From the NCBI GenBank assembly GCA_964483325.1, contig CAZAAW010000002.1:88226-152225 (forward strand): 64,000 bases of DNA, in the 5' to 3' direction. The DNA is from an uncultured Hyphomicrobiales bacterium (GTDB taxonomy: Bacteria; Pseudomonadota; Alphaproteobacteria; Rhizobiales; Kaistiaceae). The notes beneath the pieces are model-generated. The model was not told the origin of the DNA and did no database searches. It was given only the letters and a program-made list of their open reading frames with translations. This document shows, piece after piece, positions 1-64,000 of the stretch. The translations under genes were made by a program, and so were the position numbers. Numbering within the stretch: position 1 is the stretch's first letter; the number at the start of each line of letters is the position of its first letter.

Positions 1-2899
1 TGGCGAGCGTCGTCATGATGATCGGCCGGAAGCGCGTCTGGCCGGCCAGCACCAGCGCCTCGCGCAGCGGCATGCCTTCCCGCACGTGCTGGTTGGCGTT
101 GTCGACCAGGAGGATGGCGTTCTTGGTGACGAGACCCATCAGCAGGATGAAGCCGATGGCCGACATCATGTTGAGCGTCGAGCCGGTGACCAGGAGGCCG
201 ATGAGCACGCCGACCAGCGACAGCGGCAGCGACACCATGATCGCCAGCGGCTGCAGGAAGCTGCCGAACTGCGAGGCGAGCACGAAGTAGATGAACAGCA
301 CCGCCATGATCAGCGCCGAGCCGGCATAGCCGAGCGATTCGGCCATCGCTTCGGCGTCGCCGCCGAAATTGACGCGGTAGCCGGCCGGCAGGTGCATGCC
401 GTTGATGACGGTCTGCAGTTCCTGGGTGATCTCGCCGATCGGCCGGCCGGTGGTGTTGGCCGTCACCTGCACCTGGCGCGTCATGTCCTGGCGCAGCACC
501 TCCGAGGCGCCGACGGAATTGGTGATGGTGGCGATCTGGTCGAGGCGGATCGTCTTCGGCGTGCCGTCGGCGCCGAGCACCGTCAGCGGCAGGGCCGCGA
601 CCGCGGCGAGGTCGGCGCGCTGGCCTTCCGGCAGCCGCACGACGACGTCGTAGTTCTCGCCCTGCGGCGAGGTCCAGCTCGTCGCGGTGTCGCCCGACAG
701 CATCGGCCGCAGCGCCGCCGCCACCTGCTGCATGCCGACGCCGAGATCGCTGGCGAGGTCGCGGTCGATACGGATGCCGAGGATCGGCCGCCGCTCCTGC
801 AGCGTCGTGTCGACATCGGCGGTGCCGCGGATGGCGCGCAGCTTGTCGGCGAGATCGTCGGAAATCGTCTTCAGCGTATCGATATTGTCGCCGAGCACGT
901 TGACCTGGATCGGCGCCTCGCTGCCGGCGATGCCCGGCTGCGACAGCGACACTTTGATGCCGGCAATGCGGGTGAGCTTCTCGCGCACCTCGACGGCGAC
1001 GTCGTTGGCCGACCGCTCGCGCGCCTCGTGCGGCACCAGCTTGACGTAGATGCTGGCCCGGTTGGTGCCGCGGCTCTGGCCGCCATTCACCTGGGTATAG
1101 ACGTCCTGCACCTCCGGCACGGCGTGGAGCACGGTCTCGACCTGCCGGACCTTGGCGATGGTGTAGTCGGTCGCCGAGCCGACTGGCGTCGACATGTCGA
1201 GCTGGAACTCGCCCTGGTCCTGCTGCGGCGCGAACTCGGCGCCGATGCGCGGCACCATCATGACGCTGCCGACGAACAGCACCAGCACGGCGGCCAGGGT
1301 GAGTAGCCGGTGCCCCAGCGCCCAGCGGATGAGCCGGGTATAGAGCCGGGCGATGCGCTCGAAGCCCTTGTCGAACAGCCCGACGGTGCGGCCGATGATG
1401 CTGCGCTTGGCGTTGGGTTGCGCCGCCGGGTCGTACCAGACGCTGGACAGCATCGGGTCGAGCGTGAAGCTGACGAACAGCGAGATCATCACCGCCACGG
1501 CGATGGTGACGCCGAACTGCAGGAAGAAGCGGCCGATGATGCCGCCCATGAAGGCGACCGGCAGGAACACGGCGACGATCGACAGCGACGTCGCCAGCAC
1601 GGCGAGGCCGATCTCCTTGGTGCCTTCAAGCGCGGCGCGGCGGTGGCTCTTCCCCATATGCAGGTGGCGCGTGATGTTCTCGCGCACGACGATGGCGTCG
1701 TCGATGAGGATGCCGATGGCGAGCGACAGCGCCATCAGCGTCAGCATGTTGAGGGTGAAGCCGAGGAAATAGACGGCGCTGAAGGTGCCGATCACCGACA
1801 CCGGCAGGGTAAGGCCGGTGATGACGGTCGAGCGCCAGGAATTGAGGAACAGGAAGACGATCAGCACCGCCAGGACGCCGCCCTCGATGAGCGTCGTCTG
1901 GACGTCGTCGACGGAATTGCGCACCGGGATCGAGCCGTCGCGCACGACATTGAGGGTGATGGTGGAAGGCAGCTCGCGGCGCAGCTCGTCCAGCGTCTTG
2001 TCGATGCCGTCGGCGACGGTGATCGTGTTGGCGCCGGGGATCTTGACGATGTCGATGGCGACCGACTGGGCGCCGTTGAAGATGGCGCGGCTGGTCTCGT
2101 CGGCCTGGCCGTCGACGATGCTGGCGACCTGCCAGAGATAGACCGGCTGGCCGCCGCGGCGCGCCACCACCAGCTTGCGGAACTCCTGCGGGTCCTCGAT
2201 GACCCCCTCGACCTCGATGTCGCGCTCGCTGACGCCGACCGTGACGGAGCCGGCCGGAATGTTGCGGTTCTCGTTCTGCAGCGCGCTGATGATGTCGTTG
2301 ACGCCGACGCCGAGCGACTGCATCGCGTCGTTGTCGGCGAAGATGTTGATCTGGCGCTTGACGCCGCCGACCAGCGTCGCCGAGCCGACGCCCGGCACCA
2401 CAGTCAGGCGGTCGACGATCAGCTGATCGGCAACGGTGGTGAGATCGCGCAGCGGCAGGCCGTCGGAGCTGACGATGACCGACATGATCGGTATCGCCGA
2501 CGGGTCGAAGCGCATCACCTGCGGCTTGCCGGCGGCGTCCGGCAGGTCGGCCTCGATCGTCGCCAGCTTGTCGCGCACATCCTGCGCCGCCGTCGCCGAA
2601 TCGACGTCGAGGTTGAACTGGGCGATGACCACCGAGATGCCCGGGTAGGACCGGGACCCGAGCTTGTCGAGGCCGCTGACGGTGTTGACGACGTTCTCGA
2701 TCGGCCGCGTGATGTCCGACTCGACGGCCTCCGGCGTGGCGCCAGTATAGTCCGTCTGCACCACCACCACCGGGAAGTCGATATTGGGGAACAGCTCGAC
2801 CGGCGTGCGCTGGTACGAGAAATAGCCCAGCACGGCGATGGCGAGCATGATCATCGTCGCGAAGACGGGATGACCGACGCTGATGCGAGTGAGAAACAT
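1..2899 (-). CDS. RND (AcrB/HAE1-type) efflux permease, C-terminal end cut by window edge
   Basis: Absent from the ORF track because it has no stop inside the window. Manual minus-strand translation from the ATG at 2899 gives [69 protein letters not shown], a canonical AcrB N-terminus. The frame is still open at nt 1-58 ([19 protein letters not shown]). It starts 15 nt after the stop of the adaptor gene. Confidence 0.9.
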
Positions 2900-2914
2900 G
2901 GCGGTCGCCTGCGG

Positions 2915-4114
2915 CTAGCTCTGTTCGACGGTGACGGCTTCGCCCGCGGCGAGCGTCGGCAGCGGCGCCGTGACGATCGTGTCGCCGGGCGCGACGCCCG
3001 TGGCGATCTCCACCGTCTGGCCATTGTTCCAGGTGCGCGCCGTCGTCACCGCGCGCCGCTCCAGCTTGCCGCCGGTAATGGCGAGCACGAAGCTGCCCTG
3101 GTCGTCGGTGCGGATCGCCGTCGCCGGCAGGGCGATGGCCCCGTCCTTGCTCTCGGTCGTCACCTCGCCGGAGGTGAACATGCCGCCCTTGAGGATGCCG
3201 CCCGGATTGTCGAGCGTCAGGTAGACCGGGATGGTGCGGGTTGCGGCAAGCGCCACCGGGCTGATGCGGTCGATGCGGGCGGGAAAGGTCTGTCCCTCGA
3301 TGCCGTCGACGCGCAGGTCGGCGGTCTGGCCGACCTCGACCGAACCGATGACGCTGGACGGGATGACGACCTCGACCTCGAGCTGGCTTGTGTCGACGAG
3401 GGTCAGCAGCTGCGTGCCGATGGCGACGGTGTCGCCGGGATCGACGCGCCGCTCGGAAACGACGCCGTCGAAGGGCGCGACGATCGTCGCGTAGCCAAGC
3501 TGGGTCTCGGCGGATTTCAGCTGCGTGCGCATGCCGGCGACGTTCGCCTCGGCGGCGGTGACATCGTTTTCGGCCTTGTCGAGGGTGTTGCGGGCGCTGA
3601 CATTGCGCTCCACCAGCCGGCGGGTGTTGTCCAGCGTCGTCTGGGCGAGCTTCAGCTGCGCTTCGGCGGAGGCGAGGTTGCTCGTCGCCTGGTCGACCTG
3701 GAGCTGCAGCTGTGTCGGGTCGAAGCGGATCAGCACGTCGCCTGCCTTGACGGTCTGGCCGGCCTTGACCGTCACTTCCATCAGCGGCGCGGCGACCTGC
3801 GCGGCGAGCACGGAGCGGCGCGTCGGGTTGAGCGTGCCGGTGAGGCGGATCGTCGATCGCAGGTTCTGCGGTGCCACCACCGCCACCTCGACGGGGCTGA
3901 GGGCCATCGGCGCCACCGCCGCCGTCACGCTGGTGTCCGGCGCCGGCGGCGGCGTGCGGCCGAACAGCCACCAGCCGGCGCCGAGCGTCACGACGACAAG
4001 CACGATCCAGCCGATCCAGCCGCGGCTGCGCCGCGCCTTGGGGCTTTCGCCGGCCGGCGTGGAGGCGGCGTCGGTGCCGGACTTGGTCGTCGGCTCAGGG
4101 GCTTTCACGGACAT
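2915..4114 (-). CDS. RND efflux periplasmic adaptor (membrane fusion protein, HlyD/AcrA family)
   Basis: 399-aa ORF with an N-terminal TM anchor (WIGWIVLVVVTLGAGWWLF), then coiled-coil and beta-barrel regions typical of MFPs. It lies directly upstream of the RND permease. Confidence 0.9.
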   Translation of the reverse strand: MSVKAPEPTTKSGTDAASTPAGESPKARRSRGWIGWIVLVVVTLGAGWWLFGRTPPPAPDTSVTAAVAPMALSPVEVAVVAPQNLRSTIRLTGTLNPTRRSVLAAQVAAPLMEVTVKAGQTVKAGDVLIRFDPTQLQLQVDQATSNLASAEAQLKLAQTTLDNTRRLVERNVSARNTLDKAENDVTAAEANVAGMRTQLKSAETQLGYATIVAPFDGVVSERRVDPGDTVAIGTQLLTLVDTSQLEVEVVIPSSVIGSVEVGQTADLRVDGIEGQTFPARIDRISPVALAATRTIPVYLTLDNPGGILKGGMFTSGEVTTESKDGAIALPATAIRTDDQGSFVLAITGGKLERRAVTTARTWNNGQTVEIATGVAPGDTIVTAPLPTLAAGEAVTVEQS

Positions 4115-4122
4115 GTATCCTT

Positions 4123-4620
4123 TCAGGCGCGCTCGGCAGAAGCCGTGTAGCGGCGCACGAAATCGGCCAGGTTCTCGGCGGCAGCCTGCTGGAATCGGGC
4201 AAATTCCTTGAGGCGCGCAGCAGCTGCGGCATTGTCGGGGCCGACGCGATCGGCAATGCCGTTGATGATCTCGCTGGTCCGGCGCATGCGGCCCATGAGG
4301 ATCGCCATCATGCGGGCGTAGCGGTTGGGGGACAGGCGGTAATAGTCCTGGCGGTCGCCGGGAACGGCGACGCGCTCGAGAAAGCCGAACTGCGCCAGGT
4401 TGCGCACATTGGTGCTGACGCTGGCGCGGCTGACCTGCAGGCGCTCCGCCAGCTCGCGCAGGCCCATGACGCGGTCTTCGGCGAGGAACAGGCCGACGAT
4501 GCGGCCGCTGATGCGCGGCTGGTTGTCCTCCTGCGCAAACAGGCCCATCTGCTCGACGAATTCGTCGAGCGGATCGCGGGCCGCGTCCTGGGCGGCGCGT
4601 TGCGGGGAGACGTGTTCCAT
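4123..4620 (-). CDS. GbsR/MarR-family winged-helix transcriptional regulator
   Basis: wHTH signature (LRELAERLQVSRASVSTNVRNLAQFGFLERV). I chose the internal Met (MEHVSPQ) at 4620 because AAGGAA lies 5 nt upstream. First gene of the efflux operon. Confidence 0.8.
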   Translation of the reverse strand: MEHVSPQRAAQDAARDPLDEFVEQMGLFAQEDNQPRISGRIVGLFLAEDRVMGLRELAERLQVSRASVSTNVRNLAQFGFLERVAVPGDRQDYYRLSPNRYARMMAILMGRMRRTSEIINGIADRVGPDNAAAAARLKEFARFQQAAAENLADFVRRYTASAERA

Positions 4621-4769
4621 GCCGATTCCTTCTGGCCGGTTCCCTTCAGTCGGCCGATGACGTAGGGAGCGCACATCGTTCAGTCAAGACTGAACAGAGT
4701 GACAATTTGTTGCGACGCACAAAATGGTGAACGCCGTATTGGCCCTGGCCCCTGGGGCAGGAGCGGCCG

Positions 4770-5324
4770 CTATGGGCCGGGCGGCGCGACGGTGAAGACG
4801 ATATCCGTCGGCTGGAAGCCGTCGCGCTCGACGAGGAGCTGGTAGGCGCCTTCGGCGGTGCGCATGGTGACGGTCGCCGTCGCCGGCGCCTTGCTGCGGG
4901 CGTCGACATAGCTTGCCGTGAAGGACAGCGCATCGTCCTCGGCGACGGTTCCGGCGAGAGCCGCCTCGGTCTCCATCTGCGGCGTCGCCAGGGCGCCGCT
5001 ATAGGTTCCGTCTGGCTCGGCGACGATGCGGCCGGATATTGTCGCGGTGTTGTTGCCGACGGCGCAGCGGCCCTTCTGGGTCAGGGTGGTCCCGGCTTCG
5101 TCGAGGCTGTTGGTGACGCGGCAATAGACGCGCTCCGGCGCCGCTTCGGCGTTCTGGCGCATCATGCCGCGGCCGACCCATTCGCCGGCCATCTGCGCCA
5201 GCCGGGCATCGGCAGCGGCAACCGCCGGGGCGCTCAGCCCGATGGCGACGAGGGCGAGGACTGCGGCAGCGCAGGCCCTGCTGCGCCGGTTTCTGGATCC
5301 TTCCGAGTGCTGCCGCCAAACCAT
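4770..5324 (-). CDS. secreted hypothetical protein (signal peptide)
   Basis: The N-terminus RNRRSRACAAAVLALVAIGLSAPAVAAADA looks like a Sec signal. I recognise no family. It overlaps the 3' end of the upstream MMPL gene by about 90 nt, so the start is uncertain. Confidence 0.5.
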   Translation of the reverse strand: MVWRQHSEGSRNRRSRACAAAVLALVAIGLSAPAVAAADARLAQMAGEWVGRGMMRQNAEAAPERVYCRVTNSLDEAGTTLTQKGRCAVGNNTATISGRIVAEPDGTYSGALATPQMETEAALAGTVAEDDALSFTASYVDARSKAPATATVTMRTAEGAYQLLVERDGFQPTDIVFTVAPPGP

Positions 5325-7579
5325 CGCCGTCCCGGTCCTGCTATCAGCGCCGGCAGGACGATGAGATCGCCCAGGACGCCGACGGCAAGGGTAATCATCA
5401 CCAGCTGCCCGAACAAGAAAGCGCCGGGCAGGCTGCTGGTTGCTGTCGTCGAGAGGCCGGCGAGGATGACCATCGTGGTGCCGATGATCACCGGCCCGAT
5501 GCGCCGCGCCGTCGCCTGGACGCGCTCGTTGAGGCTGCCGCCGCCATGTTCGCCGCGCAGCAGCGCATTGAGATAGTGGACCGTATCGTCGACGGCGATG
5601 CCATAGGCGATGGTCAGCGACACGACGGTGGTGAATTGCAGGCCGCGGCCCTGGACGTAGAGGAGGGCGCCGGTCGCCAGCAGCGGCAACAGGTTGGGCA
5701 CCAGCGCCAGCCAGCCGATGGCCGGCAGGCGAAAGGCGATCACCATCACCAGCAGCGCCGCGACGATGTCGCTGGCAAGGTTCCAGTTGAGCGCCGAGAT
5801 CGTGCGCGTGCTCTCGCGCGCCGTCACCACCGTCGCGCCGGTGACGATGGCATCGGGCGCCGCGGCGTGGGCCGCCGCCTCGATGCGCTCCGCCAGCGCC
5901 TCCGTCGCCTCGGTGGAGGCCTCGTTGACGGTGACGGTGATGACCGCCCCGGCCGCGCCGGTGAAGCGCTGCCCGGCGGCGCCGATGGAATCGTTGAGGA
6001 GCGCGTCGACGCGCCGGCTGGTATCGGCCGCGTCGGCGCCGCCGATCCAGTGGGCGATGCTGGCGACCGACATCGGGGCGTGAACGCCAGGGATCGCTGT
6101 CACCGCGTCCTGCACGGCGCCGATCCGCGCCAACCCTTCCGGGGAAGTCGGCGCCGCGCCGTGCAGCGGCACGATGATGTCGACCGGGAAGGCGCCGCCG
6201 AGCTTCTGGTCGATGCGGCCGAGGGCGGCATTGGCGGGATTGTCGCGCGGCAGGTGCTCGCGCACCGAATGCTCCACCGGCAGGGCGAGATAAGCGGCGC
6301 CGAAGACGAAGACGAGCAGCACCGCGGCGATGCTGATCGGCCAGGCATGGCGGGTGGAGAAACGGCCGATGGCGGCGCTCGGCCCGGCAAGCCAGCCGAA
6401 CAGGCTGTCGGTCAGCGAGCGGTCGACGCGCCAGCGGTCGCCGAGCAGCACGGCGATGAAGGCATGCACGGACAGGACGATGGCGGCCCCGGCCATGCTC
6501 GCGGCGGCGCCCAGCCAGCCGAATTCGCTGATCAGGCCGATGTCGGAATAGGTCAGCGACAGGAAGGCGACCGCCGTGGTGATGGCCGTCAGCATGCAGG
6601 CCGGCGCCACTTCCAGCAGCGCCAGCCGCTCGGCCTCGCGGGCCGAAGCGCCCTGGTCGCGATAGCGCCGCCAGGCATAGTTGAGATGCATCGTGTCGGC
6701 GTAGCCGATCACCATCACCAGGGCCGGGATGACATTGGTGATGACGGTGATGGGAAGGCCGAGCGCGCCGGTCCAGCCGAGGACGATGAGGCCGCCGGCG
6801 GCTCCCGGAACGGCGGTCATCAGCGAGGCGGTGCCGGAGCGGAAGAGGATCAGGCTGATGATGAGACCGATGACGAGGCCGACGCCGTTGAGCACGAACT
6901 GGTCGCGCAGCAGAAGGTCGACGACGCCGTAGCGGATGGCCGGAAAGCCGGTGACGGTGACGTTGACGCCGCTGCCTGCCAGCGTCGTCCTGGCCGCCTG
7001 TTCGACGGCAGCGCTGAGGCCGCGCTGTTCATCCAGCGTCGCCCGCGGCTTCGTCGGCGTCACCACGAACAGCATGGCGCGGGCATCGGCCGACAGGAGG
7101 CGCTCGCCGAGCAGCGGGTGAGCGCGGATGGCGGCGACGAGATCCGGCGACAGGCCGGCGGCGGGATCGGCGATGAGCGGCGGCGGCGTGTCGCCGTCGG
7201 CGGCCGGCGGCTGGCGCAGCGAGAACAGAGAGAAGACGCTGGAAACGCCGTCGATCAGCTGCAGCTCGAACTGGAAATCCTGCAGCCGCGGAAAGGTCGC
7301 CGGCGACCCGAGGTCGCCCTCGGCGAGGACCAGCAGCTCGTTCTCCGGATCGGCGAGGTCGCCGGTGGCGGCGACGAAGGTGCGGTAGGTCTCGGTGTCG
7401 CCGCTGAAGACGTCGCGCATCTCCTGGTCGAAGGAGACATGGAAGAGGCCGTAGATGGCCACGGCGGCAAGCACCGCCAGGATGGCCGCCATGAGCCGCG
7501 GCCGCTCCAGCGTCAAGAGGCCGACGCGCTCGAGCCCGAAGCCGAGGCTGAAGCGCGGGATGCGCAGGCGCCAGGCCAA
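5234..7579 (-). CDS. MMPL/RND-superfamily transporter
   Basis: 781 aa with two blocks of about 6 TM helices separated by soluble loops, the usual MMPL architecture. Confidence 0.85.
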   Translation of the reverse strand: MAWRLRIPRFSLGFGLERVGLLTLERPRLMAAILAVLAAVAIYGLFHVSFDQEMRDVFSGDTETYRTFVAATGDLADPENELLVLAEGDLGSPATFPRLQDFQFELQLIDGVSSVFSLFSLRQPPAADGDTPPPLIADPAAGLSPDLVAAIRAHPLLGERLLSADARAMLFVVTPTKPRATLDEQRGLSAAVEQAARTTLAGSGVNVTVTGFPAIRYGVVDLLLRDQFVLNGVGLVIGLIISLILFRSGTASLMTAVPGAAGGLIVLGWTGALGLPITVITNVIPALVMVIGYADTMHLNYAWRRYRDQGASAREAERLALLEVAPACMLTAITTAVAFLSLTYSDIGLISEFGWLGAAASMAGAAIVLSVHAFIAVLLGDRWRVDRSLTDSLFGWLAGPSAAIGRFSTRHAWPISIAAVLLVFVFGAAYLALPVEHSVREHLPRDNPANAALGRIDQKLGGAFPVDIIVPLHGAAPTSPEGLARIGAVQDAVTAIPGVHAPMSVASIAHWIGGADAADTSRRVDALLNDSIGAAGQRFTGAAGAVITVTVNEASTEATEALAERIEAAAHAAAPDAIVTGATVVTARESTRTISALNWNLASDIVAALLVMVIAFRLPAIGWLALVPNLLPLLATGALLYVQGRGLQFTTVVSLTIAYGIAVDDTVHYLNALLRGEHGGGSLNERVQATARRIGPVIIGTTMVILAGLSTTATSSLPGAFLFGQLVMITLAVGVLGDLIVLPALIAGPGRRWFGGSTRKDPETGAAGPALPQSSPSSPSG

Positions 7580-7826
7580 GCCGCTCTCCTAGCGGGTGCC
7601 CGGCGATAGCCGGCGGAAGGCTGCCCGCGTCATTTGCTGTTCCTCCCCGGCACGGCGCGCGGTCCGGCTTAGCCGAGGTGCGCCGGCGAAGTCAAAGACC
7701 GGCCGCCGCCCGGGATCGCGGCTTGACGCCGGCGCCAGCGCCAGGGTTGGCTTTTGCCGCTGCCGCCCGCCGGGCGGGACCGGAGCCGCGGCCGTGGATC
7801 ACCCTTTCACCAACGTCCAGTGGTTC

Positions 7827-9026
7827 ATGTCCGGTCAGCGCAACACGGCCTATTTCGGCGCCTTCACCGCCCGGCCGCTGTCGCCGGACGACGTGCGCGA
7901 GACGGTGCGGCGCATGCTGGCGCTGGCGCCGCAGTTCAACTGGCGCGAGGACCGGCGCGGGCAGCGCCACGTCGATGCGCGGCCTTTCGCGCTGGACGAT
8001 ATCATCCGCTACGAGACAGTCGAGACGCTGGACGGTCTTCCCGACATGGCGCTCGGCGCCCGGCCTGAGATCTTCGACGATTCGCGCCTGCCGGCGCTGC
8101 GCGTCGCCTGCTGGACGCGGCGCACGCCCATTCCGGACGGGCCGAACGCCTTCCTGCTGCTGCAAGCCTCGCATGCCCTCGGCGAGGGCGCCGATACGGC
8201 CGCCATCCTGCGCGGCCGCCCGGTGCTGCGCGCCGCCGCCGCGGCGCCGCAGGGCAGCCGGCTGATGCGCCTGCTGGCGCTGCCGCTCGCCTTCGTCATC
8301 GCACCGCTGCATCTCGTCGCGGCGCGCTTCCGGCGCCGCCATCGGCGACCCCTGGTGTTCCGCACGCTGGTCATCGACCGCGGCAGCGTCAAGGCGGCGG
8401 CGCGGCGGCTGGGCGTGCGCCAGAGCGCCCTGCTGTTCGGACTGGTGCTGTTCGTCCTGTTCGTCGGCCGCCGTGGCCTTGCCGGCCGCAAGCCCATCGT
8501 CTTCGGCCATTCGCATCTCCCGGCGGCGCCGCAGCCGGGCGACGACGGCTTCATCCGCATGCGCATGCGTACCGGCATGGCGTGGCCGAAGCGCGATGTC
8601 GCCGCCTTCGTCCAGGCGCTCGGCCGGCGCCTCGCCCGCACCCGGCGTCCCGACGGCGGCGGCCAGGTGCTGCAGATGGCGGCGCTCGGCGTCCACCGGC
8701 GCCTCGCCCGGCTGCTGCCGTTCCTCTACGGACCGCGGTTCTTCGCCTATGTGCCCTACGACTTCATCCTGGCGGTGCTGCCGCCGCATCGCCGTACCGG
8801 CGCCTTCGCCGATCTCGCCTTCCGCGATGTCTATGCCGGGGCGCATACGCCGGGCATCGGCAGCTGTGTCCTGGTCCCGCAGGGCGACAGGATCAGCCTG
8901 AACTTCCTTCTGGATGGGGAAGGCGTGGCGCGTTTCGGGCGGCTGACGCCGCTCCTGGCGGCGTTCGGCATCACCACGTGCGATCCGCTGGCGGCCGATC
9001 CGGCGCTGCGGACGGATGCCGCCTGA
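7827..9026 (+). CDS. hypothetical protein, possibly a WS/DGAT-like (condensation-fold) acyltransferase
   Basis: LLLQASHALGEGAD sits where WS/DGAT and PapA enzymes carry HHxxxDG. The C-terminal pattern (VLPPHRRTGAFADLAFRDVYAGAHTPGIGSCVLVPQGDRISLNF) resembles the WS/DGAT C-domain. An alternative GTG start is at 7794. The upstream part of the 476-aa track ORF is Arg-rich and unlikely to be coding. Confidence 0.45.
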   Translation: MSGQRNTAYFGAFTARPLSPDDVRETVRRMLALAPQFNWREDRRGQRHVDARPFALDDIIRYETVETLDGLPDMALGARPEIFDDSRLPALRVACWTRRTPIPDGPNAFLLLQASHALGEGADTAAILRGRPVLRAAAAAPQGSRLMRLLALPLAFVIAPLHLVAARFRRRHRRPLVFRTLVIDRGSVKAAARRLGVRQSALLFGLVLFVLFVGRRGLAGRKPIVFGHSHLPAAPQPGDDGFIRMRMRTGMAWPKRDVAAFVQALGRRLARTRRPDGGGQVLQMAALGVHRRLARLLPFLYGPRFFAYVPYDFILAVLPPHRRTGAFADLAFRDVYAGAHTPGIGSCVLVPQGDRISLNFLLDGEGVARFGRLTPLLAAFGITTCDPLAADPALRTDAA

Positions 9027-9073
9027 CACCGGCCGTGAAAAAGCCGGCCCGCTGGGCGGGCCGGCTCTCCGGA

Positions 9074-9439
9074 TCAGTACCGGTAGTCGTACCGGCGCGG
9101 CGGATCATAACGCCGCGGTGGGTCGTACCGGCGGGGCGGCGTATAGCGCGGCCGCTCGTAGCGGCGCGGCGGCTCATAGCGCTGCCCGCAGCTGCGTGCG
9201 ACGTAGCTGGCGGCGACATAGCCCTGATAGCCGCGATAGCTGACCGTGCACCAGCCACCGCAATCATAGGCGTCGATCGTCGCGCCATACGGGATCGTAT
9301 AGATGACGTCGTAATAGGTTCCGGGGCCGGCGCGAAGGTTAACATCCGCCGTAACGCAGGCGGCGTAGGCATTGGCGATGGCTGGAACAGCAAGGGTTGC
9401 TGCGAAGGCAGCAGCCCCAAGAACAGAACGCATCGTCAT
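9074..9439 (-). CDS. secreted SH3b-like protein with a C-terminal PRRY repeat tail
   Basis: Signal peptide MTMRSVLGAAAFAATLAVPAIANA. SH3b-like core (VNLRAGPGTYYDVIYTIPYGATIDAYDCGGWCTVSYRGYQGYVAASYV). The tail reads RYEPPRRYERPRYTPPRRYDPPRRYDPPRRYDYRY. Confidence 0.7.
   Translation of the reverse strand: MTMRSVLGAAAFAATLAVPAIANAYAACVTADVNLRAGPGTYYDVIYTIPYGATIDAYDCGGWCTVSYRGYQGYVAASYVARSCGQRYEPPRRYERPRYTPPRRYDPPRRYDPPRRYDYRY
9077..9181 (-). repeat. in-frame heptad-like tandem repeat (PPRRYD/E) at the 3' end of the SH3b gene
   Basis: Five consecutive xPRRY(D/E) units are visible in the translation and as about 21-nt DNA periodicity. Confidence 0.6.
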
Positions 9440-9708
9440 GGGAGTCCTCCTAGACGTTTATTCAAAAACGACTGGCAGGAGCGCGGCGTGCGCCACGATC
9501 CCGTTTCCTTACAGGATTATGTCTCACAACGAGCGCCCCACTGACACATCCCGGGCTTCAGCTTAACATGCGACAAGTCGGCCTGCCAGAATTTTGGCGA
9601 TTTGGGACTGGATCCGGGCCGCTCTCGATGACCGCCCCGGCGTCGTTCGCGGCGCTTGCAATCGCCTGGCGCATCGGCGATATAGGCGCCCAGCCGCAAG
9701 GCGCGTGA

Positions 9709-9783
9709 GCGGGTGTAGCTCAGGGGTAGAGCACAACCTTGCCAAGGTTGGGGTCGTGGGTTCGAATCCCATCGCCCGCTCCA
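9709..9783 (+). tRNA. tRNA-Gly (anticodon GCC)
   Basis: GCGGGTGTAGCTCAGGGGTAGAGCACAACCTTGCCAAGGTTGGGGTCGTGGGTTCGAATCCCATCGCCCGCTCCA. It has a 7-bp acceptor stem, the anticodon loop CTTGCCAAG, a GGTTCGAATCC T-loop and an encoded CCA. Confidence 0.95.
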
Positions 9784-9840
9784 GTTTTCCCGGAAGAAAT
9801 CAAAGGCGTAGCGGATGCCCTTCGGGGCATGTCCTGCCCG

Positions 9841-10755
9841 TTATCTGTACCCCCTCGTGTCGGCCGGCTTGCCGGCTTCCTGGACCTCGACGATGTAGCG
9901 CCAGGCATCGGGGCGCGAGCCGTCGAGGTCGGTGAAGCCGTAGACCTGCGCCAGGCCGCCGCTCGACAGCGACTGACCGTTCCAGCGCGCCCGCTCCGGA
10001 TCGGCGGCCAGCGCCGCGACGGCGCGGCCGGCGAAGCGCGGCGTCTCGGAGATCGCGAAATGCGGCTCCCGCACCGTCGCGTCGCGCCAGGTCTCTTCCG
10101 TGACGCCGAAATGCTCCAGCATCATTTCCGAGCGCAGCCAACCGGGCGTGAGCGACAAGGCGGTGGCGCCGTGCTGTTCGAGATCCTTGGCATGCGCCCA
10201 GGCCATGCGGTTCGCCGCCACCTTGGCGAGGTCGTAGAAGGGCGACAGCCTGTAGTGGTCGGCATTGTAGGCCGCCGTGCCGTCCGTCACCTCGACGAGA
10301 AGGCCGCCCGGCCGCTCGATCAGCAGCGGCAGGGCGAAATGTGCGGTGATGAGATGGGTGTCGATGCCGAGCCGCAGCAGGCGCAGGCCGTTGTCCAGGT
10401 TGTGGTCCCAGACGGGCTTGTTCCACTCGAACAGCTGTTCGCCGCCCCAGATGTCGTTGACAAGGATGTCGAGACGACCCTGCTCGGCGCGAATGCGCTG
10501 GATCAGCGCCTCGACCTCGTCCGGCACGAGATGGTCGACCCTGACCGCGATACCGGTGCCGCCGGCGACCGTCACGAGCTCGGCGGTTTCCCCGATCGTC
10601 TCCGAGGAGCGGCCATAGTCGGACGGCTGGCCACGCGTGGTCCTGCCCGTGACATAGACGGTGGCGCCTGCCGCCCCCAGCTCGACGGCGATGCCGCGCC
10701 CCGCCCCGCGCGTCGCCCCGGCGACCAGCGCCACCTTGCCTGCCAGTGTCGTCAC
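9841..10755 (-). CDS. SDR-family oxidoreductase
   Basis: N-terminal Rossmann motif GKVALVAGATRGAGRGIAVEL; 304 aa. Confidence 0.9.
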   Translation of the reverse strand: MTTLAGKVALVAGATRGAGRGIAVELGAAGATVYVTGRTTRGQPSDYGRSSETIGETAELVTVAGGTGIAVRVDHLVPDEVEALIQRIRAEQGRLDILVNDIWGGEQLFEWNKPVWDHNLDNGLRLLRLGIDTHLITAHFALPLLIERPGGLLVEVTDGTAAYNADHYRLSPFYDLAKVAANRMAWAHAKDLEQHGATALSLTPGWLRSEMMLEHFGVTEETWRDATVREPHFAISETPRFAGRAVAALAADPERARWNGQSLSSGGLAQVYGFTDLDGSRPDAWRYIVEVQEAGKPADTRGYR

Positions 10756-10845
10756 CGCATCCTCCTTTCCAATCCTGCCTGTGGCGACGCGCTATACAAC
10801 GAAAGCGGGAGGGTCGAGCCTTTCGTCTTGCGCGGCGCGCTGTTG

Positions 10846-10869
10846 CTGGATATACTACTGGATATATCC
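10846..10869 (+). promoter_or_regulatory. candidate operator of the vapBC-like operon
   Basis: Direct repeat CTGGATATA at 10846-10854 and 10858-10866 (12-nt period). It overlaps the palindrome GGATATATCC at 10860-10869, immediately upstream of the antitoxin RBS. Confidence 0.4.
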
Positions 10870-10880
10870 GGAGACCTGCC

Positions 10881-11180
10881 TTGGGAACTTCGCAACGCCG
10901 TGCAATCCAGACTTATCGCGCCCGCCTTGGCGAGAAGGGCCTGGCGCGTTTCGAGGTGCTCGGCCGTGACTCGGACCGCGACCTGATCCGTTCCCTGGCC
11001 AGGCGTCTTGCCGAAGACACGCCTGAAGCGTCGCAGCTTCGGGCGGCCGTGAGCAGAAGCATGGCCGGCGACCGATCGAAGAAGGGCGGCATCCTCGCCG
11101 CGCTCCGCCGGTCGCCGCTGGTCGGTGCCGATCTCGATCTCACGCGCTCACGCGAGGCTGGGCGCGACGTCGATCTCTGA
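10881..11180 (+). CDS. putative type II antitoxin (VapB-like partner of the PIN toxin)
   Basis: About 99 aa from a TTG at 10881 with GGAGA 6 nt upstream. Its stop overlaps the toxin start (TGATG at 11178-11182). The family was not recognised by eye, and the upstream part of the 144-aa track ORF was rejected. Confidence 0.6.
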   Translation: MGTSQRRAIQTYRARLGEKGLARFEVLGRDSDRDLIRSLARRLAEDTPEASQLRAAVSRSMAGDRSKKGGILAALRRSPLVGADLDLTRSREAGRDVDL

Positions 11181-11611
11181 TGCGCTACCTGCTCGACACC
11201 AACATCATCAGCAACGTCACCAAGCCGTCGCCCTCGCCATCCCTTCTTGCCTGGATGGCGGAGCAGAGCGACGAGGATCTCCACATCAGCACCCTGACCG
11301 TCGCGGAGATCCGGCGCGGCATTCTCGAGAAGCCGGCCGGCAAACGACGAGACGCGCTGGAAGACTGGTTCGTTGGCCCCGAGGGACCGCAGGCACTTTT
11401 TGCCGGCCGCGTCCTTCCCTTCGACGAAGTCGCCGCCCTGATCTGGGCGCGCCTGATGGCCGCCGGGAAAGCCGCCGGCCGGCAGAGAAGCGCGCTCGAC
11501 ACGATCATCGCTGCCGTGGCGGAAGCCAATGGCTGCGTCGTCGTCACCGACAATGAGGCGGACTTCGCCGGCGTCGAGATCATCAATCCGCTGCGCGGCG
11601 CCGGGGAATGA
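11180..11611 (+). CDS. vapC: PIN-domain ribonuclease toxin (VapC/FitB-like)
   Basis: MRYLLDTNIIS at the N-terminus, a TLTVAEI segment and VVVTDNEADF near the C-terminus supply the PIN acidic residues. 143 aa. Confidence 0.9.
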   Translation: MRYLLDTNIISNVTKPSPSPSLLAWMAEQSDEDLHISTLTVAEIRRGILEKPAGKRRDALEDWFVGPEGPQALFAGRVLPFDEVAALIWARLMAAGKAAGRQRSALDTIIAAVAEANGCVVVTDNEADFAGVEIINPLRGAGE

Positions 11612-11778
11612 CAGGCGCCGGAGCCTTCATTTCCCATATCGCCGCCGAGCCTTGTCCCTGGCTGCGGCTGGGCCGTTCGGTCAGCGTCAGCCTGCCGCAA
11701 TTTCAGGCTATACAGCGAAGGCGAGGCGGGCCGGTCGAGTTCGCCGTGCTTCATTTTCAGATCAGGGAGAAGACCCCA

Positions 11779-12723
11779 ATGTCAGGGCAAGCGACACGGA
11801 AAATGCATGCCGCGTGGGCCATACCGGCCTCCATGGTTATCGGCCTTGCCGGCCTTTCCGCCGCCTCGGCGCAGCAGGCGGTGACGATCGCCGGCGAAAA
11901 GACCTTTCCCGAGAGCGTGACGTCGACATCGGACGGCACGCTCTATACCGGCAGCCTCACCTTGGGTGCCGTCTTCAAGGCGGCCCCGGGCGCGGCCACG
12001 GCCGAGCCGTTCATCGAGAAGGATGCCAACGGCCTGCGCATGGTCCTCGGCGTTCTCGCCGACGAGGCATCCGGCTCGCTGTGGCTTTGCTCGTCGCTGT
12101 TCGGCGACCCCAATGCCCCGCCGGCCGATCTGAAGACGTTCGACCTTGCCTCTGGCGCTGCCAAGGCCACCTACACGTTCCCGGCCGGCAGCACCGTCTG
12201 CAACGACATCGCCATCGGTCCCGACGGCACGGCCTATGCGACCAGCACCACCGACGGCAAGATCTTCGCCGTGAAACCCGGCGCCACGGAAGTCGCCGAG
12301 TGGGCGTCCGATCCAGCCTGGGCCGGCGGCCTTGACGGCATCGCCATCGCCACCGACGGCAAGATGTATGTCAACCACGTCGGCAACGGCACGCTGTTCA
12401 GCGTCGAGATGAACGCCGACGGTTCGGCCGGCGCGGTGACGCAGGTCGAGACCTCGCAGCCGCTGCAGGGTCCCGACGGCATGCGTCCGGCCGCCAATGG
12501 CGGTCTGTGGGTCGCCGAGAACGCCGGCGGCCGCATCTCGCATGTCGGCACCGACGGTGCGGTCCACGTCATGAAGGAGGGCCTCGAATCGCCCACCGCC
12601 ATGACCCAGGTCGGCGACACCGTATGGTACATCCAGACCAAGTTCGCCTATTTCATGGGCGACAAGAAGGACCAGGATCCGGGCCCCTTCACCATCGACC
12701 CGATCAGCGCCGGCGGCATGTAA
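11779..12723 (+). CDS. secreted beta-propeller protein (SMP-30/gluconolactonase/LRE-like)
   Basis: Start at MSGQATRK, with GGGAGAAG upstream. Signal peptide ends AASAQQ. Repeated blade-like segments are present (DGTLYTGS, GPDGTAYATS, DGKMYVNHV, NGGLWVAEN). Confidence 0.6.
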   Translation: MSGQATRKMHAAWAIPASMVIGLAGLSAASAQQAVTIAGEKTFPESVTSTSDGTLYTGSLTLGAVFKAAPGAATAEPFIEKDANGLRMVLGVLADEASGSLWLCSSLFGDPNAPPADLKTFDLASGAAKATYTFPAGSTVCNDIAIGPDGTAYATSTTDGKIFAVKPGATEVAEWASDPAWAGGLDGIAIATDGKMYVNHVGNGTLFSVEMNADGSAGAVTQVETSQPLQGPDGMRPAANGGLWVAENAGGRISHVGTDGAVHVMKEGLESPTAMTQVGDTVWYIQTKFAYFMGDKKDQDPGPFTIDPISAGGM

Positions 12724-12761
12724 GCCGGCTAAATCCGCGCCATATCCGTAGCATGGAAAAA

Positions 12762-12795
12762 GCCCCGCAGGCCCAGCCTGCGGGGCAAGTCTTTT
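12762..12795 (+). terminator. intrinsic terminator
   Basis: GCCCCGCAGG / CCTGCGGGGC 10-bp stem followed by AAGTCTTTT. Confidence 0.6.
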
Positions 12796-12860
12796 AAGGA
12801 GAGAAACTCAAGCGAAAGGAACCAACACGGGCTCGGAGGAGCCCGCTTGCAATGGCTGGG

Positions 12861-13346
12861 TCAGGTAAGCTTCTGGACGTAGAGCGTCACCACGCCATCC
12901 TCGTTGACGTCGATGGCGAGGACGTTTTCCAGCTTGACGTCATGGGCGTCGAGAAGCTGCTTCAGGCCGGCATTGGCGCCGATCGCCGTCCGCATGGCAT
13001 CGATGTCGGCCTTATGCTCTTCCGACATGGCGGAGAGGGTCTTGCCGTCGGCATCGGCCGGATCGACGACTTCCTCGACCGGGACGACGCTGACCTTGCT
13101 CAGCGAAATGCCGCCCAGTGCTTCGGTGCTGGTCTTCAGGTTGCCCATGGCCTCCAGCGCGACGCGGAAGTTGGAGTCGGCGTTCTCGACCTCTTCGAAC
13201 GTCACCTCGTTGTTCTCGGGAACAACGCGCTCATTGATGGAATCCTCCGGCTTCGGCGCCGGCGCGGCGTCCTGAGCCACGGCAACGCCCAGCGGCAGGG
13301 CCAGGGCGAAGCTCGCGGCGGTGGCCGTTACGAGCAGTTTCCTCAT
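12861..13346 (-). CDS. secreted acidic hypothetical protein
   Basis: Signal peptide MRKLLVTATAASFALALPLGVAVAQD. No family recognised. Confidence 0.6.
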   Translation of the reverse strand: MRKLLVTATAASFALALPLGVAVAQDAAPAPKPEDSINERVVPENNEVTFEEVENADSNFRVALEAMGNLKTSTEALGGISLSKVSVVPVEEVVDPADADGKTLSAMSEEHKADIDAMRTAIGANAGLKQLLDAHDVKLENVLAIDVNEDGVVTLYVQKLT

Positions 13347-13447
13347 TGGTCATGTCTCCCTAGTGTTGCACCGGGGAGCAAAGTCTCGAGCCTCAGATTG
13401 GTTCCGCGTCAGGCGGGAACTGAGCCGGCAAAAGCCGGGCAGCGATT

Positions 13448-13714
13448 TCAGGCGTAGCGGGCTGCCGAGCGGGCGCGGGCCTTCATCGCTTCCTCTTCGC
13501 GATTGCGCGGCGGGCTGCTGGTCACCAGGTCGTCGAGCAGGCGCCGGGCGACCTCGGTCACCTCGTCGACGGCGCGGTTGAAGACCTCCTCGTTCGCCTT
13601 CGACGGCCGGGTGAAGCCGCTCAGCTTGCGGACGAACTGGAGCGCCGAGGCGCGGATCTCGTCTTCGGTGGTCGGCGGATCGAAATTGAACAGGGTGCGG
13701 ATATTACGGCACAT
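13448..13714 (-). CDS. DUF2277-family protein
   Basis: MCRNIRTLFNFDPPTTEDEIRASALQFVRKLSGFTRPSKANEEVFNRAV matches my recollection of the DUF2277 N-terminus. The start is taken at the MCRNI Met. Confidence 0.7.
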   Translation of the reverse strand: MCRNIRTLFNFDPPTTEDEIRASALQFVRKLSGFTRPSKANEEVFNRAVDEVTEVARRLLDDLVTSSPPRNREEEAMKARARSAARYA

Positions 13715-13831
13715 GTCGGCCTCCGTGCGACAGCGACATCGCGGCCAAGGATATAGGCCCATGCCCGGCAAGGCCAACCCGGCAGGCGCAGGGCGGTAGA
13801 CGCTCTGCCGCCCCGCTGTTGCCTGCCCGGC

Positions 13832-15535
13832 CTATTCGGCCGGCACGTTCTCCGGCAGCGCCTCCGGCTCGCGATAGATGTACTTGGCGCCGCCGAGCCA
13901 GGAGGCGAGGCCGGCGATCAGATAGAGGATCAGCGAGAACACGAAGGCGATGGCAAGGCCGTGCATGAACGGCCCGGAGATGAGATCGGGGAAGAAGGTC
14001 TTGCCCGTCACCGTCGCCACAGTTTCCGGCGGCAGGGTCTGCATCACCGCCGGCGGGATCAGCTCGGCCATCGGGTTGTAGCCGAGGAAGGCCGCGAACA
14101 GGCTGGCGACCGGCGGAGCGCTCGCCACCTGGTGGGCGATGTCGGGCGGCACCTGCTCGGCGATCAGCCGCGCTTCCATCGTCTGCGGCAGCGTGCTGGC
14201 GAGGCCGACGATCATCAGGCTGAAGAAGATGCCGATCGACAGCACCATGCCGGCATTCATCGTCGTGGCGCGCAGGCCCGCCGCCTGGCCGCGCTCGCCG
14301 GCCGGGACGGAGTTCATGATCTGCGTGCTGTTGGGCGCGCTGAAGAGACCCGAGCCGAGGCCGTTGAGGAAGATCAGGAAGGCGAAGAGGCCGTAGGGGA
14401 AATCGGCCGGCAGCAGCGCCAGGGCGGCGAAGCTGATGGCGCCGATGATCATGCCGCCGGTGGCGAAGGGCCGGGCGCCGTAGCGGTCCGACAGGTAGCC
14501 TGAGACCGGGCCGGCGAGCAGGAAGCCCAGCGTCAAAGGCAGCATGAAGATGCCGGCCCAGAGCGGCGTCGATTCGAAGCTGTAGCCGTGCAGCGGCAGC
14601 CAGATGCCCTGCAGCCAGATGATCAGCATGAACTGCAGGCCGCCGCGGCCGATCGACGACAGCAGACTGGCGAGATTGCCGGCGGTGAACGGCCGGATAC
14701 GCAGCAGCGACAGGTCGAGCATCGGCCGCGGCGTCCGCTGCTCGACCAGCACGAACAGGACCAGCAGCACCAGGCCGCCGATCAGCAGCGACAGGACTGT
14801 CGGGCTGGTCCAGCCCATCACCTGGTCGCCATAGGGCTGGATGCCGAAATTGATCCCCATCAGCACCATGATGAGGCCGATGGCGAAGGTGGCGTTGCCG
14901 AGCCAGTCCAGCCGCTCGCGGCGCGGCGGCCGGCTGTCGCGCAGCTTCCAGAAGGCCCACACCGTGCCGATGACGCCGAACGGCACGTTGATCCAGAAGA
15001 CCAGGCGCCAGTCGATGTCCGCCAGCAGGCCGCCGATCAGCAGGCCGATGAACGAGCCGCCGATGCCGGCCATGGTGTTGATGCCGAGCGCCAGGCCGCG
15101 CTGGTTGGTCGGGAAGGCGTCGGTCAGGATGGCGGTGGCATTGGCCATCACCATGGCGCCGCCGATGCCCTGGATGATGCGGGCGATGATCAGGTAGAGC
15201 GCTGCCGTGTCGCCGCCGGACGGCAGGAAGCTGAGGGCCACCGAGGCGAGCGTGAAGATCAGGAAGCCGATATTGTAGGTCTTGGCGCGGCCGTAGACGT
15301 CGCCGAGGCGGCCGAAGGTCACCACCAGCACCGCCGTCGCCACCATGTAGCCCATGATGGTCCACAGCAGGTAGTTGATGTTGGCCGCCGCCAGCGGGTT
15401 GAGGCCGATGCCGCGGAAGATCGCCGGCAGGCTGATGAGGAGGATGGAGCTGTTGATCGTGGCGGCGAGGACGCCGAGCGTCGTGTTGCTCAGCGCCAGC
15501 CACTTGTAGCTGGAATCTGGTTCGGACAGAGACAT
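13832..15535 (-). CDS. MFS transporter, DHA2 (14-TM EmrB/QacA-like) family
   Basis: 567 aa and highly hydrophobic, with the MFS motif GRLGDVYGRAKTY after TM2. Confidence 0.9.
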   Translation of the reverse strand: MSLSEPDSSYKWLALSNTTLGVLAATINSSILLISLPAIFRGIGLNPLAAANINYLLWTIMGYMVATAVLVVTFGRLGDVYGRAKTYNIGFLIFTLASVALSFLPSGGDTAALYLIIARIIQGIGGAMVMANATAILTDAFPTNQRGLALGINTMAGIGGSFIGLLIGGLLADIDWRLVFWINVPFGVIGTVWAFWKLRDSRPPRRERLDWLGNATFAIGLIMVLMGINFGIQPYGDQVMGWTSPTVLSLLIGGLVLLVLFVLVEQRTPRPMLDLSLLRIRPFTAGNLASLLSSIGRGGLQFMLIIWLQGIWLPLHGYSFESTPLWAGIFMLPLTLGFLLAGPVSGYLSDRYGARPFATGGMIIGAISFAALALLPADFPYGLFAFLIFLNGLGSGLFSAPNSTQIMNSVPAGERGQAAGLRATTMNAGMVLSIGIFFSLMIVGLASTLPQTMEARLIAEQVPPDIAHQVASAPPVASLFAAFLGYNPMAELIPPAVMQTLPPETVATVTGKTFFPDLISGPFMHGLAIAFVFSLILYLIAGLASWLGGAKYIYREPEALPENVPAE

Positions 15536-15817
15536 CTGAAACGGGCCTGAAAGGGGGCGAAACGAAGGGTGCGGGCAGCTTCCCGACCAATTACTAAGGC
15601 GAGCATATAATTTGGATAGTGTGACAGCGCAATAACGGAATGCTGCTACTTTTCGTCCGGGCAGCGTTTTTTCCGCGAGGGGCGCCGGCGGACCCTGCCG
15701 CCGCCAGGGCGGGGCGCCTTTACATAACTTTACGCAGGCGAGAAGCGCCCGAAACGATGGGCTCCCAGATTGTCGTCATCGGGCAATGACGCCCGGCCAG
15801 ACAGCAAGGAGACCACC

Positions 15818-16399
15818 ATGTCCGACGACATTCATGCGTCACCGGCCGAGGGCCACGAAGAGACGATCGCTCCGCGCCGCAGCAGCGTGCGCACCCCCCT
15901 CCTCATTGCCGGCGCCCTCGCCCTCGGGCTGACGGCCGGCGCCGCGGCGACGGCGTTCGGCAACGGTCCCGGCCACGGCGGCTGGGGTTGGGGCGGTGGC
16001 TGGGGCCCGCGCGGCTTCGCTGCCGGCGAGATGGATCCGGCCCGTGTCGACCAGTTCGTCGAGCGCGGCATCAAGCATCTCGCCGTCGAGATCGACGCCA
16101 CCGACGAGCAGCAGACCCGCCTCGTCGCCGCGGCGCAGTCGCTTGTCCACGACCTGATGCCGATGCGCGAGGACATGAAGGGCGCCCGCGAGGAGCTGCG
16201 CACGCTGCTGACGGCGCCGACCGTCGACCGCACCGCCATCGAGGCGTTCCGCGCCGAGCAGATCGCCAATGCCGACGCCATGAGCAAGCGCGTCGCCGAG
16301 GCCGTCGCCGACGCGGCGGAGATCCTGACGCCCGAGCAGCGCAAGGAACTCGGCGACATGGCAGTCCGCTTCGGCGATCGCCGCGGCCCGTTCCACTAG
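15818..16399 (+). CDS. Spy/CpxP-family periplasmic stress protein
   Basis: Start at MSDDIH, with AAGGAGA upstream. It has a TM/signal segment, a helical body and a C-terminal LTPEQRKEL (LTxxQ) motif. It is adjacent to a two-component system. Confidence 0.75.
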   Translation: MSDDIHASPAEGHEETIAPRRSSVRTPLLIAGALALGLTAGAAATAFGNGPGHGGWGWGGGWGPRGFAAGEMDPARVDQFVERGIKHLAVEIDATDEQQTRLVAAAQSLVHDLMPMREDMKGAREELRTLLTAPTVDRTAIEAFRAEQIANADAMSKRVAEAVADAAEILTPEQRKELGDMAVRFGDRRGPFH

Positions 16400-16495
16400 G
16401 GCGCCGTGGACGTCCAAGCGGCGATGAGGGCATGCTGCCCGACGACAGGGACGGCCGGCACAGCCGGCCGCTCCATCACAGGCTGAGGGGCAGGC

Positions 16496-17185
16496 GTGGC
16501 AGAGCGCATCCTTCTGGTGGAAGACGAGCCGCGCCTCGCCGCCATGATCCGCGACTATCTGGGCGAGGCCGGGCTCCTGGTGAGCATCGCCGGCACCGGC
16601 GAGGCGGCGGTCGCGGCGCAGGCGCGTGACGGCTTCGACGCCGTCGTCCTCGACCTGATGCTGCCCGACATCGACGGCCTCGAGGTCTGCCGGCGCATCC
16701 GGGCGCGGTCGGAGGTGCCGATCCTGATGCTGACGGCGCGCGGCGACACGATGGACCGCGTTGTCGGCCTCGAGCTCGGCGCCGACGATTATCTGCCGAA
16801 GCCGTTCGAGCCGCGCGAATTGCTGGCCCGTCTGCGTGCCATCCTGCGGCGCGAGCGCGGCGGCAGCCGCCGGTCGGAGATCATGCGCTTCGGCCGGCTG
16901 GAGATCGACCTCGGCGCCCGCCAGGTGCGCCTCGACGGCGAGCCGAAGCCGCTCACCGGCCACCAGTTCGCGCTGCTCGCCGTGCTGGCCGAGAATGCCG
17001 GCCGGGTGATGTCGCGCGACGCGCTGATGGACCGCATCAGCGGCACGTCGCTGGAGCCGTTCGATCGCTCCATCGACGTCCATATCTCGCGCATTCGCGC
17101 CGCCATCGAGGACGATCCGAAACAGCCGCGCCGGGTGATCACCCTGCGCGGCGCCGGCTACGTCTTCGCCAAGGCGCAGGACTGA
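16496..17185 (+). CDS. OmpR-family response regulator
   Basis: Receiver domain (ILLVEDE, DAVVLDLMLPDIDG, ADDYLPKPF) plus a winged-helix output domain. GTG start. Confidence 0.9.
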   Translation: MAERILLVEDEPRLAAMIRDYLGEAGLLVSIAGTGEAAVAAQARDGFDAVVLDLMLPDIDGLEVCRRIRARSEVPILMLTARGDTMDRVVGLELGADDYLPKPFEPRELLARLRAILRRERGGSRRSEIMRFGRLEIDLGARQVRLDGEPKPLTGHQFALLAVLAENAGRVMSRDALMDRISGTSLEPFDRSIDVHISRIRAAIEDDPKQPRRVITLRGAGYVFAKAQD

Positions 17186-17192
17186 GCGCGAC

Positions 17193-18452
17193 ATGGGCGC
17201 GATCCTCCGCCGCCTCAGCCGGCAGATCTATTTGACGATCATCGCCAGCCTGGTGCTGGTGGTCCTGTTCACCGGCTTCCTGTGGCGCATCGGCGGCGAG
17301 AATCCGCAGATGCGCCAGACATTCGGCCTCGCCGGCGATCTCGCCGCGGCGGCGCTGCCGCCGCCGGACGCGCCGCCGGCGGCGCAGCAGGCGGCGCTGG
17401 GCCAGCTTGCCGAAAGGCTGCATACCGACCTTGCCCTCTATGCCGGCGACGGCCGCCTTATCGCTCAGGCCGGCCGGCCGCTGCCGCATCCGCGCGATGC
17501 CGGCCGGACACGCTGGATGGGCGGCCCGGGCGGGCCGTCGGTCGTGGTGCCGCTGCAGGACGGCGGAGCGCTGGTGATCCGCATTCCCGGCGGACCGCCG
17601 GGCAGCGCCTACGGCCTTGTCGCGCTGCTGGCGGCGATTGCCCTCGCCATCGCCCTCGGCGCCTATCCGGTGGTGCGCGGCCTTACCGGCCGGCTTGAGC
17701 GCCTGCAGCGCGGCGTCGAGAAGCTCGGCGCCGGCGATCTCGGCACGCGCGTCAAGGTCGAGGGCCGCGACGAGATTGCCGGCCTTGCCGCCAGCTTCAA
17801 CCGTGCTGCCGAGCGCATCGAGGGGCTGGTCGGGGCGCACCGGCTGCTGCTCGCCAATACCTCACATGAGCTGCGTACGCCGCTGGCGCGCATCCGGCTC
17901 GGCATCGAGCTGGCGAAAGGCGGCGTCGATCCGGCCCGCCGGGCGGAGCTGGAGCGCGACATTGCCGAGCTCGACGGGCTGCTCGACGAGATCCTGCTGG
18001 CGAGTCGCCTCGATGCGGTCCAGGCGCCGGACCAGATCGAGCCGGTCGACCTTCTCGGCCTCGCCGCCGAGGAGGGCAGCCGCTACGACGATTGCCAGGT
18101 CGAGGGCGAGGTGGCGGTGGTCGACGGCGATGCCCGCCTCCTGCGGCGAATGCTGCGCAACCTCCTGGAAAACGCCGTTCGCCACGGCGCCCCGCCGGTC
18201 ACCGTCACGGTGCGCGGCGAGGGCCGGAGGGCAATCGTCGAGGTGGTCGATGCGGGCAAGGCCATCCCGCCGGAGGAGCGCGAGCGCATCTTCGACCCCT
18301 TCTACCGCCGCGCCGACAGCACGGCCGCCGGCACCGGCCTCGGCCTGTCGCTGGTGCGCCAGATCGCCCGTCTGCATGGCGGCGACGCCGTGGTGGTGGC
18401 GCGCGCCCCCGGCAATTGCTTCCGGATCAGCCTGCCGCGCGCCGGCGCCTAG
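17193..18452 (+). CDS. sensor histidine kinase (HAMP-HisKA-HATPase)
   Basis: H-box LLLANTSHELRTPLARI; N and G boxes (NLLENAVRHG, DAGKAIPPEERERIFDPFYR, GTGLGLSLV). Confidence 0.9.
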   Translation: MGAILRRLSRQIYLTIIASLVLVVLFTGFLWRIGGENPQMRQTFGLAGDLAAAALPPPDAPPAAQQAALGQLAERLHTDLALYAGDGRLIAQAGRPLPHPRDAGRTRWMGGPGGPSVVVPLQDGGALVIRIPGGPPGSAYGLVALLAAIALAIALGAYPVVRGLTGRLERLQRGVEKLGAGDLGTRVKVEGRDEIAGLAASFNRAAERIEGLVGAHRLLLANTSHELRTPLARIRLGIELAKGGVDPARRAELERDIAELDGLLDEILLASRLDAVQAPDQIEPVDLLGLAAEEGSRYDDCQVEGEVAVVDGDARLLRRMLRNLLENAVRHGAPPVTVTVRGEGRRAIVEVVDAGKAIPPEERERIFDPFYRRADSTAAGTGLGLSLVRQIARLHGGDAVVVARAPGNCFRISLPRAGA

Positions 18453-19666
18453 CGCGCGGCTCTGGCCTCGCCGCCCCATTCGCCGCCGATGCGGCGCAGC
18501 ACGTAGCTGGTGGCCGGCTTGCTGTCGAGCAGATCGGCGACAACGCGGCGCAGCGCGCGACTGTTGGGATCGGGCCGGCCGAGGGCCGATTGAGCGCGCG
18601 TCCAGTCGAGAATGGCGGCGCCGACAGGGCGGCGTTCGGCATCATAGAGATCGAGGCTGGCGGACGACGCCTCGCCGCGCAGCACGGGCGGCAGCAGGCG
18701 GCCGAGGGCGGCGGCATCGCCGAGGCCCTGATTGAGACCCTGGCCGCCGGCGGGTGAATGGATATGGGCGGCATCGCCGGCAAGCAGCAGCCGGCCCTTG
18801 CGGTAGGTCTCCACCTGGCGAGCGGCATCGGTGTAGCGCTGCGCGAAATGCAGGCGCCCGATGCGGAGCGGCCGGCCGACGACGCGGGTGAAGCTGTCGG
18901 CGATTTCGGCGAGGGAGACGGGGGCGGTGCGATCGACCGGCGGCGCGCCATATTCGACGATGTGCAGGCGCCCGATCGGAGCGTGCAGCCAGGTGCCGCA
19001 CGGCGTTTCGATCCAGTCGCCGACCGGTGGCGCATCGTCGTCGGCGAATTCGACAAAGGCGATGCGGCCGGTGAATTCGGCATCGGTGCCGGGAAATCCG
19101 ATCCCCGCAGCCTTGCGCAAAAGGCTGCGGCCGCCATCGCAGGCGATGAGCCAGCGGGCATGCTGCGGACCGGCGCTGGTCTGAACCTCGATGCCGGCAG
19201 CATCCTCGGCAAAGCCGGTGACGGAGGTGCCCATACGGATCTCGACGCCGGCGGCCGCCGCTGCTGCGTCAAGCGCGGCGATGATGTCGGCCATGGCCAC
19301 GGCGCCGCCACCGAAGCCCGGATCGCCCAGCGTGGCAGGGTCGAGATTGGCAGCCTTGAGACCGAGACCGGAAAAGTGGCCGATGAACCCCGCGATGATC
19401 GTGCTGCCGGTCGGCGCTTTGGCATCGGGATCAAACCACCACAGGGCGTGCGAGCGCATGGCCTCGAGCACGCCCAGCCGATGCAGCAGGCGAGCACTCG
19501 CCACGTTGATGGAACGGGCGCCGAGCGGACCGGCAGGCACGGCGAGGCGATCGGGCTGGGCCTCCAGCACCAGGACGGCAGAGCCGGCGCGAGCCAGCTC
19601 GAGCGCCAGAGCCAGTCCCACCGGGCCGCCACCGGCAATGATCACATCATGTTCGCGCATTGGCAT
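18449..19666 (-). CDS. FAD-dependent aromatic-ring-type monooxygenase
   Basis: Start at MPMREHDVIIAGGGPVGLALALEL (GxGxxG). It also has DGGRS and GDAAHIHSPAGGQGLNQGLGDA motifs. The 626-aa track ORF has an Arg-rich N-terminal extension over the TetR gene, which I rejected. Confidence 0.85.
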   Translation of the reverse strand: MPMREHDVIIAGGGPVGLALALELARAGSAVLVLEAQPDRLAVPAGPLGARSINVASARLLHRLGVLEAMRSHALWWFDPDAKAPTGSTIIAGFIGHFSGLGLKAANLDPATLGDPGFGGGAVAMADIIAALDAAAAAAGVEIRMGTSVTGFAEDAAGIEVQTSAGPQHARWLIACDGGRSLLRKAAGIGFPGTDAEFTGRIAFVEFADDDAPPVGDWIETPCGTWLHAPIGRLHIVEYGAPPVDRTAPVSLAEIADSFTRVVGRPLRIGRLHFAQRYTDAARQVETYRKGRLLLAGDAAHIHSPAGGQGLNQGLGDAAALGRLLPPVLRGEASSASLDLYDAERRPVGAAILDWTRAQSALGRPDPNSRALRRVVADLLDSKPATSYVLRRIGGEWGGEARAAR

Positions 19667-19675
19667 TACCCGATA

Positions 19676-19723
19676 ACGATGTTCGCAGTATTGTCGACAT
19701 AACAATTGTGTACGATGTTCGCA
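19676..19723. promoter_or_regulatory. candidate TetR operator in a divergent promoter region
   Basis: The 12-mer ACGATGTTCGCA occurs twice (19676-19687 and 19712-19723). The copies flank the palindromes GTCGAC and ACAATTGT, between the divergent monooxygenase and TetR genes. Confidence 0.4.
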
Positions 19724-19738
19724 ATAGGGGGGATACGC

Positions 19739-20461
19739 ATGGCGGCGCACAAGTCCGTGCCTTCGGTGATTTGGATGCGGCCGGCGCGCGGCAGCCGCGG
19801 GCCGGAACCGTCGCGCGACCGCGCTGCCATTGCCCGAGCCGCCATCGCCGTGGCGGATCGCGACGGCCTGGCGGCGGTGTCGATGCGCCGCGTCGCGGCG
19901 GAAATCGGCACAGGGGCAAGCGCGCTCTATCGCTATGTGGCGCGCAAGGACGATTTGCTGAACCTGATGGTCGACGGCGTTCTGGCGGCCGGCGAATTGG
20001 TGCCGTCCGGCGACTGGCGCGCCGATCTGCGACAGGTAGGGCACGCGTTGCGGGCGGTGTTCAAGGCGCATCCGTGGCTGGCGACGGCGCTGGCCGGGCG
20101 GCCGACGCTGGGACCGAACAGGCTCAAGGCACTGGAGGCGATGCTGGCGCTGCTCGCGCCGAGTGGGCTGGCGCTTGGCGAGCGGCTGTTGCTGATCGAC
20201 GTGCTGACGTCCTATGTGCGCGGCTTCGTCGCCTCCGAGCTGGCGGGCGAGGAGGCAATTCGCCAGTCGGGCCAGAGCCCGGCGCAATGGGTCGCCGACC
20301 AGGCAGCCTACACGGAGGCGATCCGGCAATCCGGCGCCTATCCGCTGGCGAGCGCGCTGTTAGACGAAGCGCAGCAGACGGGCGCCGCAGATCAGGACAT
20401 CGGCTTTGCGGCCGGGCTCGAGATCGTGCTCGACGGCATCGCCGTGCGGATGCCGGACTAG
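19739..20461 (+). CDS. TetR-family transcriptional regulator
   Basis: Start at MAAHK, with GGGGGGA upstream. HTH SMRRVAAEIGTGASALYRYVARKDDLL. TetR-type C-terminal domain. Confidence 0.85.
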   Translation: MAAHKSVPSVIWMRPARGSRGPEPSRDRAAIARAAIAVADRDGLAAVSMRRVAAEIGTGASALYRYVARKDDLLNLMVDGVLAAGELVPSGDWRADLRQVGHALRAVFKAHPWLATALAGRPTLGPNRLKALEAMLALLAPSGLALGERLLLIDVLTSYVRGFVASELAGEEAIRQSGQSPAQWVADQAAYTEAIRQSGAYPLASALLDEAQQTGAADQDIGFAAGLEIVLDGIAVRMPD

Positions 20462-21357
20462 CCCTTGCGGCGGCGCAGCTGCCGTGTCTTCGTGCCGATG
20501 ACGCGCGACGGATCGGTGTCCGGCGGCACCTGCCGGACGATCCTGGCGGGGACGAGGATGTCGATGCCGGCGGCCTCCAGCTGGCGCCGCGTTGTCTCGA
20601 TCAGGGTGCGCTGGATATCGGCGAATTCGGTGAAATTCGCCCACAGGCGCAGGATCATGACGATGGTGTCGTCGGCATAGGAATCGACGAAGGCGAGCGG
20701 CGCCGGCTGCTTCTGGATGCGCCCGTCGCCGGCCGCCATGTCCTCCAGGATCTGGCGCGCCCGGCCCGTGTCGGCATTGCCCGGCAGGGTGATGGCGAGC
20801 GTCAGAAGCCGGCTCGGATTGCGGCTGTGGTTGCGCAGCGCGTAGTTCCAGATCGTCGAGTTGGGCGCCATGATGAAGATGCCGTCATAGGTCTCCAGCT
20901 GGCAGACGAAGAGGCCGATCTCGCGCACGCGGCCGGCCATGTTGTTGACCTCGATGAAGTCGCCGACCCGGAACGGCCGCAGCCACAGCAGCATCAGCCC
21001 GGCGGCGATGTTGGTCAGCGTGCCCTGCAGCGCCAGGCCGATGGCAAGCCCCGCGGCGCCGAGAATGGCCAGCAGCGATGAGGTTGCGACGCCGAGCCGG
21101 TCGAGGGCGAGGATGACGACGAAGACGAGGATGCCGTAGCGGACGATCGCCGCGGCGACCGGCGTCACGGTCTCGTCCACCCGGCCGCTGCTGTTGATCA
21201 GCAGGGCGACGCCGCGGCCGGCCCAGCGCGCCGCGAAGGACCCGGCAATGACGATCAGGACGGCGCCGAGCAGGCGCGGCAGGAAGGCGACCGCCCAGGC
21301 CCAGAGCATGGCGGCGACGGCGTTCAGTTCCTGCGGTGTGTTGGGGATGGCATCCAT
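20458..21357 (-). CDS. MscS-family mechanosensitive channel
   Basis: Start at MDAIPNT. Pore helix region GAAGLAIGLALQGTLTNIAAGLMLL followed by RPFRVGDFIEV. Confidence 0.85.
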   Translation of the reverse strand: MDAIPNTPQELNAVAAMLWAWAVAFLPRLLGAVLIVIAGSFAARWAGRGVALLINSSGRVDETVTPVAAAIVRYGILVFVVILALDRLGVATSSLLAILGAAGLAIGLALQGTLTNIAAGLMLLWLRPFRVGDFIEVNNMAGRVREIGLFVCQLETYDGIFIMAPNSTIWNYALRNHSRNPSRLLTLAITLPGNADTGRARQILEDMAAGDGRIQKQPAPLAFVDSYADDTIVMILRLWANFTEFADIQRTLIETTRRQLEAAGIDILVPARIVRQVPPDTDPSRVIGTKTRQLRRRKG

Positions 21358-21539
21358 GGATGGCGCTCGCGGGGATCGGCCGCGCCAGTCTCGCCGCAGC
21401 GGCATGGCGGTCAAGCGTGGTGCGGCCGCAATTGTAATTGCGCCCGACAGGGGCCATTTTTGCGGCACTTCATCCGGCCCTGGCCGGCAAACCCGTTCCA
21501 CGCCTCGACAAGGCCGCCTGGACAAGAAGCAGGATCGTC

Positions 21540-22457
21540 ATGAGCGACGCTACGACTGGCCTCAGCGCGACGCAGCCGGCCGGCAGCCCCGGACCGCTGG
21601 TGCGCGACACGACAACCCAGACCTTCGCCCGCGACGTGCTGGAGGAATCGCGGGCGCAGCCCGTTCTGGTCGATTTCTGGGCGCCGTGGTGCGGTCCCTG
21701 CCGCGCCCTGTCGCCGATCATCGAGAAGGCCGTCACCGAGGCGCGCGGCGCCGTGAAGCTGGTCAAGATGAACATCGACGACCACCCGGCCATCGCCAAC
21801 CAGCTCGGCATCCAGTCGATCCCCGCCGTCATCGCCTTCTCCAACGGCAAGGTGGTGGACGGCTTCATCGGCGCGTTGCAGGAAAGCCAGGTCAAGGCGT
21901 TCATCGAGCGCGTCGGCGGCCCGGTGCCGGACGGCATCGGCGACCTTCTCGAGGAGGCCGACAGGCGCCTTGCCGCCGGCGAGCTTGAGGGGGCGGCGGA
22001 GCTCTACAATGCCCTCCTGGCCGCCGAGCCGGAGAATGTCGCCGGCATCGCCGGCCTGGCGCGCACGGCGATCGCCAGTGGTGATCTCGAAAGCGCCCGC
22101 CAGGCGCTCGACGCCATTCCACCGGCCAAGGCCAGGGAAGCGGTCGTCGCGGCGGCGCGGGCCGAGCTGTCGGTCGCCGAGCAGACGGCGTCGCTCGGCG
22201 AGGGCGGCGACCTTGAAGCCCGCATCGCCGCCAATCCGCGCGACCATCAGGCGCGTTTCGACCTGGCGCTGCTGCGCAATGCCGCCGGCGACCGCGAGGG
22301 CGCTGCCGATCTCCTCCTTGAAATCGTCCGGACGGACCGCAATTGGGAGGATGACAAGGCGCGCAAGCAGCTGGTGGAGTTCTTCGACGTCTGGGGCCCG
22401 AAGGACGAAGCGACGCTGTCCGGCCGCCGCCGCCTGTCGTCGCTGCTGTTTTCGTAA
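21540..22457 (+). CDS. thioredoxin-domain protein with a TPR-like C-terminal domain (YbbN/CnoX architecture, WCGPC intact)
   Basis: VLVDFWAPWCGPCRAL active site. The C-terminal helical repeat region ends KQLVEFFDVWG. Confidence 0.85.
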   Translation: MSDATTGLSATQPAGSPGPLVRDTTTQTFARDVLEESRAQPVLVDFWAPWCGPCRALSPIIEKAVTEARGAVKLVKMNIDDHPAIANQLGIQSIPAVIAFSNGKVVDGFIGALQESQVKAFIERVGGPVPDGIGDLLEEADRRLAAGELEGAAELYNALLAAEPENVAGIAGLARTAIASGDLESARQALDAIPPAKAREAVVAAARAELSVAEQTASLGEGGDLEARIAANPRDHQARFDLALLRNAAGDREGAADLLLEIVRTDRNWEDDKARKQLVEFFDVWGPKDEATLSGRRRLSSLLFS

Positions 22458-22468
22458 GGACGCCGTCC

Positions 22469-23140
22469 ATGAAGGCGGGCAACCGCAACTACCGTGGCCC
22501 GGAAGATCTGCCGGACGCCATTCCCGTGTTTCCGCTGTCGGGTGCCCTGCTGCTGCCGCGCGGCCAGATGCCGCTCAATATCTTCGAGCCGCGCTATCTC
22601 GCCATGGTCGATGCGGCGCTCGCCGGCGACCGCATCATCGGCATGATCCAGCCGCTCGCCGAGGCGAACGGCGCCGGCACGCCGGACCTGCAGGCAGTCG
22701 GCTGCGCCGGCCGCATCACCTCGTTCAGCGAGACCGGTGACGGCCGCTACGCCATCACGCTCACCGGCATTGCCCGCTTCCGTCTCCTGGAGGAGCTGCC
22801 GCCGGAGGACGAGGTGCCCTATCGCAGCTTCCGCATTACCTCGGGACCCTTCGCGCCGGATTTCTTCAATGCCGGCGAGAACGAGGTCGACCGCGAGACG
22901 CTGCTGGGCGCCTTCCGCGCCTATCTCGACGCCCACAACCTGGAGGCGGACTGGGAGAGCGTCGACAATGCCTCCAACGAGGCGCTGGTGAACGCCATCG
23001 CCATGATCAGTCCTTACGGGCCGGCGGAGAAACAGGCGCTTCTGGAGGCGCCCGACCTCAAGACGCGCGCCGAGACGCTGGTGGCCCTCACCGAGGTGAC
23101 GCTGGCGCGCGAGGCGAATGCCAACCGGACGCTGCAATAG
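22469..23140 (+). CDS. LON substrate-binding (Lon N-terminal) domain protein
   Basis: [30 protein letters not shown] is the typical LonN start. Confidence 0.85.
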
Positions 23141-23141
23141 A

Positions 23142-23339
23142 ATGAGCGATACCCCCCGGGCCGCCGGCCAGATCGATCCGAAGCTCCTGGAGATCCTGGT
23201 CTGTCCGCTGACCAAGACGACGCTGACCTACGACGCGGAGCGGCAGGAGCTTGTCAGCCGCGCGGCGCGCCTCGCCTATCCGATCCGCGATGGCATTCCG
23301 ATCATGCTGCCCGACGAGGCGCGCGTCCTGGAGGACTGA
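23142..23339 (+). CDS. Trm112/UPF0434-family small protein
   Basis: [14 protein letters not shown] ... [16 protein letters not shown]. Confidence 0.8.
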
Positions 23340-23341
23340 GG

Positions 23342-23677
23342 TCAGCCGTTCCGTCCGGAGAGCAGCGTCTTCGGCGCCCGGCGCCGCCAGGCGAGCGTGA
23401 GGGCGCTGCGCACTGTGGCGGCGTCCGCTGCCTCTAGGCTTATGTTTGTGGAGCCTTTTCTGCCCCAGCCGCCGGGCACCGGCGCGAAGATCGCCGGCTC
23501 CGCCGTCACCAGCATCTCCTGCTCGTCCGGCGTCAGCAGCGCCACGCCGCGGTTCTCGTCCGGCCACAGCGTGGCGAAGATGCGGCCGCCGACGCGGAAG
23601 TCCGGATGGCCCATATGGGCGCTCTCGCTGGCGCCCGGCAGCGCCAGGGCGATGGCGCGATAGTCGTCCGGCGTCAC
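23342..23677 (-). CDS. MmcQ/YjbR-family protein
   Basis: 111 aa. The ALPGASESAHMGHPDFRVGGRIFATL pattern fits the family. Its start overlaps the ubiH-like stop by 4 nt. Confidence 0.7.
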   Translation of the reverse strand: MTPDDYRAIALALPGASESAHMGHPDFRVGGRIFATLWPDENRGVALLTPDEQEMLVTAEPAIFAPVPGGWGRKGSTNISLEAADAATVRSALTLAWRRRAPKTLLSGRNG

Positions 23678-24909
23678 AGCGTCTCGCCGCGCAGAAGCCG
23701 CGGCGTATCCCCGGCAAGGCCCGCCGCCTCGCGGATGAACCGGCGCTTCAGGCCGGGCAAGCGGTCGACCAGCCCGAGGCCGACGTCGCGGACGGCGCGC
23801 AGCAGTGGATTGTCGTTGGAGAAAAGCCGGTTGAGGCCGTCGGTGACGACGCTCATTTCCAGCGTGTCGAAGCGCCGCCAGCGCTCATAGCGCTGCAGCA
23901 CCGGCAGGCTGCCGATGTCGAGCCCCAGCCGGGCCGCCTCGACGATCGTCTCGGCGAGCGCCGCGGCGTCGCGCAGGCCGAGATTGAGCCCCTGACCGGC
24001 GAGCGGGTGAATGCCATGGGCGGCGTCGCCGAGAAGGGCGAAGCGCGGCCGCACGAAATCCCGCGCCAGGGTCAGCGACAGCGGATAGCTATGGCGACCG
24101 CCAATGGCATGGAGACGGCCGAGATGGCGGCCGAAGCGCCGCGCCAGCTCGGCATCGAAGGTCGCGTCGTCGGCCTCCATCAGCGCCGCGGCGGTCTCGG
24201 CGCGTTCCGTCCACACCAGCGACGACCGGTCCTGTGCCCCGTCGGGGCCGCGCAGCGGCAGGATGGCGAACGGCCCGGCCGGCAGGAAATGCTCCTCGGC
24301 GCGCCCGCCATGCGGCCGCTCATGCGTCACGGTGGTGACGAGGCCGACCTGGCCGTAGCTGTGCTTCAGCGTGCGGATGCCGGCAAGATCGCGCAGGCGC
24401 GAGCGGACGCCGTCGGCGGCGACGAGCAGCCGGGCCGTCGCCGTTCCGTCCTTCAGCGTCACCCGCATCGCCTCGCCCTGGTCGGCGAAGGAGAGAACCG
24501 CATTGCCGGTGATGAAGCGGACGCCGGCGGCCTCGGCAGCGCCGGCCAGCGCAGCCGTCAGGGCGTTGTTGGGCACCATCTGGGCGAAGGGTTCGCCGCT
24601 GGCGACGGCGCCGTCGAAGGTCAGGAACAGCGGCCGCACGGCATCGCCGGTGCGGCTGTCGGTGACGATCATGTCGACGATCGGCTGGGCGACGCCGGCA
24701 AGCTCGTCCCAGACACCGAGCTGCTCCAGCATCCGCCGCGCCGCCGCGGCGATGGCCGAAGCGCGCCCGTCACTACGGCCACCGCCCGGGACGCCGGCGT
24801 CGACCACCGTGACGGCGAGGTCGGGCACCGAGCGGCGGAGGGCGAGGGCCAGCGTCAGGCCGGCGCCACCGCCGCCGGCGATCAGGATATCGGTGCGATG
24901 CTCGGCCAT
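23674..24909 (-). CDS. UbiH/UbiF/VisC/COQ6-family ubiquinone-biosynthesis hydroxylase
   Basis: DILIAGGGGAGLTLALAL, ADGVRS and GDAAHGIHPLAGQGLNLGLRDA motifs; 411 aa. Confidence 0.9.
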   Translation of the reverse strand: MAEHRTDILIAGGGGAGLTLALALRRSVPDLAVTVVDAGVPGGGRSDGRASAIAAAARRMLEQLGVWDELAGVAQPIVDMIVTDSRTGDAVRPLFLTFDGAVASGEPFAQMVPNNALTAALAGAAEAAGVRFITGNAVLSFADQGEAMRVTLKDGTATARLLVAADGVRSRLRDLAGIRTLKHSYGQVGLVTTVTHERPHGGRAEEHFLPAGPFAILPLRGPDGAQDRSSLVWTERAETAAALMEADDATFDAELARRFGRHLGRLHAIGGRHSYPLSLTLARDFVRPRFALLGDAAHGIHPLAGQGLNLGLRDAAALAETIVEAARLGLDIGSLPVLQRYERWRRFDTLEMSVVTDGLNRLFSNDNPLLRAVRDVGLGLVDRLPGLKRRFIREAAGLAGDTPRLLRGETL

Positions 24910-25009
24910 TTGCCCTGTCCTTTATGCCGACACATAGTCCGCCCCGGCCCGGACTGGAAGCCGTCGACCCGGTGCCGCGTCAGCGTGACGGCAAAGGGGC
25001 GGGTCCGCG

Positions 25010-25867
25010 ATGCCGACCGAAATCGACAACCTTCTTGCCATCCTCGATCTGGAGCAGCTGGAGGTGAACCTCTTTCGCGGCAACAGCCACAGCCCCGGCT
25101 GGCAACGCGTCTTCGGCGGCCAGGTGATCTGCCAGGCGCTGGTCGCGGCGACCCGCACCGTCGACGGGCGCGGCGCGCATTCGCTTCATGCCTATTTTCT
25201 GCGTCCCGGCAATCCGGCCGTCCCCATCGTCTACGAGGTCGACCGCATCCGCGACGGCAAGAGCTTCACCACCCGGCGCGTCGTGGCGATCCAGCAGGGC
25301 GAGGCGATCTTCTCCATGTCGGCCTCGTTCCAGGTCGAGGAAGGCGGCTTCGAGCACCAGGCGCCGATGCCGGACGTGCCGCCGCCGGAAGAGCTGATGA
25401 GCGAGACGGATCTCATGCAGCAGTTCATGGCGGTCGCACCGGAGCCGATCCGGCGCTACTGGCAGCGCGAACGGCCGATCGAGATGCGCCCGGTGTCGCT
25501 GCAGCGCTATGTCGGCCGGCGCGGCCTGCCGCCGGTGCAGAATGTCTGGGTGCGGACCAAGGGGCCGCTGCCCGACGACATGGACGTGCATCGCTGCGTC
25601 CTCGCCTATGCCTCCGACCTGCTGCTGGTCGATACATCGCTGATGCCGCATGGCCGGCACGTCTTCGATCCGGACATGCAGGTGGCGAGCCTCGACCATG
25701 CCATGTGGTTCCACCAGCCGTTCCGCGCCGACGACTGGCTGCTCTATGCGCTCGACAGCCCCGCGGCCGCTGGCGGCCGCGGCTTCAACCGTGGCAGCCT
25801 TTTCACCCGCGACGGCCGGCTCGTCGCCTCGGTCGCTCAGGAAGGGCTGATCCGGCACCGACCCTAG
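25010..25867 (+). CDS. tesB: acyl-CoA thioesterase II
   Basis: LLAILDLEQLEVNLFRG ... RVFGGQVICQAL ... HSLHAYFLRPG, a double hot-dog TesB pattern. Confidence 0.9.
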   Translation: MPTEIDNLLAILDLEQLEVNLFRGNSHSPGWQRVFGGQVICQALVAATRTVDGRGAHSLHAYFLRPGNPAVPIVYEVDRIRDGKSFTTRRVVAIQQGEAIFSMSASFQVEEGGFEHQAPMPDVPPPEELMSETDLMQQFMAVAPEPIRRYWQRERPIEMRPVSLQRYVGRRGLPPVQNVWVRTKGPLPDDMDVHRCVLAYASDLLLVDTSLMPHGRHVFDPDMQVASLDHAMWFHQPFRADDWLLYALDSPAAAGGRGFNRGSLFTRDGRLVASVAQEGLIRHRP

Positions 25868-26005
25868 CCGCCGCCGATGTGGCCGCCTATGGTGAGGTCA
25901 GCCGCTGTGCGGCCACCGCCTTCTCGATAGGCATCCGCCTCCTTTGTCATCACGCCGATGGCGGAATGCCCTGTCGCGACGGCGTTGCCCGGCATGCGGC
26001 CAGCT

Positions 26006-26428
<423 letters not shown>

Positions 26429-26749
26429 GCGCCTACCCCGGAGGGCGCCGGCCTTGCCTGACGGATAGGCCGGCGAAAACCTCCTGAAAGCCGCTGCAGT
26501 GGCGGCCACGCCCATCATTATCGTCGCTCCACCTGCGCCAGCGGTCGCCGTTGCGGCGGCAGGCCCTCGCCCCGTGCCCGGCGCCTCGTGCCTGCGGCGG
26601 CACGCGCCTCCATCCCCTCCAAACCGTCTCCCCTCGCCGCCGACGCCCCCGCCGGCGGCGCTGGTCTGTCTGCCTAATTTCCAGGCAATGCTCGCGACGG
26701 CCGCCCGCGCCCTGCGGATCGGCGCCCCGGAAACTCGCCGCCGGCCGGC

Positions 26750-26765
26750 TGGCACATGCCTTGCT
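26750..26765 (+). promoter_or_regulatory. sigma-54 promoter upstream of amtB
   Basis: TGGCAC-atgcc-TTGCT is an exact match to the TGGCAC-N5-TTGCW consensus. It lies about 70 nt upstream of the amtB ATG. Confidence 0.65.
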
Positions 26766-26833
26766 TCGGCCCTTCCGCAGAGACGGGCGATGCTGCCGTT
26801 TTTTCGTGCATGTCGGAGCGAGGATAAGAAACC

Positions 26834-28141
26834 ATGGTTCGAATGACACTGAGGCCGGTCCTGCTGGCGGCTGGATTATTGTTCACAGCCGCCGGCGTAG
26901 CGGTCGCACAGGACACGCCGACGCCGACGCTCGACACCGGCAACACTGCCTGGATGCTGACGGCGACGGCGCTGGTCCTGATGATGACCATCCCCGGCCT
27001 GGCGCTCTTCTATGGCGGCATGGTGCGCAAGAAGAACGTCCTCGCCACCGTCATGCAGAGCTTCGCCGTCACCTGCCTGATCACCATCATCTGGATGGTG
27101 GCCGGCTACTCCCTGGCCTTCACCGACGGCGGCTCGCTGCAGGCCTATGTCGGCGGCCTCGGCAAGGCCTTCTTCGGCGGCGTCGGCGTCGATGCGCTCT
27201 CCGGCTCGATCCCCGAGACGGTCTTCGCCACCTTCCAGATGACCTTCGCCATCATCACCCCGGCGCTGATCTGCGGCGCTTTCGCCGACCGCATGAAGTT
27301 CTCGGCGCTGCTGTGGTTCATCGGCCTGTGGAGCCTCATCGTCTACAGCCCGATCGCCCATTGGGTATGGGGCGGCGGCTTCCTTTCCGAGCTCGGCGTC
27401 CTCGACTTTGCCGGCGGCACCGTCGTCCATATCAATGCCGGCGTCGCCGGGCTCGTTGCCGCCATCGTTCTCGGCAAGCGCATCGGCTACCGCCAGGACA
27501 ACCTTGCCCCGCATAACCTGACGCTGTCGGTGATCGGCGCGTCGCTGCTGTGGGTGGGCTGGTTCGGCTTCAATGCCGGTTCCGAGCTCGGCGCCGACGG
27601 CCGGGCGGGCATGGCCATGCTGGTCACCCAGATCGCCACGGCCGGCGCGGCGCTCGGCTGGATGTTCGCCGAGTGGGTCGTCAACCGGAAGCCGGGCGTC
27701 CTGGGCGTCATCTCCGGCGCTGTGGCGGGCCTCGTCGCCATCACCCCGGCCTCCGGCTATGTCGATCCGGCCGGCGCGCTGGTTATCGGTGTCGTCGCCG
27801 GCGTCATCTGCATGTGGTCGGTCGCCTGGCTGAAGCCGCGCCTCGGCTATGACGACTCGCTCGATGCCTTCGGCGTCCACGGCGTCGGCGGCTTCGTCGG
27901 TGCCATCCTGACCGGCGTCTTTGCCCGCGCCGCCATCACCGGCGGTCCGGCCGGCCTGCTCGACGGCAATCCCGGCCAGATCTGGACGCAGTTCCTGGGC
28001 ACCGTCGCGACGATCGTCTGGTGCGCGCTGGCCACCTTCGTGATCCTCAAGGTGATCGACGTGATCATCGGACTGCGCGTCTCCAAGGAAACCGAGGTCG
28101 AGGGCCTCGACATCAACCTGCACGGCGAAGTCGTCCAGTAG
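26834..28141 (+). CDS. amtB: ammonium transporter
   Basis: 435 aa with a signal peptide. Amt signatures are present (DFAGGTVVHINAGVAGL, DDSLDAFGVHGVGG). Confidence 0.95.
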   Translation: MVRMTLRPVLLAAGLLFTAAGVAVAQDTPTPTLDTGNTAWMLTATALVLMMTIPGLALFYGGMVRKKNVLATVMQSFAVTCLITIIWMVAGYSLAFTDGGSLQAYVGGLGKAFFGGVGVDALSGSIPETVFATFQMTFAIITPALICGAFADRMKFSALLWFIGLWSLIVYSPIAHWVWGGGFLSELGVLDFAGGTVVHINAGVAGLVAAIVLGKRIGYRQDNLAPHNLTLSVIGASLLWVGWFGFNAGSELGADGRAGMAMLVTQIATAGAALGWMFAEWVVNRKPGVLGVISGAVAGLVAITPASGYVDPAGALVIGVVAGVICMWSVAWLKPRLGYDDSLDAFGVHGVGGFVGAILTGVFARAAITGGPAGLLDGNPGQIWTQFLGTVATIVWCALATFVILKVIDVIIGLRVSKETEVEGLDINLHGEVVQ

Positions 28142-28161
28142 ACGGCCGCCCGTCCGATCTT

Positions 28162-28198
28162 AAAACGCCCCGGCCGATAGCCTCGGCCGGGGCGTTTT
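28162..28198 (+). terminator. intrinsic terminator after amtB
   Basis: CGCCCCGGCCGA / TCGGCCGGGGCG 12-bp GC stem flanked by AAAA and TTTT. Confidence 0.85.
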
Positions 28199-28411
28199 CC
28201 TGCCGCCGGGCCTTGGTTAATGCCGGCTTTACCAAAGCCGCGTAGCGTCGGCCGCAACGTTCCGTGAAAGCGAACCTTGCAAGGACCGACTGATGACCGG
28301 CGTGCCGGCTAAGCCTCTTTCTGCCTGCCGATTCCTGATTTTCTTCCGCCCGGCTGTCGCCATACCGGCCTGTCAGGCTGGCGCCGCCTTGGCGAGGGAA
28401 GGAGCGGGATC

Positions 28412-31009
28412 GTGAGCATGCGCAGCGCAGCCCGGCCGGCGGCGGCCGCCTATGACGACGAGGACAGCGGGCTCCGCCGCTTCGTGCGCCGCAACCTGAT
28501 GGCCCTGCTCGGCCTCGGTCTCCTGGCGGCCGTCGTGGCGGTGGGACTGAGCCTCGGCACCTGGACCGTCGAGGACCCCAGCCTCAGCAATGCCGTCGAC
28601 CGGTCGGCGACCAATCTTCTCGGCTATCCCGGCGCCATCCTTGCCGATCTGCTGATGCAGTTCGTCGGTATCGCGGCGCCGCTGCTGCTGCTGCCGCCGG
28701 CCGTCTGGGGCCTGCGCCTCGTCCGCGGCCTGCCGCTGCGCATCGGCCGCTGGAGCGTTCCGGCCTGGCTGGGCAGCGCGGCGCTGGCGGCGACGGCGGC
28801 CGCGACGCTGCCGGCCCCTTCCACCTGGCCGCTGCCGACCGGGCTCGGCGGCGTCGGCGGCGATCTCCTGCTGCAGCTGCCGGGCGTGCTGCTCGGCGGC
28901 ATGCCGGGCTGGATCGGCGTCCTTGCCGGCCTCGCCTTCGCGCTTCTCGCGGTTCTGCTCGTCCTTGCCGCGACCGGTGCCACCCTGTGGCGGCGGTCGA
29001 CGGCCGAAAAGGATGCCGCGCCGGCTCCGGCGCGCGCTGCCGCCGCATCGCGCCGGGCGAGCCGGATGCCGGAGCCCGACGACGATGACGACTACGAGGA
29101 GGACGACGGCGGCGGCCGCATGGCGGCCTTCCTCGGCCATGTCACCCATACCGCCTACAGCCTGCGGGCTCTCTTCCGGCGCGCCACGCTGGCAGGCGGC
29201 CGCATCGCCCAGCGCCTGTCGGGGGATCGCGAGGCGCCGGCGCCCGACCGACGGTCGCGCGTCGAGCCCGGCTTCGGTGATCGGCCGCGGCGCGATCTCG
29301 CGGAGCCGGAGGACGACCTCGGCTATGACGACGAGGGCGCCTTCGCGGCGGCTCTCTACGGCGAGGACGAAGACGACGCGCCGCCGCCTGCTCCGGCGCC
29401 GCGCGCCGCCCGGAAAGCCCGGCCGGCCCCGGTTGCTGCCGCTGCGCCGGCATCGCGCAAGGGCCGCAAGGGCAGGGCGGGCGCCGATGCCCCGTTCGAG
29501 CTGCCGACGCTCGACTATCTCGTCATGCCGCGCCAGGACCGCCGCACGCCGGCGATGAGCGCCGATGCGCTGGAGGAGAATGCGCGCCTCCTGGAATCGG
29601 TGCTCGACGATTTCGGCGTGCGCGGCGAGATCATCCATGTCCGCCCCGGCCCGGTCGTCACCCTCTACGAGCTGGAGCCGGCCCCCGGCATCAAGTCGTC
29701 GCGGGTCATCGGCCTTGCCGACGACATCGCCCGCTCCATGAGCGCCATCGCCTGCCGCGTCGCGGTGATACCGGGCAAGAACGCCATCGGCATCGAGCTG
29801 CCCAATCCGCGCCGCGAGACCGTCTATCTCAGCGAGCTGCTGGTCGCCGACGACTTCACCGACACCAAGGCGCGGCTGCCGCTCTGCCTCGGCAAGACGA
29901 TCGGCGGCGAGCCGGTGGTGGCGGACCTTGCCCGCATGCCGCATCTCCTTGTCGCCGGCACCACCGGCTCGGGCAAGTCGGTGTCGATCAACACGATGAT
30001 CCTGTCGCTGCTCTACCGGCTGACGCCGGCCGAGTGCCGGCTGATCATGATCGACCCGAAGATGCTGGAACTGTCGATCTATGACGGCATCCCGCATCTG
30101 CTGACGCCGGTCGTCACCGACCCGAAGAAGGCGGTGGTGGCGCTGAAATGGACGGTCCGCGAGATGGAGGACCGCTACCGCAAGATGTCGAAGGTCGGCG
30201 TGCGCAATATTGACGGCCTCAATGCCCGCATCGCCCAGGCCAAGGCCAAGGGCGAGACGCTGTCGCGCACCATCCAGACCGGCTTCGACCCCGACACCGG
30301 CGAACCGATCGTCGAGCGCGAGGAACTGGCGCTGGAGCCGATGCCCTATATCGTCGTCATCATCGACGAGATGGCCGACCTGATGATGGTCGCCGGCAAG
30401 GACATCGAGGGCGCCGTGCAGCGCCTGGCGCAGATGGCGCGCGCCGCCGGCATCCACGTCGTCATGGCGACGCAGCGCCCGTCGGTCGACGTCATCACCG
30501 GCACCATCAAGGCCAATTTCCCGACCCGCATCTCCTTCCAGGTGACGTCGAAGATCGACAGCCGCACCATCCTGGGCGAGCAGGGCGCCGAGCAACTGCT
30601 CGGCCAGGGCGACATGCTCTACATGATGGGCGGCGGCCGCATCACCCGCGTCCACGGGCCCTTCGTCTCCGACGACGAGGTCGAGAAGATCGTCGCCCAT
30701 CTCAAGACGCAGGGCATGCCGGAGTATCTGGAAGCCATCACCGAGGACGACGGCGAGGAGATCGGTGGCGGTGACGGCGGCGACAGCGGCGGCGAAGGCG
30801 GCGAGTCGAACGATCTCTACGACCAGGCCGTCGCCGTCGTGCTGCGCGACCGCAAGGCGTCGACCAGTTACGTCCAGCGGCGGCTGCAGATCGGCTACAA
30901 CCGCGCCGCCTCGCTCATCGAGCGTATGGAGAAGGAAGGCGTCGTCGGCCCGGCCAACCATGCCGGCAAGCGCGAGATCCTCGTCGAGCGCGAGGAAGAG
31001 CGATTCTGA
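28412..31009 (+). CDS. ftsK: DNA translocase FtsK
   Basis: 865 aa with N-terminal TM helices, a Pro/Ala/Asp-rich linker, a motor domain (Walker A GTTGSGKS) and a gamma domain ([31 protein letters not shown]). Confidence 0.95.
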
Positions 31010-31164
31010 CGCGAAGGGTGGAGCCGCTGGCCGGCTCCGCCGTTGACCCGGCGGACGGTCGCGAAATCGCCATACCGCGTGCCTAGCGCTGCGGGACGTC
31101 ACGGGGGTGATCGTCGCCGGCCGCAGGCTTCCGCCGCGCCGCTCCTCATGGCAGGGATAGCACC

Positions 31165-31818
31165 ATGACCAACGCTTTCGTTCCCGCCCGCGCTGCGGGC
31201 CTCGCCATTCGCATTGCCGCGTTCTGCATGGCGGCCGTGCTCGGCGCCCTGTTCGCCCTGCCGGCCTCGGCGCAGTTCTCGCCCGAGCAGGCCGACGCGC
31301 TTGCCCGGATCAACGCCTATTTCAACAGCGTCCGCACCATGGAGGGCGAGTTCATCCAGGTCGGGCCGAACGGCGAGCAGTCGGAGGGCGTCTTCTTCCT
31401 GGCCCGTCCCGGCAAGGTGCGCTTCCAGTACAAGCCGCCGGTGCGGCTCCTGGTGGTCTCCGACGGCCGCAGCGTCGCCATCGAGGACAACACCGCCAAC
31501 ACCCAGGACATGTATCCGCTGTCGCGCACGCCGCTGCGGCATCTTCTCGCTGACCGCATCGATCTCACCTCGGCCGCCATCGTGCGCGAGGTGCGCATGG
31601 AGCCCGATCTCATCTCGGTCGTGCTGCAGGAGGAATCGATGGGCGACGGCTGGCTGACGCTGATCTTCGACGCCAAGACCTACGAGCTGCGCCAGTGGAT
31701 CACCACGGACGCGCAGGGGCTCAATACCTCCGTCGCCGTCTTCAACGTGGCGGTCAACAAGCCCGAGGACCGCTCCAAGTTCCGCATCTATCTGCGCAAC
31801 CAGCAGGCGCCCCAGTAG
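31165..31818 (+). CDS. lolA: LolA-like outer-membrane lipoprotein carrier
   Basis: Signal peptide, the INAYFNSVRTMEGEFIQ motif, and a position immediately after ftsK as in many proteobacteria. Confidence 0.75.
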   Translation: MTNAFVPARAAGLAIRIAAFCMAAVLGALFALPASAQFSPEQADALARINAYFNSVRTMEGEFIQVGPNGEQSEGVFFLARPGKVRFQYKPPVRLLVVSDGRSVAIEDNTANTQDMYPLSRTPLRHLLADRIDLTSAAIVREVRMEPDLISVVLQEESMGDGWLTLIFDAKTYELRQWITTDAQGLNTSVAVFNVAVNKPEDRSKFRIYLRNQQAPQ

Positions 31819-31883
31819 GCGCGGTTGATCGGCGGCCGGCGGATCGCTAGCTAAGGGCGCCCCGTCCTTCCCAGCCGCCGTCA

Positions 31884-32699
31884 ATGTCCCTTTCCGTCGC
31901 CACCTGGAACATCAATTCGGTTCGCCTGCGCCTCGGCCTGGTGACCGACTTCCTCAAGGCCTACCGGCCCGATATCCTGTGCCTGCAGGAGATCAAGTGC
32001 CAGGAGGACCGTTTTCCCTTCAAGGACTTCCGCCGGCGCGGCTACAGCCACATCGCCGTCAACGGCCAGAAGGGCTATCACGGCGTCGCCATCCTCTCGC
32101 GCCGGCCGTTCCTCAGTGAGGCCGGCCGCGGCTTCTGCGGCAAGGATGATGCCCGCCACATGGCGGTGACCGTCGAGGACGGCGGCGCCGACATGACGAT
32201 CCATAATTTCTATGTGCCGGCGGGCGGCGACGAGCCCGACCCGGAGATCAATCCGAAATTCGCCCACAAGCTCGCCTTCCTCGACGAGATGAAGACGTGG
32301 CTGACCGGGCCGGAGACGGAGCGCCCGGCGATCATGGTCGGCGACCTCAATGTCGCGCCGCTGGAGCACGACGTCTGGTCGCACAAGCAGCTGCTGCGCG
32401 TCGTCAGCCATACGCCGGTCGAGACGGAGCGGCTGGAGGCGATCCGCGCCGCCGGCCTGTGGACCGACGCCGTGCGCCATTTCGTGGCGCCGCCGGAGAA
32501 GCTCTACACATGGTGGAGCTACCGGGCGCGCGACTGGGCGGCCGCCGACAAGGGCCGGCGTCTCGACCACATCTGGGTAACGCAGCCGGTGGTGCCGCGC
32601 CTCGCCGGTTTCGAGATCGTCAAGCCGGCCCGCGGCTGGGAGCGGCCGAGCGACCACGTGCCGGTGATCCTGCGCCTGTCGCCGCACGAGGCGGCGTAG
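31884..32699 (+). CDS. xthA: exodeoxyribonuclease III
   Basis: VATWNINSVRLR ... DILCLQEIK ... SDHVPV. Confidence 0.9.
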   Translation: MSLSVATWNINSVRLRLGLVTDFLKAYRPDILCLQEIKCQEDRFPFKDFRRRGYSHIAVNGQKGYHGVAILSRRPFLSEAGRGFCGKDDARHMAVTVEDGGADMTIHNFYVPAGGDEPDPEINPKFAHKLAFLDEMKTWLTGPETERPAIMVGDLNVAPLEHDVWSHKQLLRVVSHTPVETERLEAIRAAGLWTDAVRHFVAPPEKLYTWWSYRARDWAAADKGRRLDHIWVTQPVVPRLAGFEIVKPARGWERPSDHVPVILRLSPHEAA

Positions 32700-32701
32700 A
32701 G

Positions 32702-33175
32702 CTAGCGGCCCAGCGGATCGATGGCGAGCAGCGCCTGGCGGACCTTCTGCATGTCGCCGACGGTGCCGCGTAGGCGGGAGGCGAGGCGGTCGCGCAGGCG
32801 GATGGCGACATGCGGATATTCGGTCAGCATGCGGCGGAAGAGCGGCCTGCCGAGCTCGACGACGCTCGCCGATGCGGCGACAGTCGCCGTCGCCCGGCGT
32901 TTGGTTTCCATGAACAGCGCCAGCTCGCCGATGAGGCAGCCGCGCTGGCAGCTTTCCACGACGCGGCGCGCGTCGCCGGCGCCGGCGGAGAGCTCGATGA
33001 CGCCGCTGCTGACGACGAAGGCGGAAGCCGCCGCATCCCCCTCGCGGAACAGCACGGCGCCGGTGTCGTGCTCGGCGCGGTTCAGACTGAAGGCGAGAAG
33101 GCGCAGCTGTTCGCCGGTCAGGCCCTCGAACAGCGGCACCTGGCCGAGAAGTTCGATATCGCTGTCGAGCTGCAT
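32702..33175 (-). CDS. cyclic-nucleotide-binding domain protein
   Basis: VPLFEGLTGEQLRLLAF ... FREGD ... IGELALF ... RRATATV (cNMP phosphate-binding cassette). Confidence 0.8.
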   Translation of the reverse strand: MQLDSDIELLGQVPLFEGLTGEQLRLLAFSLNRAEHDTGAVLFREGDAAASAFVVSSGVIELSAGAGDARRVVESCQRGCLIGELALFMETKRRATATVAASASVVELGRPLFRRMLTEYPHVAIRLRDRLASRLRGTVGDMQKVRQALLAIDPLGR

Positions 33176-33181
33176 GGCCGG

Positions 33182-33871
33182 TCAGGGAGCGAGGCGGTAG
33201 CCGCCGCCTTCGGTGATCAGCAGTTCCGCCATGGCGGGACGGCGCTCGATTTTCTGGCGCAGCCGGTAGATATGGGTCTCCAGCGTGTGCGTGGTGACGC
33301 CGCTGTTGTAGCCCCAGACCTCGTGCAGCAGGATCTCGCGCGTCACGACCTTGTCGCCGGCGCGGTAGAGATATTTGAGGATGGCGGTTTCCTTCTCCGT
33401 CAGCCTGATCTTCTGGCCGCGCTCGTCGACCAGCAGCTTGGCGCTGGGGCGGAATGTGTACTGGCCGACGGTGAAGGTCGCGTCCTCGCTCTGCTCGAAC
33501 TGCCGCAGCTGTGCCCGGATGCGGGCGAGGAGGACGGCGAAACGGAATGGCTTGGTGACATAGTCATTGGCCCCGGCCTCCAGGCCGAGGACGACGTCGG
33601 CGTCCGAATCCTGCGCCGTCAGCATGACGATCGGCGCCTTGAAACCGCCCTTGCGCAGCAGCTTCACCGCCTCGCGGCCATCCATGTCCGGCAGGCCGAC
33701 ATCCATCACCACCAGGTCGGCGCGGTCGCCGCGCGCCTTCTGCACGCCAGTGGTCGCGGTCGGCGCCTCCAGGACGCTGAACTCCTCATAGAGGGTGAGC
33801 TGCTCGACAAGGCTTTCGCGCAGCACGTCGTCGTCGTCGACAATGATGATCTTGCGGGCGGTCACGCTCAT
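33182..33871 (-). CDS. OmpR-family response regulator
   Basis: Start at MSVTARKIIIVDDDD. Receiver domain (VVMDVGLPDMDG, ANDYVTKPF) plus a winged helix (LTEKETAILKYL ... THIYRLRQKIE). The upstream part of the 324-aa track ORF was rejected. Confidence 0.9.
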   Translation of the reverse strand: MSVTARKIIIVDDDDVLRESLVEQLTLYEEFSVLEAPTATTGVQKARGDRADLVVMDVGLPDMDGREAVKLLRKGGFKAPIVMLTAQDSDADVVLGLEAGANDYVTKPFRFAVLLARIRAQLRQFEQSEDATFTVGQYTFRPSAKLLVDERGQKIRLTEKETAILKYLYRAGDKVVTREILLHEVWGYNSGVTTHTLETHIYRLRQKIERRPAMAELLITEGGGYRLAP

Positions 33872-33995
33872 GGGTTCATCTCCACCGAAATGGCGGATTC
33901 CTCTACGACTTTGCCCGCGAATGTGATGCTTGGGGCGCCGCTTCGCAAGGCAGCGGCGGTTTGGCCGCCTTCGCCTTTGCCGTATCCGAGCAGAA

Positions 33996-34541
33996 ATGAC
34001 TGAAGATTCCCTGATGCGGCGGGCGCTGCCCTTCCTGGAAGTGACGGCCCTGGGAAGCCGGACGACCGGTCTCCTCGTCGGCGCCGGCCGGCCGCAGCCC
34101 TGCGCCCTCGGCCGCGCCGGCATTGCGCCGGGCAAGCGCGAGGGCGACGGCATCACGCCGGCGGCGCTGCTGCGGCCGGTGGTAATCTTCTACCGCCCCG
34201 ACCGCGAGCGCCGGCCGGTCTCCGGGCTGCCGGCCTCGCCGATCGGACCGCACGACGGCTGGTGCGACGATCCCGGGCATCCGGCCTACAACCGGCCGGT
34301 GACCCTGCCGTTCCCGGCGCGTCATGAGCACCTGTGGCGCGCCGACGGCGTTTACGACCTCGTCGTCGTACTCGACTGGAATTTCGAGCATCCGAAGAAA
34401 GGCGCCGGCAGCGCCATCTTCATGCATATCGCCCGGCCGGACCTGGCGCCGACCGAAGGCTGCATCGCCCTGCCGCGCACCGCGCTCCGCCGCCTGTTGC
34501 GGCGGCTGGGGCCAACGACGCGGATTCGCGTCCGGATCTGA
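33996..34541 (+). CDS. YkuD-type L,D-transpeptidase-fold protein
   Basis: The catalytic-type motif FMHIARPDLAPTEGCIAL (H ... TxGC) lies near the C-terminus. Start at MTEDS. Confidence 0.7.
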   Translation: MTEDSLMRRALPFLEVTALGSRTTGLLVGAGRPQPCALGRAGIAPGKREGDGITPAALLRPVVIFYRPDRERRPVSGLPASPIGPHDGWCDDPGHPAYNRPVTLPFPARHEHLWRADGVYDLVVVLDWNFEHPKKGAGSAIFMHIARPDLAPTEGCIALPRTALRRLLRRLGPTTRIRVRI

Positions 34542-34547
34542 AGTGCT

Positions 34548-34644
34548 CCGTAGCGTGGGCATGCGCCGCAGGCGCCTGCCCACGCGGTCATACCCCGCCG
34601 TCGCATTGACAGCTGGGCAAGGCTTCGCCATGCCCACGCTACGG
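34548..34644. repeat. REP/RIME-like palindromic intergenic element, copy A
   Basis: 97 nt with perfect 16-bp terminal inverted repeats (CCGTAGCGTGGGCATG ... CATGCCCACGCTACGG) and an inner palindrome GCGCC-GCA-GGCGC. It is homologous to 55569-55664 and partly to 43883-43941. Confidence 0.75.
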
Positions 34645-35316
34645 CGTGCCGCTCGGGCGCTCGCCGAAGATGGCGCTGCCGAGGCGCACATAGGTGGCGC
34701 CGAAGGCCACTGCCGTCTCGAAGTCGGCGCTCATGCCCATCGACAGCGACGGCAGGCCGAGTTGCCGCGCCAGCTTGGCAAGCAGCGCGAAATGCGGGCC
34801 GGGCGATTCCTCGATCGGCGGGATGCACATCAGGCCGTCGATGGCGAGGCCGTGCTCGCTGCGGCAGCGGGTGACGAAGGCGGCCGTCTCTTCCGGCAGG
34901 ACGCCGGCCTTCTGCGGCTCGGCGCCGGTATTGACCTGCACCAGCAGCCGCAGCTGCCTGCCCTGCTTCGCCATCTCGGCTGCCACCGCCGCGGCGATGC
35001 GGTCGCGGTCGATGGTGTGGATGACGTCGAACAGCGCTACCGCCTCGGCGGCCTTGTTGCTCTGCAGCGGGCCGATCAGGTGCAGCACCAGCTCGGGCGT
35101 CTCGGCGCGCAGCTCCGGCCACTTGGCCTTCGCCTCCTGGACGCGGTTCTCGCCGAAATGGCGCTGGCCGGCGGCGATGACCGGCCGGATCGCCTCGATG
35201 CCGAAGGTCTTCGACACCGCCACCAGATGCGCCGAGCCGGGCGGGCGGCCCGCTTCGTGCTCGGCGGCGGCGATGCGGCCGCGGATTTCGGCGAGATTGT
35301 CGGCGGCTGTGGTCAT
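34639..35316 (-). CDS. yggS: YggS-family pyridoxal-phosphate homeostasis protein
   Basis: LVAVSKTF ... HFGENRVQE ... HLIGPLQSNK ... SMGMSADFE. Start at MTTAAD. Confidence 0.9.
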   Translation of the reverse strand: MTTAADNLAEIRGRIAAAEHEAGRPPGSAHLVAVSKTFGIEAIRPVIAAGQRHFGENRVQEAKAKWPELRAETPELVLHLIGPLQSNKAAEAVALFDVIHTIDRDRIAAAVAAEMAKQGRQLRLLVQVNTGAEPQKAGVLPEETAAFVTRCRSEHGLAIDGLMCIPPIEESPGPHFALLAKLARQLGLPSLSMGMSADFETAVAFGATYVRLGSAIFGERPSGTP

Positions 35317-35414
35317 GGCGATCGGTCCCAGGAGAGGGCCGCCGGTTCCCATCCGGCCGGCGGCTTGTCAAGCGGCGCCGGAGCGCCGACGCTGCGCCGA
35401 AAGCGGAGGAGCGC

Positions 35415-35828
35415 ATGGATATCCTGGTCAATATCGACGTGCCCGACCTTAAGGCAGGGCTCGATTTCTACACGCGGGCCTTCGACCTCTTGCCCGGCCG
35501 GCGCTTCGAGGGCTTCGCCGAGCTGCTCGGCGCCGGCTCGGCGATCTACCTCCTGGAAAGGGCGGCCGGCTCGCGGGCGACGCCGGCAGGCGGCGAGCGC
35601 AGTTATGGCCGGCACTGGACGCCGACGCATCTCGATTATGTCGTTACCGGCATCGAGGCGGCGATCGACCGCGCTGTCGCCGCCGGCGCCGTGCCGGAAG
35701 GACCGCTGCGCAGCTGGCCCTGGGGCCGCATCGCGCAGTTTTCCGACCCGTTCGGCAACGGCTTCTGCATCCTGGAATTCGGCGAGCGCGGCTATGACGC
35801 CATCGCGCTGCCGACCGCGCCGGGCTAG
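35415..35828 (+). CDS. VOC/glyoxalase-family protein
   Basis: 137 aa with the beta-alpha-beta-beta-beta module pattern (VPDLKAGLDFYTRAF ... DPFGNGFCILE). Confidence 0.8.
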   Translation: MDILVNIDVPDLKAGLDFYTRAFDLLPGRRFEGFAELLGAGSAIYLLERAAGSRATPAGGERSYGRHWTPTHLDYVVTGIEAAIDRAVAAGAVPEGPLRSWPWGRIAQFSDPFGNGFCILEFGERGYDAIALPTAPG

Positions 35829-36238
35829 GCCTTCACGCCCGCCATCTCGCAGACGATCTGCCACTCCTCGTCGGTCACCGGCTGGACGGACAGGCGGGCA
35901 TTCTTCACCAGCACCATCTCCTTGAGGCGCGGCTCGGCCTTGATCTCGGCTAGCGTCACCGGGCGCTTCACCGGCTTCACGGCGACGAGATCGACGCACT
36001 CCCAGGCCGGGTCCTTGGATTCCGGATGCGCCTCGTTCAGCACCTCGACGATGCCGACCACCGCCTTGACGTCGCCGGTGTGGTAGAAGAAGCCGCGCTC
36101 GCCCTTCTTCATGGCGCGCATGTGGTTGCGCGCCTGGTAGTTGCGCACGCCGTCCCATTCCTGGCCCTTGGCGCCCGCCTTCGCCTGATCCTCGTAGGAC
36201 CACACGTCGGGTTCGGATTTGTAGAGCCAATGTGCCAT
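35825..36238 (-). CDS. EVE-domain protein
   Basis: MAHWLYKSEPDVWSYEDQ ... WDGVRNYQARNHMR ... GERGFFYH. Confidence 0.85.
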   Translation of the reverse strand: MAHWLYKSEPDVWSYEDQAKAGAKGQEWDGVRNYQARNHMRAMKKGERGFFYHTGDVKAVVGIVEVLNEAHPESKDPAWECVDLVAVKPVKRPVTLAEIKAEPRLKEMVLVKNARLSVQPVTDEEWQIVCEMAGVKA

Positions 36239-36295
36239 TGCGCGCCTCCCGCTGGTTCCGCCGGAGCCTAAGGTTTCCCGCCGGCGCCGTCGAGT

Positions 36296-37282
36296 TCAGT
36301 CGGTCTCGCTGCGCAGCGGCCGGTTCATCAGGCTGTCGACCGCCTCCTCGACCGACAGGGCGCGCTCCAGCACGGCGGCAACGGCATCCGTCACCGGCAT
36401 CGCGATGGCGTCGCGCCGAGCGAGATCGCGGGTGACGGCGGCCGTCGCCACGCCTTCCGCCAGCGCCTCCGGCCGCGGTGCGTCGGCGCCGATGGCGAAG
36501 CCGAGGGCGAAATTGCGCGATTGCGGGCCGGAGCAGGTCAGTACGAGGTCGCCGAGGCCGGAAAGGCCCATCAGCGTTTCCGGCCGGGCGCCGGCCTGGT
36601 CGGCGAAGCGGCGCAATTCGGCGAAGCCGCGGGCGATCAGCGCCGCCTGGGCGCTGGCGCCGAGCTGGCGCCCGGCAACGATGCCGGCGGCGATCGCCAG
36701 GATGTTCTTGAGCGCGCCGCCGAGCTCGACGCCGATGACGTCCGTTTCCGCATAGGGCCGGAAGGTGGGGCCGCCGAGGATGTGGCAGAGCTCCAGGGCG
36801 AGGCCGGCGTTCTCGGCGGCGATCGTCACGGCGGTCGGCAGGCCGCGCGCCACGTCGGCGGCGAATCCCGGCCCCGACAGCACCGCCACCGCCGCCTGCG
36901 GCGCTGTCTCATGGAGGATCTGCGACAGGCGGCGGCCGCTCGCCCGGTCGATGCCTTTGGCGCAGATCACCACCGGCGTCCCGGGGGCCAGCAGCGGCGC
37001 CAGCGAGGCTGCGGCGTCGGCGACGGCCTGTGCCGGGACGGCGAGGAGGACGATCCGGCAGGCCGCCGCCTCGGCGAGATCGCCGGTGGCGCGGACATGC
37101 GGGCTGAGCTCGGCGCCGGGAAGGCGGGCGGGGTTCTCGCCGGCTCGGTTCATCACCGTGACCGCGTCCGGATCGCGGGCATAGAGCCGGACGCTGCGGC
37201 CGGCGCGCCCCGCCACCATGGCCAGCGCCGTGCCCCAGGCGCCGGCGCCGACGATGCCGACCTGCTGCCGCGTCTCGGTCAT
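36296..37282 (-). CDS. gpsA: NAD(P)H-dependent glycerol-3-phosphate dehydrogenase
   Basis: [14 protein letters not shown] ... [12 protein letters not shown] ... 328 aa. Confidence 0.9.
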
Positions 37283-38427
37283 GCCCGTGCTCCTTTCATG
37301 CCGCCGCCGATGCCGGCGATGTCGGCGTCGAGCGGCCAGCGCGGCCGTGCCGCAACCGTGAGGGGATCGGTCCGGCCCAGCGCCAGCCGCTCGGCGCCGG
37401 CCCAGGCGACCATGGCGGCATTGTCGGTGCAGAGCGCCAGCGGCGGTGCGACGAGCCGGAACCCGGCCTCCGCCGCCGCGGCAGCCAGCACCCCGCGCAG
37501 CGCCTGGTTGGCGGCGACGCCGCCGGCGACGACAAGAGCCGGGCCGTCCGGCGCCCCCTCGTCGCGAAAACGCTGCAGCGCATTGCCGACGCGATCGGCG
37601 ACGACGTCGCCCACCGCGGCCTGGAAGCCGGCACAGAGATCGGCGATGTCGCGGGCGGCGAGAGGCGCGGCCGCCTCCGCCGCCTGCCGCACCGCCGTCT
37701 TGAGGCCGGAAAAGGAAAAGTCGGCGCCGGGGCGGCCGAGCATCGGCCGCGGCAGGGCGAAGCGCGCCGCATCGCCGCCGCGCGCCGCCTGCTCGACGGC
37801 CGGGCCGCCCGGATAGGGCAGACCGAGCAGCTTCGCGGTCTTGTCGAAAGCCTCGCCGAGGGCGTCGTCGACGGTCGTGCCGTAGCGGCGGAAGGCACCG
37901 ACGCCGTCGACGCGCACCAGCTGCGTATGTCCGCCGGACACCAGCAGCAGCAGGTAGGGAAAGGCGATGCCGTCGGTGAGGCGCGCCGTCAGGGCATGCG
38001 CCTCGAGATGGTTGACGGCGACCAGCGGTTTCCGCGTCGCCAGCGCGATCGCCTTGGCGGTGGAGAGGCCGACCAGCAGTCCGCCGATCAGGCCCGGTCC
38101 GGCGGTCGCCGCGACAGCGTCGATGTCCGCGACGGTGGCGCCGGCCTCGGCGAGCGCGCTCGCGATGACCGCATCGAGCGCCTCGACATGGGCGCGGGCG
38201 GCAATCTCCGGGACGACGCCGCCGAAGACGGCATGGGCGTCGACCTGGCTGAGCACGATCGACGACAGGATGCGGCCTCTGCGGTCGGCGGTTCGCTCGA
38301 CGAGGGCGGCGGCCGTTTCGTCGCAGCTCGTCTCGATGCCGAGAATGCAGATGGCGGACGGCGTCACGACAGGCATGGGCGGTGAGGTCAGGACCCGCTC
38401 GGCTTGATTTCCGGCCGTCAGCGACAT
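37279..38427 (-). CDS. tsaD: tRNA N6-adenosine threonylcarbamoyltransferase
   Basis: [16 protein letters not shown] ... VSGGHTQL ... GGVAAN. The start may instead be the Met at 38376 (MPVVTPS). Its stop overlaps the gpsA start by 4 nt. Confidence 0.9.
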
Positions 38428-38509
38428 GCTGACCAGCTTGCGCCCCGGCCGTCAGCCCCTATAAGCGGCCCCAGACCGGCATGACGCCCTAACACCTGGA
38501 CCGATATCG

Positions 38510-39436
38510 TTGCAAACGGGACCACTCCGGATCGGCACGCGCGGCAGCGCGCTGGCGCTGGCGCAGGCACGCGAGACCGCGTCCCGGCTGATCGCCGCCC
38601 ACGGCCTTGCCGAGACCGATATCAGCATCGTCACCATCACCACCACCGGCGATGCCATTCGCGACCGGCCGCTCTCGGAAGCCGGCGGCAAAGGGCTCTT
38701 CACCAAGGAGATCGAAGAGGCGCTGCTGGATGGCCGCATCGATCTCGCCGTCCATTCCGGCAAGGACATGCCGACCTGGCTGCCGCCGGGCCTCGTCCTG
38801 ACGGCGTTCCTGCCGCGCCAGGACGTGCGCGACGTCTTCCTGAGCCTCAAGGCGAAGACGCTGTTCGATCTTCCCGAGGGCGCCGTGCTCGGCACGTCGT
38901 CGCTGCGCCGCAAGGCGCTGGCGCTGCGCCTGCGCCCCGACCTGCAGGTGGTGAATTTCCGCGGCAATGTCGAGACGCGGCTGCGCAAGCTTGCCGACGG
39001 CGTCGCCGATGCGACGATGCTTGCCGCCGCCGGGCTGAACCGGCTCGGCATCGCCGACCGCGCCACGAGCTTCCTGCCGGAGGACAGCTTCGTCCCGGCC
39101 GTGTCGCAGGGCGCCATTGCGCTGGAGACGCGGGGGGATGCCGGCGAGATCCGCGCCCTGCTGGAGCCGCTGAACGATCCGGCGACGGCCGTCTGCGTCG
39201 CGGCCGAGCGCGCCTTCCTGGCGGCGCTGGACGGCTCCTGCCGGACGCCGATCGGCGGCCTCGCCCGCCTTGACGGCGACAGGCTCGCCTTCCACGGCAT
39301 CATCGTGACGCCGGATGGGCGCCAGGCGCATGAGACGACCCGCGACGGCCCGGCGCGCGACGCCGTGGCGCTCGGCCGCGATGCCGGCGAGGAGCTGCTG
39401 CGCCGCGGCGGGCCGGATTTCTTTACCGCGGTCTGA
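38510..39436 (+). CDS. hemC: hydroxymethylbilane synthase
   Basis: LRIGTRGSALALAQA ... ITTTGD ... GKGLFTKEIE ... DLAVHSGKDMP ... GSCRTPIG. TTG start. Confidence 0.95.
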   Translation: MQTGPLRIGTRGSALALAQARETASRLIAAHGLAETDISIVTITTTGDAIRDRPLSEAGGKGLFTKEIEEALLDGRIDLAVHSGKDMPTWLPPGLVLTAFLPRQDVRDVFLSLKAKTLFDLPEGAVLGTSSLRRKALALRLRPDLQVVNFRGNVETRLRKLADGVADATMLAAAGLNRLGIADRATSFLPEDSFVPAVSQGAIALETRGDAGEIRALLEPLNDPATAVCVAAERAFLAALDGSCRTPIGGLARLDGDRLAFHGIIVTPDGRQAHETTRDGPARDAVALGRDAGEELLRRGGPDFFTAV

Positions 39437-39441
39437 CGCCG

Positions 39442-40158
39442 ATGCGGCTGTGGGTGGCCCGGCCCGAGCCTGACGCGGCGCGCACCGCCGAACGCCTCAG
39501 CGCGCGCGGCCACGTGCCGCTGGTAGCACCGCTGATGCGGACGGAATTGCTGCCCTTCGCGCTGCCGCCGGACCCGCAGGCCCTGCTGCTCACCAGCCGC
39601 AATGCCGTGCGGGCGCTCCAGGCTGCCGCCGTGCCGGCCGGCTGGAGGAAGCTGCCGGTCTTCGCCGTTGGCGACGGCACCGCGGCCGCGGCGCGCGACG
39701 CCGGCTTCGCGGAGGTGCATTCGGCGCGCGGCACCGGTGCTGATCTCGCCGTGCTTGTGGCGGCATCGCTGCCGGCGAGCGGCGGCGCTTTCTTCTATCC
39801 GGCGGCCGAGAAGCGCTCGCCGCGGGTCGAGGCGGACCTCGCGGCGGCCGGTTACGATGTCGAGACCGCTATCGCCTATCGCATGGTGCCGGAGCCGGAG
39901 CTGCCGCCGGCGGCGGCGCAGGCGCTGCGCCGCGGCGACCTGGACGGCATCGTCCTGACCAGCCCGCGCCTGGCGGCAACATGCCGCGACCTCGTGCTCA
40001 AGGCCGATCTCGCCATGGCGCTCGGCGGCGTGCACGCCTATGTCCTGTCGGAAGCGGTAGCGGCGCAATTGGCCGATTTGCCCTTCGCCGGCGTTGATAC
40101 GGCGGAGCGGCCGGATGAAGAGAGCCTTATGGCGCTGGTCGGCGATGCGGAGACGTAG
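39442..40158 (+). CDS. hemD: uroporphyrinogen-III synthase
   Basis: 238 aa. It lies directly after hemC and has the HemD-like pattern LLTSRNAVRAL ... VLTSPR. Confidence 0.8.
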   Translation: MRLWVARPEPDAARTAERLSARGHVPLVAPLMRTELLPFALPPDPQALLLTSRNAVRALQAAAVPAGWRKLPVFAVGDGTAAAARDAGFAEVHSARGTGADLAVLVAASLPASGGAFFYPAAEKRSPRVEADLAAAGYDVETAIAYRMVPEPELPPAAAQALRRGDLDGIVLTSPRLAATCRDLVLKADLAMALGGVHAYVLSEAVAAQLADLPFAGVDTAERPDEESLMALVGDAET

Positions 40159-40199
40159 GCACTTTCGTCAGGAGTTGGCCCTAGGCTGACGGCCGGAAG

Positions 40200-41561
40200 G
40201 TGTCGGACGGGCAAGATGAGGGCGTCCAGATGGCCGGGGAAGACAGTCGTCCTGAAGGCGCAGCGGGCGCCAAGCGCCCGGGCCGTCCGGCGCCGCCGGT
40301 GATCGATCTGCCGGCGCAGCGCGTCGAGCCTTCGCCCTCTGCGGCAAAGCCCGACGAGGCGGCCAAGCCGGCCCAGGATAGGCCTGCTCAGGACAAGCCG
40401 GCCCAGACGGAAAGCCGCCCCGCCGGCCGCGCCGAAACGACAGCGGAGCGTCCGACGCCGCCTTCGGCTTCGCCGCCGCGGCGCCGGAGCGGCATCCTCG
40501 GCTTCCTGGCCGCGGCACTGATCGGCGCCCTTCTGGCGCTCGCCATCGGCTATGGTCTCCAGGCCGGGGGATTGCTGCCATCGCCGGGCCTGTCGACGGC
40601 GACCACGGCGCTCGGCGAAGCACGCAAGGCTGCGGCCGATCTTACCGCGCTGTCCGCCACGGTCCCGGATACGGCGCCGCTCGCGGCGCGTCTCGACGAT
40701 CTGGCGCAGAAGCTGGCGCGCCTCGAGGCAACGAGTGTCGAGCTCCGGCAGGGGGCGGCGGATGCCGAGGCCGGCCGCAGCCGCCTCGACAGCCTTGCCG
40801 CCGATATAGACACCCTGCGGCAGCAGCTCGCGGCCTTGCCGGCCGCGCCGCCGGCAGCAGGCGGTGACGCGCCATCCACGCCGGGCCTGGCGGCGCTGGA
40901 ACAGCGCATCGCGGCGCTCGAAGGCCGCAGCGCGGTGCCGGCAGCGCCGGTCGACATGCAGCCCGTGCAGGACGCGGTGGCGCGGCTGCAGGCCGAGGTC
41001 AATGATCTCACCAGCCGGGTGGACGGCCTTGCCGGTCTCGGCAACCGCCAGACGCAGATGCAGACGGCGGCTCTGGCGATGGGCTTTTCCGCGCTGCGCA
41101 CCGCTGCCGAGCGCGGCGAGCCGATCGGCAGCGAACTGCAGATGCTCGGCCAGCTCGGCGCCGATGCCAAGGATTTGGCGGCGCTGCAGCAGCTGGCGGA
41201 TGGGGCGCCGACCGTCGCCAGCCTTCAGGCGCAGTTACCGGCCGTGGCCGAGGCGGTGCTGGCGGCCGGAGCGGCGACGCGCGACGAAGGCGGGTTCTTC
41301 TCGCGCCTGTGGGGCAATGCCAGCTCGCTGGTGACGATCACGCCGACCGAGCCGGTCGAAGGCGACAGCGTGCCGGCGATCCTGTCGCGCATGCAGGCGC
41401 GGGTGAAGGCCGGCGATCTGGCCGGCGCTCTGGCCGAGCGGCAGGCGCTGCCGGAGGCGGCCGCCGCTGCCTCGGCCGACTGGGCTGCCGCGGCGGGCCG
41501 GCGCGTCGACCTCGACCGCGCCATTGCCGAGGTAATGGCAGCGCCGGGGGCCTCCGACTGA
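40200..41561 (+). CDS. Mic60/mitofilin-like inner-membrane protein (alphaproteobacterial HemX-position gene)
   Basis: A Pro/Ala-rich N-terminus, one TM (ILGFLAAALIGALLALAIGYGL), a long Ala/Leu/Gln coiled-coil region and a C-terminal block (GFFSRLWGNASSLVTI ... LSRMQARVKAGDLAGALAERQALPEAAAAASADW) resembling the mitofilin domain. It sits between hemD and hemY. Confidence 0.7.
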   Translation: MSDGQDEGVQMAGEDSRPEGAAGAKRPGRPAPPVIDLPAQRVEPSPSAAKPDEAAKPAQDRPAQDKPAQTESRPAGRAETTAERPTPPSASPPRRRSGILGFLAAALIGALLALAIGYGLQAGGLLPSPGLSTATTALGEARKAAADLTALSATVPDTAPLAARLDDLAQKLARLEATSVELRQGAADAEAGRSRLDSLAADIDTLRQQLAALPAAPPAAGGDAPSTPGLAALEQRIAALEGRSAVPAAPVDMQPVQDAVARLQAEVNDLTSRVDGLAGLGNRQTQMQTAALAMGFSALRTAAERGEPIGSELQMLGQLGADAKDLAALQQLADGAPTVASLQAQLPAVAEAVLAAGAATRDEGGFFSRLWGNASSLVTITPTEPVEGDSVPAILSRMQARVKAGDLAGALAERQALPEAAAAASADWAAAAGRRVDLDRAIAEVMAAPGASD

Positions 41562-41563
41562 TC

Positions 41564-43201
41564 ATGGTCCGCATTCTCTTCTACGTCGTCCTCGTCTTCG
41601 CCATCGCGGCGGGATTCGCCTGGCTGGCCGACCATCCCGGCTCGCTGACCCTCGCCTTTGCCGGCTACGAGATCCGCACCAGCGTCCTCGTCGCGGCCAT
41701 CCTGCTGCTGCTGGCGCTGCTGCTGCTCGGGCTCGTCTGGCTGGTCCTGCGCGGCCTGTGGCGGTCGCCGCGGCTGTTCGGCTCCTATGTCGCCGGGCGG
41801 CGCCGCGACCGCGGCTACCGCGCCCTGTCGCGCGGGCTCATTGCCATCGGCACCGGCGACCGCGCCGCTGCCGAACGCTTCGCGGCGGAGTCGCGCCGCC
41901 TGCTGCAGCGCGAGCCGCTGACGCTGCTGCTGGCCGCCCAGGCGGCGCAGCTCGCCGGCGACGGCGATGCGGCGCGTTCGGCCTTCGAGGCGATGCTGGC
42001 CGATGGCGAGACGCGCATTCTCGGCCTGCGCGGCCTGTTCGTCGAAGCGCGCCGGCGCGGCGACCTGGCGGCGGCACGGCATTTCGCCGAGCGCGCCATG
42101 AACGAGCGCCCCGGCGTCGGCTGGGCCGGCGTCGCGCTGCTCGATTTCCAGTCGGCGGACGGGGACTGGGCCGGGGCGCTCAAGACGCTGGCCGCCAATG
42201 CCGAGGCGAAGGTGGTCAGCAAACCGGCGGCGCAGCGCCTCGAGGCGGTGCTGCTGACCGCCCGGGCCATGGAGCTGGAGGGCAGCCAGCCGGAGAGCGC
42301 CCGCGATCTTGCCTTTGAGGCGCACCGGCTGGCGCCGGAACTTGTGCCGGCGGCGGTGCTGGCAAGCCGCCTCGCCAGCCGGCTCGGCGATATCCGCCGC
42401 GCCTCCAAGATCATCGAGACGACCTGGAAGATCGAGCCGCATCCCGACCTTGCCGCCGCCTATACCGCCGTACGCCCCGGCGACGGCGTCCGCGACCGGC
42501 TGAAGCGCATCCGGGCGCTGACGCGGCTGCGCGCCAACCATCGCGAGGGCTCCTTTGCGCTGGCGCGCGCCGCCATCGACGCGGCCGACTGGCCGCTGGC
42601 GCGCGAGAGCCTTTCCGGGCTTGTTGCCGCCGGGCCGACGGAACGCGCCTGCCTGCTGATGGCAGAGATCGAGGAGCGCGAGCATGCCGATATCGGCCGC
42701 GCCCGCGACTGGCTGGCGCGCGCCGTCACGGCGCCGCGTGATCCGGCCTGGATCGCCGACGGGGTGGTGTTCGACCGCTGGGCGCCGGTGTCGCCGGTCT
42801 CGGGGCGCCTCGACGCCTTCGAATGGAAGGTGCCGGATGAGCGTCTGATCAGCCGTCGCGCCGATATCGAGGCCGCTGTCGGCCGCCTCGGCGGTGCTGC
42901 CGCTGCCGCGCCTGCCGCGGCGCCGGCGATCGAGCATGAGCCTGCACCGGCCCAGCTGGAAGCCGCTCCTGTCAAAGTCTCCCCGGCTGCGGCAGAGGCG
43001 TCCGCGGCACCGGCGCCGGAACCGCCGATTGCGGCGGGTGATGCGGCGAAGCCAGAACCGCCGGCAAGCGAGCCGAGACCTGCCGATCTTGCCGGCAGCA
43101 CCGCGCCGGAAGACGCGCGGCTGCCGCGCCAGCCCGACGATCCCGGCCCCGATCCGGATCCGCTGGAGCCGGCGGCGAAGAGCTTCCGTCCCTTCTTCTG
43201 A
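41564..43201 (+). CDS. hemY: HemY-N-domain TPR membrane protein
   Basis: Start at MVRILFYVVLVFAIAAGFAWLADHPG, followed by two TM helices, TPR-like repeats and a Pro/Ala-rich tail. The upstream part of the 630-aa track ORF was rejected. Confidence 0.85.
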   Translation: MVRILFYVVLVFAIAAGFAWLADHPGSLTLAFAGYEIRTSVLVAAILLLLALLLLGLVWLVLRGLWRSPRLFGSYVAGRRRDRGYRALSRGLIAIGTGDRAAAERFAAESRRLLQREPLTLLLAAQAAQLAGDGDAARSAFEAMLADGETRILGLRGLFVEARRRGDLAAARHFAERAMNERPGVGWAGVALLDFQSADGDWAGALKTLAANAEAKVVSKPAAQRLEAVLLTARAMELEGSQPESARDLAFEAHRLAPELVPAAVLASRLASRLGDIRRASKIIETTWKIEPHPDLAAAYTAVRPGDGVRDRLKRIRALTRLRANHREGSFALARAAIDAADWPLARESLSGLVAAGPTERACLLMAEIEEREHADIGRARDWLARAVTAPRDPAWIADGVVFDRWAPVSPVSGRLDAFEWKVPDERLISRRADIEAAVGRLGGAAAAAPAAAPAIEHEPAPAQLEAAPVKVSPAAAEASAAPAPEPPIAAGDAAKPEPPASEPRPADLAGSTAPEDARLPRQPDDPGPDPDPLEPAAKSFRPFF

Positions 43202-43264
43202 GCGGGCGCCGGAACTCGCCGGCGGTCCGCAGCGTTGCCGGGCCGACGCTTACGGGTTGCCTCC

Positions 43265-43888
43265 ATGCTCGACATCACTGCCACGCCGCGCCCGGCCAGC
43301 CTTGAAGACGCGCGCCTGAGCGCCGCGCAGTGCCGACGCTGCGACCTCTACCGCAACGCGACGCAGACGGTTTTCGGCGAAGGTCCGGAGCGCGCCCGGG
43401 TGATGCTGGTCGGCGAGCAGCCCGGCGACCAGGAAGACCGGCAGGGGCATCCCTTCGTCGGACCGGCGGGGCGATTGCTGCGCCAGGCCATGGCGGAGGC
43501 CGGGCTCGACATGGCGGCCGTCTACGTCACCAACGCCGTCAAGCATTTCAAGAACGAGCCGCGCGGCAAGAGACGCCTGCACAAGCGTCCCGATGCCGGC
43601 GAGATCGAGGCCTGCCGCTGGTGGCTGGAGGCGGAGCGGACCTTCGTGCGGCCGAAGCTGATCGTGGCGCTCGGCGCGACGGCGATCCGCGGCGTGCTCG
43701 GCAAGGCGCAGCCGGTCGGCAGCCTGCGCGGCACGGTCCAGCCGCTCGCCGACGGCAGCCGCCTGTTCGTCACCATCCACCCTTCGGCGCTGCTGCGCCT
43801 GCGCGCCTCCGGCGACTATTCGCAGGAATACAGACGCTTCGTCGGCGACCTGCGCCAGGTGGCGGACCTGGCGCGCAACCTGCCGTAG
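43265..43888 (+). CDS. family-4-like uracil-DNA glycosylase of the UdgX type
   Basis: Contains GEQPG (motif A), the inserted loop GKRRLHKRP, HPSALLR (motif B), and the Cys residues CRRC plus EACRWW for an Fe-S cluster. Confidence 0.75.
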   Translation: MLDITATPRPASLEDARLSAAQCRRCDLYRNATQTVFGEGPERARVMLVGEQPGDQEDRQGHPFVGPAGRLLRQAMAEAGLDMAAVYVTNAVKHFKNEPRGKRRLHKRPDAGEIEACRWWLEAERTFVRPKLIVALGATAIRGVLGKAQPVGSLRGTVQPLADGSRLFVTIHPSALLRLRASGDYSQEYRRFVGDLRQVADLARNLP

Positions 43889-43941
43889 GGCGGGCCTGCG
43901 CCGACAGGCGCTCGTAGGCTTCGCCGCGCCCACGCTACAGG
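43883..43941. repeat. REP/RIME-like element, short degenerate copy C
   Basis: CCGTAGGGCGGGCCTGCGCCGACAGGCGC ... GTAGGCTTCGCCGCGCCCACGCTACAGG aligns with both ends of copies A and B, but the centre is missing. The udgX-like stop codon TAG lies inside its left arm. Confidence 0.5.
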
Positions 43942-44022
43942 CGCAATAGAACCCTGTCCTTGGCAGTCCCGGCGCCGCCCCCTATAAGCCGGGCCGACAA
44001 TCCTGCCTTTCCGGAGCCTCCC

Positions 44023-45237
44023 ATGTCGGACGTCAAGAAGGTCGTGCTTGCCTATTCCGGCGGGCTCGATACCTCCATCATCCTCAAGTGGCTGCAGACC
44101 ACCTATGGCTGCGAGGTGGTGACCTTCACCGCCGATCTCGGCCAGGGCGAGGAACTGGAGCCGGCGCGGCGCAAGGCCGAGATGCTCGGCATCCGCGAGA
44201 TCCATGTCGAGGACCTGCGCGAGGAATTCGTCCGCGACTTCGTCTTCCCGATGTTCCGCATGAACGCCCTTTACGAGGGCGTCTACCTGCTCGGCACGTC
44301 GATCGCCCGGCCGCTGATCGCCAAGCGGCTGGTCGAGATCGCCGCCGAGAGCGGCGCCGACGCCATCGCCCATGGCGCCACCGGCAAGGGCAACGACCAG
44401 GTCCGTTTCGAGCTGTCGGCCTATGCCCTCAATCCCGACATCAAGGTCATCGCGCCGTGGCGGGAATGGGAGTTCAAGTCGCGCACCGATCTTCTCGACT
44501 TTGCCGAGAAGCACCAGATCCCGGTGCCGCACGACAAGCGCGGCGAGGCACCTTTCTCGGTCGACGCCAACCTCCTGCACTCCTCCTCCGAGGGCAAGGT
44601 GCTGGAAGATCCGTGGGAAGAGCCGCCGGCCTATGTCTTCCAGCGCACGATTGCGCCGCAGGATGCGCCCGATGCGGTGACGGAGATCGAGATCGCGTTC
44701 CGCAAGGGCGATGCGGTCGGCCTCAACGGCAAGGCGCTGTCGCCGGCCGCGCTGCTGACCGAGCTCAACGCGCTCGGCCGCGACAACGGCATCGGCCGCA
44801 TCGACCTGGTCGAGAACCGCTTCGTCGGCATGAAGTCGCGCGGCATCTACGAGACGCCCGGCGGCACGATCCTGCTCGCCGCCCATCGCGCCATCGAGTC
44901 GCTGACCCTCGACCGCGAGGCGGCGCATCTCAAGGACCAGCTGATGCCGCGCTATGCCGAGCTCGTCTATTACGGCTTCTGGTTCTCGCCCGAGCGCGAG
45001 ATGCTCCAGGCGCTGTGCGACAAGAGCCAGGAGCGCGTCGAAGGCACGGTGCGGCTGAAGCTCTACAAGGGCAGCGTGACGGTCGTCGGCCGGAAGAGCC
45101 CGCAGTCGCTCTATTCCAACGAGCTGGTGACCTTCGAGGACGACCGCGGCGCCTACGACCAGAAGGATGCCGCCGGCTTCATCCGCCTCAACGCCCTGCG
45201 CCTGCGCACGCTGGCGGCCCGCCGCCGGTCAACCTGA
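44023..45237 (+). CDS. argG: argininosuccinate synthase
   Basis: [24 protein letters not shown] ... start taken at MSDVKK. Confidence 0.95.
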
Positions 45238-45310
45238 GCGGCGCCTACGGGCGCCGCCGTGTCCGGCACGGCGGCCTCTCGGCAGTCATTATTTCGATTT
45301 CGGCAAGAGC

Positions 45311-45757
45311 CTAGGCAGGCTCGTTTTCGTTGATCAGCGCCTCGCGCATGGCGAGCAGCCCGGCATGGATGCGGTCATACTCGGCAGCGCCCATGGCGCC
45401 GAGGGCGCCGGTCCGCACCTCGGCGGCGATTGTCTCGATCCGGTCCAGGTAAGGCTTGGCGGCCGGAAGCAGGCAGACGATCTTGGCGCGGCGATCCTTC
45501 GGATCGACCACACGCTCGACGAGGCCGCGCGCCTCCAGTCGGTCGAGGAACCCCACCAGCGTCATCGGCTCGACATTCATGCGCTCCGCCAGCTGCGCCT
45601 GGCGCAGGTTGGGATGGCCGTTCACATGGGCGAGCGTGCGCGCCTCGCCAGCCGTGAGGCCGAGCCCGGCGCCTTCCAGCGAGGCTTCGAAGCGGCGGCG
45701 CATCAGGCGGGCGATCTCCGTGATGAGGAAGGTAATGGCCTGAGGACTGGACGACAT
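45311..45757 (-). CDS. MarR-family transcriptional regulator
   Basis: LTAGEARTLAHV ... QAQLAERMNVEPMTLVGFLDRLEARGLVERVVDPKDRRAK. Confidence 0.85.
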   Translation of the reverse strand: MSSSPQAITFLITEIARLMRRRFEASLEGAGLGLTAGEARTLAHVNGHPNLRQAQLAERMNVEPMTLVGFLDRLEARGLVERVVDPKDRRAKIVCLLPAAKPYLDRIETIAAEVRTGALGAMGAAEYDRIHAGLLAMREALINENEPA

Positions 45758-46090
45758 CGACTATCTCGTGTTCGGGGCCTGTATTGCGTGGCCGGGATGG
45801 CGCGGGATCATCATATCGATGAAGGTTCTTCCGATCCTTCAACAAGATAAGGCCGCCATAGTGCTGATTTCCCTGGAACCAGTCAAGGAACTTTTATGGG
45901 AAGGAAGAAGAAATTTATCGGCGCGGTAGCGCACCTTTTGAAGCTGCTGACATTCCGACCATTGACAGGTGCGACCTATTGCCACATATGAATTGCTATT
46001 CGGCTGTGGCGGCCGGCCGGCGGGCATCGCTCCGGCGAAACCCGCCTTCGGCGAGGGCCGCTCCGGTCTGTCGCGAATGGGAGAAGCGCC

Positions 46091-46279
46091 ATGACTCCGA
46101 CGAACATGATCACGCCGACGGACATGATCCGTCGCACCGAGGCCCCCCTCATCGTTTCGACCGATGAAGCGCGCGAAGGGGTGACCGGCCACGGTGTCCG
46201 CTATGTTCTGGGGATCAGCCTGGCGGCGGTCGTCGGCATCTTCGCCGTGCTGCTGATGACCGGGCCCTGGGGCGCCTGA
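46091..46279 (+). CDS. small tail-anchored membrane protein (hypothetical)
   Basis: 62 aa. EAREGVTGHGVRYVLGISLAAVVGIFAVLL resembles a small conserved alphaproteobacterial family I recall only loosely. Confidence 0.5.
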   Translation: MTPTNMITPTDMIRRTEAPLIVSTDEAREGVTGHGVRYVLGISLAAVVGIFAVLLMTGPWGA

Positions 46280-46417
46280 GGCCGCTCCGCCGGCGGCAGG
46301 GACTGCAAAAAAACAAAAACGGAAGCGCGTGACGGTGCGCCGCGATTGCGCATGGCGGAGCCATGCATATATTGCGGCGCAATAATCCCGCCCGTATCGC
46401 TATCCGGATCCGCAACG

Positions 46418-48241
46418 ATGCCGCTGCGCAATATCGCCATCATCGCCCACGTCGATCATGGCAAGACTACCCTTGTCGATCGCCTGCTGCAGCAGTCCGG
46501 TGCCTTCCGGGAAAACCAGCGCGTCGCCGAACGCGTCATGGACTCCAACGATCTGGAGAAGGAACGCGGCATCACCATTCTTGCCAAGGTGACGTCGATC
46601 CTCTGGAAGGACACCCGCATCAACATCGTCGACACGCCCGGCCACGCCGATTTCGGCGGCGAGGTGGAGCGCATCCTGTCGATGGTCGACGGCGCCATCG
46701 TCCTCGTCGATGCCGCCGAGGGCCCGATGCCGCAGACCAAGTTCGTGCTCGGCAAGGCGCTGAAGATCGGCCTCAGGCCGATCGTCTGCATCAACAAGGT
46801 CGACAAGCACGACGCCCGGCCGACCGAGGTGGTCAACGAGGTGTTCGATCTCTTCGCGGCGCTCGACGCGACCGAGGAGCAGCTCGATTTCCCGATCATC
46901 TACGGTTCGGCCAAGCAGGGCTGGATGAGCGACGCACCCGCCCACGACCGGCAGGACATGGCGGCGCTGTTCGACCTGGTGCTGCGGCATGTGCCGGAGC
47001 CGACGGTCGAGGAGGGCGGCTTCCGCATGCTCGGCACGCTGCTGGAGGCCAACCCCTATCTCGGCCGCATCATCACCGGCCGGATCTTCTCCGGCAGCGT
47101 CCGTCCCAACCAGGCCGTCAAGGTTCTCGACCGCCACGGCAAGCTGGTGGAGCAGGGGCGCGCCTCGCGCATCCTCGCCTTCCGCGGGCTGGAGCGGCTG
47201 CCGATCGACGTCGCCGAGGCCGGCGACATCGTCGCCATTGCCGGGCTGGAGCATTTCAACGTCGCCGACACGCTCTGCGCGCCGGAGATCGTCGAGCCGC
47301 TGCAGGCGCAGCCGATTGACCCGCCGACGCTGTCCATGACGTTCCTCGTCAATGATTCGCCGCTCGCCGGCACCGAAGGCGACAAGGTGACGAGCCGCGT
47401 CATCCGCGACCGCCTGCTGAAGGAGGCCGAGGGCAATGTCGCCCTGCGCGTCGATCAGGCGCCCAATGCCGACGCCTATATCGTCTCCGGCCGCGGCGAG
47501 CTGCAGCTTTCCATCCTCATCGAGACGATGCGCCGCGAGGGCTTCGAGCTCGGCGTCTCCCGCCCCAAGGTGCTGATGCGCCAGGACGAGACCACCGGCG
47601 CCCTGCTGGAGCCGATCGAGGAGGTGGTGATCGACGTCGACGAGGAGCATTCCGGCGTCGTCGTGCAGAAGCTCTCCGAGCGCCGTGCCGATCTCATCGA
47701 GATGCGGCCGTCTGGCGGCGGCCGCCTGCGGCTCGTCTTCCATGCCCCGACGCGCGGCCTCATCGGCTATCAGGGCGAGCTGCTGACCGATACCCGCGGC
47801 ACCGCCGTCATGAACCGCCTGTTCCATGCCTATGCGCCCTACAAGGGCGAGATACCGGGCCGGCGCAACGGCGTCCTCATCTCCAATGACGATGGCGAGG
47901 CCGTCGCCTATGCGATGTGGAAGCTGGAAGACCGGGGGCCGATGATGATCGACCCCGGCGCCAAGGTGTATCGCGGCATGATCGTCGGCGAGCACAGCCG
48001 CGACAACGACCTCGAGATCAACGTCCTGAAGGGCAAGCAGCTGACCAATATCCGCGCCGCCGGCAAGGACGAGGCGGTCAAGCTGACGCCGCCGATCCGC
48101 ATGACGCTGGAGCGGGCCCTGGCCTGGATCGAGGACGACGAGCTGGTCGAGGTGACGCCGAAATCCATCCGCCTGCGCAAGTCGATCCTCGACCCGAACG
48201 ATCGCAAGAAAGAGCAGCGGGCGCGCGCCGGCGCGGCCTGA
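46418..48241 (+). CDS. typA: translational GTPase TypA/BipA
   Basis: MPLRNIAIIAHVDHGKTTLVDRLL ... DTPGHADFGGEVER ... NKVD. Start at MPLRN. Confidence 0.95.
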   Translation: MPLRNIAIIAHVDHGKTTLVDRLLQQSGAFRENQRVAERVMDSNDLEKERGITILAKVTSILWKDTRINIVDTPGHADFGGEVERILSMVDGAIVLVDAAEGPMPQTKFVLGKALKIGLRPIVCINKVDKHDARPTEVVNEVFDLFAALDATEEQLDFPIIYGSAKQGWMSDAPAHDRQDMAALFDLVLRHVPEPTVEEGGFRMLGTLLEANPYLGRIITGRIFSGSVRPNQAVKVLDRHGKLVEQGRASRILAFRGLERLPIDVAEAGDIVAIAGLEHFNVADTLCAPEIVEPLQAQPIDPPTLSMTFLVNDSPLAGTEGDKVTSRVIRDRLLKEAEGNVALRVDQAPNADAYIVSGRGELQLSILIETMRREGFELGVSRPKVLMRQDETTGALLEPIEEVVIDVDEEHSGVVVQKLSERRADLIEMRPSGGGRLRLVFHAPTRGLIGYQGELLTDTRGTAVMNRLFHAYAPYKGEIPGRRNGVLISNDDGEAVAYAMWKLEDRGPMMIDPGAKVYRGMIVGEHSRDNDLEINVLKGKQLTNIRAAGKDEAVKLTPPIRMTLERALAWIEDDELVEVTPKSIRLRKSILDPNDRKKEQRARAGAA

Positions 48242-48899
48242 CGTCGCGCAGCCGGCCGGCGGGCCTGGGCCACCTCGGCAGCCGAGTTGATCTTGCTGCA
48301 CTGCAAAGTAAATCGTGTTGCAGTGCGAAATGAGCGATCACGCAAAATTTTTGCTGCGCCGCACCGTGCTGCCGAGGGGCTGAGCCCAGGCGCCAACCCT
48401 AACGCAACGCTGGGAAAATCCGGCGCCGCATGGCGTTGACAGGGCGTATTCTGGCGGAGGCGGCATCGGAAAAAACGCGCCGCCCGCAGCGGTTTGGCGA
48501 ATATGAATTTTTCATGTTGACGCCACCGCGGCGATCTCGCATCGTGGGCGCAGGGGAGAATAACAAAGTCCGGGCTTCGGTCCGGGGCGTCTGCGCATAG
48601 AAGCAGTGCATTCGCTGGGAGGAATTTAGATCATCGAAAACGTCTGGTCTACTGATCAGAAGGTCTCATGATCTTTTTCGCCGCGCGGCGAACCTTTCAG
48701 GCACTGTTTGTAGGCGAGGGATGCAACCCTACGGTCGGGTGCGCGCAAGCCTGATCGGTAATGCACTGCGGTCGCCTGTGGCGACTGCGGAAATGGAAAG
48801 TCAGGGCCGCGCACGACCTGGTTAGGGTCGAGGAATGCAAAGTCCGCCGGAAGACAAGAATACCAAAGGGAACCCCAACAACACTGAGGAGGGTACTCA

Positions 48900-56557: not shown

Positions 56558-57457
56558 CTATTCGACGACCTGGTACTCGACGCGGCGGTCGAAGGCGAAG
56601 ATCTGGTCCTCGCTGTACTTGCTGGCGTCGTCGGGCGTGAACGGCTCCGACTCGCCGCGGGCGCTGATCTCGATCGGCATCCGGTAGCCGAGCTGCTTCA
56701 GGTAGTCGGCGACGCTGCGCGCCCGGCGGTCGGAGAGGTCGAGATTATACTGGTCCGAGCCACGCGGGTCGGTATGGCCGATGATCACCAGCTTGGCCGC
56801 CGGCACATCCTTGACGTAGTCGAAGATGTTCTGGACAGCGGCAATGCCGGCCGAGGTCAGGTCCGCCGATCCGGTATCGAACTGCACCGGCACCGGCACG
56901 GAGGTGGCGGTGAAGGTGCGGAAATGCGGGTCGGCGAGGCCGCTGACGCGGCCGCGGAAGGCACGGCTGGCGATGAAGGTCGGCGCCAGAGCGCGTGCCT
57001 GGACGGCGCGCTTGTAGGTCCGCTGCTCGACATCGGCGGGCGGCGCCTGCGGATTGGCGGCCGTGTCGCGCATGTCGTCGAGCGCCTCCTCATAGGTGGC
57101 GACGGCGCTCGCCCATTCCTCGCGGTCGTAATAGGCGTCGCCGAGGGCGACGAGCACCTGCCACGGCCGGCCATAGCGCGTCACGGCGCTGATGTCGGCC
57201 GGGGCAACGTCTGTTTGCAGCTCCGTCAGGGCGATGCGCGCCATCATGCGGCCGATCTGGCTGCGGAAATTGGCGTCGCAGGTGGGATCGCCCTGCATGG
57301 TCTGGAAGAGGCCGTCGAAGCGCTCGATGGAGCGCGACTGAAGCGCCGAGGTGATGTCGTCGTTCAGGGCGGCGCATTCGGCAGCCGCCGGACCCGCCGA
57401 CAGCGCCAGAAGCGCCATCGGCAGGGCGGCGGCCGCCCACAGGCGGGCAGCGCGCAT
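56558..57457 (-). CDS. secreted OmpA-C-like peptidoglycan-binding protein
   Basis: Signal peptide (ALPMALLALSAGPAAAE). C-terminal OmpA motif LVIIGHTDPRGSDQYNLDLSDRRARSVADYL. Its start is 1 nt after the stop of the upstream gene. Confidence 0.85.
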   Translation of the reverse strand: MRAARLWAAAALPMALLALSAGPAAAECAALNDDITSALQSRSIERFDGLFQTMQGDPTCDANFRSQIGRMMARIALTELQTDVAPADISAVTRYGRPWQVLVALGDAYYDREEWASAVATYEEALDDMRDTAANPQAPPADVEQRTYKRAVQARALAPTFIASRAFRGRVSGLADPHFRTFTATSVPVPVQFDTGSADLTSAGIAAVQNIFDYVKDVPAAKLVIIGHTDPRGSDQYNLDLSDRRARSVADYLKQLGYRMPIEISARGESEPFTPDDASKYSEDQIFAFDRRVEYQVVE

Positions 57458-57458
57458 C

Positions 57459-60218
57459 TTACTGCACCTGCAGCTTGATCGCCGAGCGCACGACGATGTC
57501 GTCGGCGGCCGGCGGGGCCGGCGGAGCCGCAGCGGGGATCTGCTGCTGCTGGGCGGCGGCCTCGATGATGATCTGGCGGGTGCGGGTCACCTGCTGGGCA
57601 ATATGCTGCTCATAATTGCCGATGTCGGTGAACTGCGCCTGCCGGAAGTTGTGCTGGATGTCGTCGACCGGCTTGTTCAGCACGCTGCATACCGCGATCA
57701 CCGTCTCCTCGCCATGATCCCGGAAGCGGAACTGGTAGGGAGCGCCGGCCGCCGGGAACTGGAAGTCCCTGCCGGCGACGATGGCATTGTTCTGCTCGAA
57801 GCTGTTCGGGTACAGCACCGTCGCCGTGCCCTTGCCGTCGACATTGATCAGCGTCAGGTAGCAGTCACGCTTGGTGCTGATGGTGAACACCGGCAGGTCA
57901 CCGACGCGGTAGGCGGCGGCGTTGGCGGTGATGGCGAAGTCGAAGTTGTGCGCGACGTCCGGCGCGGCGATCTGCGCGACGGTGACGACCGGCACCGGCC
58001 CGACCTCCTGCTTGAGGCTGGCAAGGTCCAGCATCTCGTCGTCGGAGACGCGCTCGACGAGGGCCGAGAACAGCCCCTCGAGATTGTCGCGCGGCACCAG
58101 GCCCTGGTCGAGACGCCGCTGCAGGCGGACGGCTTCGTCGGTGCCGGCGGTGGCCAGCGAGGCCTCGAACTCCTCCAACGGCTGGCCGAACTCGGCAGCC
58201 ACGAGACGAAGGTCGACGGCGCTTTCGAACTTGTTCGACAGCGCGTTGATCATCTCGACGCCGTTGAGTTTCAGCGTCGGATCAAGGCCGGCGGCCCGCA
58301 TCGCATTGATGAAGCGCTGCGTGTCGCCTTCCAGCAGGGCGTCCATCCTGTCATGGGGCGGATAGAGCGCCGCCACGGCCTCGCGTGCCGCCCGCGGGAA
58401 GGTGCGGCTGGCGAGAACCTGATCGCGGACCTCGTCGCGCGCCTTGCGGATGCCCTGGTCGTGGCAGCCCATGCAGGAGATGCCGTTGGTCACCGTCAGG
58501 TCGCGCCGCGAGATGTCGCGGACGATCGTCGTCGGACCCTTGGGAATGTGCGCGCCGGCCGACGTGTTCAGGTAGTAGCCCTGGAAGCCGTTCGGCAGGG
58601 AGAAGATCGACTCGCCGCCATCATGATGGAAGGCGAACTCGCCGTCGCCCGGCCCGAGCGGGAACTCGAACAGGCTCTGCCGCTCCCTGTTGCCGGCGAA
58701 GTCGTAGGAGGTCCAGAGGTAGCCGGTGCTGATCGGATGACGCTCGATCAGGCGGTTGTTCTGCGACACGCCCGACTGCTGGAAGGCGGCGCGCTGGGCG
58801 ATGAACCGGTTCAGATTGCCGGCGATATCGACATTCAGGTAGCGCTCGAACTCGGAAAAGTCGCTTGCCACGCCGTTGGCCGGCAGCCCGAGCAGCTGTT
58901 CGTAGAGCGGCGGCTGGGCGGCGGTGAAGGCGAACCAGTCGCCCCGGATATAGGGCAGCAGCGTCAGCGTCGCCGACGACACGAAGTCGAACATCGGGCT
59001 GTCGGGCTTGCTGGCATAGGGATAGACCGAGATGAGCTTGTCCCAGTCGGTCGCCGACCAGCCGACATCCTTCAGATTGAAGCGGATGATCGTCCCGGCG
59101 TCGTTGATGGCCTCGAGGCGCACGACGTCGGAGACGCGCGACAGCGAGTTCAGCAGCTTCACGACGGCCTGGCGATAGACCTCCATCTCCTGGTCGCTGG
59201 AGCAGGCATTGTAGAGATGCGTCAGCGTGATGTAGCGCGTGTCGGCAATGCGCGTCGGCGGCAGGTTCTGGATGTCCCGGGCCATGGCCTCGGTCTCCAT
59301 CACCGGCGTGATGAACTCGCGCGTGCTGCAGGCGGCCGCAACGTTGGCGCCGAGCGATTCGACCCAGGTGCGCAGGGCCGCGACATCCGCTTCCGTCGGC
59401 GGCTCGCCGCTGAACTCGTAGAAGACATCATACGGCATTTCCTGGTTGAGGATCTGCTGGATGAGCTTGGAGCCGTCGGGATTGCCGGGGGCGATGCGCA
59501 CCGGGTCTGCGGCGATCTCGTCGAGATGCAGGATATTGCCGAAATTCTTCGCCGGCTTGGCACGGCCGCCGAGCATGCCGTCCTGGTGGCAGCGGGCGCA
59601 GTGGCGGTCCAGCACGTCGAAGGCGGCGGCGGCGATTGGATCGGCCGGGCGCTCGATGCCCGGCGGCAGGGCTGCCACGTTAACCGGCGCTGCCGGGGCG
59701 GCCGGTGCTGCCGGAGCGGCGACCGCGGGCGGCGCGTCCGCCGGGCCGACGACGCCCGGGATCTCGATGCCGTCGAGCGGATCACCGGCCGGCGCGGCCG
59801 GCTGCTGCGCGATGGCCGGCGGAGCGGCAGGCGCATCAGCCGGCTGATCGATAACGCCGGGAATCTCGATGCCGGCGAGCGGATCGTCGTCCGGCGCGTC
59901 AGGCTGCTGCGCAATCGCCGGCGGAGCGGCGGGCGCATCGGCCGGCTGGTCGACGACGCCGGGGATCTCGATACCGGCCAGCGGGTCGTCGTCCGGCGCA
60001 TCGGCGGCCGGTCCGTCGACGACGCCGGGAATGTTGATGCCGGCGAGCGGATCGTCGGCGGGGGCGGCGGAGGCGCCGGGCTCGACCGTCAGCTGGCGCG
60101 GCGGCTGGGCGCCGTTCGCCGGCGGGTCGTCCTGCGCCAGCACCGCCGTCGCGGTGATGGCGACCGTGCCGCTGAGCAGCAGCGCGGTGCAGGTTATCTT
60201 TGCGTATCGGGCAAACAT
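57459..60218 (-). CDS. secreted 919-aa protein with Pro/Ala-rich tandem repeats, two CxxCH haem-c motifs and a C-terminal DUF4384-like domain
   Basis: Start taken at MFARYAKIT (ATG at 60218, with GGAGG 5 nt upstream). The signal peptide ends AVLAQ. CARCH is at 59586-59600 and CMGCH at 58461-58475. The C-terminal VGDLPVFTISTKRDCYLTLINVDGKGTATVLYPN pattern is also present. Confidence 0.8.
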   Translation of the reverse strand: MFARYAKITCTALLLSGTVAITATAVLAQDDPPANGAQPPRQLTVEPGASAAPADDPLAGINIPGVVDGPAADAPDDDPLAGIEIPGVVDQPADAPAAPPAIAQQPDAPDDDPLAGIEIPGVIDQPADAPAAPPAIAQQPAAPAGDPLDGIEIPGVVGPADAPPAVAAPAAPAAPAAPVNVAALPPGIERPADPIAAAAFDVLDRHCARCHQDGMLGGRAKPAKNFGNILHLDEIAADPVRIAPGNPDGSKLIQQILNQEMPYDVFYEFSGEPPTEADVAALRTWVESLGANVAAACSTREFITPVMETEAMARDIQNLPPTRIADTRYITLTHLYNACSSDQEMEVYRQAVVKLLNSLSRVSDVVRLEAINDAGTIIRFNLKDVGWSATDWDKLISVYPYASKPDSPMFDFVSSATLTLLPYIRGDWFAFTAAQPPLYEQLLGLPANGVASDFSEFERYLNVDIAGNLNRFIAQRAAFQQSGVSQNNRLIERHPISTGYLWTSYDFAGNRERQSLFEFPLGPGDGEFAFHHDGGESIFSLPNGFQGYYLNTSAGAHIPKGPTTIVRDISRRDLTVTNGISCMGCHDQGIRKARDEVRDQVLASRTFPRAAREAVAALYPPHDRMDALLEGDTQRFINAMRAAGLDPTLKLNGVEMINALSNKFESAVDLRLVAAEFGQPLEEFEASLATAGTDEAVRLQRRLDQGLVPRDNLEGLFSALVERVSDDEMLDLASLKQEVGPVPVVTVAQIAAPDVAHNFDFAITANAAAYRVGDLPVFTISTKRDCYLTLINVDGKGTATVLYPNSFEQNNAIVAGRDFQFPAAGAPYQFRFRDHGEETVIAVCSVLNKPVDDIQHNFRQAQFTDIGNYEQHIAQQVTRTRQIIIEAAAQQQQIPAAAPPAPPAADDIVVRSAIKLQVQ
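59748..60056 (-). repeat. in-frame tandem repeat encoding four DPL(A/D)GI(E/N)IPGV(V/I) units separated by Pro/Ala-rich spacers
   Basis: DDPLAGINIPGVVDGPAADAPD / DDPLAGIEIPGVVDQPADAPAAPPAIAQQPDAPD / DDPLAGIEIPGVIDQPADAPAAPPAIAQQPAAPAG / DPLDGIEIPGVV. Two central units of about 100 nt are near-identical. Confidence 0.8.
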
Positions 60219-60295
60219 CGTCGCCTCCATTCGGCTCAAGCAGATTTGAGGCTCAAGACCTCTGTTGCGGGGTCCGCATGGCTCGGTTCGTTCTT

Positions 60296-61783
60296 CTATT
60301 TTATTTCATAGCGCAGCACGGCCACCGACCAGTCATGCGAAACCGTCGGCTCGGTCACGGCTGCCGTCTGGGCAGGTGCGTTGAGGGCTGCGGCAATGGC
60401 CGGCAGGAACTCCTGCGTCGCCTCCTGCCGCGGAATGACCTCGATGCTGCGGGTCTTGACGGTCGGCGGCATCTCCACCGGGCCGTTGGTAACAAGGGCG
60501 ATCAGCGTGCCGCGCGACGGCGAGGTGGCATCGAAGCTGATGCCGTAATAGGCGTCCGGCACGGTGATCGGGCTGTTCGGCAGGATGACGCCAACGCGGC
60601 CGTCGCGGCGCGTGTGCTCGTTGGGGAAGAGCTGCACCAGCGTGCCGTCGTCCGACAGGTCGAGCAGCACCAGGTCGCCCTCGACCGGGCTGGTGACGGT
60701 GAAGCGGATATTGCGCGTGCCGAGCCGCACCGGCGACGGCGGGTCCTGGCTGAGCGTGACGTTGAGCGTGTTGCCCTTGCCGAAATAGTCGAGGATCTGG
60801 TCGGTGGTCAGCATCGGCGGCTCCGCCTGCGCCACGGCAACCACCGGCGCCGGCGCGAGAAGCGTGCTGCCGGCCGCGGCGGCGGGGCCGAGCGTCGGCG
60901 TCAGGCCGAGCGAGCAGCCCTCGACCGTCGCGCAGGCCTGCTGCGCCTGGTCGCGCAGATAGGCCAGCACTTCGGCATTGGAGACGGTGCCGTTGCCATT
61001 GGCGTCGGCGCCGGCCTGGGCGAGGGCGGCAACGAAAGCCGCGGTGAAGACACCCTCGCCGTCGGCGACGAGGGCCGTCTGGCCGCCGGCGGCGGCGGTG
61101 AAGACGGCGACGTCGCCGGACAGGCGATCGGTATCGAGGGCCGGACCTTCCGCCTTCTGCGCCTGCGCCGCCGGCTCGACGACGATCGAGCGGGTACGGT
61201 TGGCGATGATCGGGGCGCGGAAAGCGGCGCTCGGCGTGAAGGAGGTTTCCGCGTCGGCGGTCACGACGCCGGAATAGCCGGCATCGATCACCACCGACAC
61301 CTTGCGTCCAGTCATGGCGTCGATGAGCAGATTGAGCTCGTCGTCGCTGATCATGCCGGTGACGGCGCTGCCGACCACCTTGGCGTCGAAGGGCACCAGC
61401 GTCTCGTCGAGGCCGTCGGCCTCGTCGCCATCGTCGTCCGGCTGGAAGTAGCCGTAGCCGGAATAATAGAGAAAGACCCGCTCGCCCGGCTTGGTGCCGC
61501 TGACCAGCCAGTCGGTGATCGCCGACTTGATCCCCTCCAGCGTCGCCTCCTCGTTGGCGACGACGCGGATGTCGCTGTCGCCGTAGCCCAGCGTCTCGGT
61601 CAGGAGGCGCTGCACGGCGGCGATGTCGCGGCCGGCCGTGCCGAGCCCGGCGCTGCCCAGGGCGCTGTCGGCATAATGGTCGATGCCGATGAGAAGGGCG
61701 CGGTCGGCAAGGGCCGGCACGGCGGCCGCCGCCAGCATGGCGGCCGCTGCCGCACCCGAGAGGAGGAAGCGCCGGAGCGACAT
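60296..61783 (-). CDS. secreted pseudo-caspase (peptidase C14 fold, catalytic His and Cys both replaced) with an EF-hand loop and a DUF4384-like C-terminal domain
   Basis: Start at MSLRRFLLSG; the ATG shares one base with the upstream TAA. RALLIGIDHY, YYSGYGYF (Tyr at 61454-61456 where His is expected) and VIDAGYSG (Gly at 61277-61279 where Cys is expected). The first ~375 aa of the 870-aa track ORF are a shadow frame over the upstream gene. Confidence 0.8.
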   Translation of the reverse strand: MSLRRFLLSGAAAAAMLAAAAVPALADRALLIGIDHYADSALGSAGLGTAGRDIAAVQRLLTETLGYGDSDIRVVANEEATLEGIKSAITDWLVSGTKPGERVFLYYSGYGYFQPDDDGDEADGLDETLVPFDAKVVGSAVTGMISDDELNLLIDAMTGRKVSVVIDAGYSGVVTADAETSFTPSAAFRAPIIANRTRSIVVEPAAQAQKAEGPALDTDRLSGDVAVFTAAAGGQTALVADGEGVFTAAFVAALAQAGADANGNGTVSNAEVLAYLRDQAQQACATVEGCSLGLTPTLGPAAAAGSTLLAPAPVVAVAQAEPPMLTTDQILDYFGKGNTLNVTLSQDPPSPVRLGTRNIRFTVTSPVEGDLVLLDLSDDGTLVQLFPNEHTRRDGRVGVILPNSPITVPDAYYGISFDATSPSRGTLIALVTNGPVEMPPTVKTRSIEVIPRQEATQEFLPAIAAALNAPAQTAAVTEPTVSHDWSVAVLRYEIK

Positions 61784-63384
61784 TACTGGTCTCCCGAGGT
61801 GTAGATGCCGACAAGGCCGACCTGGAACTTCGTGTCGCCGAGGACCGTCGCCAGCGTCGAGGCAAGACCGGTGGCGCGGTCGGCGGTGCCCATCGTCCGC
61901 AGCGCCGCATGGAGGGCCGTGGCCGGCTCGGCGGTCAGGATGGCAACCAGATGCTCGGCGCCGAAGGGCGGATCCTGGACGCGCAGGCGCTGGCTCATCT
62001 CCTGGCCGGTCCAGTCGGTCAGCGTCTCCTCGCGGTTCTGCGGGATGAAGAATTCCACCCGGCCGTTGGGCGGCAGGTTGAACAGCGTCAGGTAGGGCAG
62101 CGTCGCCCCGCTCATGCGGAACTCGACGATGTCGCCGCGGCGGTTGACCTGGTTGCCGCTGGTCAAGGTCAGCGACAGCGGGTCGGCGGCGGCATGCGCC
62201 TTGAGATAGGCCAGTGCCGACCATTTCGAGAGCACGGCGGCAATGCCGTCGGGGCCGATCTGCTCGGCGACGCGGCCGCCGATGCGGTGGTCGACAGTGC
62301 CGGCGGCGACGTCCCAGATGAGGTCGGCCTCGGCTTCGTCGGTCGTCTGGGCGACGCCGGTCATTTCCGGCAGCGCCGCGTCGCCGCGGACGAGGACGCG
62401 CACCAGGATATCCTGCGGCGTCGTGGCGACGGTCGGCGCCTCGATGCTGCGATTGATGCGGATGACGGGCTTGGCGTCGGCGCCCAGCGGCAGCACGGAC
62501 GGGATCTGCTGGTTCTCGGCCTGGGTCTCGACCGTCGGCACCAGATAGGACAGCAGCTCCTGCTGGCTGAGGGCGCCGTCGCCATCCTTGTCGGCGGCGC
62601 CTTCGAGGGCGCGCGAGAAGGCCCAGCTGAGGGCGCCGCGCGGCTTGCCGTCGATCGTCAGCTCCGGCGTCAGCCGCCCCTCCTGGGTGGCGCCGATGAA
62701 GGTGACGGCCGAGAAATCCTCCTCGCCCATCTGGGCGAATTGCGGCCCGGGCAGCCGCAGCAGGTCGTCGGTCAGCGACGGATCCTCGAACGTGCCGGTG
62801 CGGTAGCGCACGGTGCGGCTGGAAATGTCGCGATACATCGTGCCGGAATGGCAGGAATCGGCGACGAACACGACCTCCAGGCCCTTGTCGTCGCCGGCCT
62901 TCAGCCACTCGAACATCTCGTCGTCGACGATGCGCTCCAGCGAGCCGGGGCCGCTCGGCGTATAGCCGCCAAGGAGGAAATTCTCGTTGAGGCCGTCCTC
63001 CTCGAAGTGCTGGCCCGGCGGCTCCGGCTCCTGGCTGCCATGACCGGCATAGGAGAAGATGACGGTGTCGCCGGGCTGCGCGGCATTGATCAGCCGGAAC
63101 CAGTTCTCCTGGATGGCGGCCTTGGTGGCCTGTGCGTCGGTGAGCAGCACGACTTCGGAAGCGCCGGCCTTGCGCAGCGTCTCGGCGATATCCTGCGCGT
63201 CGTTGACGGCGCCGAAGAGATCGTTGGCCGTGCCGACATAGTCGTCGATGCCGATGACGAGGCCGTAGGTGGCCGCCGCTGCCGGGAGAGCCGGAAGCGC
63301 CGCCGCGGCGAGACCGGCAAAGCCGATCAGCGGCGCGGCCCTTCGCATCCTGCGCAGCGATCCCATTAGCGTCGTCATGGACAT
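61783..63384 (-). CDS. secreted caspase-like cysteine protease (peptidase C14) with an EF-hand loop and a DUF4384-like C-terminal domain
   Basis: Signal peptide (APLIGFAGLAAAALPALPAAAA). YGLVIGIDDY, SYAGHGSQ (His codon 63040-63042) and VADSCHSG (Cys codon 62851-62853). EF-hand DKDGDGALSQQE. C-terminal GDIVEFRMSGATLPYLTLFNLPPNGRVEFFIPQN. Confidence 0.85.
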   Translation of the reverse strand: MSMTTLMGSLRRMRRAAPLIGFAGLAAAALPALPAAAATYGLVIGIDDYVGTANDLFGAVNDAQDIAETLRKAGASEVVLLTDAQATKAAIQENWFRLINAAQPGDTVIFSYAGHGSQEPEPPGQHFEEDGLNENFLLGGYTPSGPGSLERIVDDEMFEWLKAGDDKGLEVVFVADSCHSGTMYRDISSRTVRYRTGTFEDPSLTDDLLRLPGPQFAQMGEEDFSAVTFIGATQEGRLTPELTIDGKPRGALSWAFSRALEGAADKDGDGALSQQELLSYLVPTVETQAENQQIPSVLPLGADAKPVIRINRSIEAPTVATTPQDILVRVLVRGDAALPEMTGVAQTTDEAEADLIWDVAAGTVDHRIGGRVAEQIGPDGIAAVLSKWSALAYLKAHAAADPLSLTLTSGNQVNRRGDIVEFRMSGATLPYLTLFNLPPNGRVEFFIPQNREETLTDWTGQEMSQRLRVQDPPFGAEHLVAILTAEPATALHAALRTMGTADRATGLASTLATVLGDTKFQVGLVGIYTSGDQ

Positions 63385-63474
63385 GGCGATCCGTACCGGT
63401 TGAGGTGCCAGCGGATTACGGCCGGCACCATGAACGCGTGCTGAATAGGCGGGAGCCGTCGCCGGCGCCCGGAC

Positions 63475-64000
63475 TTACTGCGCCTGCGCCGCTTCCGGCT
63501 CCGCCGCTGCCGCGGCCGGCGCCGAGGTGATCGGCGGCCGGCTCATCAGGTAAGCGACGATGGCCTTCTGGTCCGCCTCCGGCAGGGCCTGCAATTCGCG
63601 CAGCACCTTGCCCATGCCGCCGCTGGAGATCGGCTTGCCGTCGGCATTGAGGCCGAACATGAAGACGTTGAACATGAAGTCGTCCAGCGTCAGCTTGCCG
63701 ATGCCGGTTTCCTTGTCCGGCGTCAGGTTGGGAACCGAACCGCGGCCTTCCAGCGACGGTCCGCCCGCCAGCTCGCGGCTCTCGTCAGGGCCGAGGATGA
63801 GGTTGCGCGGCGTATGGCACTCGCCGCAATGGCCGGGACCGCGCACCAGATAGGCGCCGTGGTTGACCTCCTCGCTGGCATCGGGGTCGGGCTCGAAGGT
63901 CTTGCCGTCGATATAGAGGAGCTTCCACAGGCCGACGCCGCGCCGGATGTTGAACGGGAACGGCAGGTCGGTTGCCGGCGGCTGGTTGGCGACCGGCGGC
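63475..64000 (-). CDS. c-type cytochrome, C-terminal part of a multihaem dehydrogenase-type cytochrome c subunit; 5' end outside the window
   Basis: The frame stays open to nt 64000 (PPVANQPPATDLPFPFNIRRGVGLWKLLYIDGKTFEPDPDASEEVNHGAYLVRGPGHCGECHTPRN). This pattern is typical of the third haem domain of membrane-bound alcohol/gluconate dehydrogenase cytochrome subunits. Confidence 0.75.
   Translation of the reverse strand, partial: PPVANQPPATDLPFPFNIRRGVGLWKLLYIDGKTFEPDPDASEEVNHGAYLVRGPGHCGECHTPRNLILGPDESRELAGGPSLEGRGSVPNLTPDKETGIGKLTLDDFMFNVFMFGLNADGKPISSGGMGKVLRELQALPEADQKAIVAYLMSRPPITSAPAAAAAEPEAAQAQ

What the first reader, a model, noticed from the sequence alone, without database searches (positions are those of the whole stretch)
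56558..63384. Four-gene envelope operon: active caspase, pseudo-caspase, dihaem repeat protein and OmpA-like anchor, linked by a shared DUF4384-like domain
Seen in sequence:
- Four consecutive minus-strand ORFs with a one-base start/stop overlap (TAATG, ATG 61781-61783 / TAA 61783-61785), a 77-nt gap and a 1-nt gap (57458).
- Each ORF has a Sec-type signal peptide.
- Gene 1 is a C14 caspase-like protease with an intact His/Cys dyad.
- Gene 2 is a paralogue with both catalytic residues replaced.
- Gene 3 is a 919-aa protein with two CxxCH motifs and Pro/Ala-rich repeats.
- Gene 4 has a canonical OmpA-C peptidoglycan-binding motif.
- Genes 1-3 each end in a similar beta-rich module of about 80 aa (xYLTLFNL/LVLLDLS/YLTLINV ... 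G ... LFPN/IPQN/LYPN) that matches my recollection of DUF4384.
- Genes 1 and 2 each contain a perfect 12-residue EF-hand loop.

Established knowledge: bacterial caspase homologues are mostly discussed as cytoplasmic effectors of conflict or abortive-infection systems. Protease/pseudo-protease pairs often act as regulator plus enzyme.

Inference: this may be a periplasmic, peptidoglycan-tethered proteolytic module gated by Ca2+ and possibly by redox state, with DUF4384 serving as the common assembly or targeting domain. Its function is unknown; it could involve envelope remodelling, stress or death signalling, or defence.
Basis: partly seen in the sequence, partly recalled or inferred. Interest (0 to 1): 0.85.

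Follow-up and report, generated by a model that had tools for sequence, protein, structure and literature searches.

The report
Exported caspase–haem protein envelope operon
A conserved operon in soil alphaproteobacteria (Hyphomicrobiales) exports a caspase-like protease, its inactive twin, a two-haem protein and a cell-wall anchor into the periplasm, which gives a concrete, testable setting for the unknown function of bacterial caspase relatives.

Summary
- The four minus-strand genes, their junctions (TAATG overlap, 77-nt gap, 1-nt gap), the intact His/Cys dyad in gene 1 and the Tyr/Gly replacement in gene 2 are all there.
- So are the two invariant CxxCH motifs in gene 3, the OmpA-type domain in gene 4, the shared DUF4384-like C-terminal modules and the EF-hand-like loops.

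The unit is probably five genes. A two-haem cytochrome c gene lies 90 nt upstream, cut by the window end. A strong terminator follows gene 4.

The four-gene set recurs in about 14 species-level genomes from at least five named groups of Hyphomicrobiales, twice in a different order. OmpA–caspase–DUF4384 also occurs as a single fused protein.

Gene 3 is the constant element. Where caspases are absent, it sits next to an ECF sigma factor, an anti-sigma-like protein, a subtilase and an OmpA protein. Its 560-aa two-haem core belongs to a large unannotated family (about 3,700 clusters). That family also forms the outer domain of membrane Ser/Thr kinases.

Best reading (inferred, not shown): a wall-anchored periplasmic proteolysis module steered by a haem sensor. 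Regulation by Ca2+ or redox state is untested. Several parts were already catalogued; the assembled system is not described.

The parts
63475..64000 (-). 3' part of an upstream two-haem cytochrome c gene ('cytU', 321 aa in full); probably the first gene of the operon. The window ends inside it.
   Evidence: The ORF contains GHCGECHTPRN. The full gene is seen in L087, which carries a gene encoding a protein identical to G4 and the same gene order. There it is followed 90 nt later by G1 and preceded by divergent DMT/MFS genes. No terminator was predicted in the 90-nt gap. The same family (f15, Cytochrom_C 36.7 bits) lies directly upstream of G1 in more than 12 related loci.
61783..63384 (-). G1: exported orthocaspase-type C14 protease of 533 aa. 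Signal peptide residues 1-38 (63271-63384); caspase domain 42-297 (62494-63261); His115 (63040-63042); Cys178 (62851-62853); a beta-rich middle domain; a divergent DUF4384-like domain at about 404-487 (61924-62175).
   Evidence: Peptidase_C14 at 60 bits. The dyad aligns to Mca1 4f6o. His and Cys are kept in 22 of 22 orthologues. AF2 model pLDDT 86, pTM 0.86. Foldseek: GSU0716 3bij E 2e-10, MALT1 caspase-Ig3 E 5e-9. C-terminal module versus G3 DUF4384 by hhalign: 88.8 %.
62557..62592 (-). EF-hand-like 12-residue loop of G1 (DKDGDGALSQQE, residues 265-276).
   Evidence: Canonical positions 1, 3, 5, 6, 8 and 12. Conserved in all but one (L062_10) of the G1/G2-type relatives examined. In the model it lies between helices 251-263 and 274-288, with a short strand at 271-273. 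Pfam EF-hand_1 gives only 14 bits against a cut-off of 25.4.
60296..61783 (-). G2: exported pseudo-orthocaspase paralogue of 495 aa. Signal peptide 1-26 (61706-61783); caspase-like domain 28-281 (60941-61702); Tyr110 at the His position (61454-61456); Gly169 at the Cys position (61277-61279); EF-like loop 260-271 (60971-61006); DUF4384 at about 352-434 (60482-60730).
   Evidence: Peptidase_C14 at 61.5 bits and DUF4384 at 22 bits. hhalign to G3 DUF4384: 97.6 %, E 3e-12. In orthologues the His position is Y/Q/H/N/I/L and the Cys position is G/S/C; only 3 of 16 keep both residues. The Asp two residues before the Cys position is retained (IDAGYSG).
57459..60218 (-). G3: exported two-haem protein of 919 aa. 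Signal peptide 1-28 (60135-60218); disordered Pro/Ala-rich repeat region 29-190 (59649-60134); conserved core 191-745 (57984-59648) with CARCH 207-211 (59586-59600) and CMGCH 582-586 (58461-58475); DUF4384 770-845 (57684-57911).
   Evidence: DUF4384 at 61 bits. Both CxxCH motifs and Met261 are invariant in 20 homologues. In 46 distant relatives the second CxxCH is invariant and the first is at least 90 % conserved; in ten of them checked directly the two motifs lie 350-371 residues apart. The first haem domain scores as PSCyt1 in 34 of those 46, and gives a weak FoxE hit (5mab, E 0.07). AF2 pLDDT 63: N-terminus disordered, core mostly helical, DUF4384 a beta sandwich. No PDB fold match at E <= 1e-3.
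56558..57457 (-). G4: exported peptidoglycan-binding protein of 299 aa. Signal peptide 1-26 (57380-57457) with no lipobox; TPR-like N-terminal domain at about 71-136 (57050-57247); OmpA_C domain 193-278 (56624-56881).
   Evidence: OmpA at 59.8 bits; TPR families below threshold at 17-20 bits. Pal/YiaD-like NCBIfam hits cover the C-terminal domain only. Its start overlaps the G3 stop by 4 nt in 9 of the 12 related G1-G2-G3-G4 loci that include G4.
56509..56533 (-). Intrinsic terminator 25 nt after the G4 stop codon; the end of the transcription unit.
   Evidence: An 11-bp stem with 7 GC pairs, a 3-nt loop and the tail TTCTTTGCCT. Sequence read.

Best explanation
What it is: a chromosomal operon of probably five genes (cytU, G1, G2, G3, G4) that builds a protease module in the periplasm, tethered to peptidoglycan.

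Proposed roles
- G1 is the only catalytic component. It is an Arg/Lys-directed C14 orthocaspase.
- G2 is its catalytically dead paralogue. It most likely pairs with G1 as a regulatory or substrate-holding partner, as pseudo-caspases do.
- G3 is a two-haem protein whose conserved core acts as a sensor or adaptor domain. The same core is the external domain of membrane Ser/Thr kinases elsewhere.
- G4 fixes the assembly to the cell wall through its OmpA_C domain and offers a TPR-like docking surface.
- The DUF4384 beta-sandwich present on G1, G2 and G3 brings the three together or to a common site.
- Proposed output: signal-dependent cleavage of one or more envelope proteins, with the haem state of G3 (and perhaps of cytU) as the input.
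- In sister lineages the same G3 + OmpA pair is wired to an S8 subtilase and an ECF sigma factor with an anti-sigma-like protein. This suggests regulated proteolysis that feeds into gene expression.

Shown versus inferred
- Shown: gene structure, domains, conservation, co-occurrence and fusions.
- Inferred: export, complex formation, the sensing role of the haems, the Ca2+ requirement, and the nature of the substrate.
For: - One transcription unit: overlapping or near-abutting genes, no internal terminator, a strong terminator after G4, and a divergent gene upstream of cytU.
- Functional coupling: G1-G2-G3-G4 in the same order in about 13 species-level loci from at least five named groups (Bauldia, Labrys, Methyloligellaceae, Hyphomicrobiaceae, Parvibaculaceae).
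- The same components in another order in Ensifer sp. MJa1 (all four, L084) and, less completely, Bradyrhizobium LjRoot220 (L062).
- OmpA + Peptidase_C14 + DUF4384 fused in one protein of about 650 aa in 13 clusters.
- Gene clusters rich in DUF4384, caspase and OmpA genes, with an ECF sigma factor, in Desulfogranum; similar clusters in L082 and L086.
- G3 as hub: of 58 G3 loci with full flanks, only 2 lack a neighbouring C14 or S8 protease, OmpA or peptidoglycan-binding gene.
- Sensor inference: the G3 core is found in 3,707 clusters. Among them is the architecture Pkinase, one transmembrane helix, core.
- Active and inactive pair: the dyad is kept in 22 of 22 G1 orthologues and lost in 13 of 16 G2 orthologues, while Asp at position -2 is retained. 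Retention of the acidic pocket in pseudo-orthocaspases is reported in PMC6426788.
- Shared module: hhalign.
- Housekeeping surroundings (BipA, E1 dehydrogenase, MBOAT) and no defence-system match.
Against: - There are no expression, localisation, interaction or activity data of any kind.
- Signal peptides were judged by simple rules, not by a trained predictor.
- The window cluster contains no sigma/anti-sigma pair or kinase, so no output pathway is visible here.
- The G3 core has no structural or sequence relative of known function. 'Sensor' rests only on its position in kinase architectures; it could be an enzyme.
- The G3 model is of moderate quality (pLDDT 63).
- G2 orthologues in three loci keep His and Cys, so 'pseudo-enzyme' is not universal.
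- Periplasmic Ca2+ follows the medium, which makes Ca2+ a poor switch.
Confidence: 0.4

Rival explanations
1. DUF4384 marks substrates, not partners. G1 is a processing or sortase-like enzyme that trims or transfers DUF4384-bearing proteins (G3, G2 and small DUF4384 proteins elsewhere), for example attaching them to the wall or to an outer-membrane component. Other clan CD enzymes do this kind of chemistry: PorU, the GPI transamidase and ligase-type legumains.
For: Clusters in other bacteria carry several small proteins that consist of DUF4384 only, next to caspases (L081, L082, L086), one of them beside a CsgG-like lipoprotein. This looks more like a set of cargo or building blocks than a set of regulators. 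In one type III-E CRISPR system the protein Csx30 is cleaved by the caspase-like protease Csx29, and in some other Csx30 proteins the C-terminal domain is DUF4384 (bioRxiv 10.1101/2022.08.17.504292). Transpeptidation by clan CD enzymes is established knowledge.
Against: The protease itself and its dead paralogue also carry the domain, which fits co-assembly better. No conserved cleavage or sorting motif was seen at the C-termini: all three end in a beta strand that belongs to the fold. The G3 core is far more conserved than a passive cargo would need to be.
Confidence: 0.2
2. The proteases serve the cytochromes. The operon is primarily a periplasmic electron-transfer or detoxification unit (cytU, G3 and, in relatives, cytochrome c'), and G1/G2 mature, turn over or quality-control these haem proteins.
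For: A two-haem cytochrome c lies directly upstream of G1 here and in more than 12 loci, and cytochrome c' precedes it in about 10 of them. An Ensifer locus has a ferric-reductase-like gene next to the G3 homologue.
Against: About half of the G3 loci have neither cytU nor cytochrome c' but an ECF sigma factor, an anti-sigma-like protein and a subtilase. Fusion of the G3 core to kinases, TPR, WD40 and FGE-sulfatase domains points to signalling rather than respiration. No oxidoreductase partner is encoded in the cluster.
Confidence: 0.12
3. It is an envelope-acting defence or suicide system. A phage or a damage signal activates the caspase, which destroys envelope proteins and kills the cell.
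For: Many characterised bacterial caspase-like proteases are defence effectors (established knowledge). One related cluster (L082) is flanked by transposases and a reverse transcriptase. G1 and G2 hit PADLOC's generic 'caspase' model.
Against: No known system matched. The neighbours are housekeeping genes. The G3 family appears vertically conserved across Hyphomicrobiales, with stable flanks within genera. There is no NTPase, nuclease or other sensor typical of defence islands.
Confidence: 0.08
4. The genes are neighbours without a common function.
For: None beyond the absence of experimental data.
Against: Conserved order across several named groups of Hyphomicrobiales, conserved 4-nt overlaps, the same content after rearrangement, domain fusions, and a domain shared by three products.
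Confidence: 0.03

Closest known systems
Bacterial orthocaspases and pseudo-orthocaspases (MEROPS C14; surveys PMC3501461 and PMC6426788; MaOC1 of Microcystis)
   Same: G1 and G2 have the C14 fold. G1 has the His-Cys dyad and the DSCHSG motif with Asp at -2. G2 has substituted dyad residues with an acidic pocket residue retained. These are alphaproteobacteria of the order Rhizobiales/Hyphomicrobiales, where most pseudo-variants were found. DUF4384 fusions and OmpA in caspase operons had been noted before.
   Different: The surveys treat single proteins. They describe neither the active + inactive tandem pair nor the constant two-haem partner. The Tyr/Gly dyad is not among the common variants listed (YS, YA, FS, QC, HA). 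No exported member has been studied experimentally as far as the searched literature shows.
Enzyme and pseudo-enzyme caspase pairs (caspase-8/cFLIP; Trypanosoma MCA3/MCA4)
   Same: A catalytically dead paralogue is encoded alongside an active one. G2 keeps the fold and a pocket residue.
   Different: Here the pair is bacterial, periplasmic and translationally coupled in one operon. Heterodimer formation is untested.
MALT1 paracaspase (caspase-Ig3) and GSU0716 (PDB 3bij)
   Same: These are the best structural matches of the G1 model: a caspase domain followed by a beta-sandwich domain.
   Different: Sequence identity is 12-21 %. MALT1 is a cytoplasmic eukaryotic scaffold-activated enzyme. GSU0716 has no known function.
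Regulated envelope proteolysis that controls ECF sigma factors (DegS-RseA-sigmaE; Prc/CtpA in cell-surface signalling)
   Same: In about 27 related loci the G3 + OmpA pair is encoded with a secreted protease (S8), a membrane anti-sigma-like protein and an ECF sigma factor. A Desulfogranum cluster combines caspases, DUF4384 proteins, OmpA and an ECF sigma factor.
   Different: The window operon has no sigma/anti-sigma pair. The protease classes differ, and no cleavage of an anti-sigma factor is shown.
Type III-E CRISPR 'Craspase' (Csx29 protease and its substrate Csx30)
   Same: A caspase-like protease, plus a partner whose C-terminal domain is DUF4384 in some variants and which controls an ECF-type sigma factor (bioRxiv 10.1101/2022.08.17.504292).
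   Different: Craspase is cytoplasmic, RNA-guided and uses a CHAT-type protease. There are no CRISPR genes here.
Planctomycete cytochrome C (PSCyt1) proteins and FoxE
   Same: The first haem domain of the G3 family scores as PSCyt1 in 34 of 46 distant relatives. It has the CxxCH ... PGxPxxS ... MP pattern also seen in FoxE.
   Different: The roughly 450 residues that follow, including the second haem site, match no Pfam, NCBIfam or PDB entry.

Membership tests
Peptidase C14 (caspase/metacaspase/orthocaspase) | Caspase-haemoglobinase fold | tested here: met
   Pfam PF00656: 60.1 bits (G1) and 61.5 bits (G2) against a cut-off of 21.4. G1 model pLDDT 86; Foldseek 3bij E 2e-10; MALT1 and caspases 3, 7 and 9 also matched.
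Peptidase C14 (caspase/metacaspase/orthocaspase) | Catalytic His-Cys dyad | tested here: met
   G1 His115 and Cys178 align to the Mca1 dyad and are conserved in 22 of 22 orthologues. This row refers to G1 only.
Peptidase C14 (caspase/metacaspase/orthocaspase) | Cleavage after Arg/Lys, with an acidic S1 pocket | tested here: inconclusive
   Asp62 (in the NDA motif) and Asp176 (two residues before Cys) are invariant in the G1 family, as in metacaspases. Activity cannot be tested with these tools.
Pseudo-orthocaspase (as defined in PMC6426788) | p20-type domain with His and/or Cys substituted | tested here: met
   G2 has Tyr110 and Gly169. In 16 orthologues, 13 have lost at least one of the two residues.
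DUF4384 (PF14326) | Score above the Pfam gathering threshold (27 bits) | tested here: met
   G3: 61 bits.
DUF4384 (PF14326) | The same test for the C-terminal modules of G1 and G2 | tested here: inconclusive
   G2 scores 22.2 bits and G1 16.3 bits, both below threshold. Profile-profile comparison gives 97.6 % (E 3e-12) and 88.8 % (E 2.5e-6) to the G3 module. Most G2 homologues carry a precomputed PF14326 annotation; none of the listed G1 homologues does.
OmpA_C-like peptidoglycan-binding domain (PF00691) | Domain score, plus the conserved Asp/Arg peptidoglycan-binding motif | tested here: met
   59.8 bits against 27.2. The motif TDPRG...NLDLSDRRA is present. Binding itself is not testable here.
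c-type cytochrome | CxxCH haem-attachment motif in an exported protein | tested here: met
   There are two motifs. Both are invariant in close homologues. In distant homologues the second is invariant and the first is at least 90 % conserved. Met261 is invariant in close homologues, and a signal-peptide-like N-terminus is present.
c-type cytochrome | Match to a curated cytochrome c family above threshold | tested here: not met
   Cytochrom_C 18.0 bits (cut-off 21.3) and Cytochrome_CBB3 16.8 bits (cut-off 27) for the window protein. Distant relatives do reach PSCyt1. Covalent haem is not testable here.
EF-hand | Canonical 12-residue loop within a helix-loop-helix | tested here: met
   The sequence fits positions 1, 3, 5, 6, 8 and 12 in both G1 and G2. 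The helices flanking the loop are seen in the G1 model.
EF-hand | Family score above threshold, and paired EF-hands | tested here: not met
   EF-hand_1 gives 14 bits against 25.4 for G1 and nothing for G2. There is a single loop per protein. Ca2+ binding is not testable.
Known anti-phage defence systems (PADLOC-DB 2.0) | Match to system-specific component models | tested here: not met
   Only a generic 'caspase' model and MotB/ZorB-type OmpA similarity matched; G3 matched nothing.
ECF-sigma-linked regulated proteolysis module | Sigma factor and anti-sigma factor encoded with the protease | tested here: not met
   Neither is present within the window operon or its immediate flanks. Both are present in about 27 related G3 loci and in the Desulfogranum locus L081.

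The most novel reading that the evidence does not exclude
The 560-aa two-haem core of G3 defines a large, unannotated class of extracytoplasmic haem sensors: about 3,700 clusters at 50 % identity, from Hyphomicrobiales to Planctomycetota. These sensors would report redox state or a small ligand to different outputs. The outputs would be periplasmic caspases (here), subtilases with ECF sigma factors, or membrane Ser/Thr kinases. On this reading the window operon is the first recognisable case of a signal-controlled caspase acting inside the bacterial envelope, assembled through DUF4384 and anchored to the wall.
Probability: 0.25. Interest if true: 0.85.

Novelty: new variant of a known kind. 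Interest (0 to 1): 0.6.

Why it matters
Thousands of bacterial caspase relatives are known, yet outside a few cytoplasmic defence systems nobody knows what they do.

This operon places an active caspase and its inactive paralogue in a defined compartment with defined partners. Those partners are a haem protein, a wall anchor and an upstream cytochrome.

The arrangement is conserved widely enough to be studied in cultivable strains of Labrys, Ensifer and Bradyrhizobium.

It also brings to light a very large two-haem domain family with no annotation. That family is attached to kinases and to sigma-factor circuits, so it may be a general envelope sensor.

If the link holds, it would extend caspase biology to signalling in the bacterial envelope.

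Tried and rejected
- PDB sequence-profile search with the G3 family found only a marginal FoxE hit on the first haem domain.
- Foldseek of the G3 model gave no match at E <= 1e-3, only weak Ig-like, MG-domain and PKD hits on the DUF4384 part. The core fold therefore stays unassigned. The model is only of moderate quality, so this is not proof of a new fold.
- NCBIfam gave nothing for G3 or cytU.
- Looking up the exact G2 protein (P0121) and the fusion protein P0205 on contigs failed. The organism could not be named. The best named relatives are Bauldia, at 56-57 % identity for G3.
- P0113 looked like a pseudo-caspase fused to G3. I rejected it as evidence because its contig is a 3x-coverage long-read assembly.
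- A Tat signal for G2 (SLRRFLL) was considered and dropped, because the motif is not conserved in orthologues.
- A lipoprotein anchor for G4 was considered and dropped: there is no lipobox, because Glu precedes the Cys.
- Rfam found no RNA element in the region, and no sigma-70-like promoter was found. This means little in a genome of 68-70 % GC.
- Literature searches for the combination (orthocaspase + periplasm; Peptidase_C14 + OmpA; caspase + ECF sigma; PSCyt1; GSU0716) found only the two survey papers and no functional study.
- My first two rounds of ORF picking mis-called G2 because its frame stays open into G1. This was corrected.

Full report
**1.

ORF listing and direct reading confirm four minus-strand genes at the stated coordinates:
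- G1, 61783-63384, 533 aa.
- G2, 60296-61783, 495 aa.
- G3, 57459-60218, 919 aa from an ATG with a GGAGG 7 nt upstream.
- G4, 56558-57457, 299 aa.

The junctions are as described: CAGTAATGTCG (1-nt overlap), a 77-nt gap, and TAAGATG (1-nt gap). Third-position GC of 0.89-0.90 marks these frames as the real ones. The long ORFs on the other strand are high-GC artefacts.

Pfam gives Peptidase_C14 for G1 (60 bits) and G2 (61.5 bits), DUF4384 for G3 (61 bits), and OmpA for G4 (59.8 bits).

G1's YAGHGSQ and DSCHSGT align to the catalytic His and Cys of yeast metacaspase Mca1. G2 has Tyr110 and Gly169 at those positions.

G3 has CARCH (207) and CMGCH (582). It also has a Pro/Ala-rich N-terminal region encoded by a 102-nt tandem repeat.

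All four N-termini have the n-region, hydrophobic core and AxA site of Sec signal peptides. This is a rule-based reading; no trained predictor was available. Two things agree with it. c-type haem attachment and OmpA_C domains both belong to the periplasm. In most orthologues whose start could be called, the caspase domain starts directly after a similar cleavage site.

**2. The shared module and the EF-like loop**

G2 (22 bits) and G1 (16 bits) are below Pfam's DUF4384 threshold. I therefore built family alignments of the three C-terminal regions and compared the profiles:
- G2 versus G3: 97.6 % probability, E 3e-12.
- G1 versus G3: 88.8 %, E 2.5e-6.
- G1 versus G2: E 5e-4.

Homology is well supported for G2 and reasonably supported for G1.

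The loops DKDGDGALSQQE (G1) and DANGNGTVSNAE (G2) fit the EF-hand loop consensus. They are conserved in all but one of the 38 G1/G2-type relatives examined.

In a confident model of G1 (pLDDT 86, pTM 0.86), the loop lies between helices 251-263 and 274-288, with a short strand at loop positions 7-9. That is EF-hand geometry.

There is only one loop per protein, and the Pfam EF-hand score is below threshold. 'EF-hand-like Ca2+ site' is therefore the fair description. Whether it regulates or merely stabilises the protein is open.

**3. Extent of the unit**

A strong intrinsic terminator sits 25 nt after the G4 stop (11-bp stem, T-rich tail; 56533-56509, minus strand). No terminator was predicted in the intergenic gaps between the genes; the only other minus-strand hit within the operon is a weak one inside the G1 coding sequence.

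Upstream, the window ends inside another minus-strand gene with a GHCGECH haem motif.

A public contig (L087) that encodes a protein identical to G4, with the same gene lengths and order, shows this gene in full. It is a 321-aa two-haem cytochrome c, 90 nt from G1, and is preceded by divergently oriented transporter genes.

The operon is thus probably cytU-G1-G2-G3-G4.

The wider surroundings are housekeeping: BipA, a 2-oxoacid dehydrogenase E1, an MBOAT acyltransferase and a SAM methyltransferase. There are no mobile-element or defence-island features.

**4. Comparative genomics**

G3 has hundreds of homologues at about 50-65 % identity. Those that carry an organism name are Hyphomicrobiales.

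A scan of one genome per GTDB species found 202 relatives. I examined the best 80 loci by tblastn with the window proteins, and by my own gene calling and clustering.

The order G1-G2-G3-G4 recurs in about 13 loci from Bauldia, Labrys, Methyloligellaceae, Hyphomicrobiaceae, Parvibaculaceae and unnamed lineages. In 9 of the 12 such loci that include G4, G3 and G4 overlap by 4 nt.

cytU precedes G1 in more than 12 loci, and cytochrome c' precedes cytU in about 10.

The same four components occur in a different order in Ensifer sp. MJa1 (G3-like, OmpA, caspase, caspase-DUF4384). A less complete rearranged version occurs in Bradyrhizobium sp. LjRoot220. Conservation of content despite rearrangement argues for function rather than inherited neighbourhood.

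Methyloceanibacter has G1-G3 followed by a peptidoglycan-binding pseudo-caspase instead of G2 and G4.

Most informative is the largest group, about 27 loci from Afipia, Bradyrhizobium and relatives. It has no caspase next to G3. Instead it has an ECF sigma factor (PRK12515 type, 348 bits), a membrane anti-sigma-like protein, a secreted S8 subtilase and a small OmpA protein.

Of 58 loci with complete flanks, only two have none of these partners.

G3 is therefore the hub. It is almost always encoded with an exported protease and a wall-binding protein.

**5. Beyond the order Hyphomicrobiales**

Homologues of G2 include 13 clusters in which OmpA, Peptidase_C14 and DUF4384 are fused in one protein of about 650 aa, for example WP_424946640.1 from Ca. 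Spongiihabitans. This is a classic fusion link between G4-type and G1/G2-type functions.

Their loci, and one in Desulfogranum mediterraneum, contain rows of small DUF4384-only proteins and further caspases. Individual loci add an OmpA gene, an ECF sigma factor or a CsgG-like lipoprotein.

The theme of caspase + DUF4384 + OmpA in the envelope is therefore broader than this operon. The two-haem G3 is the version found in Hyphomicrobiales.

**6. What G3 is**

The AF2 model (pLDDT 63) shows three parts:
- a disordered N-terminal 185 residues;
- a mostly helical core at 190-735, with both haem sites in low-confidence loops, as expected without haem;
- a beta-sandwich DUF4384 domain.

There is no PDB match at E <= 1e-3. 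The only sequence-profile hit is a marginal one, to the iron-oxidising cytochrome FoxE over the first haem domain.

An exhaustive phmmer search with the core alone found 3,707 representative clusters, 1,510 of them at E <= 1e-30. In 46 distant members:
- the second CxxCH is invariant and the first is at least 90 % conserved; in ten members checked directly the two motifs lie 350-371 residues apart;
- the first haem domain scores as PSCyt1 in 34;
- the core is combined with DUF4384, TPR, WD40, FGE-sulfatase and SHD1 domains (the SHD1 case in a planctomycete, Stieleria);
- in six proteins an N-terminal Ser/Thr kinase domain accompanies the core; in the five of these checked, a single transmembrane helix separates the two.

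In those proteins the core is the external domain of a receptor kinase. That is the basis for reading the core as a sensor or ligand-binding module. It is an inference from architecture, not a demonstrated property.

**7. The caspase pair**

G1 orthologues keep His and Cys in 22 of 22 cases. Asp62 and Asp176, the acidic pocket residues of metacaspases, are invariant in the G1 family.

In G2 orthologues the His position is Y, Q, H, N, I or L, and the Cys position is G, S or C. Only three of 16 keep both. This fits a paralogue released from catalytic constraint but kept for another role.

G2 retains the Asp two residues before the former Cys. The pseudo-orthocaspase survey reports that the acidic pocket is retained in such proteins (PMC6426788).

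The G1 model is closest to the bacterial caspase-like protein GSU0716 and to MALT1 caspase-Ig3. Both have a caspase domain followed by beta-sandwich domains.

**8. Mechanism**

The best-supported account is a wall-anchored periplasmic proteolysis module:
- G1 cuts.
- G2 partners G1.
- G3 senses or adapts.
- G4 anchors.
- DUF4384 co-localises G1, G2 and G3.
- cytU may feed or poise the haems.

The sister architecture with a subtilase and a sigma/anti-sigma pair suggests that the general purpose is signal-dependent proteolysis in the envelope.

I give this 0.4, because every functional step is inferred. The rivals are:
- DUF4384 as a substrate tag for a processing or sortase-like caspase (0.2).
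- Proteases serving cytochrome biogenesis or turnover (0.12).
- Envelope-acting defence (0.08).
- Chance neighbours (0.03).

**9. Relation to what is known**

The two surveys of prokaryotic caspase homologues had already noted several of the parts. PMC3501461 records probable signal peptides and OmpA in 14 caspase operons. PMC6426788 records the concentration of pseudo-orthocaspases in Rhizobiales and fusions to DUF4384.

No paper in the searched library describes the active + inactive tandem, the two-haem partner, the alternative subtilase/ECF wiring, or any experiment on an exported member. PADLOC recognises no defence system here.

I therefore class the finding as a new variant of a known kind. 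It is a real, conserved and uncharacterised system built partly from catalogued parts.

**10. Verdict**

Interest is 0.6. It is still substantial, because the operon makes the function of bacterial orthocaspases experimentally approachable and exposes a very large unannotated haem-domain family.

Noticed in passing
window 63475-64000 (minus strand); full gene in L087 3018-3983: A two-haem cytochrome c gene is cut by the window end. It lies 90 nt upstream of G1 on the same strand, with no predicted terminator between them. The same family precedes G1 in more than 12 related loci, often after a cytochrome c' gene. It is probably the first gene of the operon.
   Followed up: partly
L007, L015, L017, L063 and about 23 other loci, roughly 3000-8000 in each (upstream of the G3 homologue): In Afipia, Bradyrhizobium and relatives the G3 homologue follows a conserved set: ECF sigma factor (PRK12515 type), a membrane anti-sigma-like protein, an S8 subtilase and a small OmpA protein. 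This looks like an uncharacterised sigma-factor circuit.
   Followed up: partly
G3 core, window 57984-59648; relatives P0271, P0276, P0295, P0278, P0338: The 560-aa two-haem core has about 3,700 relatives at the 50 %-identity cluster level and no Pfam or NCBIfam model beyond its first 60 residues (PSCyt1). It occurs as the external domain of one-pass Ser/Thr kinases, sometimes followed by an FGE-sulfatase domain, and also in DnaJ-TM-core-TPR proteins.
   Followed up: partly
L086 5059-8935 and L082 6667-10040: Two small proteins that consist only of DUF4384 precede an OmpA-caspase-DUF4384 fusion gene. In L086 a CsgG-like lipoprotein gene comes first. This hints at a secretion or assembly role for DUF4384 proteins.
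   Followed up: no
L081 6326-16311 (Desulfogranum mediterraneum, AUCW01000023.1): Nine consecutive same-strand genes: caspase, caspase-DUF4384, DUF4384, DUF4384, DUF4384-caspase, DUF4384, ECF sigma factor, an unknown protein of 199 aa, and OmpA. This is the same theme in a different phylum.
   Followed up: no
window 59747-59999 (and 59949-60086): A 102-nt tandem repeat (2.5 copies, 86 % identical) encodes the DDPLAGIEIPGV...PAAPPAIAQQP units of G3's disordered N-terminus. This region differs in length and sequence in every homologue, so it is likely a rapidly evolving spacer.
   Followed up: partly
window 52621-55561 (plus strand): An MBOAT-family O-acyltransferase (601 aa) is followed, 10 nt later, by a 374-aa protein with an N-terminal membrane anchor, a Pro/Ala-rich tail and no Pfam match. 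The pair resembles polysaccharide or wall O-acylation systems. It converges on the methyltransferase gene next to the operon.
   Followed up: no
L033, L049, L055, L058 and L079, downstream of the G3 homologue: A 567-aa protein combines a PG_binding_1 domain with a caspase-like domain that keeps the His but has lost the Cys (LLETEYG). It carries the same GNGDGELDSAEI loop. This appears to be a second, independent route to a wall-bound pseudo-caspase.
   Followed up: no

What the first reader, a model, noticed from the sequence alone, without database searches (positions are those of the whole stretch)
57459..60218. Large secreted protein combining DPLAGIEIPGV tandem repeats, two isolated CxxCH motifs and a DUF4384-like end
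Following the signal peptide, the protein contains in order:
- four DPL(A/D)GI(E/N)IPGV(V/I) units separated by Pro/Ala-rich spacers (nt 59748-60056; the two central ~100-nt units are nearly identical, implying recent duplication or a contraction/expansion-prone tract)
- the first haem motif CARCH
- about 370 aa with no recognisable domain
- the second haem motif CMGCH
- a helical region
- the DUF4384-like domain and a Gln/Pro/Ala tail

I do not recognise this architecture. The spacing of the two haem motifs, about 375 aa apart, is unlike classical dihaem cytochromes or peroxidases.
Basis: seen in the sequence. Interest (0 to 1): 0.6.

Follow-up and report, generated by a model that had tools for sequence, protein, structure and literature searches.

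The report
Exported two-haem protein, undescribed core domain
This gene encodes a secreted protein with two covalent-haem attachment sites. Its large middle domain matches no described protein family and no solved structure. The protein belongs to a big, unstudied bacterial family that is regularly encoded beside exported proteases, or fused to membrane signalling kinases, so it probably links the redox state of the cell envelope to protein cleavage or signalling.

Summary
Window 60218-57459 (minus strand) encodes a 919-aa Sec-exported protein. In order it has:
- four DPL(A/D)GI(N/E)IPGV units
- CARCH (aa 207)
- CMGCH (aa 582)
- a helical stretch
- DUF4384 (Pfam E 1e-16)
- a Q/P/A tail

One detail fails. 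The two central 102-nt units are 87% identical in DNA, with 11 synonymous and 2 non-synonymous codon differences (dN/dS 0.045). The duplication is therefore old and the peptide is under selection; this is not a fresh or slippage-prone tract.

The protein is not an orphan. Thousands of relatives keep both CxxCH motifs 364-375 aa apart.
- **Haem-1 domain:** a PSCyt1/FoxE-type class I cytochrome c.
- **Next 450 aa:** zero Pfam hits even at E<=10. The AlphaFold2 model is confident (pLDDT 90, pTM 0.91) but has no PDB neighbour.

In Hyphomicrobiales the gene follows either caspase plus pseudo-caspase, as here (also with a membrane dihaem cytochrome c and an OmpA anchor), or ECF sigma/anti-sigma plus subtilisin. 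In Planctomycetota the same module forms the extracytoplasmic part of Ser/Thr kinases.

My best reading (about 0.45) is a redox- or ligand-responsive input subunit for envelope proteases. The main rival is a two-haem enzyme. No experimental data were available.

The parts
57459..60218 (-). Whole coding sequence, 919 aa plus stop (P0001)
   Evidence: Single copy in the 3.1-Mb genome.
60224..60228 (-). Shine-Dalgarno GGAGG, 5 nt before the ATG at 60218. It supports the ATG rather than the TTG at 60239 as the start.
   Evidence: The closest homologue P0004 starts MFAR as well.
60135..60218 (-). Sec-type signal peptide, aa 1-28, with the likely cut after AVLA. Cys10 lies before the hydrophobic core, so there is no lipobox.
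   Evidence: Read from the sequence. Export is also supported by the co-varying Cys297/Cys339 pair.
59649..60134 (-). Pro/Ala/Asp-rich linker, aa 29-190. It carries four DPL[AD]GI[NE]IPGV[VI] cores at 60053-60018, 59987-59952, 59885-59850 and 59783-59748.
   Evidence: The motif occurs nowhere else in this genome or in 60 relatives. P0004 has two copies.
59334..59648 (-). Haem-1 domain, aa 191-295: class I cytochrome c of the PSCyt1/FoxE type. CARCH is at 59600-59586; the candidate distal Met261 (EMPYD) is at 59438-59436.
57984..59333 (-). Central domain of undescribed fold, aa 296-745. It has an alpha/beta part, a beta-sheet part, CMGCH at 58475-58461, then a helical bundle. Superfamily-wide conserved residues include R328, W392, D427, Y439, R476, R489, E492, W502 and R710. 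His494 (58739-58737) is 78% conserved.
57684..57911 (-). DUF4384 beta-sandwich (PF14326), aa 770-845, with the invariant Cys786/Cys844 pair
   Evidence: It resembles the C-terminal parts of both neighbouring caspase homologues.
57462..57569 (-). Gln/Pro/Ala tail, followed by a conserved terminal beta-strand (DIVVRSAIKLQVQ)
56558..57457 (-). Downstream operon partner: a TPR plus OmpA-like peptidoglycan anchor. Its start lies 1 nt after the stop of the haem protein.
56509..56533 (-). Intrinsic-terminator-like hairpin (11 pairs, T-run) directly after the OmpA-like gene. It marks the end of the operon.
60296..61807 (-). Upstream partner: a caspase homologue (Peptidase_C14) with a weak DUF4384 match.
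61783..63384 (-). Upstream partner: a caspase-like protease (Peptidase_C14) whose C-terminal part aligns with the DUF4384 of the haem protein
63475..64000 (-). First gene of the operon, running past the window end: a membrane-anchored dihaem cytochrome c (CASCH, CGECH)

Best explanation
Shown:
- The gene encodes a Sec-exported protein with two strictly conserved c-type haem attachment motifs.
- It belongs to a very large uncharacterised family.
- Haem 1 (Cys207/Cys210/His211) sits in a PSCyt1/FoxE-type class I cytochrome c domain. Met261 is its probable sixth ligand.
- Haem 2 (Cys582/Cys585/His586) sits in a 450-aa domain with no sequence or structural relative.
- A DUF4384 beta-sandwich closes the protein.
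- It is the fourth gene of a five-gene operon: membrane dihaem cytochrome c, caspase-like protease, second (pseudo-)caspase, this protein, OmpA-like anchor, then a terminator.

Inferred mechanism:
1. The membrane cytochrome exchanges electrons with haem 1.
2. Haem 1 relays them to haem 2.
3. The redox or ligand state of the central domain is read out by partner proteins. Here these are the caspase pair, which carry the same DUF4384-type module, held at the cell wall by the OmpA-like protein.

On this reading the protein is the input (sensing or regulatory) subunit of an envelope protease module. In other lineages the same module feeds a subtilisin plus an ECF sigma/anti-sigma pair, or a fused Ser/Thr kinase.

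The DPLAGIEIPGV units are selected reiterations of the short segment that caps the haem-1 domain. They are probably extra docking sites.
For: Haem and export:
- Both CxxCH motifs are present in all 121 close homologues, spaced 364-375 aa, and in 131 of the 148 listed representatives; most of the other 17 are shorter, likely fragmentary entries.
- There is a signal peptide, and CcmE is present in the genome.
- Cys297/Cys339 co-occur in 55 modules and are both absent in 72, which fits a disulfide.

Haem-1 domain type.

Central domain:
- No Pfam hit.
- Model with pLDDT 90.4 and pTM 0.91.
- Best Foldseek match against the PDB has E 0.21 and TM<=0.11.

Partners swap around a constant haem protein. 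In 83 loci:
- 37 have ECF sigma, anti-sigma and an S8 peptidase upstream.
- About 20 have caspase homologues.
- One S8-to-caspase swap is nested inside the S8 clade.
- Other neighbours are a PG_binding-caspase, M16 peptidases, FecR, a trypsin gene directly upstream and a caspase-FGE gene directly downstream.
- One relative is fused to a papain-like Peptidase_C1.

Input-domain logic:
- Architectures of the form Pkinase-TM-module, zf-HC2-Pkinase-TM-module, FHA-module and DnaJ-TM-module occur.
- These genes are often directly downstream of an ECF sigma gene.

Other points:
- The haem protein is at least as conserved as its operon partners, for example 54% identity against 39-42% for the partners in Labrys.
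- DUF4384-like modules are shared with both caspase homologues.
- Operon packing and terminator.
Against: - There is no experimental datum. Haem attachment, spin state and any protease effect are all untested.
- Most family members are free secreted 'module plus binding domain' proteins, with TPR, WD40, NPCBM or DUF4384. That pattern fits a targeted enzyme just as well.
- Many polar residues are 97-100% conserved across 29-51% identical sequences. This is more typical of an active site than of a sensor.
- Candidate distal ligands are not universal: Met261 81%, His494 78%.
- One relative (P0236) has lost the proximal His (CPSCN) but keeps all the other conserved residues. The conserved site may therefore work without haem.
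- Some loci have the cytochrome and the OmpA gene but no protease (L007).
- Gene neighbourhood shows association, not the direction of control.
Confidence: 0.45

Rival explanations
1. It is a two-haem redox enzyme. Haem 1 is the electron-relay centre, fed by the membrane dihaem cytochrome c. Haem 2, in the new-fold domain, is a catalytic centre that oxidises, reduces or cross-links an envelope macromolecule. The C-terminal binding domain (DUF4384 here; TPR, WD40, NPCBM or EGF elsewhere) recognises that substrate. The neighbouring proteases process the same substrate or mature the enzyme.
For: - The layout 'class I cytochrome c domain plus a large domain with a second haem' is that of many haem enzymes (established knowledge: cytochrome cd1, CcpA/MauG, TsdA).
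- A dihaem membrane cytochrome c gene sits upstream in 12 of the loci, sometimes without any protease.
- Charged and aromatic residues are very strongly conserved: R328, D427, Y439, R476, R489, E492, W502, R710.
- Most relatives are free secreted proteins with a swappable binding domain.
Against: - There is no similarity to any known haem enzyme in sequence or fold.
- The module serves as the extracytoplasmic part of Ser/Thr kinases, FHA proteins and anti-sigma-like proteins, which is the usual position of a sensor.
- A variant without the proximal His keeps the other conserved residues.
- No candidate substrate gene travels with it.
Confidence: 0.3
2. It is mainly a substrate or scaffold. The protein is an envelope structural or adaptor protein that the neighbouring proteases cut, for example in the Pro/Ala-rich linker, or that simply holds them at the cell wall. 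The haems play only a structural role.
For: - It has a long disordered linker of variable length.
- Protease genes lie directly beside the gene in many lineages.
- DUF4384 modules are shared with the caspase homologues.
- A haem-site-less relative exists.
Against: - Both haem motifs are conserved across all 121 close homologues and in 131 of the 148 listed representatives, the exceptions being mostly shorter, likely fragmentary entries. That is hard to explain for a passive substrate.
- Most homologues have almost no linker, about 50-65 aa before haem 1.
- The haem protein is more conserved than the proteases.
- Kinase fusions lack any protease.
Confidence: 0.12
3. It is a periplasmic electron shuttle or metal oxidoreductase of the FoxE kind, and the protease neighbourhood is incidental.
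For: - The family profile matches the FoxE haem domain at E 1.5e-7, sharing a PGxPxxSxL...MPP motif.
- A membrane cytochrome c partner is encoded alongside.
Against: - The match covers about 80 aa only. FoxE has two tandem class I domains and nothing like the 450-aa core.
- Association with proteases, kinases or sigma factors recurs across phyla.
- Distribution is patchy, 6 of 41 related genomes. That does not suggest a core respiratory role.
Confidence: 0.08

Closest known systems
PSCyt1 'planctomycete cytochrome c' domain (PF07635; Studholme et al. 2004, as cited in PMC3542564) and the proteins that carry it
   Same: The haem-1 domain is of this type: CxxCH, then PGxPxxSxL...MP. 34 of 48 diverse family members pass the Pfam model. 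It is extracytoplasmic and combined with WD40 and other binding domains, as described for Verrucomicrobium and planctomycetes.
   Different: The window protein itself scores below threshold, 12.4 bits against 22. The usual PSCyt1 partners, PSCyt2/PSD1 (DUF1549/DUF1553) and PSCyt3/PSD2-5, are absent; a 450-aa domain with a second haem motif and no Pfam model follows instead. The function of PSCyt1 proteins is itself unknown.
FoxE, the dihaem c-type iron oxidoreductase of Rhodobacter ferrooxidans SW2 (PDB 5mab)
   Same: It is the best solved relative of the haem-1 domain (family profile E 1.5e-7). His/Met ligation there is from my own knowledge of the FoxE literature and supports Met261 as the sixth ligand.
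   Different: FoxE is 291 aa and has two tandem class I domains. It has no counterpart of the central domain, DUF4384 or the repeats, and no protease context.
Bacterial orthocaspases and pseudo-orthocaspases with DUF4384 (Klemencic et al. 2019, PMC6426788)
   Same: These are the operon partners here, and they share the C-terminal DUF4384 module. That paper notes DUF4384 on alphaproteobacterial pseudo-p20 proteins and on kinases.
   Different: This protein has no p20 domain. The paper does not mention a haem protein partner: 'cytochrome' occurs 0 times in it.
Dihaem cytochrome c peroxidases / MauG (PF03150)
   Same: They are exported and have two c-type haems, one for electron transfer and one reactive.
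   Different: There is no Pfam or PDB match. The haem motifs are 375 aa apart rather than roughly 140-150 (the latter figure is from my own knowledge), and the fold is different.
Periplasmic haem-c sensor domains of chemoreceptors and kinases (for example Geobacter GSU0582/GSU0935 PAS-type sensors; own knowledge)
   Same: The proposed working principle is the same: a covalently bound haem in an extracytoplasmic input domain attached to signalling outputs.
   Different: No PAS or Cache signature and no structural match were found. The module is about five times larger and has two haems.

Membership tests
c-type cytochrome (covalent haem via the Ccm system) | CxxCH motif(s) conserved among relatives | tested here: met
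   Both motifs are present in 121 of 121 close homologues and in 131 of 148 listed representatives. None of 20,000 shuffles gave two motifs.
c-type cytochrome (covalent haem via the Ccm system) | Export to the periplasm and a maturation system in the genome | tested here: met
   A signal peptide is read from the sequence. Co-varying Cys pairs are present. CcmE is found at 119 bits.
c-type cytochrome (covalent haem via the Ccm system) | Haem actually bound covalently | not testable with these tools
   This needs haem staining or mass spectrometry of the expressed protein.
PSCyt1 (PF07635) / class I cytochrome c | Score above the Pfam gathering threshold | tested here: not met
   The window protein scores 12.4 bits against a cut-off of 22, E 0.26; Cytochrom_C scores 19.1 against 21.3. 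Homology is transitive only: 34 of 48 relatives pass.
PSCyt1 (PF07635) / class I cytochrome c | Distal Met in a conserved 'MP' motif after PGxPxxS | tested here: met
   PGNPDGSKLIQQILNQEMPYD aligns with the FoxE sequence [20 protein letters not shown]. Met261 is kept in 104 of 128 modules.
DUF4384 (PF14326) | Score above the Pfam gathering threshold | tested here: met
   61 bits against a cut-off of 27, aa 770-845. Foldseek finds Ig-like beta-sandwiches.
Dihaem cytochrome c peroxidase / MauG (PF03150) | Sequence or fold match to the CCP_MauG domain | tested here: not met
   There are no Pfam hits even at E<=10 for aa 296-745, and none in the PDB sequence, profile or fold searches.
Planctomycete PSCyt2/PSD1 and PSCyt3/PSD2-5 modules (DUF1549/1553/1585/1587/1588/1592/1595) | Pfam match in the region after the first haem domain | tested here: not met
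   The central 450 aa gave 0 families at E<=10, and three distant relatives gave none of these families. None is among the 25 most frequent families in 48 relatives.
FoxE-type dihaem cytochrome | Two tandem class I haem domains | tested here: not met
   Only the first haem domain matches FoxE. The second motif lies in an unrelated 450-aa domain.
Anti-phage defence proteins (PADLOC) | Match to any PADLOC model | tested here: not met
   P0001 matched 0 families. The neighbours hit only generic caspase and MotB models.

The most novel reading that the evidence does not exclude
The 450-aa central domain is a new haem-c protein fold. Together with its PSCyt1-type relay haem, it serves as a general extracytoplasmic redox or ligand input module. 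Bacteria from Alphaproteobacteria to Planctomycetota plug it into interchangeable outputs: exported proteases of at least three or four unrelated catalytic classes (caspase, subtilisin, trypsin, papain-like), Ser/Thr kinases, and ECF sigma/anti-sigma pairs. On this reading the operon here is a redox-gated periplasmic caspase system.
Probability: 0.35. Interest if true: 0.75.

Novelty: new variant of a known kind. Interest (0 to 1): 0.55.

Why it matters
Exported bacterial caspase homologues, and the many pseudo-caspases of Alphaproteobacteria, have no known trigger or substrate. This protein is the most conserved partner in their operons. It is the only component that could plausibly carry a signal, namely electrons or a haem ligand.

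If the central domain is a new haem-binding fold used as an input for proteases, kinases and sigma factors, three things follow:
- It would define a new class of envelope signalling.
- It would give a Pfam-less domain present in thousands of protein clusters its first functional handle.
- The role of periplasmic caspase-like proteases would become directly testable in cultivable Labrys, Afipia and Bradyrhizobium strains.

If it turns out instead to be an enzyme, it is a new haem enzyme family.

Tried and rejected
Database and structure searches that returned nothing useful:
- Pfam, NCBIfam and PADLOC on the whole protein and on pieces gave only DUF4384 plus sub-threshold cytochrome c models.
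- PDB by sequence gave only a chance low-complexity match to TamB in the linker, E 0.028.
- PDB by family profile hit only the haem-1 domain.
- Foldseek on the 730-aa model returned only beta-sandwich hits for DUF4384.
- Foldseek on the 450-aa core model returned nothing.
- Literature searches for DUF4384, PSCyt1 and orthocaspase plus cytochrome found no paper that describes this family.

Readings rejected:
- CCP/MauG or planctomycete PSD modules: rejected.
- Recent duplication or a slippage-prone repeat: rejected, dS 0.60 and dN/dS 0.045.
- TTG start at 60239: rejected in favour of the ATG, because of the Shine-Dalgarno sequence and the homologue N-terminus.
- Lipoprotein: rejected, because Cys10 precedes the hydrophobic core.
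- DUF4384 in the subtilisin partner: not found.

Repeat copy number among close strains could not be compared:
- No genome of the same genus is held.
- The motif is absent from 60 relatives.
- A degenerate DNA scan of JGI metagenomes found 0 matches.

Other limits:
- One paper search failed on a term that was too short.
- Model coordinates are not exposed, so I could not measure haem-ligand distances or check whether the conserved residues cluster in space.
Full report
**1. The observation**

The minus-strand ORF 57459..60218 encodes 919 aa. The ATG at 60218 is preceded by GGAGG at 60228-60224, and the closest homologue also begins MFAR. The ATG, not the upstream TTG, is therefore the start.

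The N-terminus, MFARYAKITCTALLLSGTVAITATAVLA|QD, has the shape of a Sec signal peptide. This is read from the sequence.

Four DPL[AD]GI[NE]IPGV[VI] units lie at aa 56, 78, 112 and 146 (nt 60053-59748). CARCH is at aa 207 and CMGCH at aa 582. None of 20,000 shuffles of the mature sequence gave two CxxCH motifs. Pfam finds DUF4384 at aa 770-845 (61 bits, cut-off 27) and nothing else above threshold. NCBIfam and PADLOC find nothing.

All stated features are therefore real and at the stated coordinates.

**2. The repeats**

Tandem Repeats Finder reports a 102-nt period, 2.5 copies, 86% matches. The two central 34-aa units are 32/34 identical as protein but only 87% identical as DNA.
- They differ at 11 synonymous and 2 non-synonymous codons.
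- dS is 0.60 and dN/dS is 0.045. The excess of synonymous changes has p = 2e-5.

This duplication is old, and the peptide, spacer included, is under purifying selection. It is not a recent or slippage-prone tract.

The motif occurs nowhere else in this genome or in 60 related genomes. It was not found in JGI metagenomes. The closest homologue, P0004 (63% identity, same operon), has two copies. Three other homologues have a single DPLDEILKEAE, and most have only 50-65 aa before haem 1.

Read in the register GIE-I-P-G ... D-P-L-A, the array ends in the true junction GIERPADPIAAAAF. This junction corresponds to the conserved ...I-x-x-P-x-DP(V/I)A(K)AAF cap in front of the haem-1 helix in 121 homologues. 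I infer that the units are reiterations of this cap segment with an inserted Pro/Ala spacer, and that they may be docking peptides. This is inference only.

**3. A large family with two invariant haem motifs**

A word-index search found at least 959 relatives. The best 120 are 56-67% identical over aa 195-745, and all carry PF14326. The exhaustive search found 4511 clusters at E<=1e-3 and 1593 at E<=1e-30.

All 121 close sequences have exactly two CxxCH motifs, 364-375 aa apart. Other supporting points:
- Cys297 and Cys339 co-occur in 55 modules, are both absent in 72, and occur singly once. Cys786/Cys844 are invariant in DUF4384. Both patterns fit disulfides in an exported protein.
- The genome encodes CcmE.
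- The gene is single-copy in this genome.
- It is patchily distributed, in 6 of 41 related genomes.
- On a tree it groups with the Bauldia (Kaistiaceae) proteins, with support 95.

**4. Domains**

*Haem-1 domain (aa 191-295).* The window protein is sub-threshold for Cytochrom_C and PSCyt1. However, 34 of 48 diverse relatives pass PF07635 PSCyt1 at that position. A family profile hits the haem domain of FoxE (PDB 5mab) at E 1.5e-7, through PGxPxxSxL...MPP. Met261 is kept in 81% of 128 modules.

*Central domain (aa 296-745).* It gave no Pfam family even at E<=10. The AlphaFold2 model is confident, with pLDDT 90.4 and pTM 0.91: an alpha/beta part, beta-sheets, the CMGCH loop, then a helical bundle. 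Foldseek against the PDB gives a best E of 0.21 and TM<=0.11.

Across modules that are 29-51% identical, the following residues are 97-100% conserved: R328, W392, D427, Y439, R476, R489, E492, W502 and R710. His494 is 78% conserved.

The domain also occurs without the PSCyt1 domain (P0157, P0158, P0160). One relative, P0236, has CPSCN instead of CxxCH yet keeps all the other conserved residues.

*DUF4384.* In the 730-aa model it matches only generic Ig-like sandwiches.

**5. Gene context**

*In this genome.* The operon runs: membrane-anchored dihaem cytochrome c, caspase-like protease, second caspase homologue with DUF4384, this gene, TPR-OmpA anchor. The genes overlap or lie at most 90 nt apart. 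A strong terminator follows at 56533-56509. The DUF4384 of this protein aligns with the C-terminal part of the active caspase (E 6e-4). Pfam also finds a weak DUF4384 in the other caspase homologue.

*Across 83 loci.*
- 37 have ECF sigma, anti-sigma and a mycosin-like S8 peptidase upstream (36, 35 and 37 hits respectively). A TIGR03809 gene follows in 30. These are Afipia, Bradyrhizobium and Pseudorhodoplanes.
- About 20 have the caspase arrangement, usually with OmpA and, in 12 of the loci, the cytochrome. These are Bauldia, Labrys, Methyloligellaceae and Hyphomicrobiaceae.

*Other neighbours.* A PG_binding-caspase with OmpA, an RTX protein with OmpA, a FecR protein, and M16 peptidases.

*On the tree.* The S8 type forms one clade (support 100), with a caspase-type locus (L055) nested inside it. 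At least 9 context changes are needed. The haem protein is at least as conserved as its partners.

**6. Distant relatives**

Six contexts were looked up:
- ECF sigma, globin-domain protein, then [Pkinase-TM-module-FGE-sulfatase].
- ECF sigma, then [Pkinase-TM-module].
- ECF sigma, Pkinase-WD40, then [module-WD40].
- Trypsin, then [module-EGF].
- [Cytochrome-module-DUF4384], then [caspase-SH3-FGE-sulfatase].
- One context (P0213, module-WD40) with nothing obvious.

A transmembrane helix separates the cytoplasmic kinase or DnaJ part from the module.

Among the 120 best relatives of a planctomycete (Gemmataceae-type) member, by my count from the listing:
- 17 carry Pkinase, some with a zf-HC2 anti-sigma finger.
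- 9 carry NPCBM.
- 4 carry FGE-sulfatase.
- One carries FHA.
- One carries a papain-like Peptidase_C1.
- Most of the rest carry TPR or WD40.

**7. Interpretation**

*Shown.* The protein is exported and carries two haem-c motifs. It has a PSCyt1/FoxE-type first domain, an undescribed second domain and a DUF4384 end. It is the constant element of envelope gene sets whose other members change.

*Inferred.* Electrons from the membrane cytochrome reach haem 1 and then haem 2. The state of the core domain controls, or is read by, the associated output: a protease, a kinase or a sigma factor. I put this at about 0.45.

*Main rival (0.30).* The protein is a two-haem enzyme, targeted by its C-terminal binding domain. 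Strict conservation of polar residues and the many free 'module plus binding domain' proteins favour this reading.

*Lesser rivals.* A substrate or scaffold role (0.12) and a FoxE-like shuttle (0.08).

The tools cannot separate these.

**8. Earlier notes of this scan**

Notes seen describe the same family in other genomes with similar readings. I saw the cross-genome notes only after the synteny, fusion and first fold results were already in hand. I treat these notes as leads, not as independent support.

**9. Verdict**

This is a real member of a large but undescribed haem-protein family with an apparently new core fold. Its 'isolated haem motif' and 'recent duplication' readings are not.

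Noticed in passing
window 56509-56533 (-): A strong intrinsic-terminator-like hairpin (11 pairs, 7 GC, T-run) sits directly after the OmpA-like gene. The SAM-methyltransferase gene at 55680-56504 is therefore a separate transcription unit.
   Followed up: partly
window 63475-64000 and beyond (L097:201-1229, -): The first operon gene is a dihaem cytochrome c (CASCH, CGECH) with an N-terminal membrane helix, IVVALIVLAIIGGAAFWFL. In three loci (L007, L058, L064) its homologue lies directly upstream of the haem-DUF4384 gene with no caspase between them.
   Followed up: partly
L021 (contig labelled Sediminibacterium ginsengisoli, Bacteroidota): This contig nests inside the Afipia clade on the tree. 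Its ECF sigma is 99% identical to the Bradyrhizobium/Afipia one. It is probably a mis-binned alphaproteobacterial contig.
   Followed up: no
P0236 (704 aa, representative library): This family member lacks the PSCyt1 domain and has CPSCN in place of CxxCH, so the proximal His is lost. It still keeps all the other superfamily-conserved residues.
   Followed up: partly
P0290 (931 aa) and P0191 (856 aa): The module is fused directly to a papain-like Peptidase_C1 domain in one protein and to an FHA domain in another. Both assignments come from precomputed Pfam annotation and I did not rescan them.
   Followed up: no
Locus of P0217 (JGI 3300047160, no DNA held): An ECF sigma gene and a 472-aa Bac_globin-domain protein sit directly upstream of the Pkinase-TM-module-FGE-sulfatase gene. 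Two different haem proteins are thus present in one signalling cluster.
   Followed up: no
L055 (Bradyrhizobium sp. LjRoot220): Within the subtilisin-type clade, this locus instead has the haem protein followed by an OmpA-like gene and a caspase homologue downstream. This looks like a recent exchange of the protease partner.
   Followed up: partly
L001:11445-11774 and 29 other loci: A small TIGR03809-family gene follows the haem protein in the subtilisin-type loci. Its function is unknown and it did not match the DUF4384 tail.
   Followed up: partly

What the first reader, a model, noticed from the sequence alone, without database searches (positions are those of the whole stretch)
60296..61783. 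Pseudo-caspase: both catalytic dyad residues substituted while the fold, EF-hand and signal peptide are retained
The two paralogues align by eye as follows:
- SYAGHGSQ (active) versus YYSGYGYF here. The His is replaced by Tyr at codon 61454-61456.
- VADSCHSG (active) versus VIDAGYSG here. The Cys is replaced by Gly at codon 61277-61279.

The ORF is otherwise intact at 495 aa with no frameshift or stop. It keeps the LLIGIDHY strand, the EF-hand-type loop and the C-terminal domain, and it is translationally coupled to the active enzyme. This looks like a maintained non-catalytic partner (regulator, decoy or scaffold) and not a decaying pseudogene.
Basis: seen in the sequence. Interest (0 to 1): 0.62.

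Follow-up and report, generated by a model that had tools for sequence, protein, structure and literature searches.

The report
Secreted catalytically dead bacterial caspase homologue
This gene encodes an exported caspase-like protein that has lost both catalytic residues yet is kept under strong selection next to an intact sister enzyme in a conserved five-gene cell-envelope operon, so it is a working non-cutting protein, of a kind (pseudo-orthocaspase) already known in bacteria.

Summary
Window 60296..61783 (-) encodes an intact 495-aa Peptidase_C14 protein. Alignments to solved metacaspases place Tyr110 at the catalytic His and Gly169 at the catalytic Cys.

It is not decaying.
- About 57 orthologues at 41-78% identity are all intact, and 57 of 58 carry Gly at the Cys position.
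- dN/dS is 0.16-0.18 in unsaturated pairs, equal to the neighbouring genes.
- A strain about 2% diverged shows 23 synonymous and 3 non-synonymous codon changes.

The His position drifts (L/H/Q/N/Y/M/A). Both S1-pocket aspartates, the acidic metacaspase hairpin and an EF-hand-type loop stay nearly invariant.

The gene occupies a fixed slot in a conserved operon: cytochrome c, active caspase, this gene, a two-CxxCH DUF4384 protein, and an OmpA-like protein. The stop/start overlap with the active caspase is conserved. In basal lineages the same slot still carries His and Cys, so inactivation happened in place.

My best reading is a periplasmic subunit that binds but does not cleave. Pairing with the active caspase is inferred, not shown.

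Pseudo-orthocaspases are already described (Klemencic 2019). The Gly type, the DUF4384 architecture and the operon are not among the common variants it names. I rate it a new variant of a known kind, of moderate interest.

The parts
60296..61783 (-). Pseudo-orthocaspase gene, 495 aa plus stop: signal peptide, caspase-fold domain, linker, DUF4384-type domain
   Evidence: ORF and sequence. Pfam PF00656 at 61.5 bits. AF2 pLDDT 90.1. Foldseek best matches are metacaspases.
61706..61783 (-). N-terminal export signal, aa 1-26: MSLRRFLLSGAAAAAMLAAAAVPALA, with ALA|D as the likely cleavage site
   Evidence: Sequence. Low-confidence N-terminal helix 6-18 in the model. The heuristic is met in 41 of 47 family members. 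Twin-Arg occurs in only 14 of the 47 scorable members, so this is probably a Sec signal, not Tat. No dedicated predictor was available.
60884..61702 (-). Caspase/haemoglobinase-fold domain, aa 28-300, catalytically disabled
   Evidence: Domain-specific omega is 0.13-0.15.
61454..61456 (-). Codon 110, TAC = Tyr, at the catalytic His position
   Evidence: In the family this column reads L24/H11/Q10/N8/Y3/M1; the remaining sequence, P0063, has Ala.
61277..61279 (-). Codon 169, GGC = Gly, at the catalytic Cys position
   Evidence: Gly in 57 of 58 family members. It is the same change as the laboratory-inactivated TbMCA2 C213G in PDB 4af8 (PMC4357240).
60968..61006 (-). EF-hand-type loop DANGNGTVSNAEV, aa 260-272, between two predicted helices
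   Evidence: Pattern match in 53 of 58 family members and 12 of 16 orthologues of the active paralogue. Helix 245-255, loop, helix 269-286 in the model. D260 and G265 are invariant.
60299..60793 (-). C-terminal DUF4384-type beta-sandwich domain with conserved tail, aa 331-495
   Evidence: Pfam PF14326 at 22.2 bits, below cut-off. hhalign to the DUF4384 of the next gene gives 97.2% probability, E 4e-11. AF2 pLDDT 84. Omega 0.18-0.19.
61781..61785 (-). TAATG stop/start overlap with the upstream active caspase gene
   Evidence: Overlaps of 1 or 4 nt, or gaps of 4-7 nt, at the same junction in orthologous loci.
61783..63384 (-). Upstream paralogue, 533 aa, with intact His115/Cys178 (SYAGHGSQ, VADSCHSG), a signal peptide, an EF-hand-type loop and a divergent DUF4384-like C-terminus
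   Evidence: His and Cys are kept in all 15 orthologues that cover the site. C-terminus against DUF4384 gives 94.5% probability.
57459..60239 (-). Downstream gene, 926 aa by the mechanical ORF. The likely start is the ATG at 60218, preceded by GGAGG. It has a signal peptide, Pro/Ala-rich tandem repeats, two conserved CxxCH motifs and a C-terminal DUF4384.
   Evidence: CxxCH x2 in every full-length orthologue. Cytochrom_C is above the Pfam cut-off in the L005 orthologue. Tandem repeats.
56558..57457 (-). Last gene of the operon: exported TPR + OmpA-like peptidoglycan-binding protein, 299 aa
   Evidence: Pfam OmpA at 59.8 bits. NCBIfam OmpA/Pal-type matches, all below the equivalog cut-offs. Conserved at this position in orthologous loci.
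63475..64000 (-). First gene of the operon: c-type cytochrome (CGECH), cut off by the end of the window
   Evidence: Full-length orthologues of 308-320 aa match Pfam Cytochrom_C at 35-41 bits against a 21.3 cut-off. Present upstream of the caspase genes in 13 of the fetched loci.
56509..56533 (-). Terminator-like hairpin (11-bp stem followed by a T-rich tail) just after the OmpA-like gene
   Evidence: This is a consensus scan only.

Best explanation
The gene encodes an exported (periplasmic or envelope) caspase-fold protein that cannot perform cysteine-protease chemistry: Cys is replaced by Gly and His by Tyr. It is nevertheless maintained as a functional protein.

Shown:
- Loss of the dyad.
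- Retention of the fold.
- Purifying selection on the caspase-like domain as well as the C-terminal domain.
- A fixed position in a conserved operon: cytochrome c, active orthocaspase, this gene, a DUF4384 protein with two CxxCH motifs, and an OmpA-like protein.
- Inactivation in place from a His/Cys ancestor occupying the same slot.

Inferred:
- The two S1-pocket aspartates, the acidic metacaspase hairpin and the EF-hand-type loop stay nearly invariant while the former His position drifts. I therefore infer that the protein still binds Ca2+ and Arg/Lys-containing peptide segments without cutting them.
- It would then act as the non-catalytic binding or regulatory subunit of an envelope-anchored complex. 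It would be made in step with the active caspase through the stop/start overlap.
- The DUF4384 domain shared by three operon proteins would hold the complex together.
For: Dyad loss at the homologous positions. Cys-to-Gly is the very mutation used to make inactive TbMCA2 (4af8 reads FDCGHSG; 'inactive (C213G/A) mutant', PMC4357240). It was also used for AtMC9 C147G, which is the best structural match.

Fold: AF2 pLDDT 90.1, pTM 0.90. Foldseek E 1e-12 to 1e-8 against metacaspases, GSU0716 and MALT1.

Selection:
- Omega 0.18 and 0.16 in the two unsaturated orthologue pairs, against 0.13-0.15 (active paralogue), 0.16-0.18 (DUF4384 gene) and 0.20 (OmpA gene).
- Caspase domain alone: 0.13-0.15.
- Near-identical strain: 27 base differences in 26 codons, 23 of them synonymous, 3 amino-acid changes, no indel. 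P is about 3e-10 under neutrality.

Conservation pattern in the 58-member family:
- G169 57/58, D53 57/58, D167 58/58.
- D116, D120, E121, D123, D126, E127, D133, D147 and D148 each at least 47/58.
- R198, K210, C284 and C290 each 58/58.
- His position L24/H11/Q10/N8/Y3/M1.

Operon: the same gene order in the loci whose contigs reach that far, with start/stop overlap or a gap of 7 nt or less. The slot-1 caspase always keeps His and Cys. A terminator-like hairpin follows the OmpA gene.

In-place inactivation: slot-2 proteins with HC (P0060, P0066) and with HS (P0036) were looked up and sit in the same operon. In an NJ tree all Cys-less forms make one clade nested among HC forms.

Shared domain: the DUF4384-type C-termini of all three proteins match each other.

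Fusion proteins OmpA+C14+DUF4384 occur among more distant homologues, which links these parts functionally.
Against: - No physical or expression data exist. Only DNA metagenome runs hold the sequence.
- Two related contigs (L017, L018) carry Ser-type pseudo-caspases directly after the cytochrome gene, with no active caspase between them. The pseudo-enzyme can therefore persist without that neighbour.
- In one lineage (L019) the caspase-like domain has in-frame deletions that remove the acidic hairpin and the DAGxSG segment, while the DUF4384 part stays well conserved. The caspase-like half is therefore not indispensable everywhere.
- Metacaspases are active monomers (PMC4357240), so a caspase-8/cFLIP-style heterodimer cannot be assumed.
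- Klemencic et al. (PMC6426788) argue that prokaryotic pseudo-orthocaspases probably do not regulate true ones.
- Model coordinates could not be inspected, so pocket geometry and Ca2+ ligation rest on alignment alone.
Confidence: 0.6

Rival explanations
1. It acts as a substrate or decoy, not as a binding subunit. The active neighbour cuts it in the conserved inter-domain linker, as T. brucei pseudo-metacaspase MCA4 is processed by MCA3. The processed form, or the competition for the protease, would be the function.
For: R189 (57/58), R198 and K210 (both 58/58) sit in a conserved motif TRSIVVEP.A.AQKAEG. This lies between the strand that carried the Cys and the next core strand, the region where caspase-family proteins are processed. 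The enzymes of this family cut after Arg/Lys (PMC6426788). The precedent of TbMC4 processed by TbMC3 is quoted in PMC6426788. Co-translation with the active enzyme is suggested by the stop/start overlap.
Against: A pure substrate or decoy would not need its own S1 aspartates, Ca2+-type loop and an invariant Gly to be conserved. Ser-type relatives lack the adjacent protease. No cleavage data exist.
Confidence: 0.15
2. Its function is independent of the active caspase. It would work only with the haem/DUF4384 and OmpA-like proteins, for example as a structural or sensing envelope component. The neighbouring active caspase would then be merely co-located.
For: L017 and L018 have cytochrome followed directly by the pseudo-caspase, with no slot-1 caspase; in L018 the DUF4384 protein follows. 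In L019 the caspase half erodes while the DUF4384 half is kept. Published opinion holds that prokaryotic pseudo-orthocaspases act independently of true ones (PMC6426788).
Against: In the Gly-type clade every locus that extends far enough upstream has the intact caspase directly in front, usually with overlapping stop and start. The caspase-like domain is under the same constraint as the DUF4384 domain.
Confidence: 0.2
3. It is still a hydrolase that uses non-canonical residues, for example the conserved Ser171 of GYSG.
For: Ser171 (56/58) and Gly172 (58/58) are conserved. One orthologue was auto-named 'acetyl esterase/lipase' by a source. Some relatives carry His plus Ser at the dyad.
Against: The Ser-Gly after the nucleophile is conserved in active family members too (DSCHSG), so it is not a new feature. 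The general-base position is L/Q/N/Y/M/A/H across orthologues, which is incompatible with a conserved catalytic role. The C213G and C147G metacaspases are the inactive forms used for crystallography.
Confidence: 0.03
4. It is a decaying pseudogene that happens still to be open.
For: Loss of both catalytic residues.
Against: Full-length open orthologues at 41-78% identity with the same substitution. Omega 0.16-0.18, and about 0.05 at short range. Indels seen in related strains add or remove bases in multiples of three. The AF2 model is confident.
Confidence: 0.01

Closest known systems
Bacterial pseudo-orthocaspases (Klemencic, Asplund-Samuelsson, Dolinar & Funk 2019, PMC6426788)
   Same: Both are prokaryotic p20/caspase-fold proteins with a substituted His-Cys dyad. 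Both keep the fold and the two acidic S1-pocket residues. Both are abundant in Alphaproteobacteria (582 sequences, 96% of them in Rhizobiales) and have an N-terminal export-type signal. The substitution type goes with a fixed domain architecture.
   Different: The common dyads reported there are YS, YA, FS, QC and HA. The word 'glycine' does not occur in the main text, and I did not search its supplement.

Here the nucleophile position is an almost invariant Gly while the His position varies. DUF4384 is reported there only for the trypsin-QC type. The word 'operon' does not occur in its main text either, and its Discussion judges a link to true orthocaspases unlikely. Here the gene is locked behind an intact paralogue in a five-gene operon.
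Trypanosoma brucei MCA4 (pseudo-metacaspase with a YS dyad, processed by MCA3)
   Same: A catalytically dead C14 member that works together with an active paralogue. The fold and a Tyr at the His position are the same (as quoted in PMC6426788).
   Different: MCA4 is eukaryotic and cytosolic or lipidated, has Ser rather than Gly, and has no DUF4384. Processing of the window protein is untested.
cFLIP-L / caspase-8
   Same: A dead paralogue encoded next to, or acting with, a live caspase and modulating it by direct association (as quoted in PMC6426788).
   Different: cFLIP works by beta6-mediated heterodimerisation, which is typical of animal caspases. Metacaspase-type proteins are monomers (PMC4357240). 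No evidence here for or against a heterodimer.
Laboratory mutants TbMCA2 C213G (PDB 4af8) and AtMC9 C147G (PDB 9n3d/e/f)
   Same: The identical Cys-to-Gly replacement in the same motif (D-x-C-H-S-G becomes D-x-G-x-S-G). These are folded, inactive proteins used for crystallography.
   Different: They are engineered single mutants. The natural protein also lost the His and has evolved for a long time since.
OmpA-C14-DUF4384 fusion proteins and single-gene C14-DUF4384 proteins with an intact dyad (P0068-P0096 and most of the 1056 representatives)
   Same: The same domain pair, an export signal and the EF-hand-type loop. These are the active relatives from which the pseudo clade descends.
   Different: They keep His and Cys: 126 of the 142 newly examined representatives.

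Membership tests
Peptidase C14 / caspase-haemoglobinase fold (Pfam PF00656) | Significant match to the family profile | tested here: met
   61.5 bits against a gathering cut-off of 21.4, E 1.2e-16, residues 28-260. phmmer to Yca1, CgMCA1, TbMCA2 and AtMC4 gives E 2e-12 to 5e-7.
Peptidase C14 / caspase-haemoglobinase fold (Pfam PF00656) | Caspase-type alpha/beta fold | tested here: met
   AF2 pLDDT 90.1. Foldseek probability 1.00 to AtMC9, GSU0716, AtMC4, Yca1, MALT1 and caspases.
Peptidase C14 as an active enzyme | Catalytic His after strand beta3 | tested here: not met
   Tyr110 aligns with the His of HYSGHG.
Peptidase C14 as an active enzyme | Catalytic Cys after strand beta4 | tested here: not met
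   Gly169 aligns with the Cys of DSCHSG.
Pseudo-orthocaspase (definition of PMC6426788) | Prokaryotic p20-domain protein with at least one dyad residue substituted | tested here: met
   The bacterial origin is inferred from the chromosomal context (FtsK, TsaD, ArgG, BipA) and from alphaproteobacterial MAG names of relatives.
Pseudo-orthocaspase (definition of PMC6426788) | No metacaspase-type p10 domain (this separates ortho- from metacaspases) | tested here: inconclusive
   The paper's p10 profile was not available. The Pfam match stops at model position 197 of 233. The model does have the two core strands and helices that follow the linker (224-286). No solved-structure alignment extended past residue 192 for this protein.
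Pseudo-orthocaspase (definition of PMC6426788) | Acidic S1 pocket retained (equivalents of TbMCA2 Asp95 and Asp211) | tested here: met
   D53 aligns with the D of GCIND in Yca1, and D167 with the D of DSC. They are conserved in 57/58 and 58/58 family members. The residue roles are taken from PMC6426788 and PMC4357240. The ungapped TbMCA2 alignment is out of register at D53.
EF-hand | Canonical 12-residue loop (D-x-[DNS]-x-[DNS]-G-x-[ILV]-x-x-x-E) between two helices | tested here: met
   DANGNGTVSNAE at 260-271. The regular expression was written from my memory of the PROSITE EF-hand pattern. 53 of 58 family members match it. Helices flank the loop in the model.
EF-hand | Match to a curated EF-hand profile, and paired EF-hands | tested here: not met
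   No EF-hand family in the Pfam scan at E <= 0.01. Only one loop per protein. Ca2+ binding itself cannot be tested with these tools.
DUF4384 (Pfam PF14326) | Match to the family profile | tested here: inconclusive
   The window protein scores 22.2 bits against a cut-off of 27. Most orthologues carry a precomputed PF14326 hit. hhalign of the family's C-terminus against the DUF4384 region of the next gene gives 97.2% probability, E 4e-11.
cFLIP-like or TbMCA4-like regulator of an active paralogue | Physical association with, or processing by, the active paralogue | not testable with these tools
   Only indirect evidence: conserved adjacency and stop/start overlap, and invariant R198 and K210 in the linker.
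Anti-phage defence caspase systems (PADLOC) | Match to a defence-system model together with its partner genes | tested here: not met
   Only a generic 'caspase' model hit covering about a third of the model, and MotB/ZorB-like OmpA similarity. No system partners were found. All operon products carry export signals.

The most novel reading that the evidence does not exclude
The five genes would encode a previously undescribed periplasmic machine. In it, c-type haem proteins, a live orthocaspase, a dead orthocaspase that serves as a Ca2+-dependent Arg/Lys-peptide receptor, and an OmpA-like peptidoglycan anchor assemble through a shared DUF4384 domain. Proteolysis in the cell envelope would then be gated by redox state and/or calcium, with the pseudo-enzyme as the gatekeeper or substrate selector.
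Probability: 0.2. Interest if true: 0.7.

Novelty: new variant of a known kind. Interest (0 to 1): 0.45.

Why it matters
Dead enzymes kept by selection are a recurring puzzle. For bacterial caspase homologues, no function of a pseudo-variant is understood.

This locus offers a clean natural series: the same operon slot is occupied by His/Cys, His/Gly, His/Ser and fully substituted forms. The order of events is clear. The nucleophile was lost once and the general base then drifted, while the substrate pocket, the acidic hairpin and the Ca2+-type loop stayed fixed.

A defined set of candidate partners is written into the operon. That turns 'what do pseudo-orthocaspases do?' into a directly testable question: binding, processing, complex formation and envelope phenotype.

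It also runs against the published expectation that bacterial pseudo-orthocaspases are unconnected to active ones. The practical weight is limited, because the carriers are uncultured alphaproteobacteria from sludge and soil metagenomes and the class itself is already known.

Tried and rejected
Orthologous loci came instead from exact look-ups and one metagenome scan.
- An exact look-up of the window protein itself found nothing on record, so the source organism is not identified. Cluster look-ups gave only MAG names: Hyphomicrobiaceae and Alphaproteobacteria.
- dN/dS between the window and its nearest fetched orthologues is saturated. pS plateaus near 0.45-0.5 and omega is inflated to about 0.5 for all four genes alike. 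I therefore relied on two unsaturated pairs and on a strain about 2% diverged found in public runs.
- No RNA run holds the sequence, so co-transcription could not be checked.
- The separate model of the C-terminal domain has pLDDT 84. It gave only weak, generic Ig-like or beta-sandwich matches with E >= 0.006, so there is no functional lead.
- NCBIfam, PADLOC and a sequence search of the PDB with the large DUF4384 protein gave nothing specific.
- Model coordinates are not exposed to the script environment. Pocket geometry, the position of the conserved linker and the free edge strand could not be examined.
- A Tat signal was considered because of SLRRFLL. It was set aside because twin arginines occur in only 14 of the 47 scorable family members.
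- The decaying-pseudogene and alternative-nucleophile readings are rejected for the reasons given under rival explanations.
Full report
OBSERVATION

The minus-strand ORF at 60296..61783 is intact, at 495 codons. Its ATG shares one base with the TAA stop of the upstream 533-aa gene (TAATG at 61781-61785), and a GGGAG motif lies a few bases upstream. Both proteins match Pfam Peptidase_C14 well above the curated threshold, at 61.5 and 60.1 bits against 21.4. They are 29% identical over 259 residues.

That pairwise alignment puts YSGYG under YAGHG and DAGYSG under DSCHSG. phmmer alignments to solved metacaspases give the same register against yeast Yca1 (HYSGHG, DSCHSG), the Candida glabrata enzyme and T. 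brucei MCA2. So does a 58-sequence family profile. Codon 110 (61454-61456, TAC) is Tyr and codon 169 (61277-61279, GGC) is Gly.

FOLD AND RETAINED FEATURES

With a 58-sequence alignment, AlphaFold2 gives pLDDT 90.1 and pTM 0.90. The best Foldseek matches in the PDB are Arabidopsis metacaspase 9 and 4, Geobacter GSU0716, yeast and Candida metacaspases, MALT1 and animal caspases, with E from 1e-12 to 1e-5.

- The N-terminus (MSLRRFLLSGAAAAAMLAAAAVPALA|D) has the look of a Sec signal. A crude rule (basic start, hydrophobic core, small-x-small) is met by 41 of 47 scorable family members, and twin arginines are present in only 14. The other operon products start the same way.
- DANGNGTVSNAEV (aa 260-272) fits the canonical EF-hand loop pattern, which I wrote from memory of PROSITE. 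It lies between two predicted helices. It is found in 53 of 58 family members and in 12 of 16 orthologues of the active paralogue. No curated EF-hand profile matched.
- The C-terminal 165 residues are a DUF4384-type beta-sandwich. They are sub-threshold in Pfam for this protein, at 22.2 bits against 27. Against the DUF4384 of the next gene they reach 97% probability in a profile-profile comparison.
- The C-terminus of the active paralogue belongs to the same domain type, at 94.5% probability.

NOT A PSEUDOGENE

A search of 5.8 billion proteins returned 96 relatives. About 60 of them, down to 42% identity, are full-length and have Gly at the Cys position. The more distant ones keep His and Cys.

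In the curated 58-member alignment, Gly169 is present in 57. The His position reads L24, H11, Q10, N8, Y3, M1, with Ala in the remaining sequence, P0063.

Nei-Gojobori estimates on codon alignments from fetched loci are saturated for distant pairs. In the two unsaturated pairs (dS 0.4-0.5) they give omega 0.18 and 0.16 for this gene. The same pairs give 0.13-0.15 for the active caspase, 0.16-0.18 for the DUF4384 gene and 0.20 for the OmpA-like gene. Split by domain, the caspase-like part has omega 0.13-0.15, the DUF4384 part 0.18-0.19 and the linker 0.3-0.5.

Public metagenome runs (sludge, wastewater, rhizosphere) hold closely related strains. One contig covers the whole gene with 27 base differences and no indel. 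These fall in 26 codons, of which 23 are synonymous and 3 change the protein: A11T in the signal peptide, S44T and E79A. That corresponds to omega of roughly 0.05 and P of about 3e-10 under neutrality. Indels seen in other strains across the operon add or remove bases in multiples of three.

WHAT STAYED AND WHAT DRIFTED

The residues that line the basic-residue S1 pocket of metacaspases are TbMCA2 Asp95 and Asp211 (PMC6426788; PMC4357240). By alignment they correspond to D53 and D167, which are present in 57/58 and 58/58 family members.

The acidic hairpin that follows the His strand reads D-x-x-G-D-E-x-D-G-x-D-E-x-x-x-P-x-D, and a DD pair lies further on. It is almost as similar to Yca1 as the active enzymes are and is conserved at 47/58 or better at every acidic position. 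Part of this region forms the allosteric Ca2+ site in TbMCA2. The ligand numbers are from my memory of McLuskey et al. 2012, and one search shows only that such a site exists.

Also invariant are R198 and K210 in a conserved linker motif, and C284 and C290, which could form a disulphide in an exported protein. Selection is therefore protecting the binding apparatus but not the catalytic base.

Cys-to-Gly is the same substitution that experimenters used to obtain inactive, crystallisable TbMCA2 (4af8 reads FDCGHSG; 'inactive (C213G/A) mutant') and AtMC9 C147G.

GENOMIC SETTING

Exact look-ups of six relatives and a metagenome scan gave 19 loci that carry a slot-2 relative. Wherever the contig is long enough, the order is:

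1. c-type cytochrome (308-320 aa)
2. intact caspase (about 535 aa)
3. this gene (about 490 aa)
4. DUF4384 protein of 760-930 aa
5. TPR/OmpA-like protein (about 297 aa)

This order is seen. The surrounding genes differ between loci, so the five-gene block is the conserved unit.

At the junction between the two caspase genes there is a 1-nt or 4-nt overlap or a gap of 4-7 nt. The slot-1 caspase keeps His and Cys in all 15 orthologues that cover the site. The large DUF4384 protein has two CxxCH motifs in every full-length orthologue. It reaches the Pfam Cytochrom_C threshold in one orthologue, as do the orthologues of the first gene.

In the window the first gene is cut by the window end (63475..64000), and a terminator-like hairpin follows the last gene at 56533-56509. 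The flanks are ordinary chromosomal genes: methyltransferase, MBOAT, E1 dehydrogenase, BipA, ArgG, TsaD and FtsK.

More distant homologues fuse OmpA, caspase and DUF4384 in one polypeptide (P0078-P0091), which ties these parts together functionally.

HISTORY

In some lineages the slot-2 protein still has His and Cys (P0031, P0032, P0060, P0066, L012), or Gln/Cys (L021), or His/Ser (P0036). The operon is unchanged in the three of these whose contigs were looked up: P0060, P0066 and P0036.

A neighbour-joining tree, without support values, places all Cys-less forms in one clade nested within His/Cys forms. His is retained in several sub-branches (HG) and replaced many times independently. The simplest reading is that the nucleophile was lost once in place, after which the general base became free to vary.

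An exhaustive profile search of 1.84 billion representatives found 1056 proteins at E <= 1e-30. Of the 142 new top representatives, 126 keep His/Cys and the rest are Gly- or Ser-type. The pseudo clade is thus a small branch of a large family of exported caspase-DUF4384 proteins.

MECHANISM

Shown: the protein cannot use the canonical Cys-His chemistry, it folds as a caspase-like domain plus a beta-sandwich, it is under purifying selection in both domains, and it is an obligate member of the operon in the Gly clade.

Inferred: it binds Ca2+ and basic peptide segments without cleaving them, and serves as a non-catalytic subunit of an envelope-anchored complex built from the operon products. That subunit could be a selector, regulator or scaffold. 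The shared DUF4384 domain is the likely assembly module, and the OmpA-like protein the likely anchor to peptidoglycan.

Three observations limit this reading.
- L017 and L018 carry Ser-type pseudo-caspases directly after the cytochrome gene with no intact caspase in between.
- In L019 the caspase-like half has in-frame deletions that remove the acidic hairpin and the DAGxSG segment, while the DUF4384 half remains well conserved.
- Metacaspase-type enzymes are monomers, so a cFLIP-like heterodimer cannot be presumed.

The invariant R198/K210 linker also fits a TbMCA4-like scenario, in which the active neighbour processes the pseudo-enzyme. Both that reading and a function independent of the active caspase are kept as rivals.

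COMPARISON WITH THE LITERATURE

Pseudo-orthocaspases are a described class (PMC6426788). They make up 8.6% of bacterial caspase homologues, with 582 in Alphaproteobacteria, almost all in Rhizobiales. The usual dyads are YS, YA, FS, QC and HA, each tied to one architecture, and the acidic pocket is conserved.

- The paper's main text names no Gly variant. The word 'glycine' does not occur in it, and I did not search its supplement.
- It reports DUF4384 only for the trypsin-QC type.
- The word 'operon' does not occur in its main text either. Its Discussion considers a link to active orthocaspases unlikely.
- It proposes a tie to photosynthesis. Nothing in this window speaks to that.

Full-text searches for DUF4384 with caspase, and for orthocaspase with periplasm, found no description of this operon. 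No curated NCBIfam or PADLOC model covers the proteins.

VERDICT

It is a new variant of a known kind: a Gly-type, DUF4384-bearing, exported pseudo-orthocaspase fixed in a cytochrome/caspase/OmpA operon. I rate it of moderate interest. Its main value is as a tractable system for asking what dead bacterial caspases do.

Noticed in passing
window 57459-60239 (-), repeats at 59747-60086: The large DUF4384 protein has 2-2.5 tandem copies of a 102-nt (34-aa) Pro/Ala-rich unit (…DDPLAGIEIPGVVDQPADAPAAPPAIAQQP…) after its signal peptide. Two CxxCH motifs (CARCH, CMGCH) are conserved in all full-length orthologues. The mechanical TTG start at 60239 is probably wrong: an ATG at 60218 is preceded by GGAGG. 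One related strain carries a 9-nt in-frame insertion at 59729, just upstream of the 102-nt repeats and next to a short 18-nt repeat at 59684-59720.
   Followed up: partly
L019 3735-4919: In this orthologous operon the active caspase is 60% identical to the window's. The slot-2 protein has lost, in frame, the acidic hairpin and the DAGxSG segment of the caspase-like domain, while its DUF4384 half stays well conserved. This looks like erosion of the dead domain in one lineage.
   Followed up: partly
L017 610-2274 and L018 3163-4788: These are Ser-type pseudo-caspases (dyads LS and YS, about 540-555 aa) so diverged that Pfam no longer detects the C14 domain. They sit directly after the cytochrome gene with no intact caspase in between. 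In L017 a different 717-aa protein with a C14 domain follows.
   Followed up: partly
proteins P0078-P0091 and P0086: More distant homologues with an intact dyad fuse OmpA + caspase + DUF4384 in one chain. One fuses caspase + DUF4384 + a trypsin-like domain. These are Rosetta-stone-type support for a peptidoglycan-anchored periplasmic protease module.
   Followed up: no
L005 3547-5223 (-) and L027 13086-14972 (+): Some orthologous loci carry a third caspase-domain gene next to the operon. One has a faint SH3_3 hit. No such extra copy was found anywhere in the 64-kb window.
   Followed up: partly
window 61171 and 61332-61333: Contigs from related strains show in-frame 3-nt insertions within the pseudo-caspase gene, one near the E203-A205 linker and one near codon 150. 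They were seen only at partial depth in metagenome assemblies, so their linkage to this genome is uncertain.
   Followed up: no
window 63475-64000 (-): The first gene of the operon, a c-type cytochrome with CGECH, runs off the end of the window. Full-length orthologues are 308-320 aa and appear to have two haem-binding regions.
   Followed up: partly
protein P0011: One source names an orthologue 'acetyl esterase/lipase'. Nothing in the sequence supports that, so it looks like an automatic mis-annotation.
   Followed up: no
window 9709-9780 (+): A single tRNA gene is the only Rfam match in the window at gathering thresholds.
   Followed up: no
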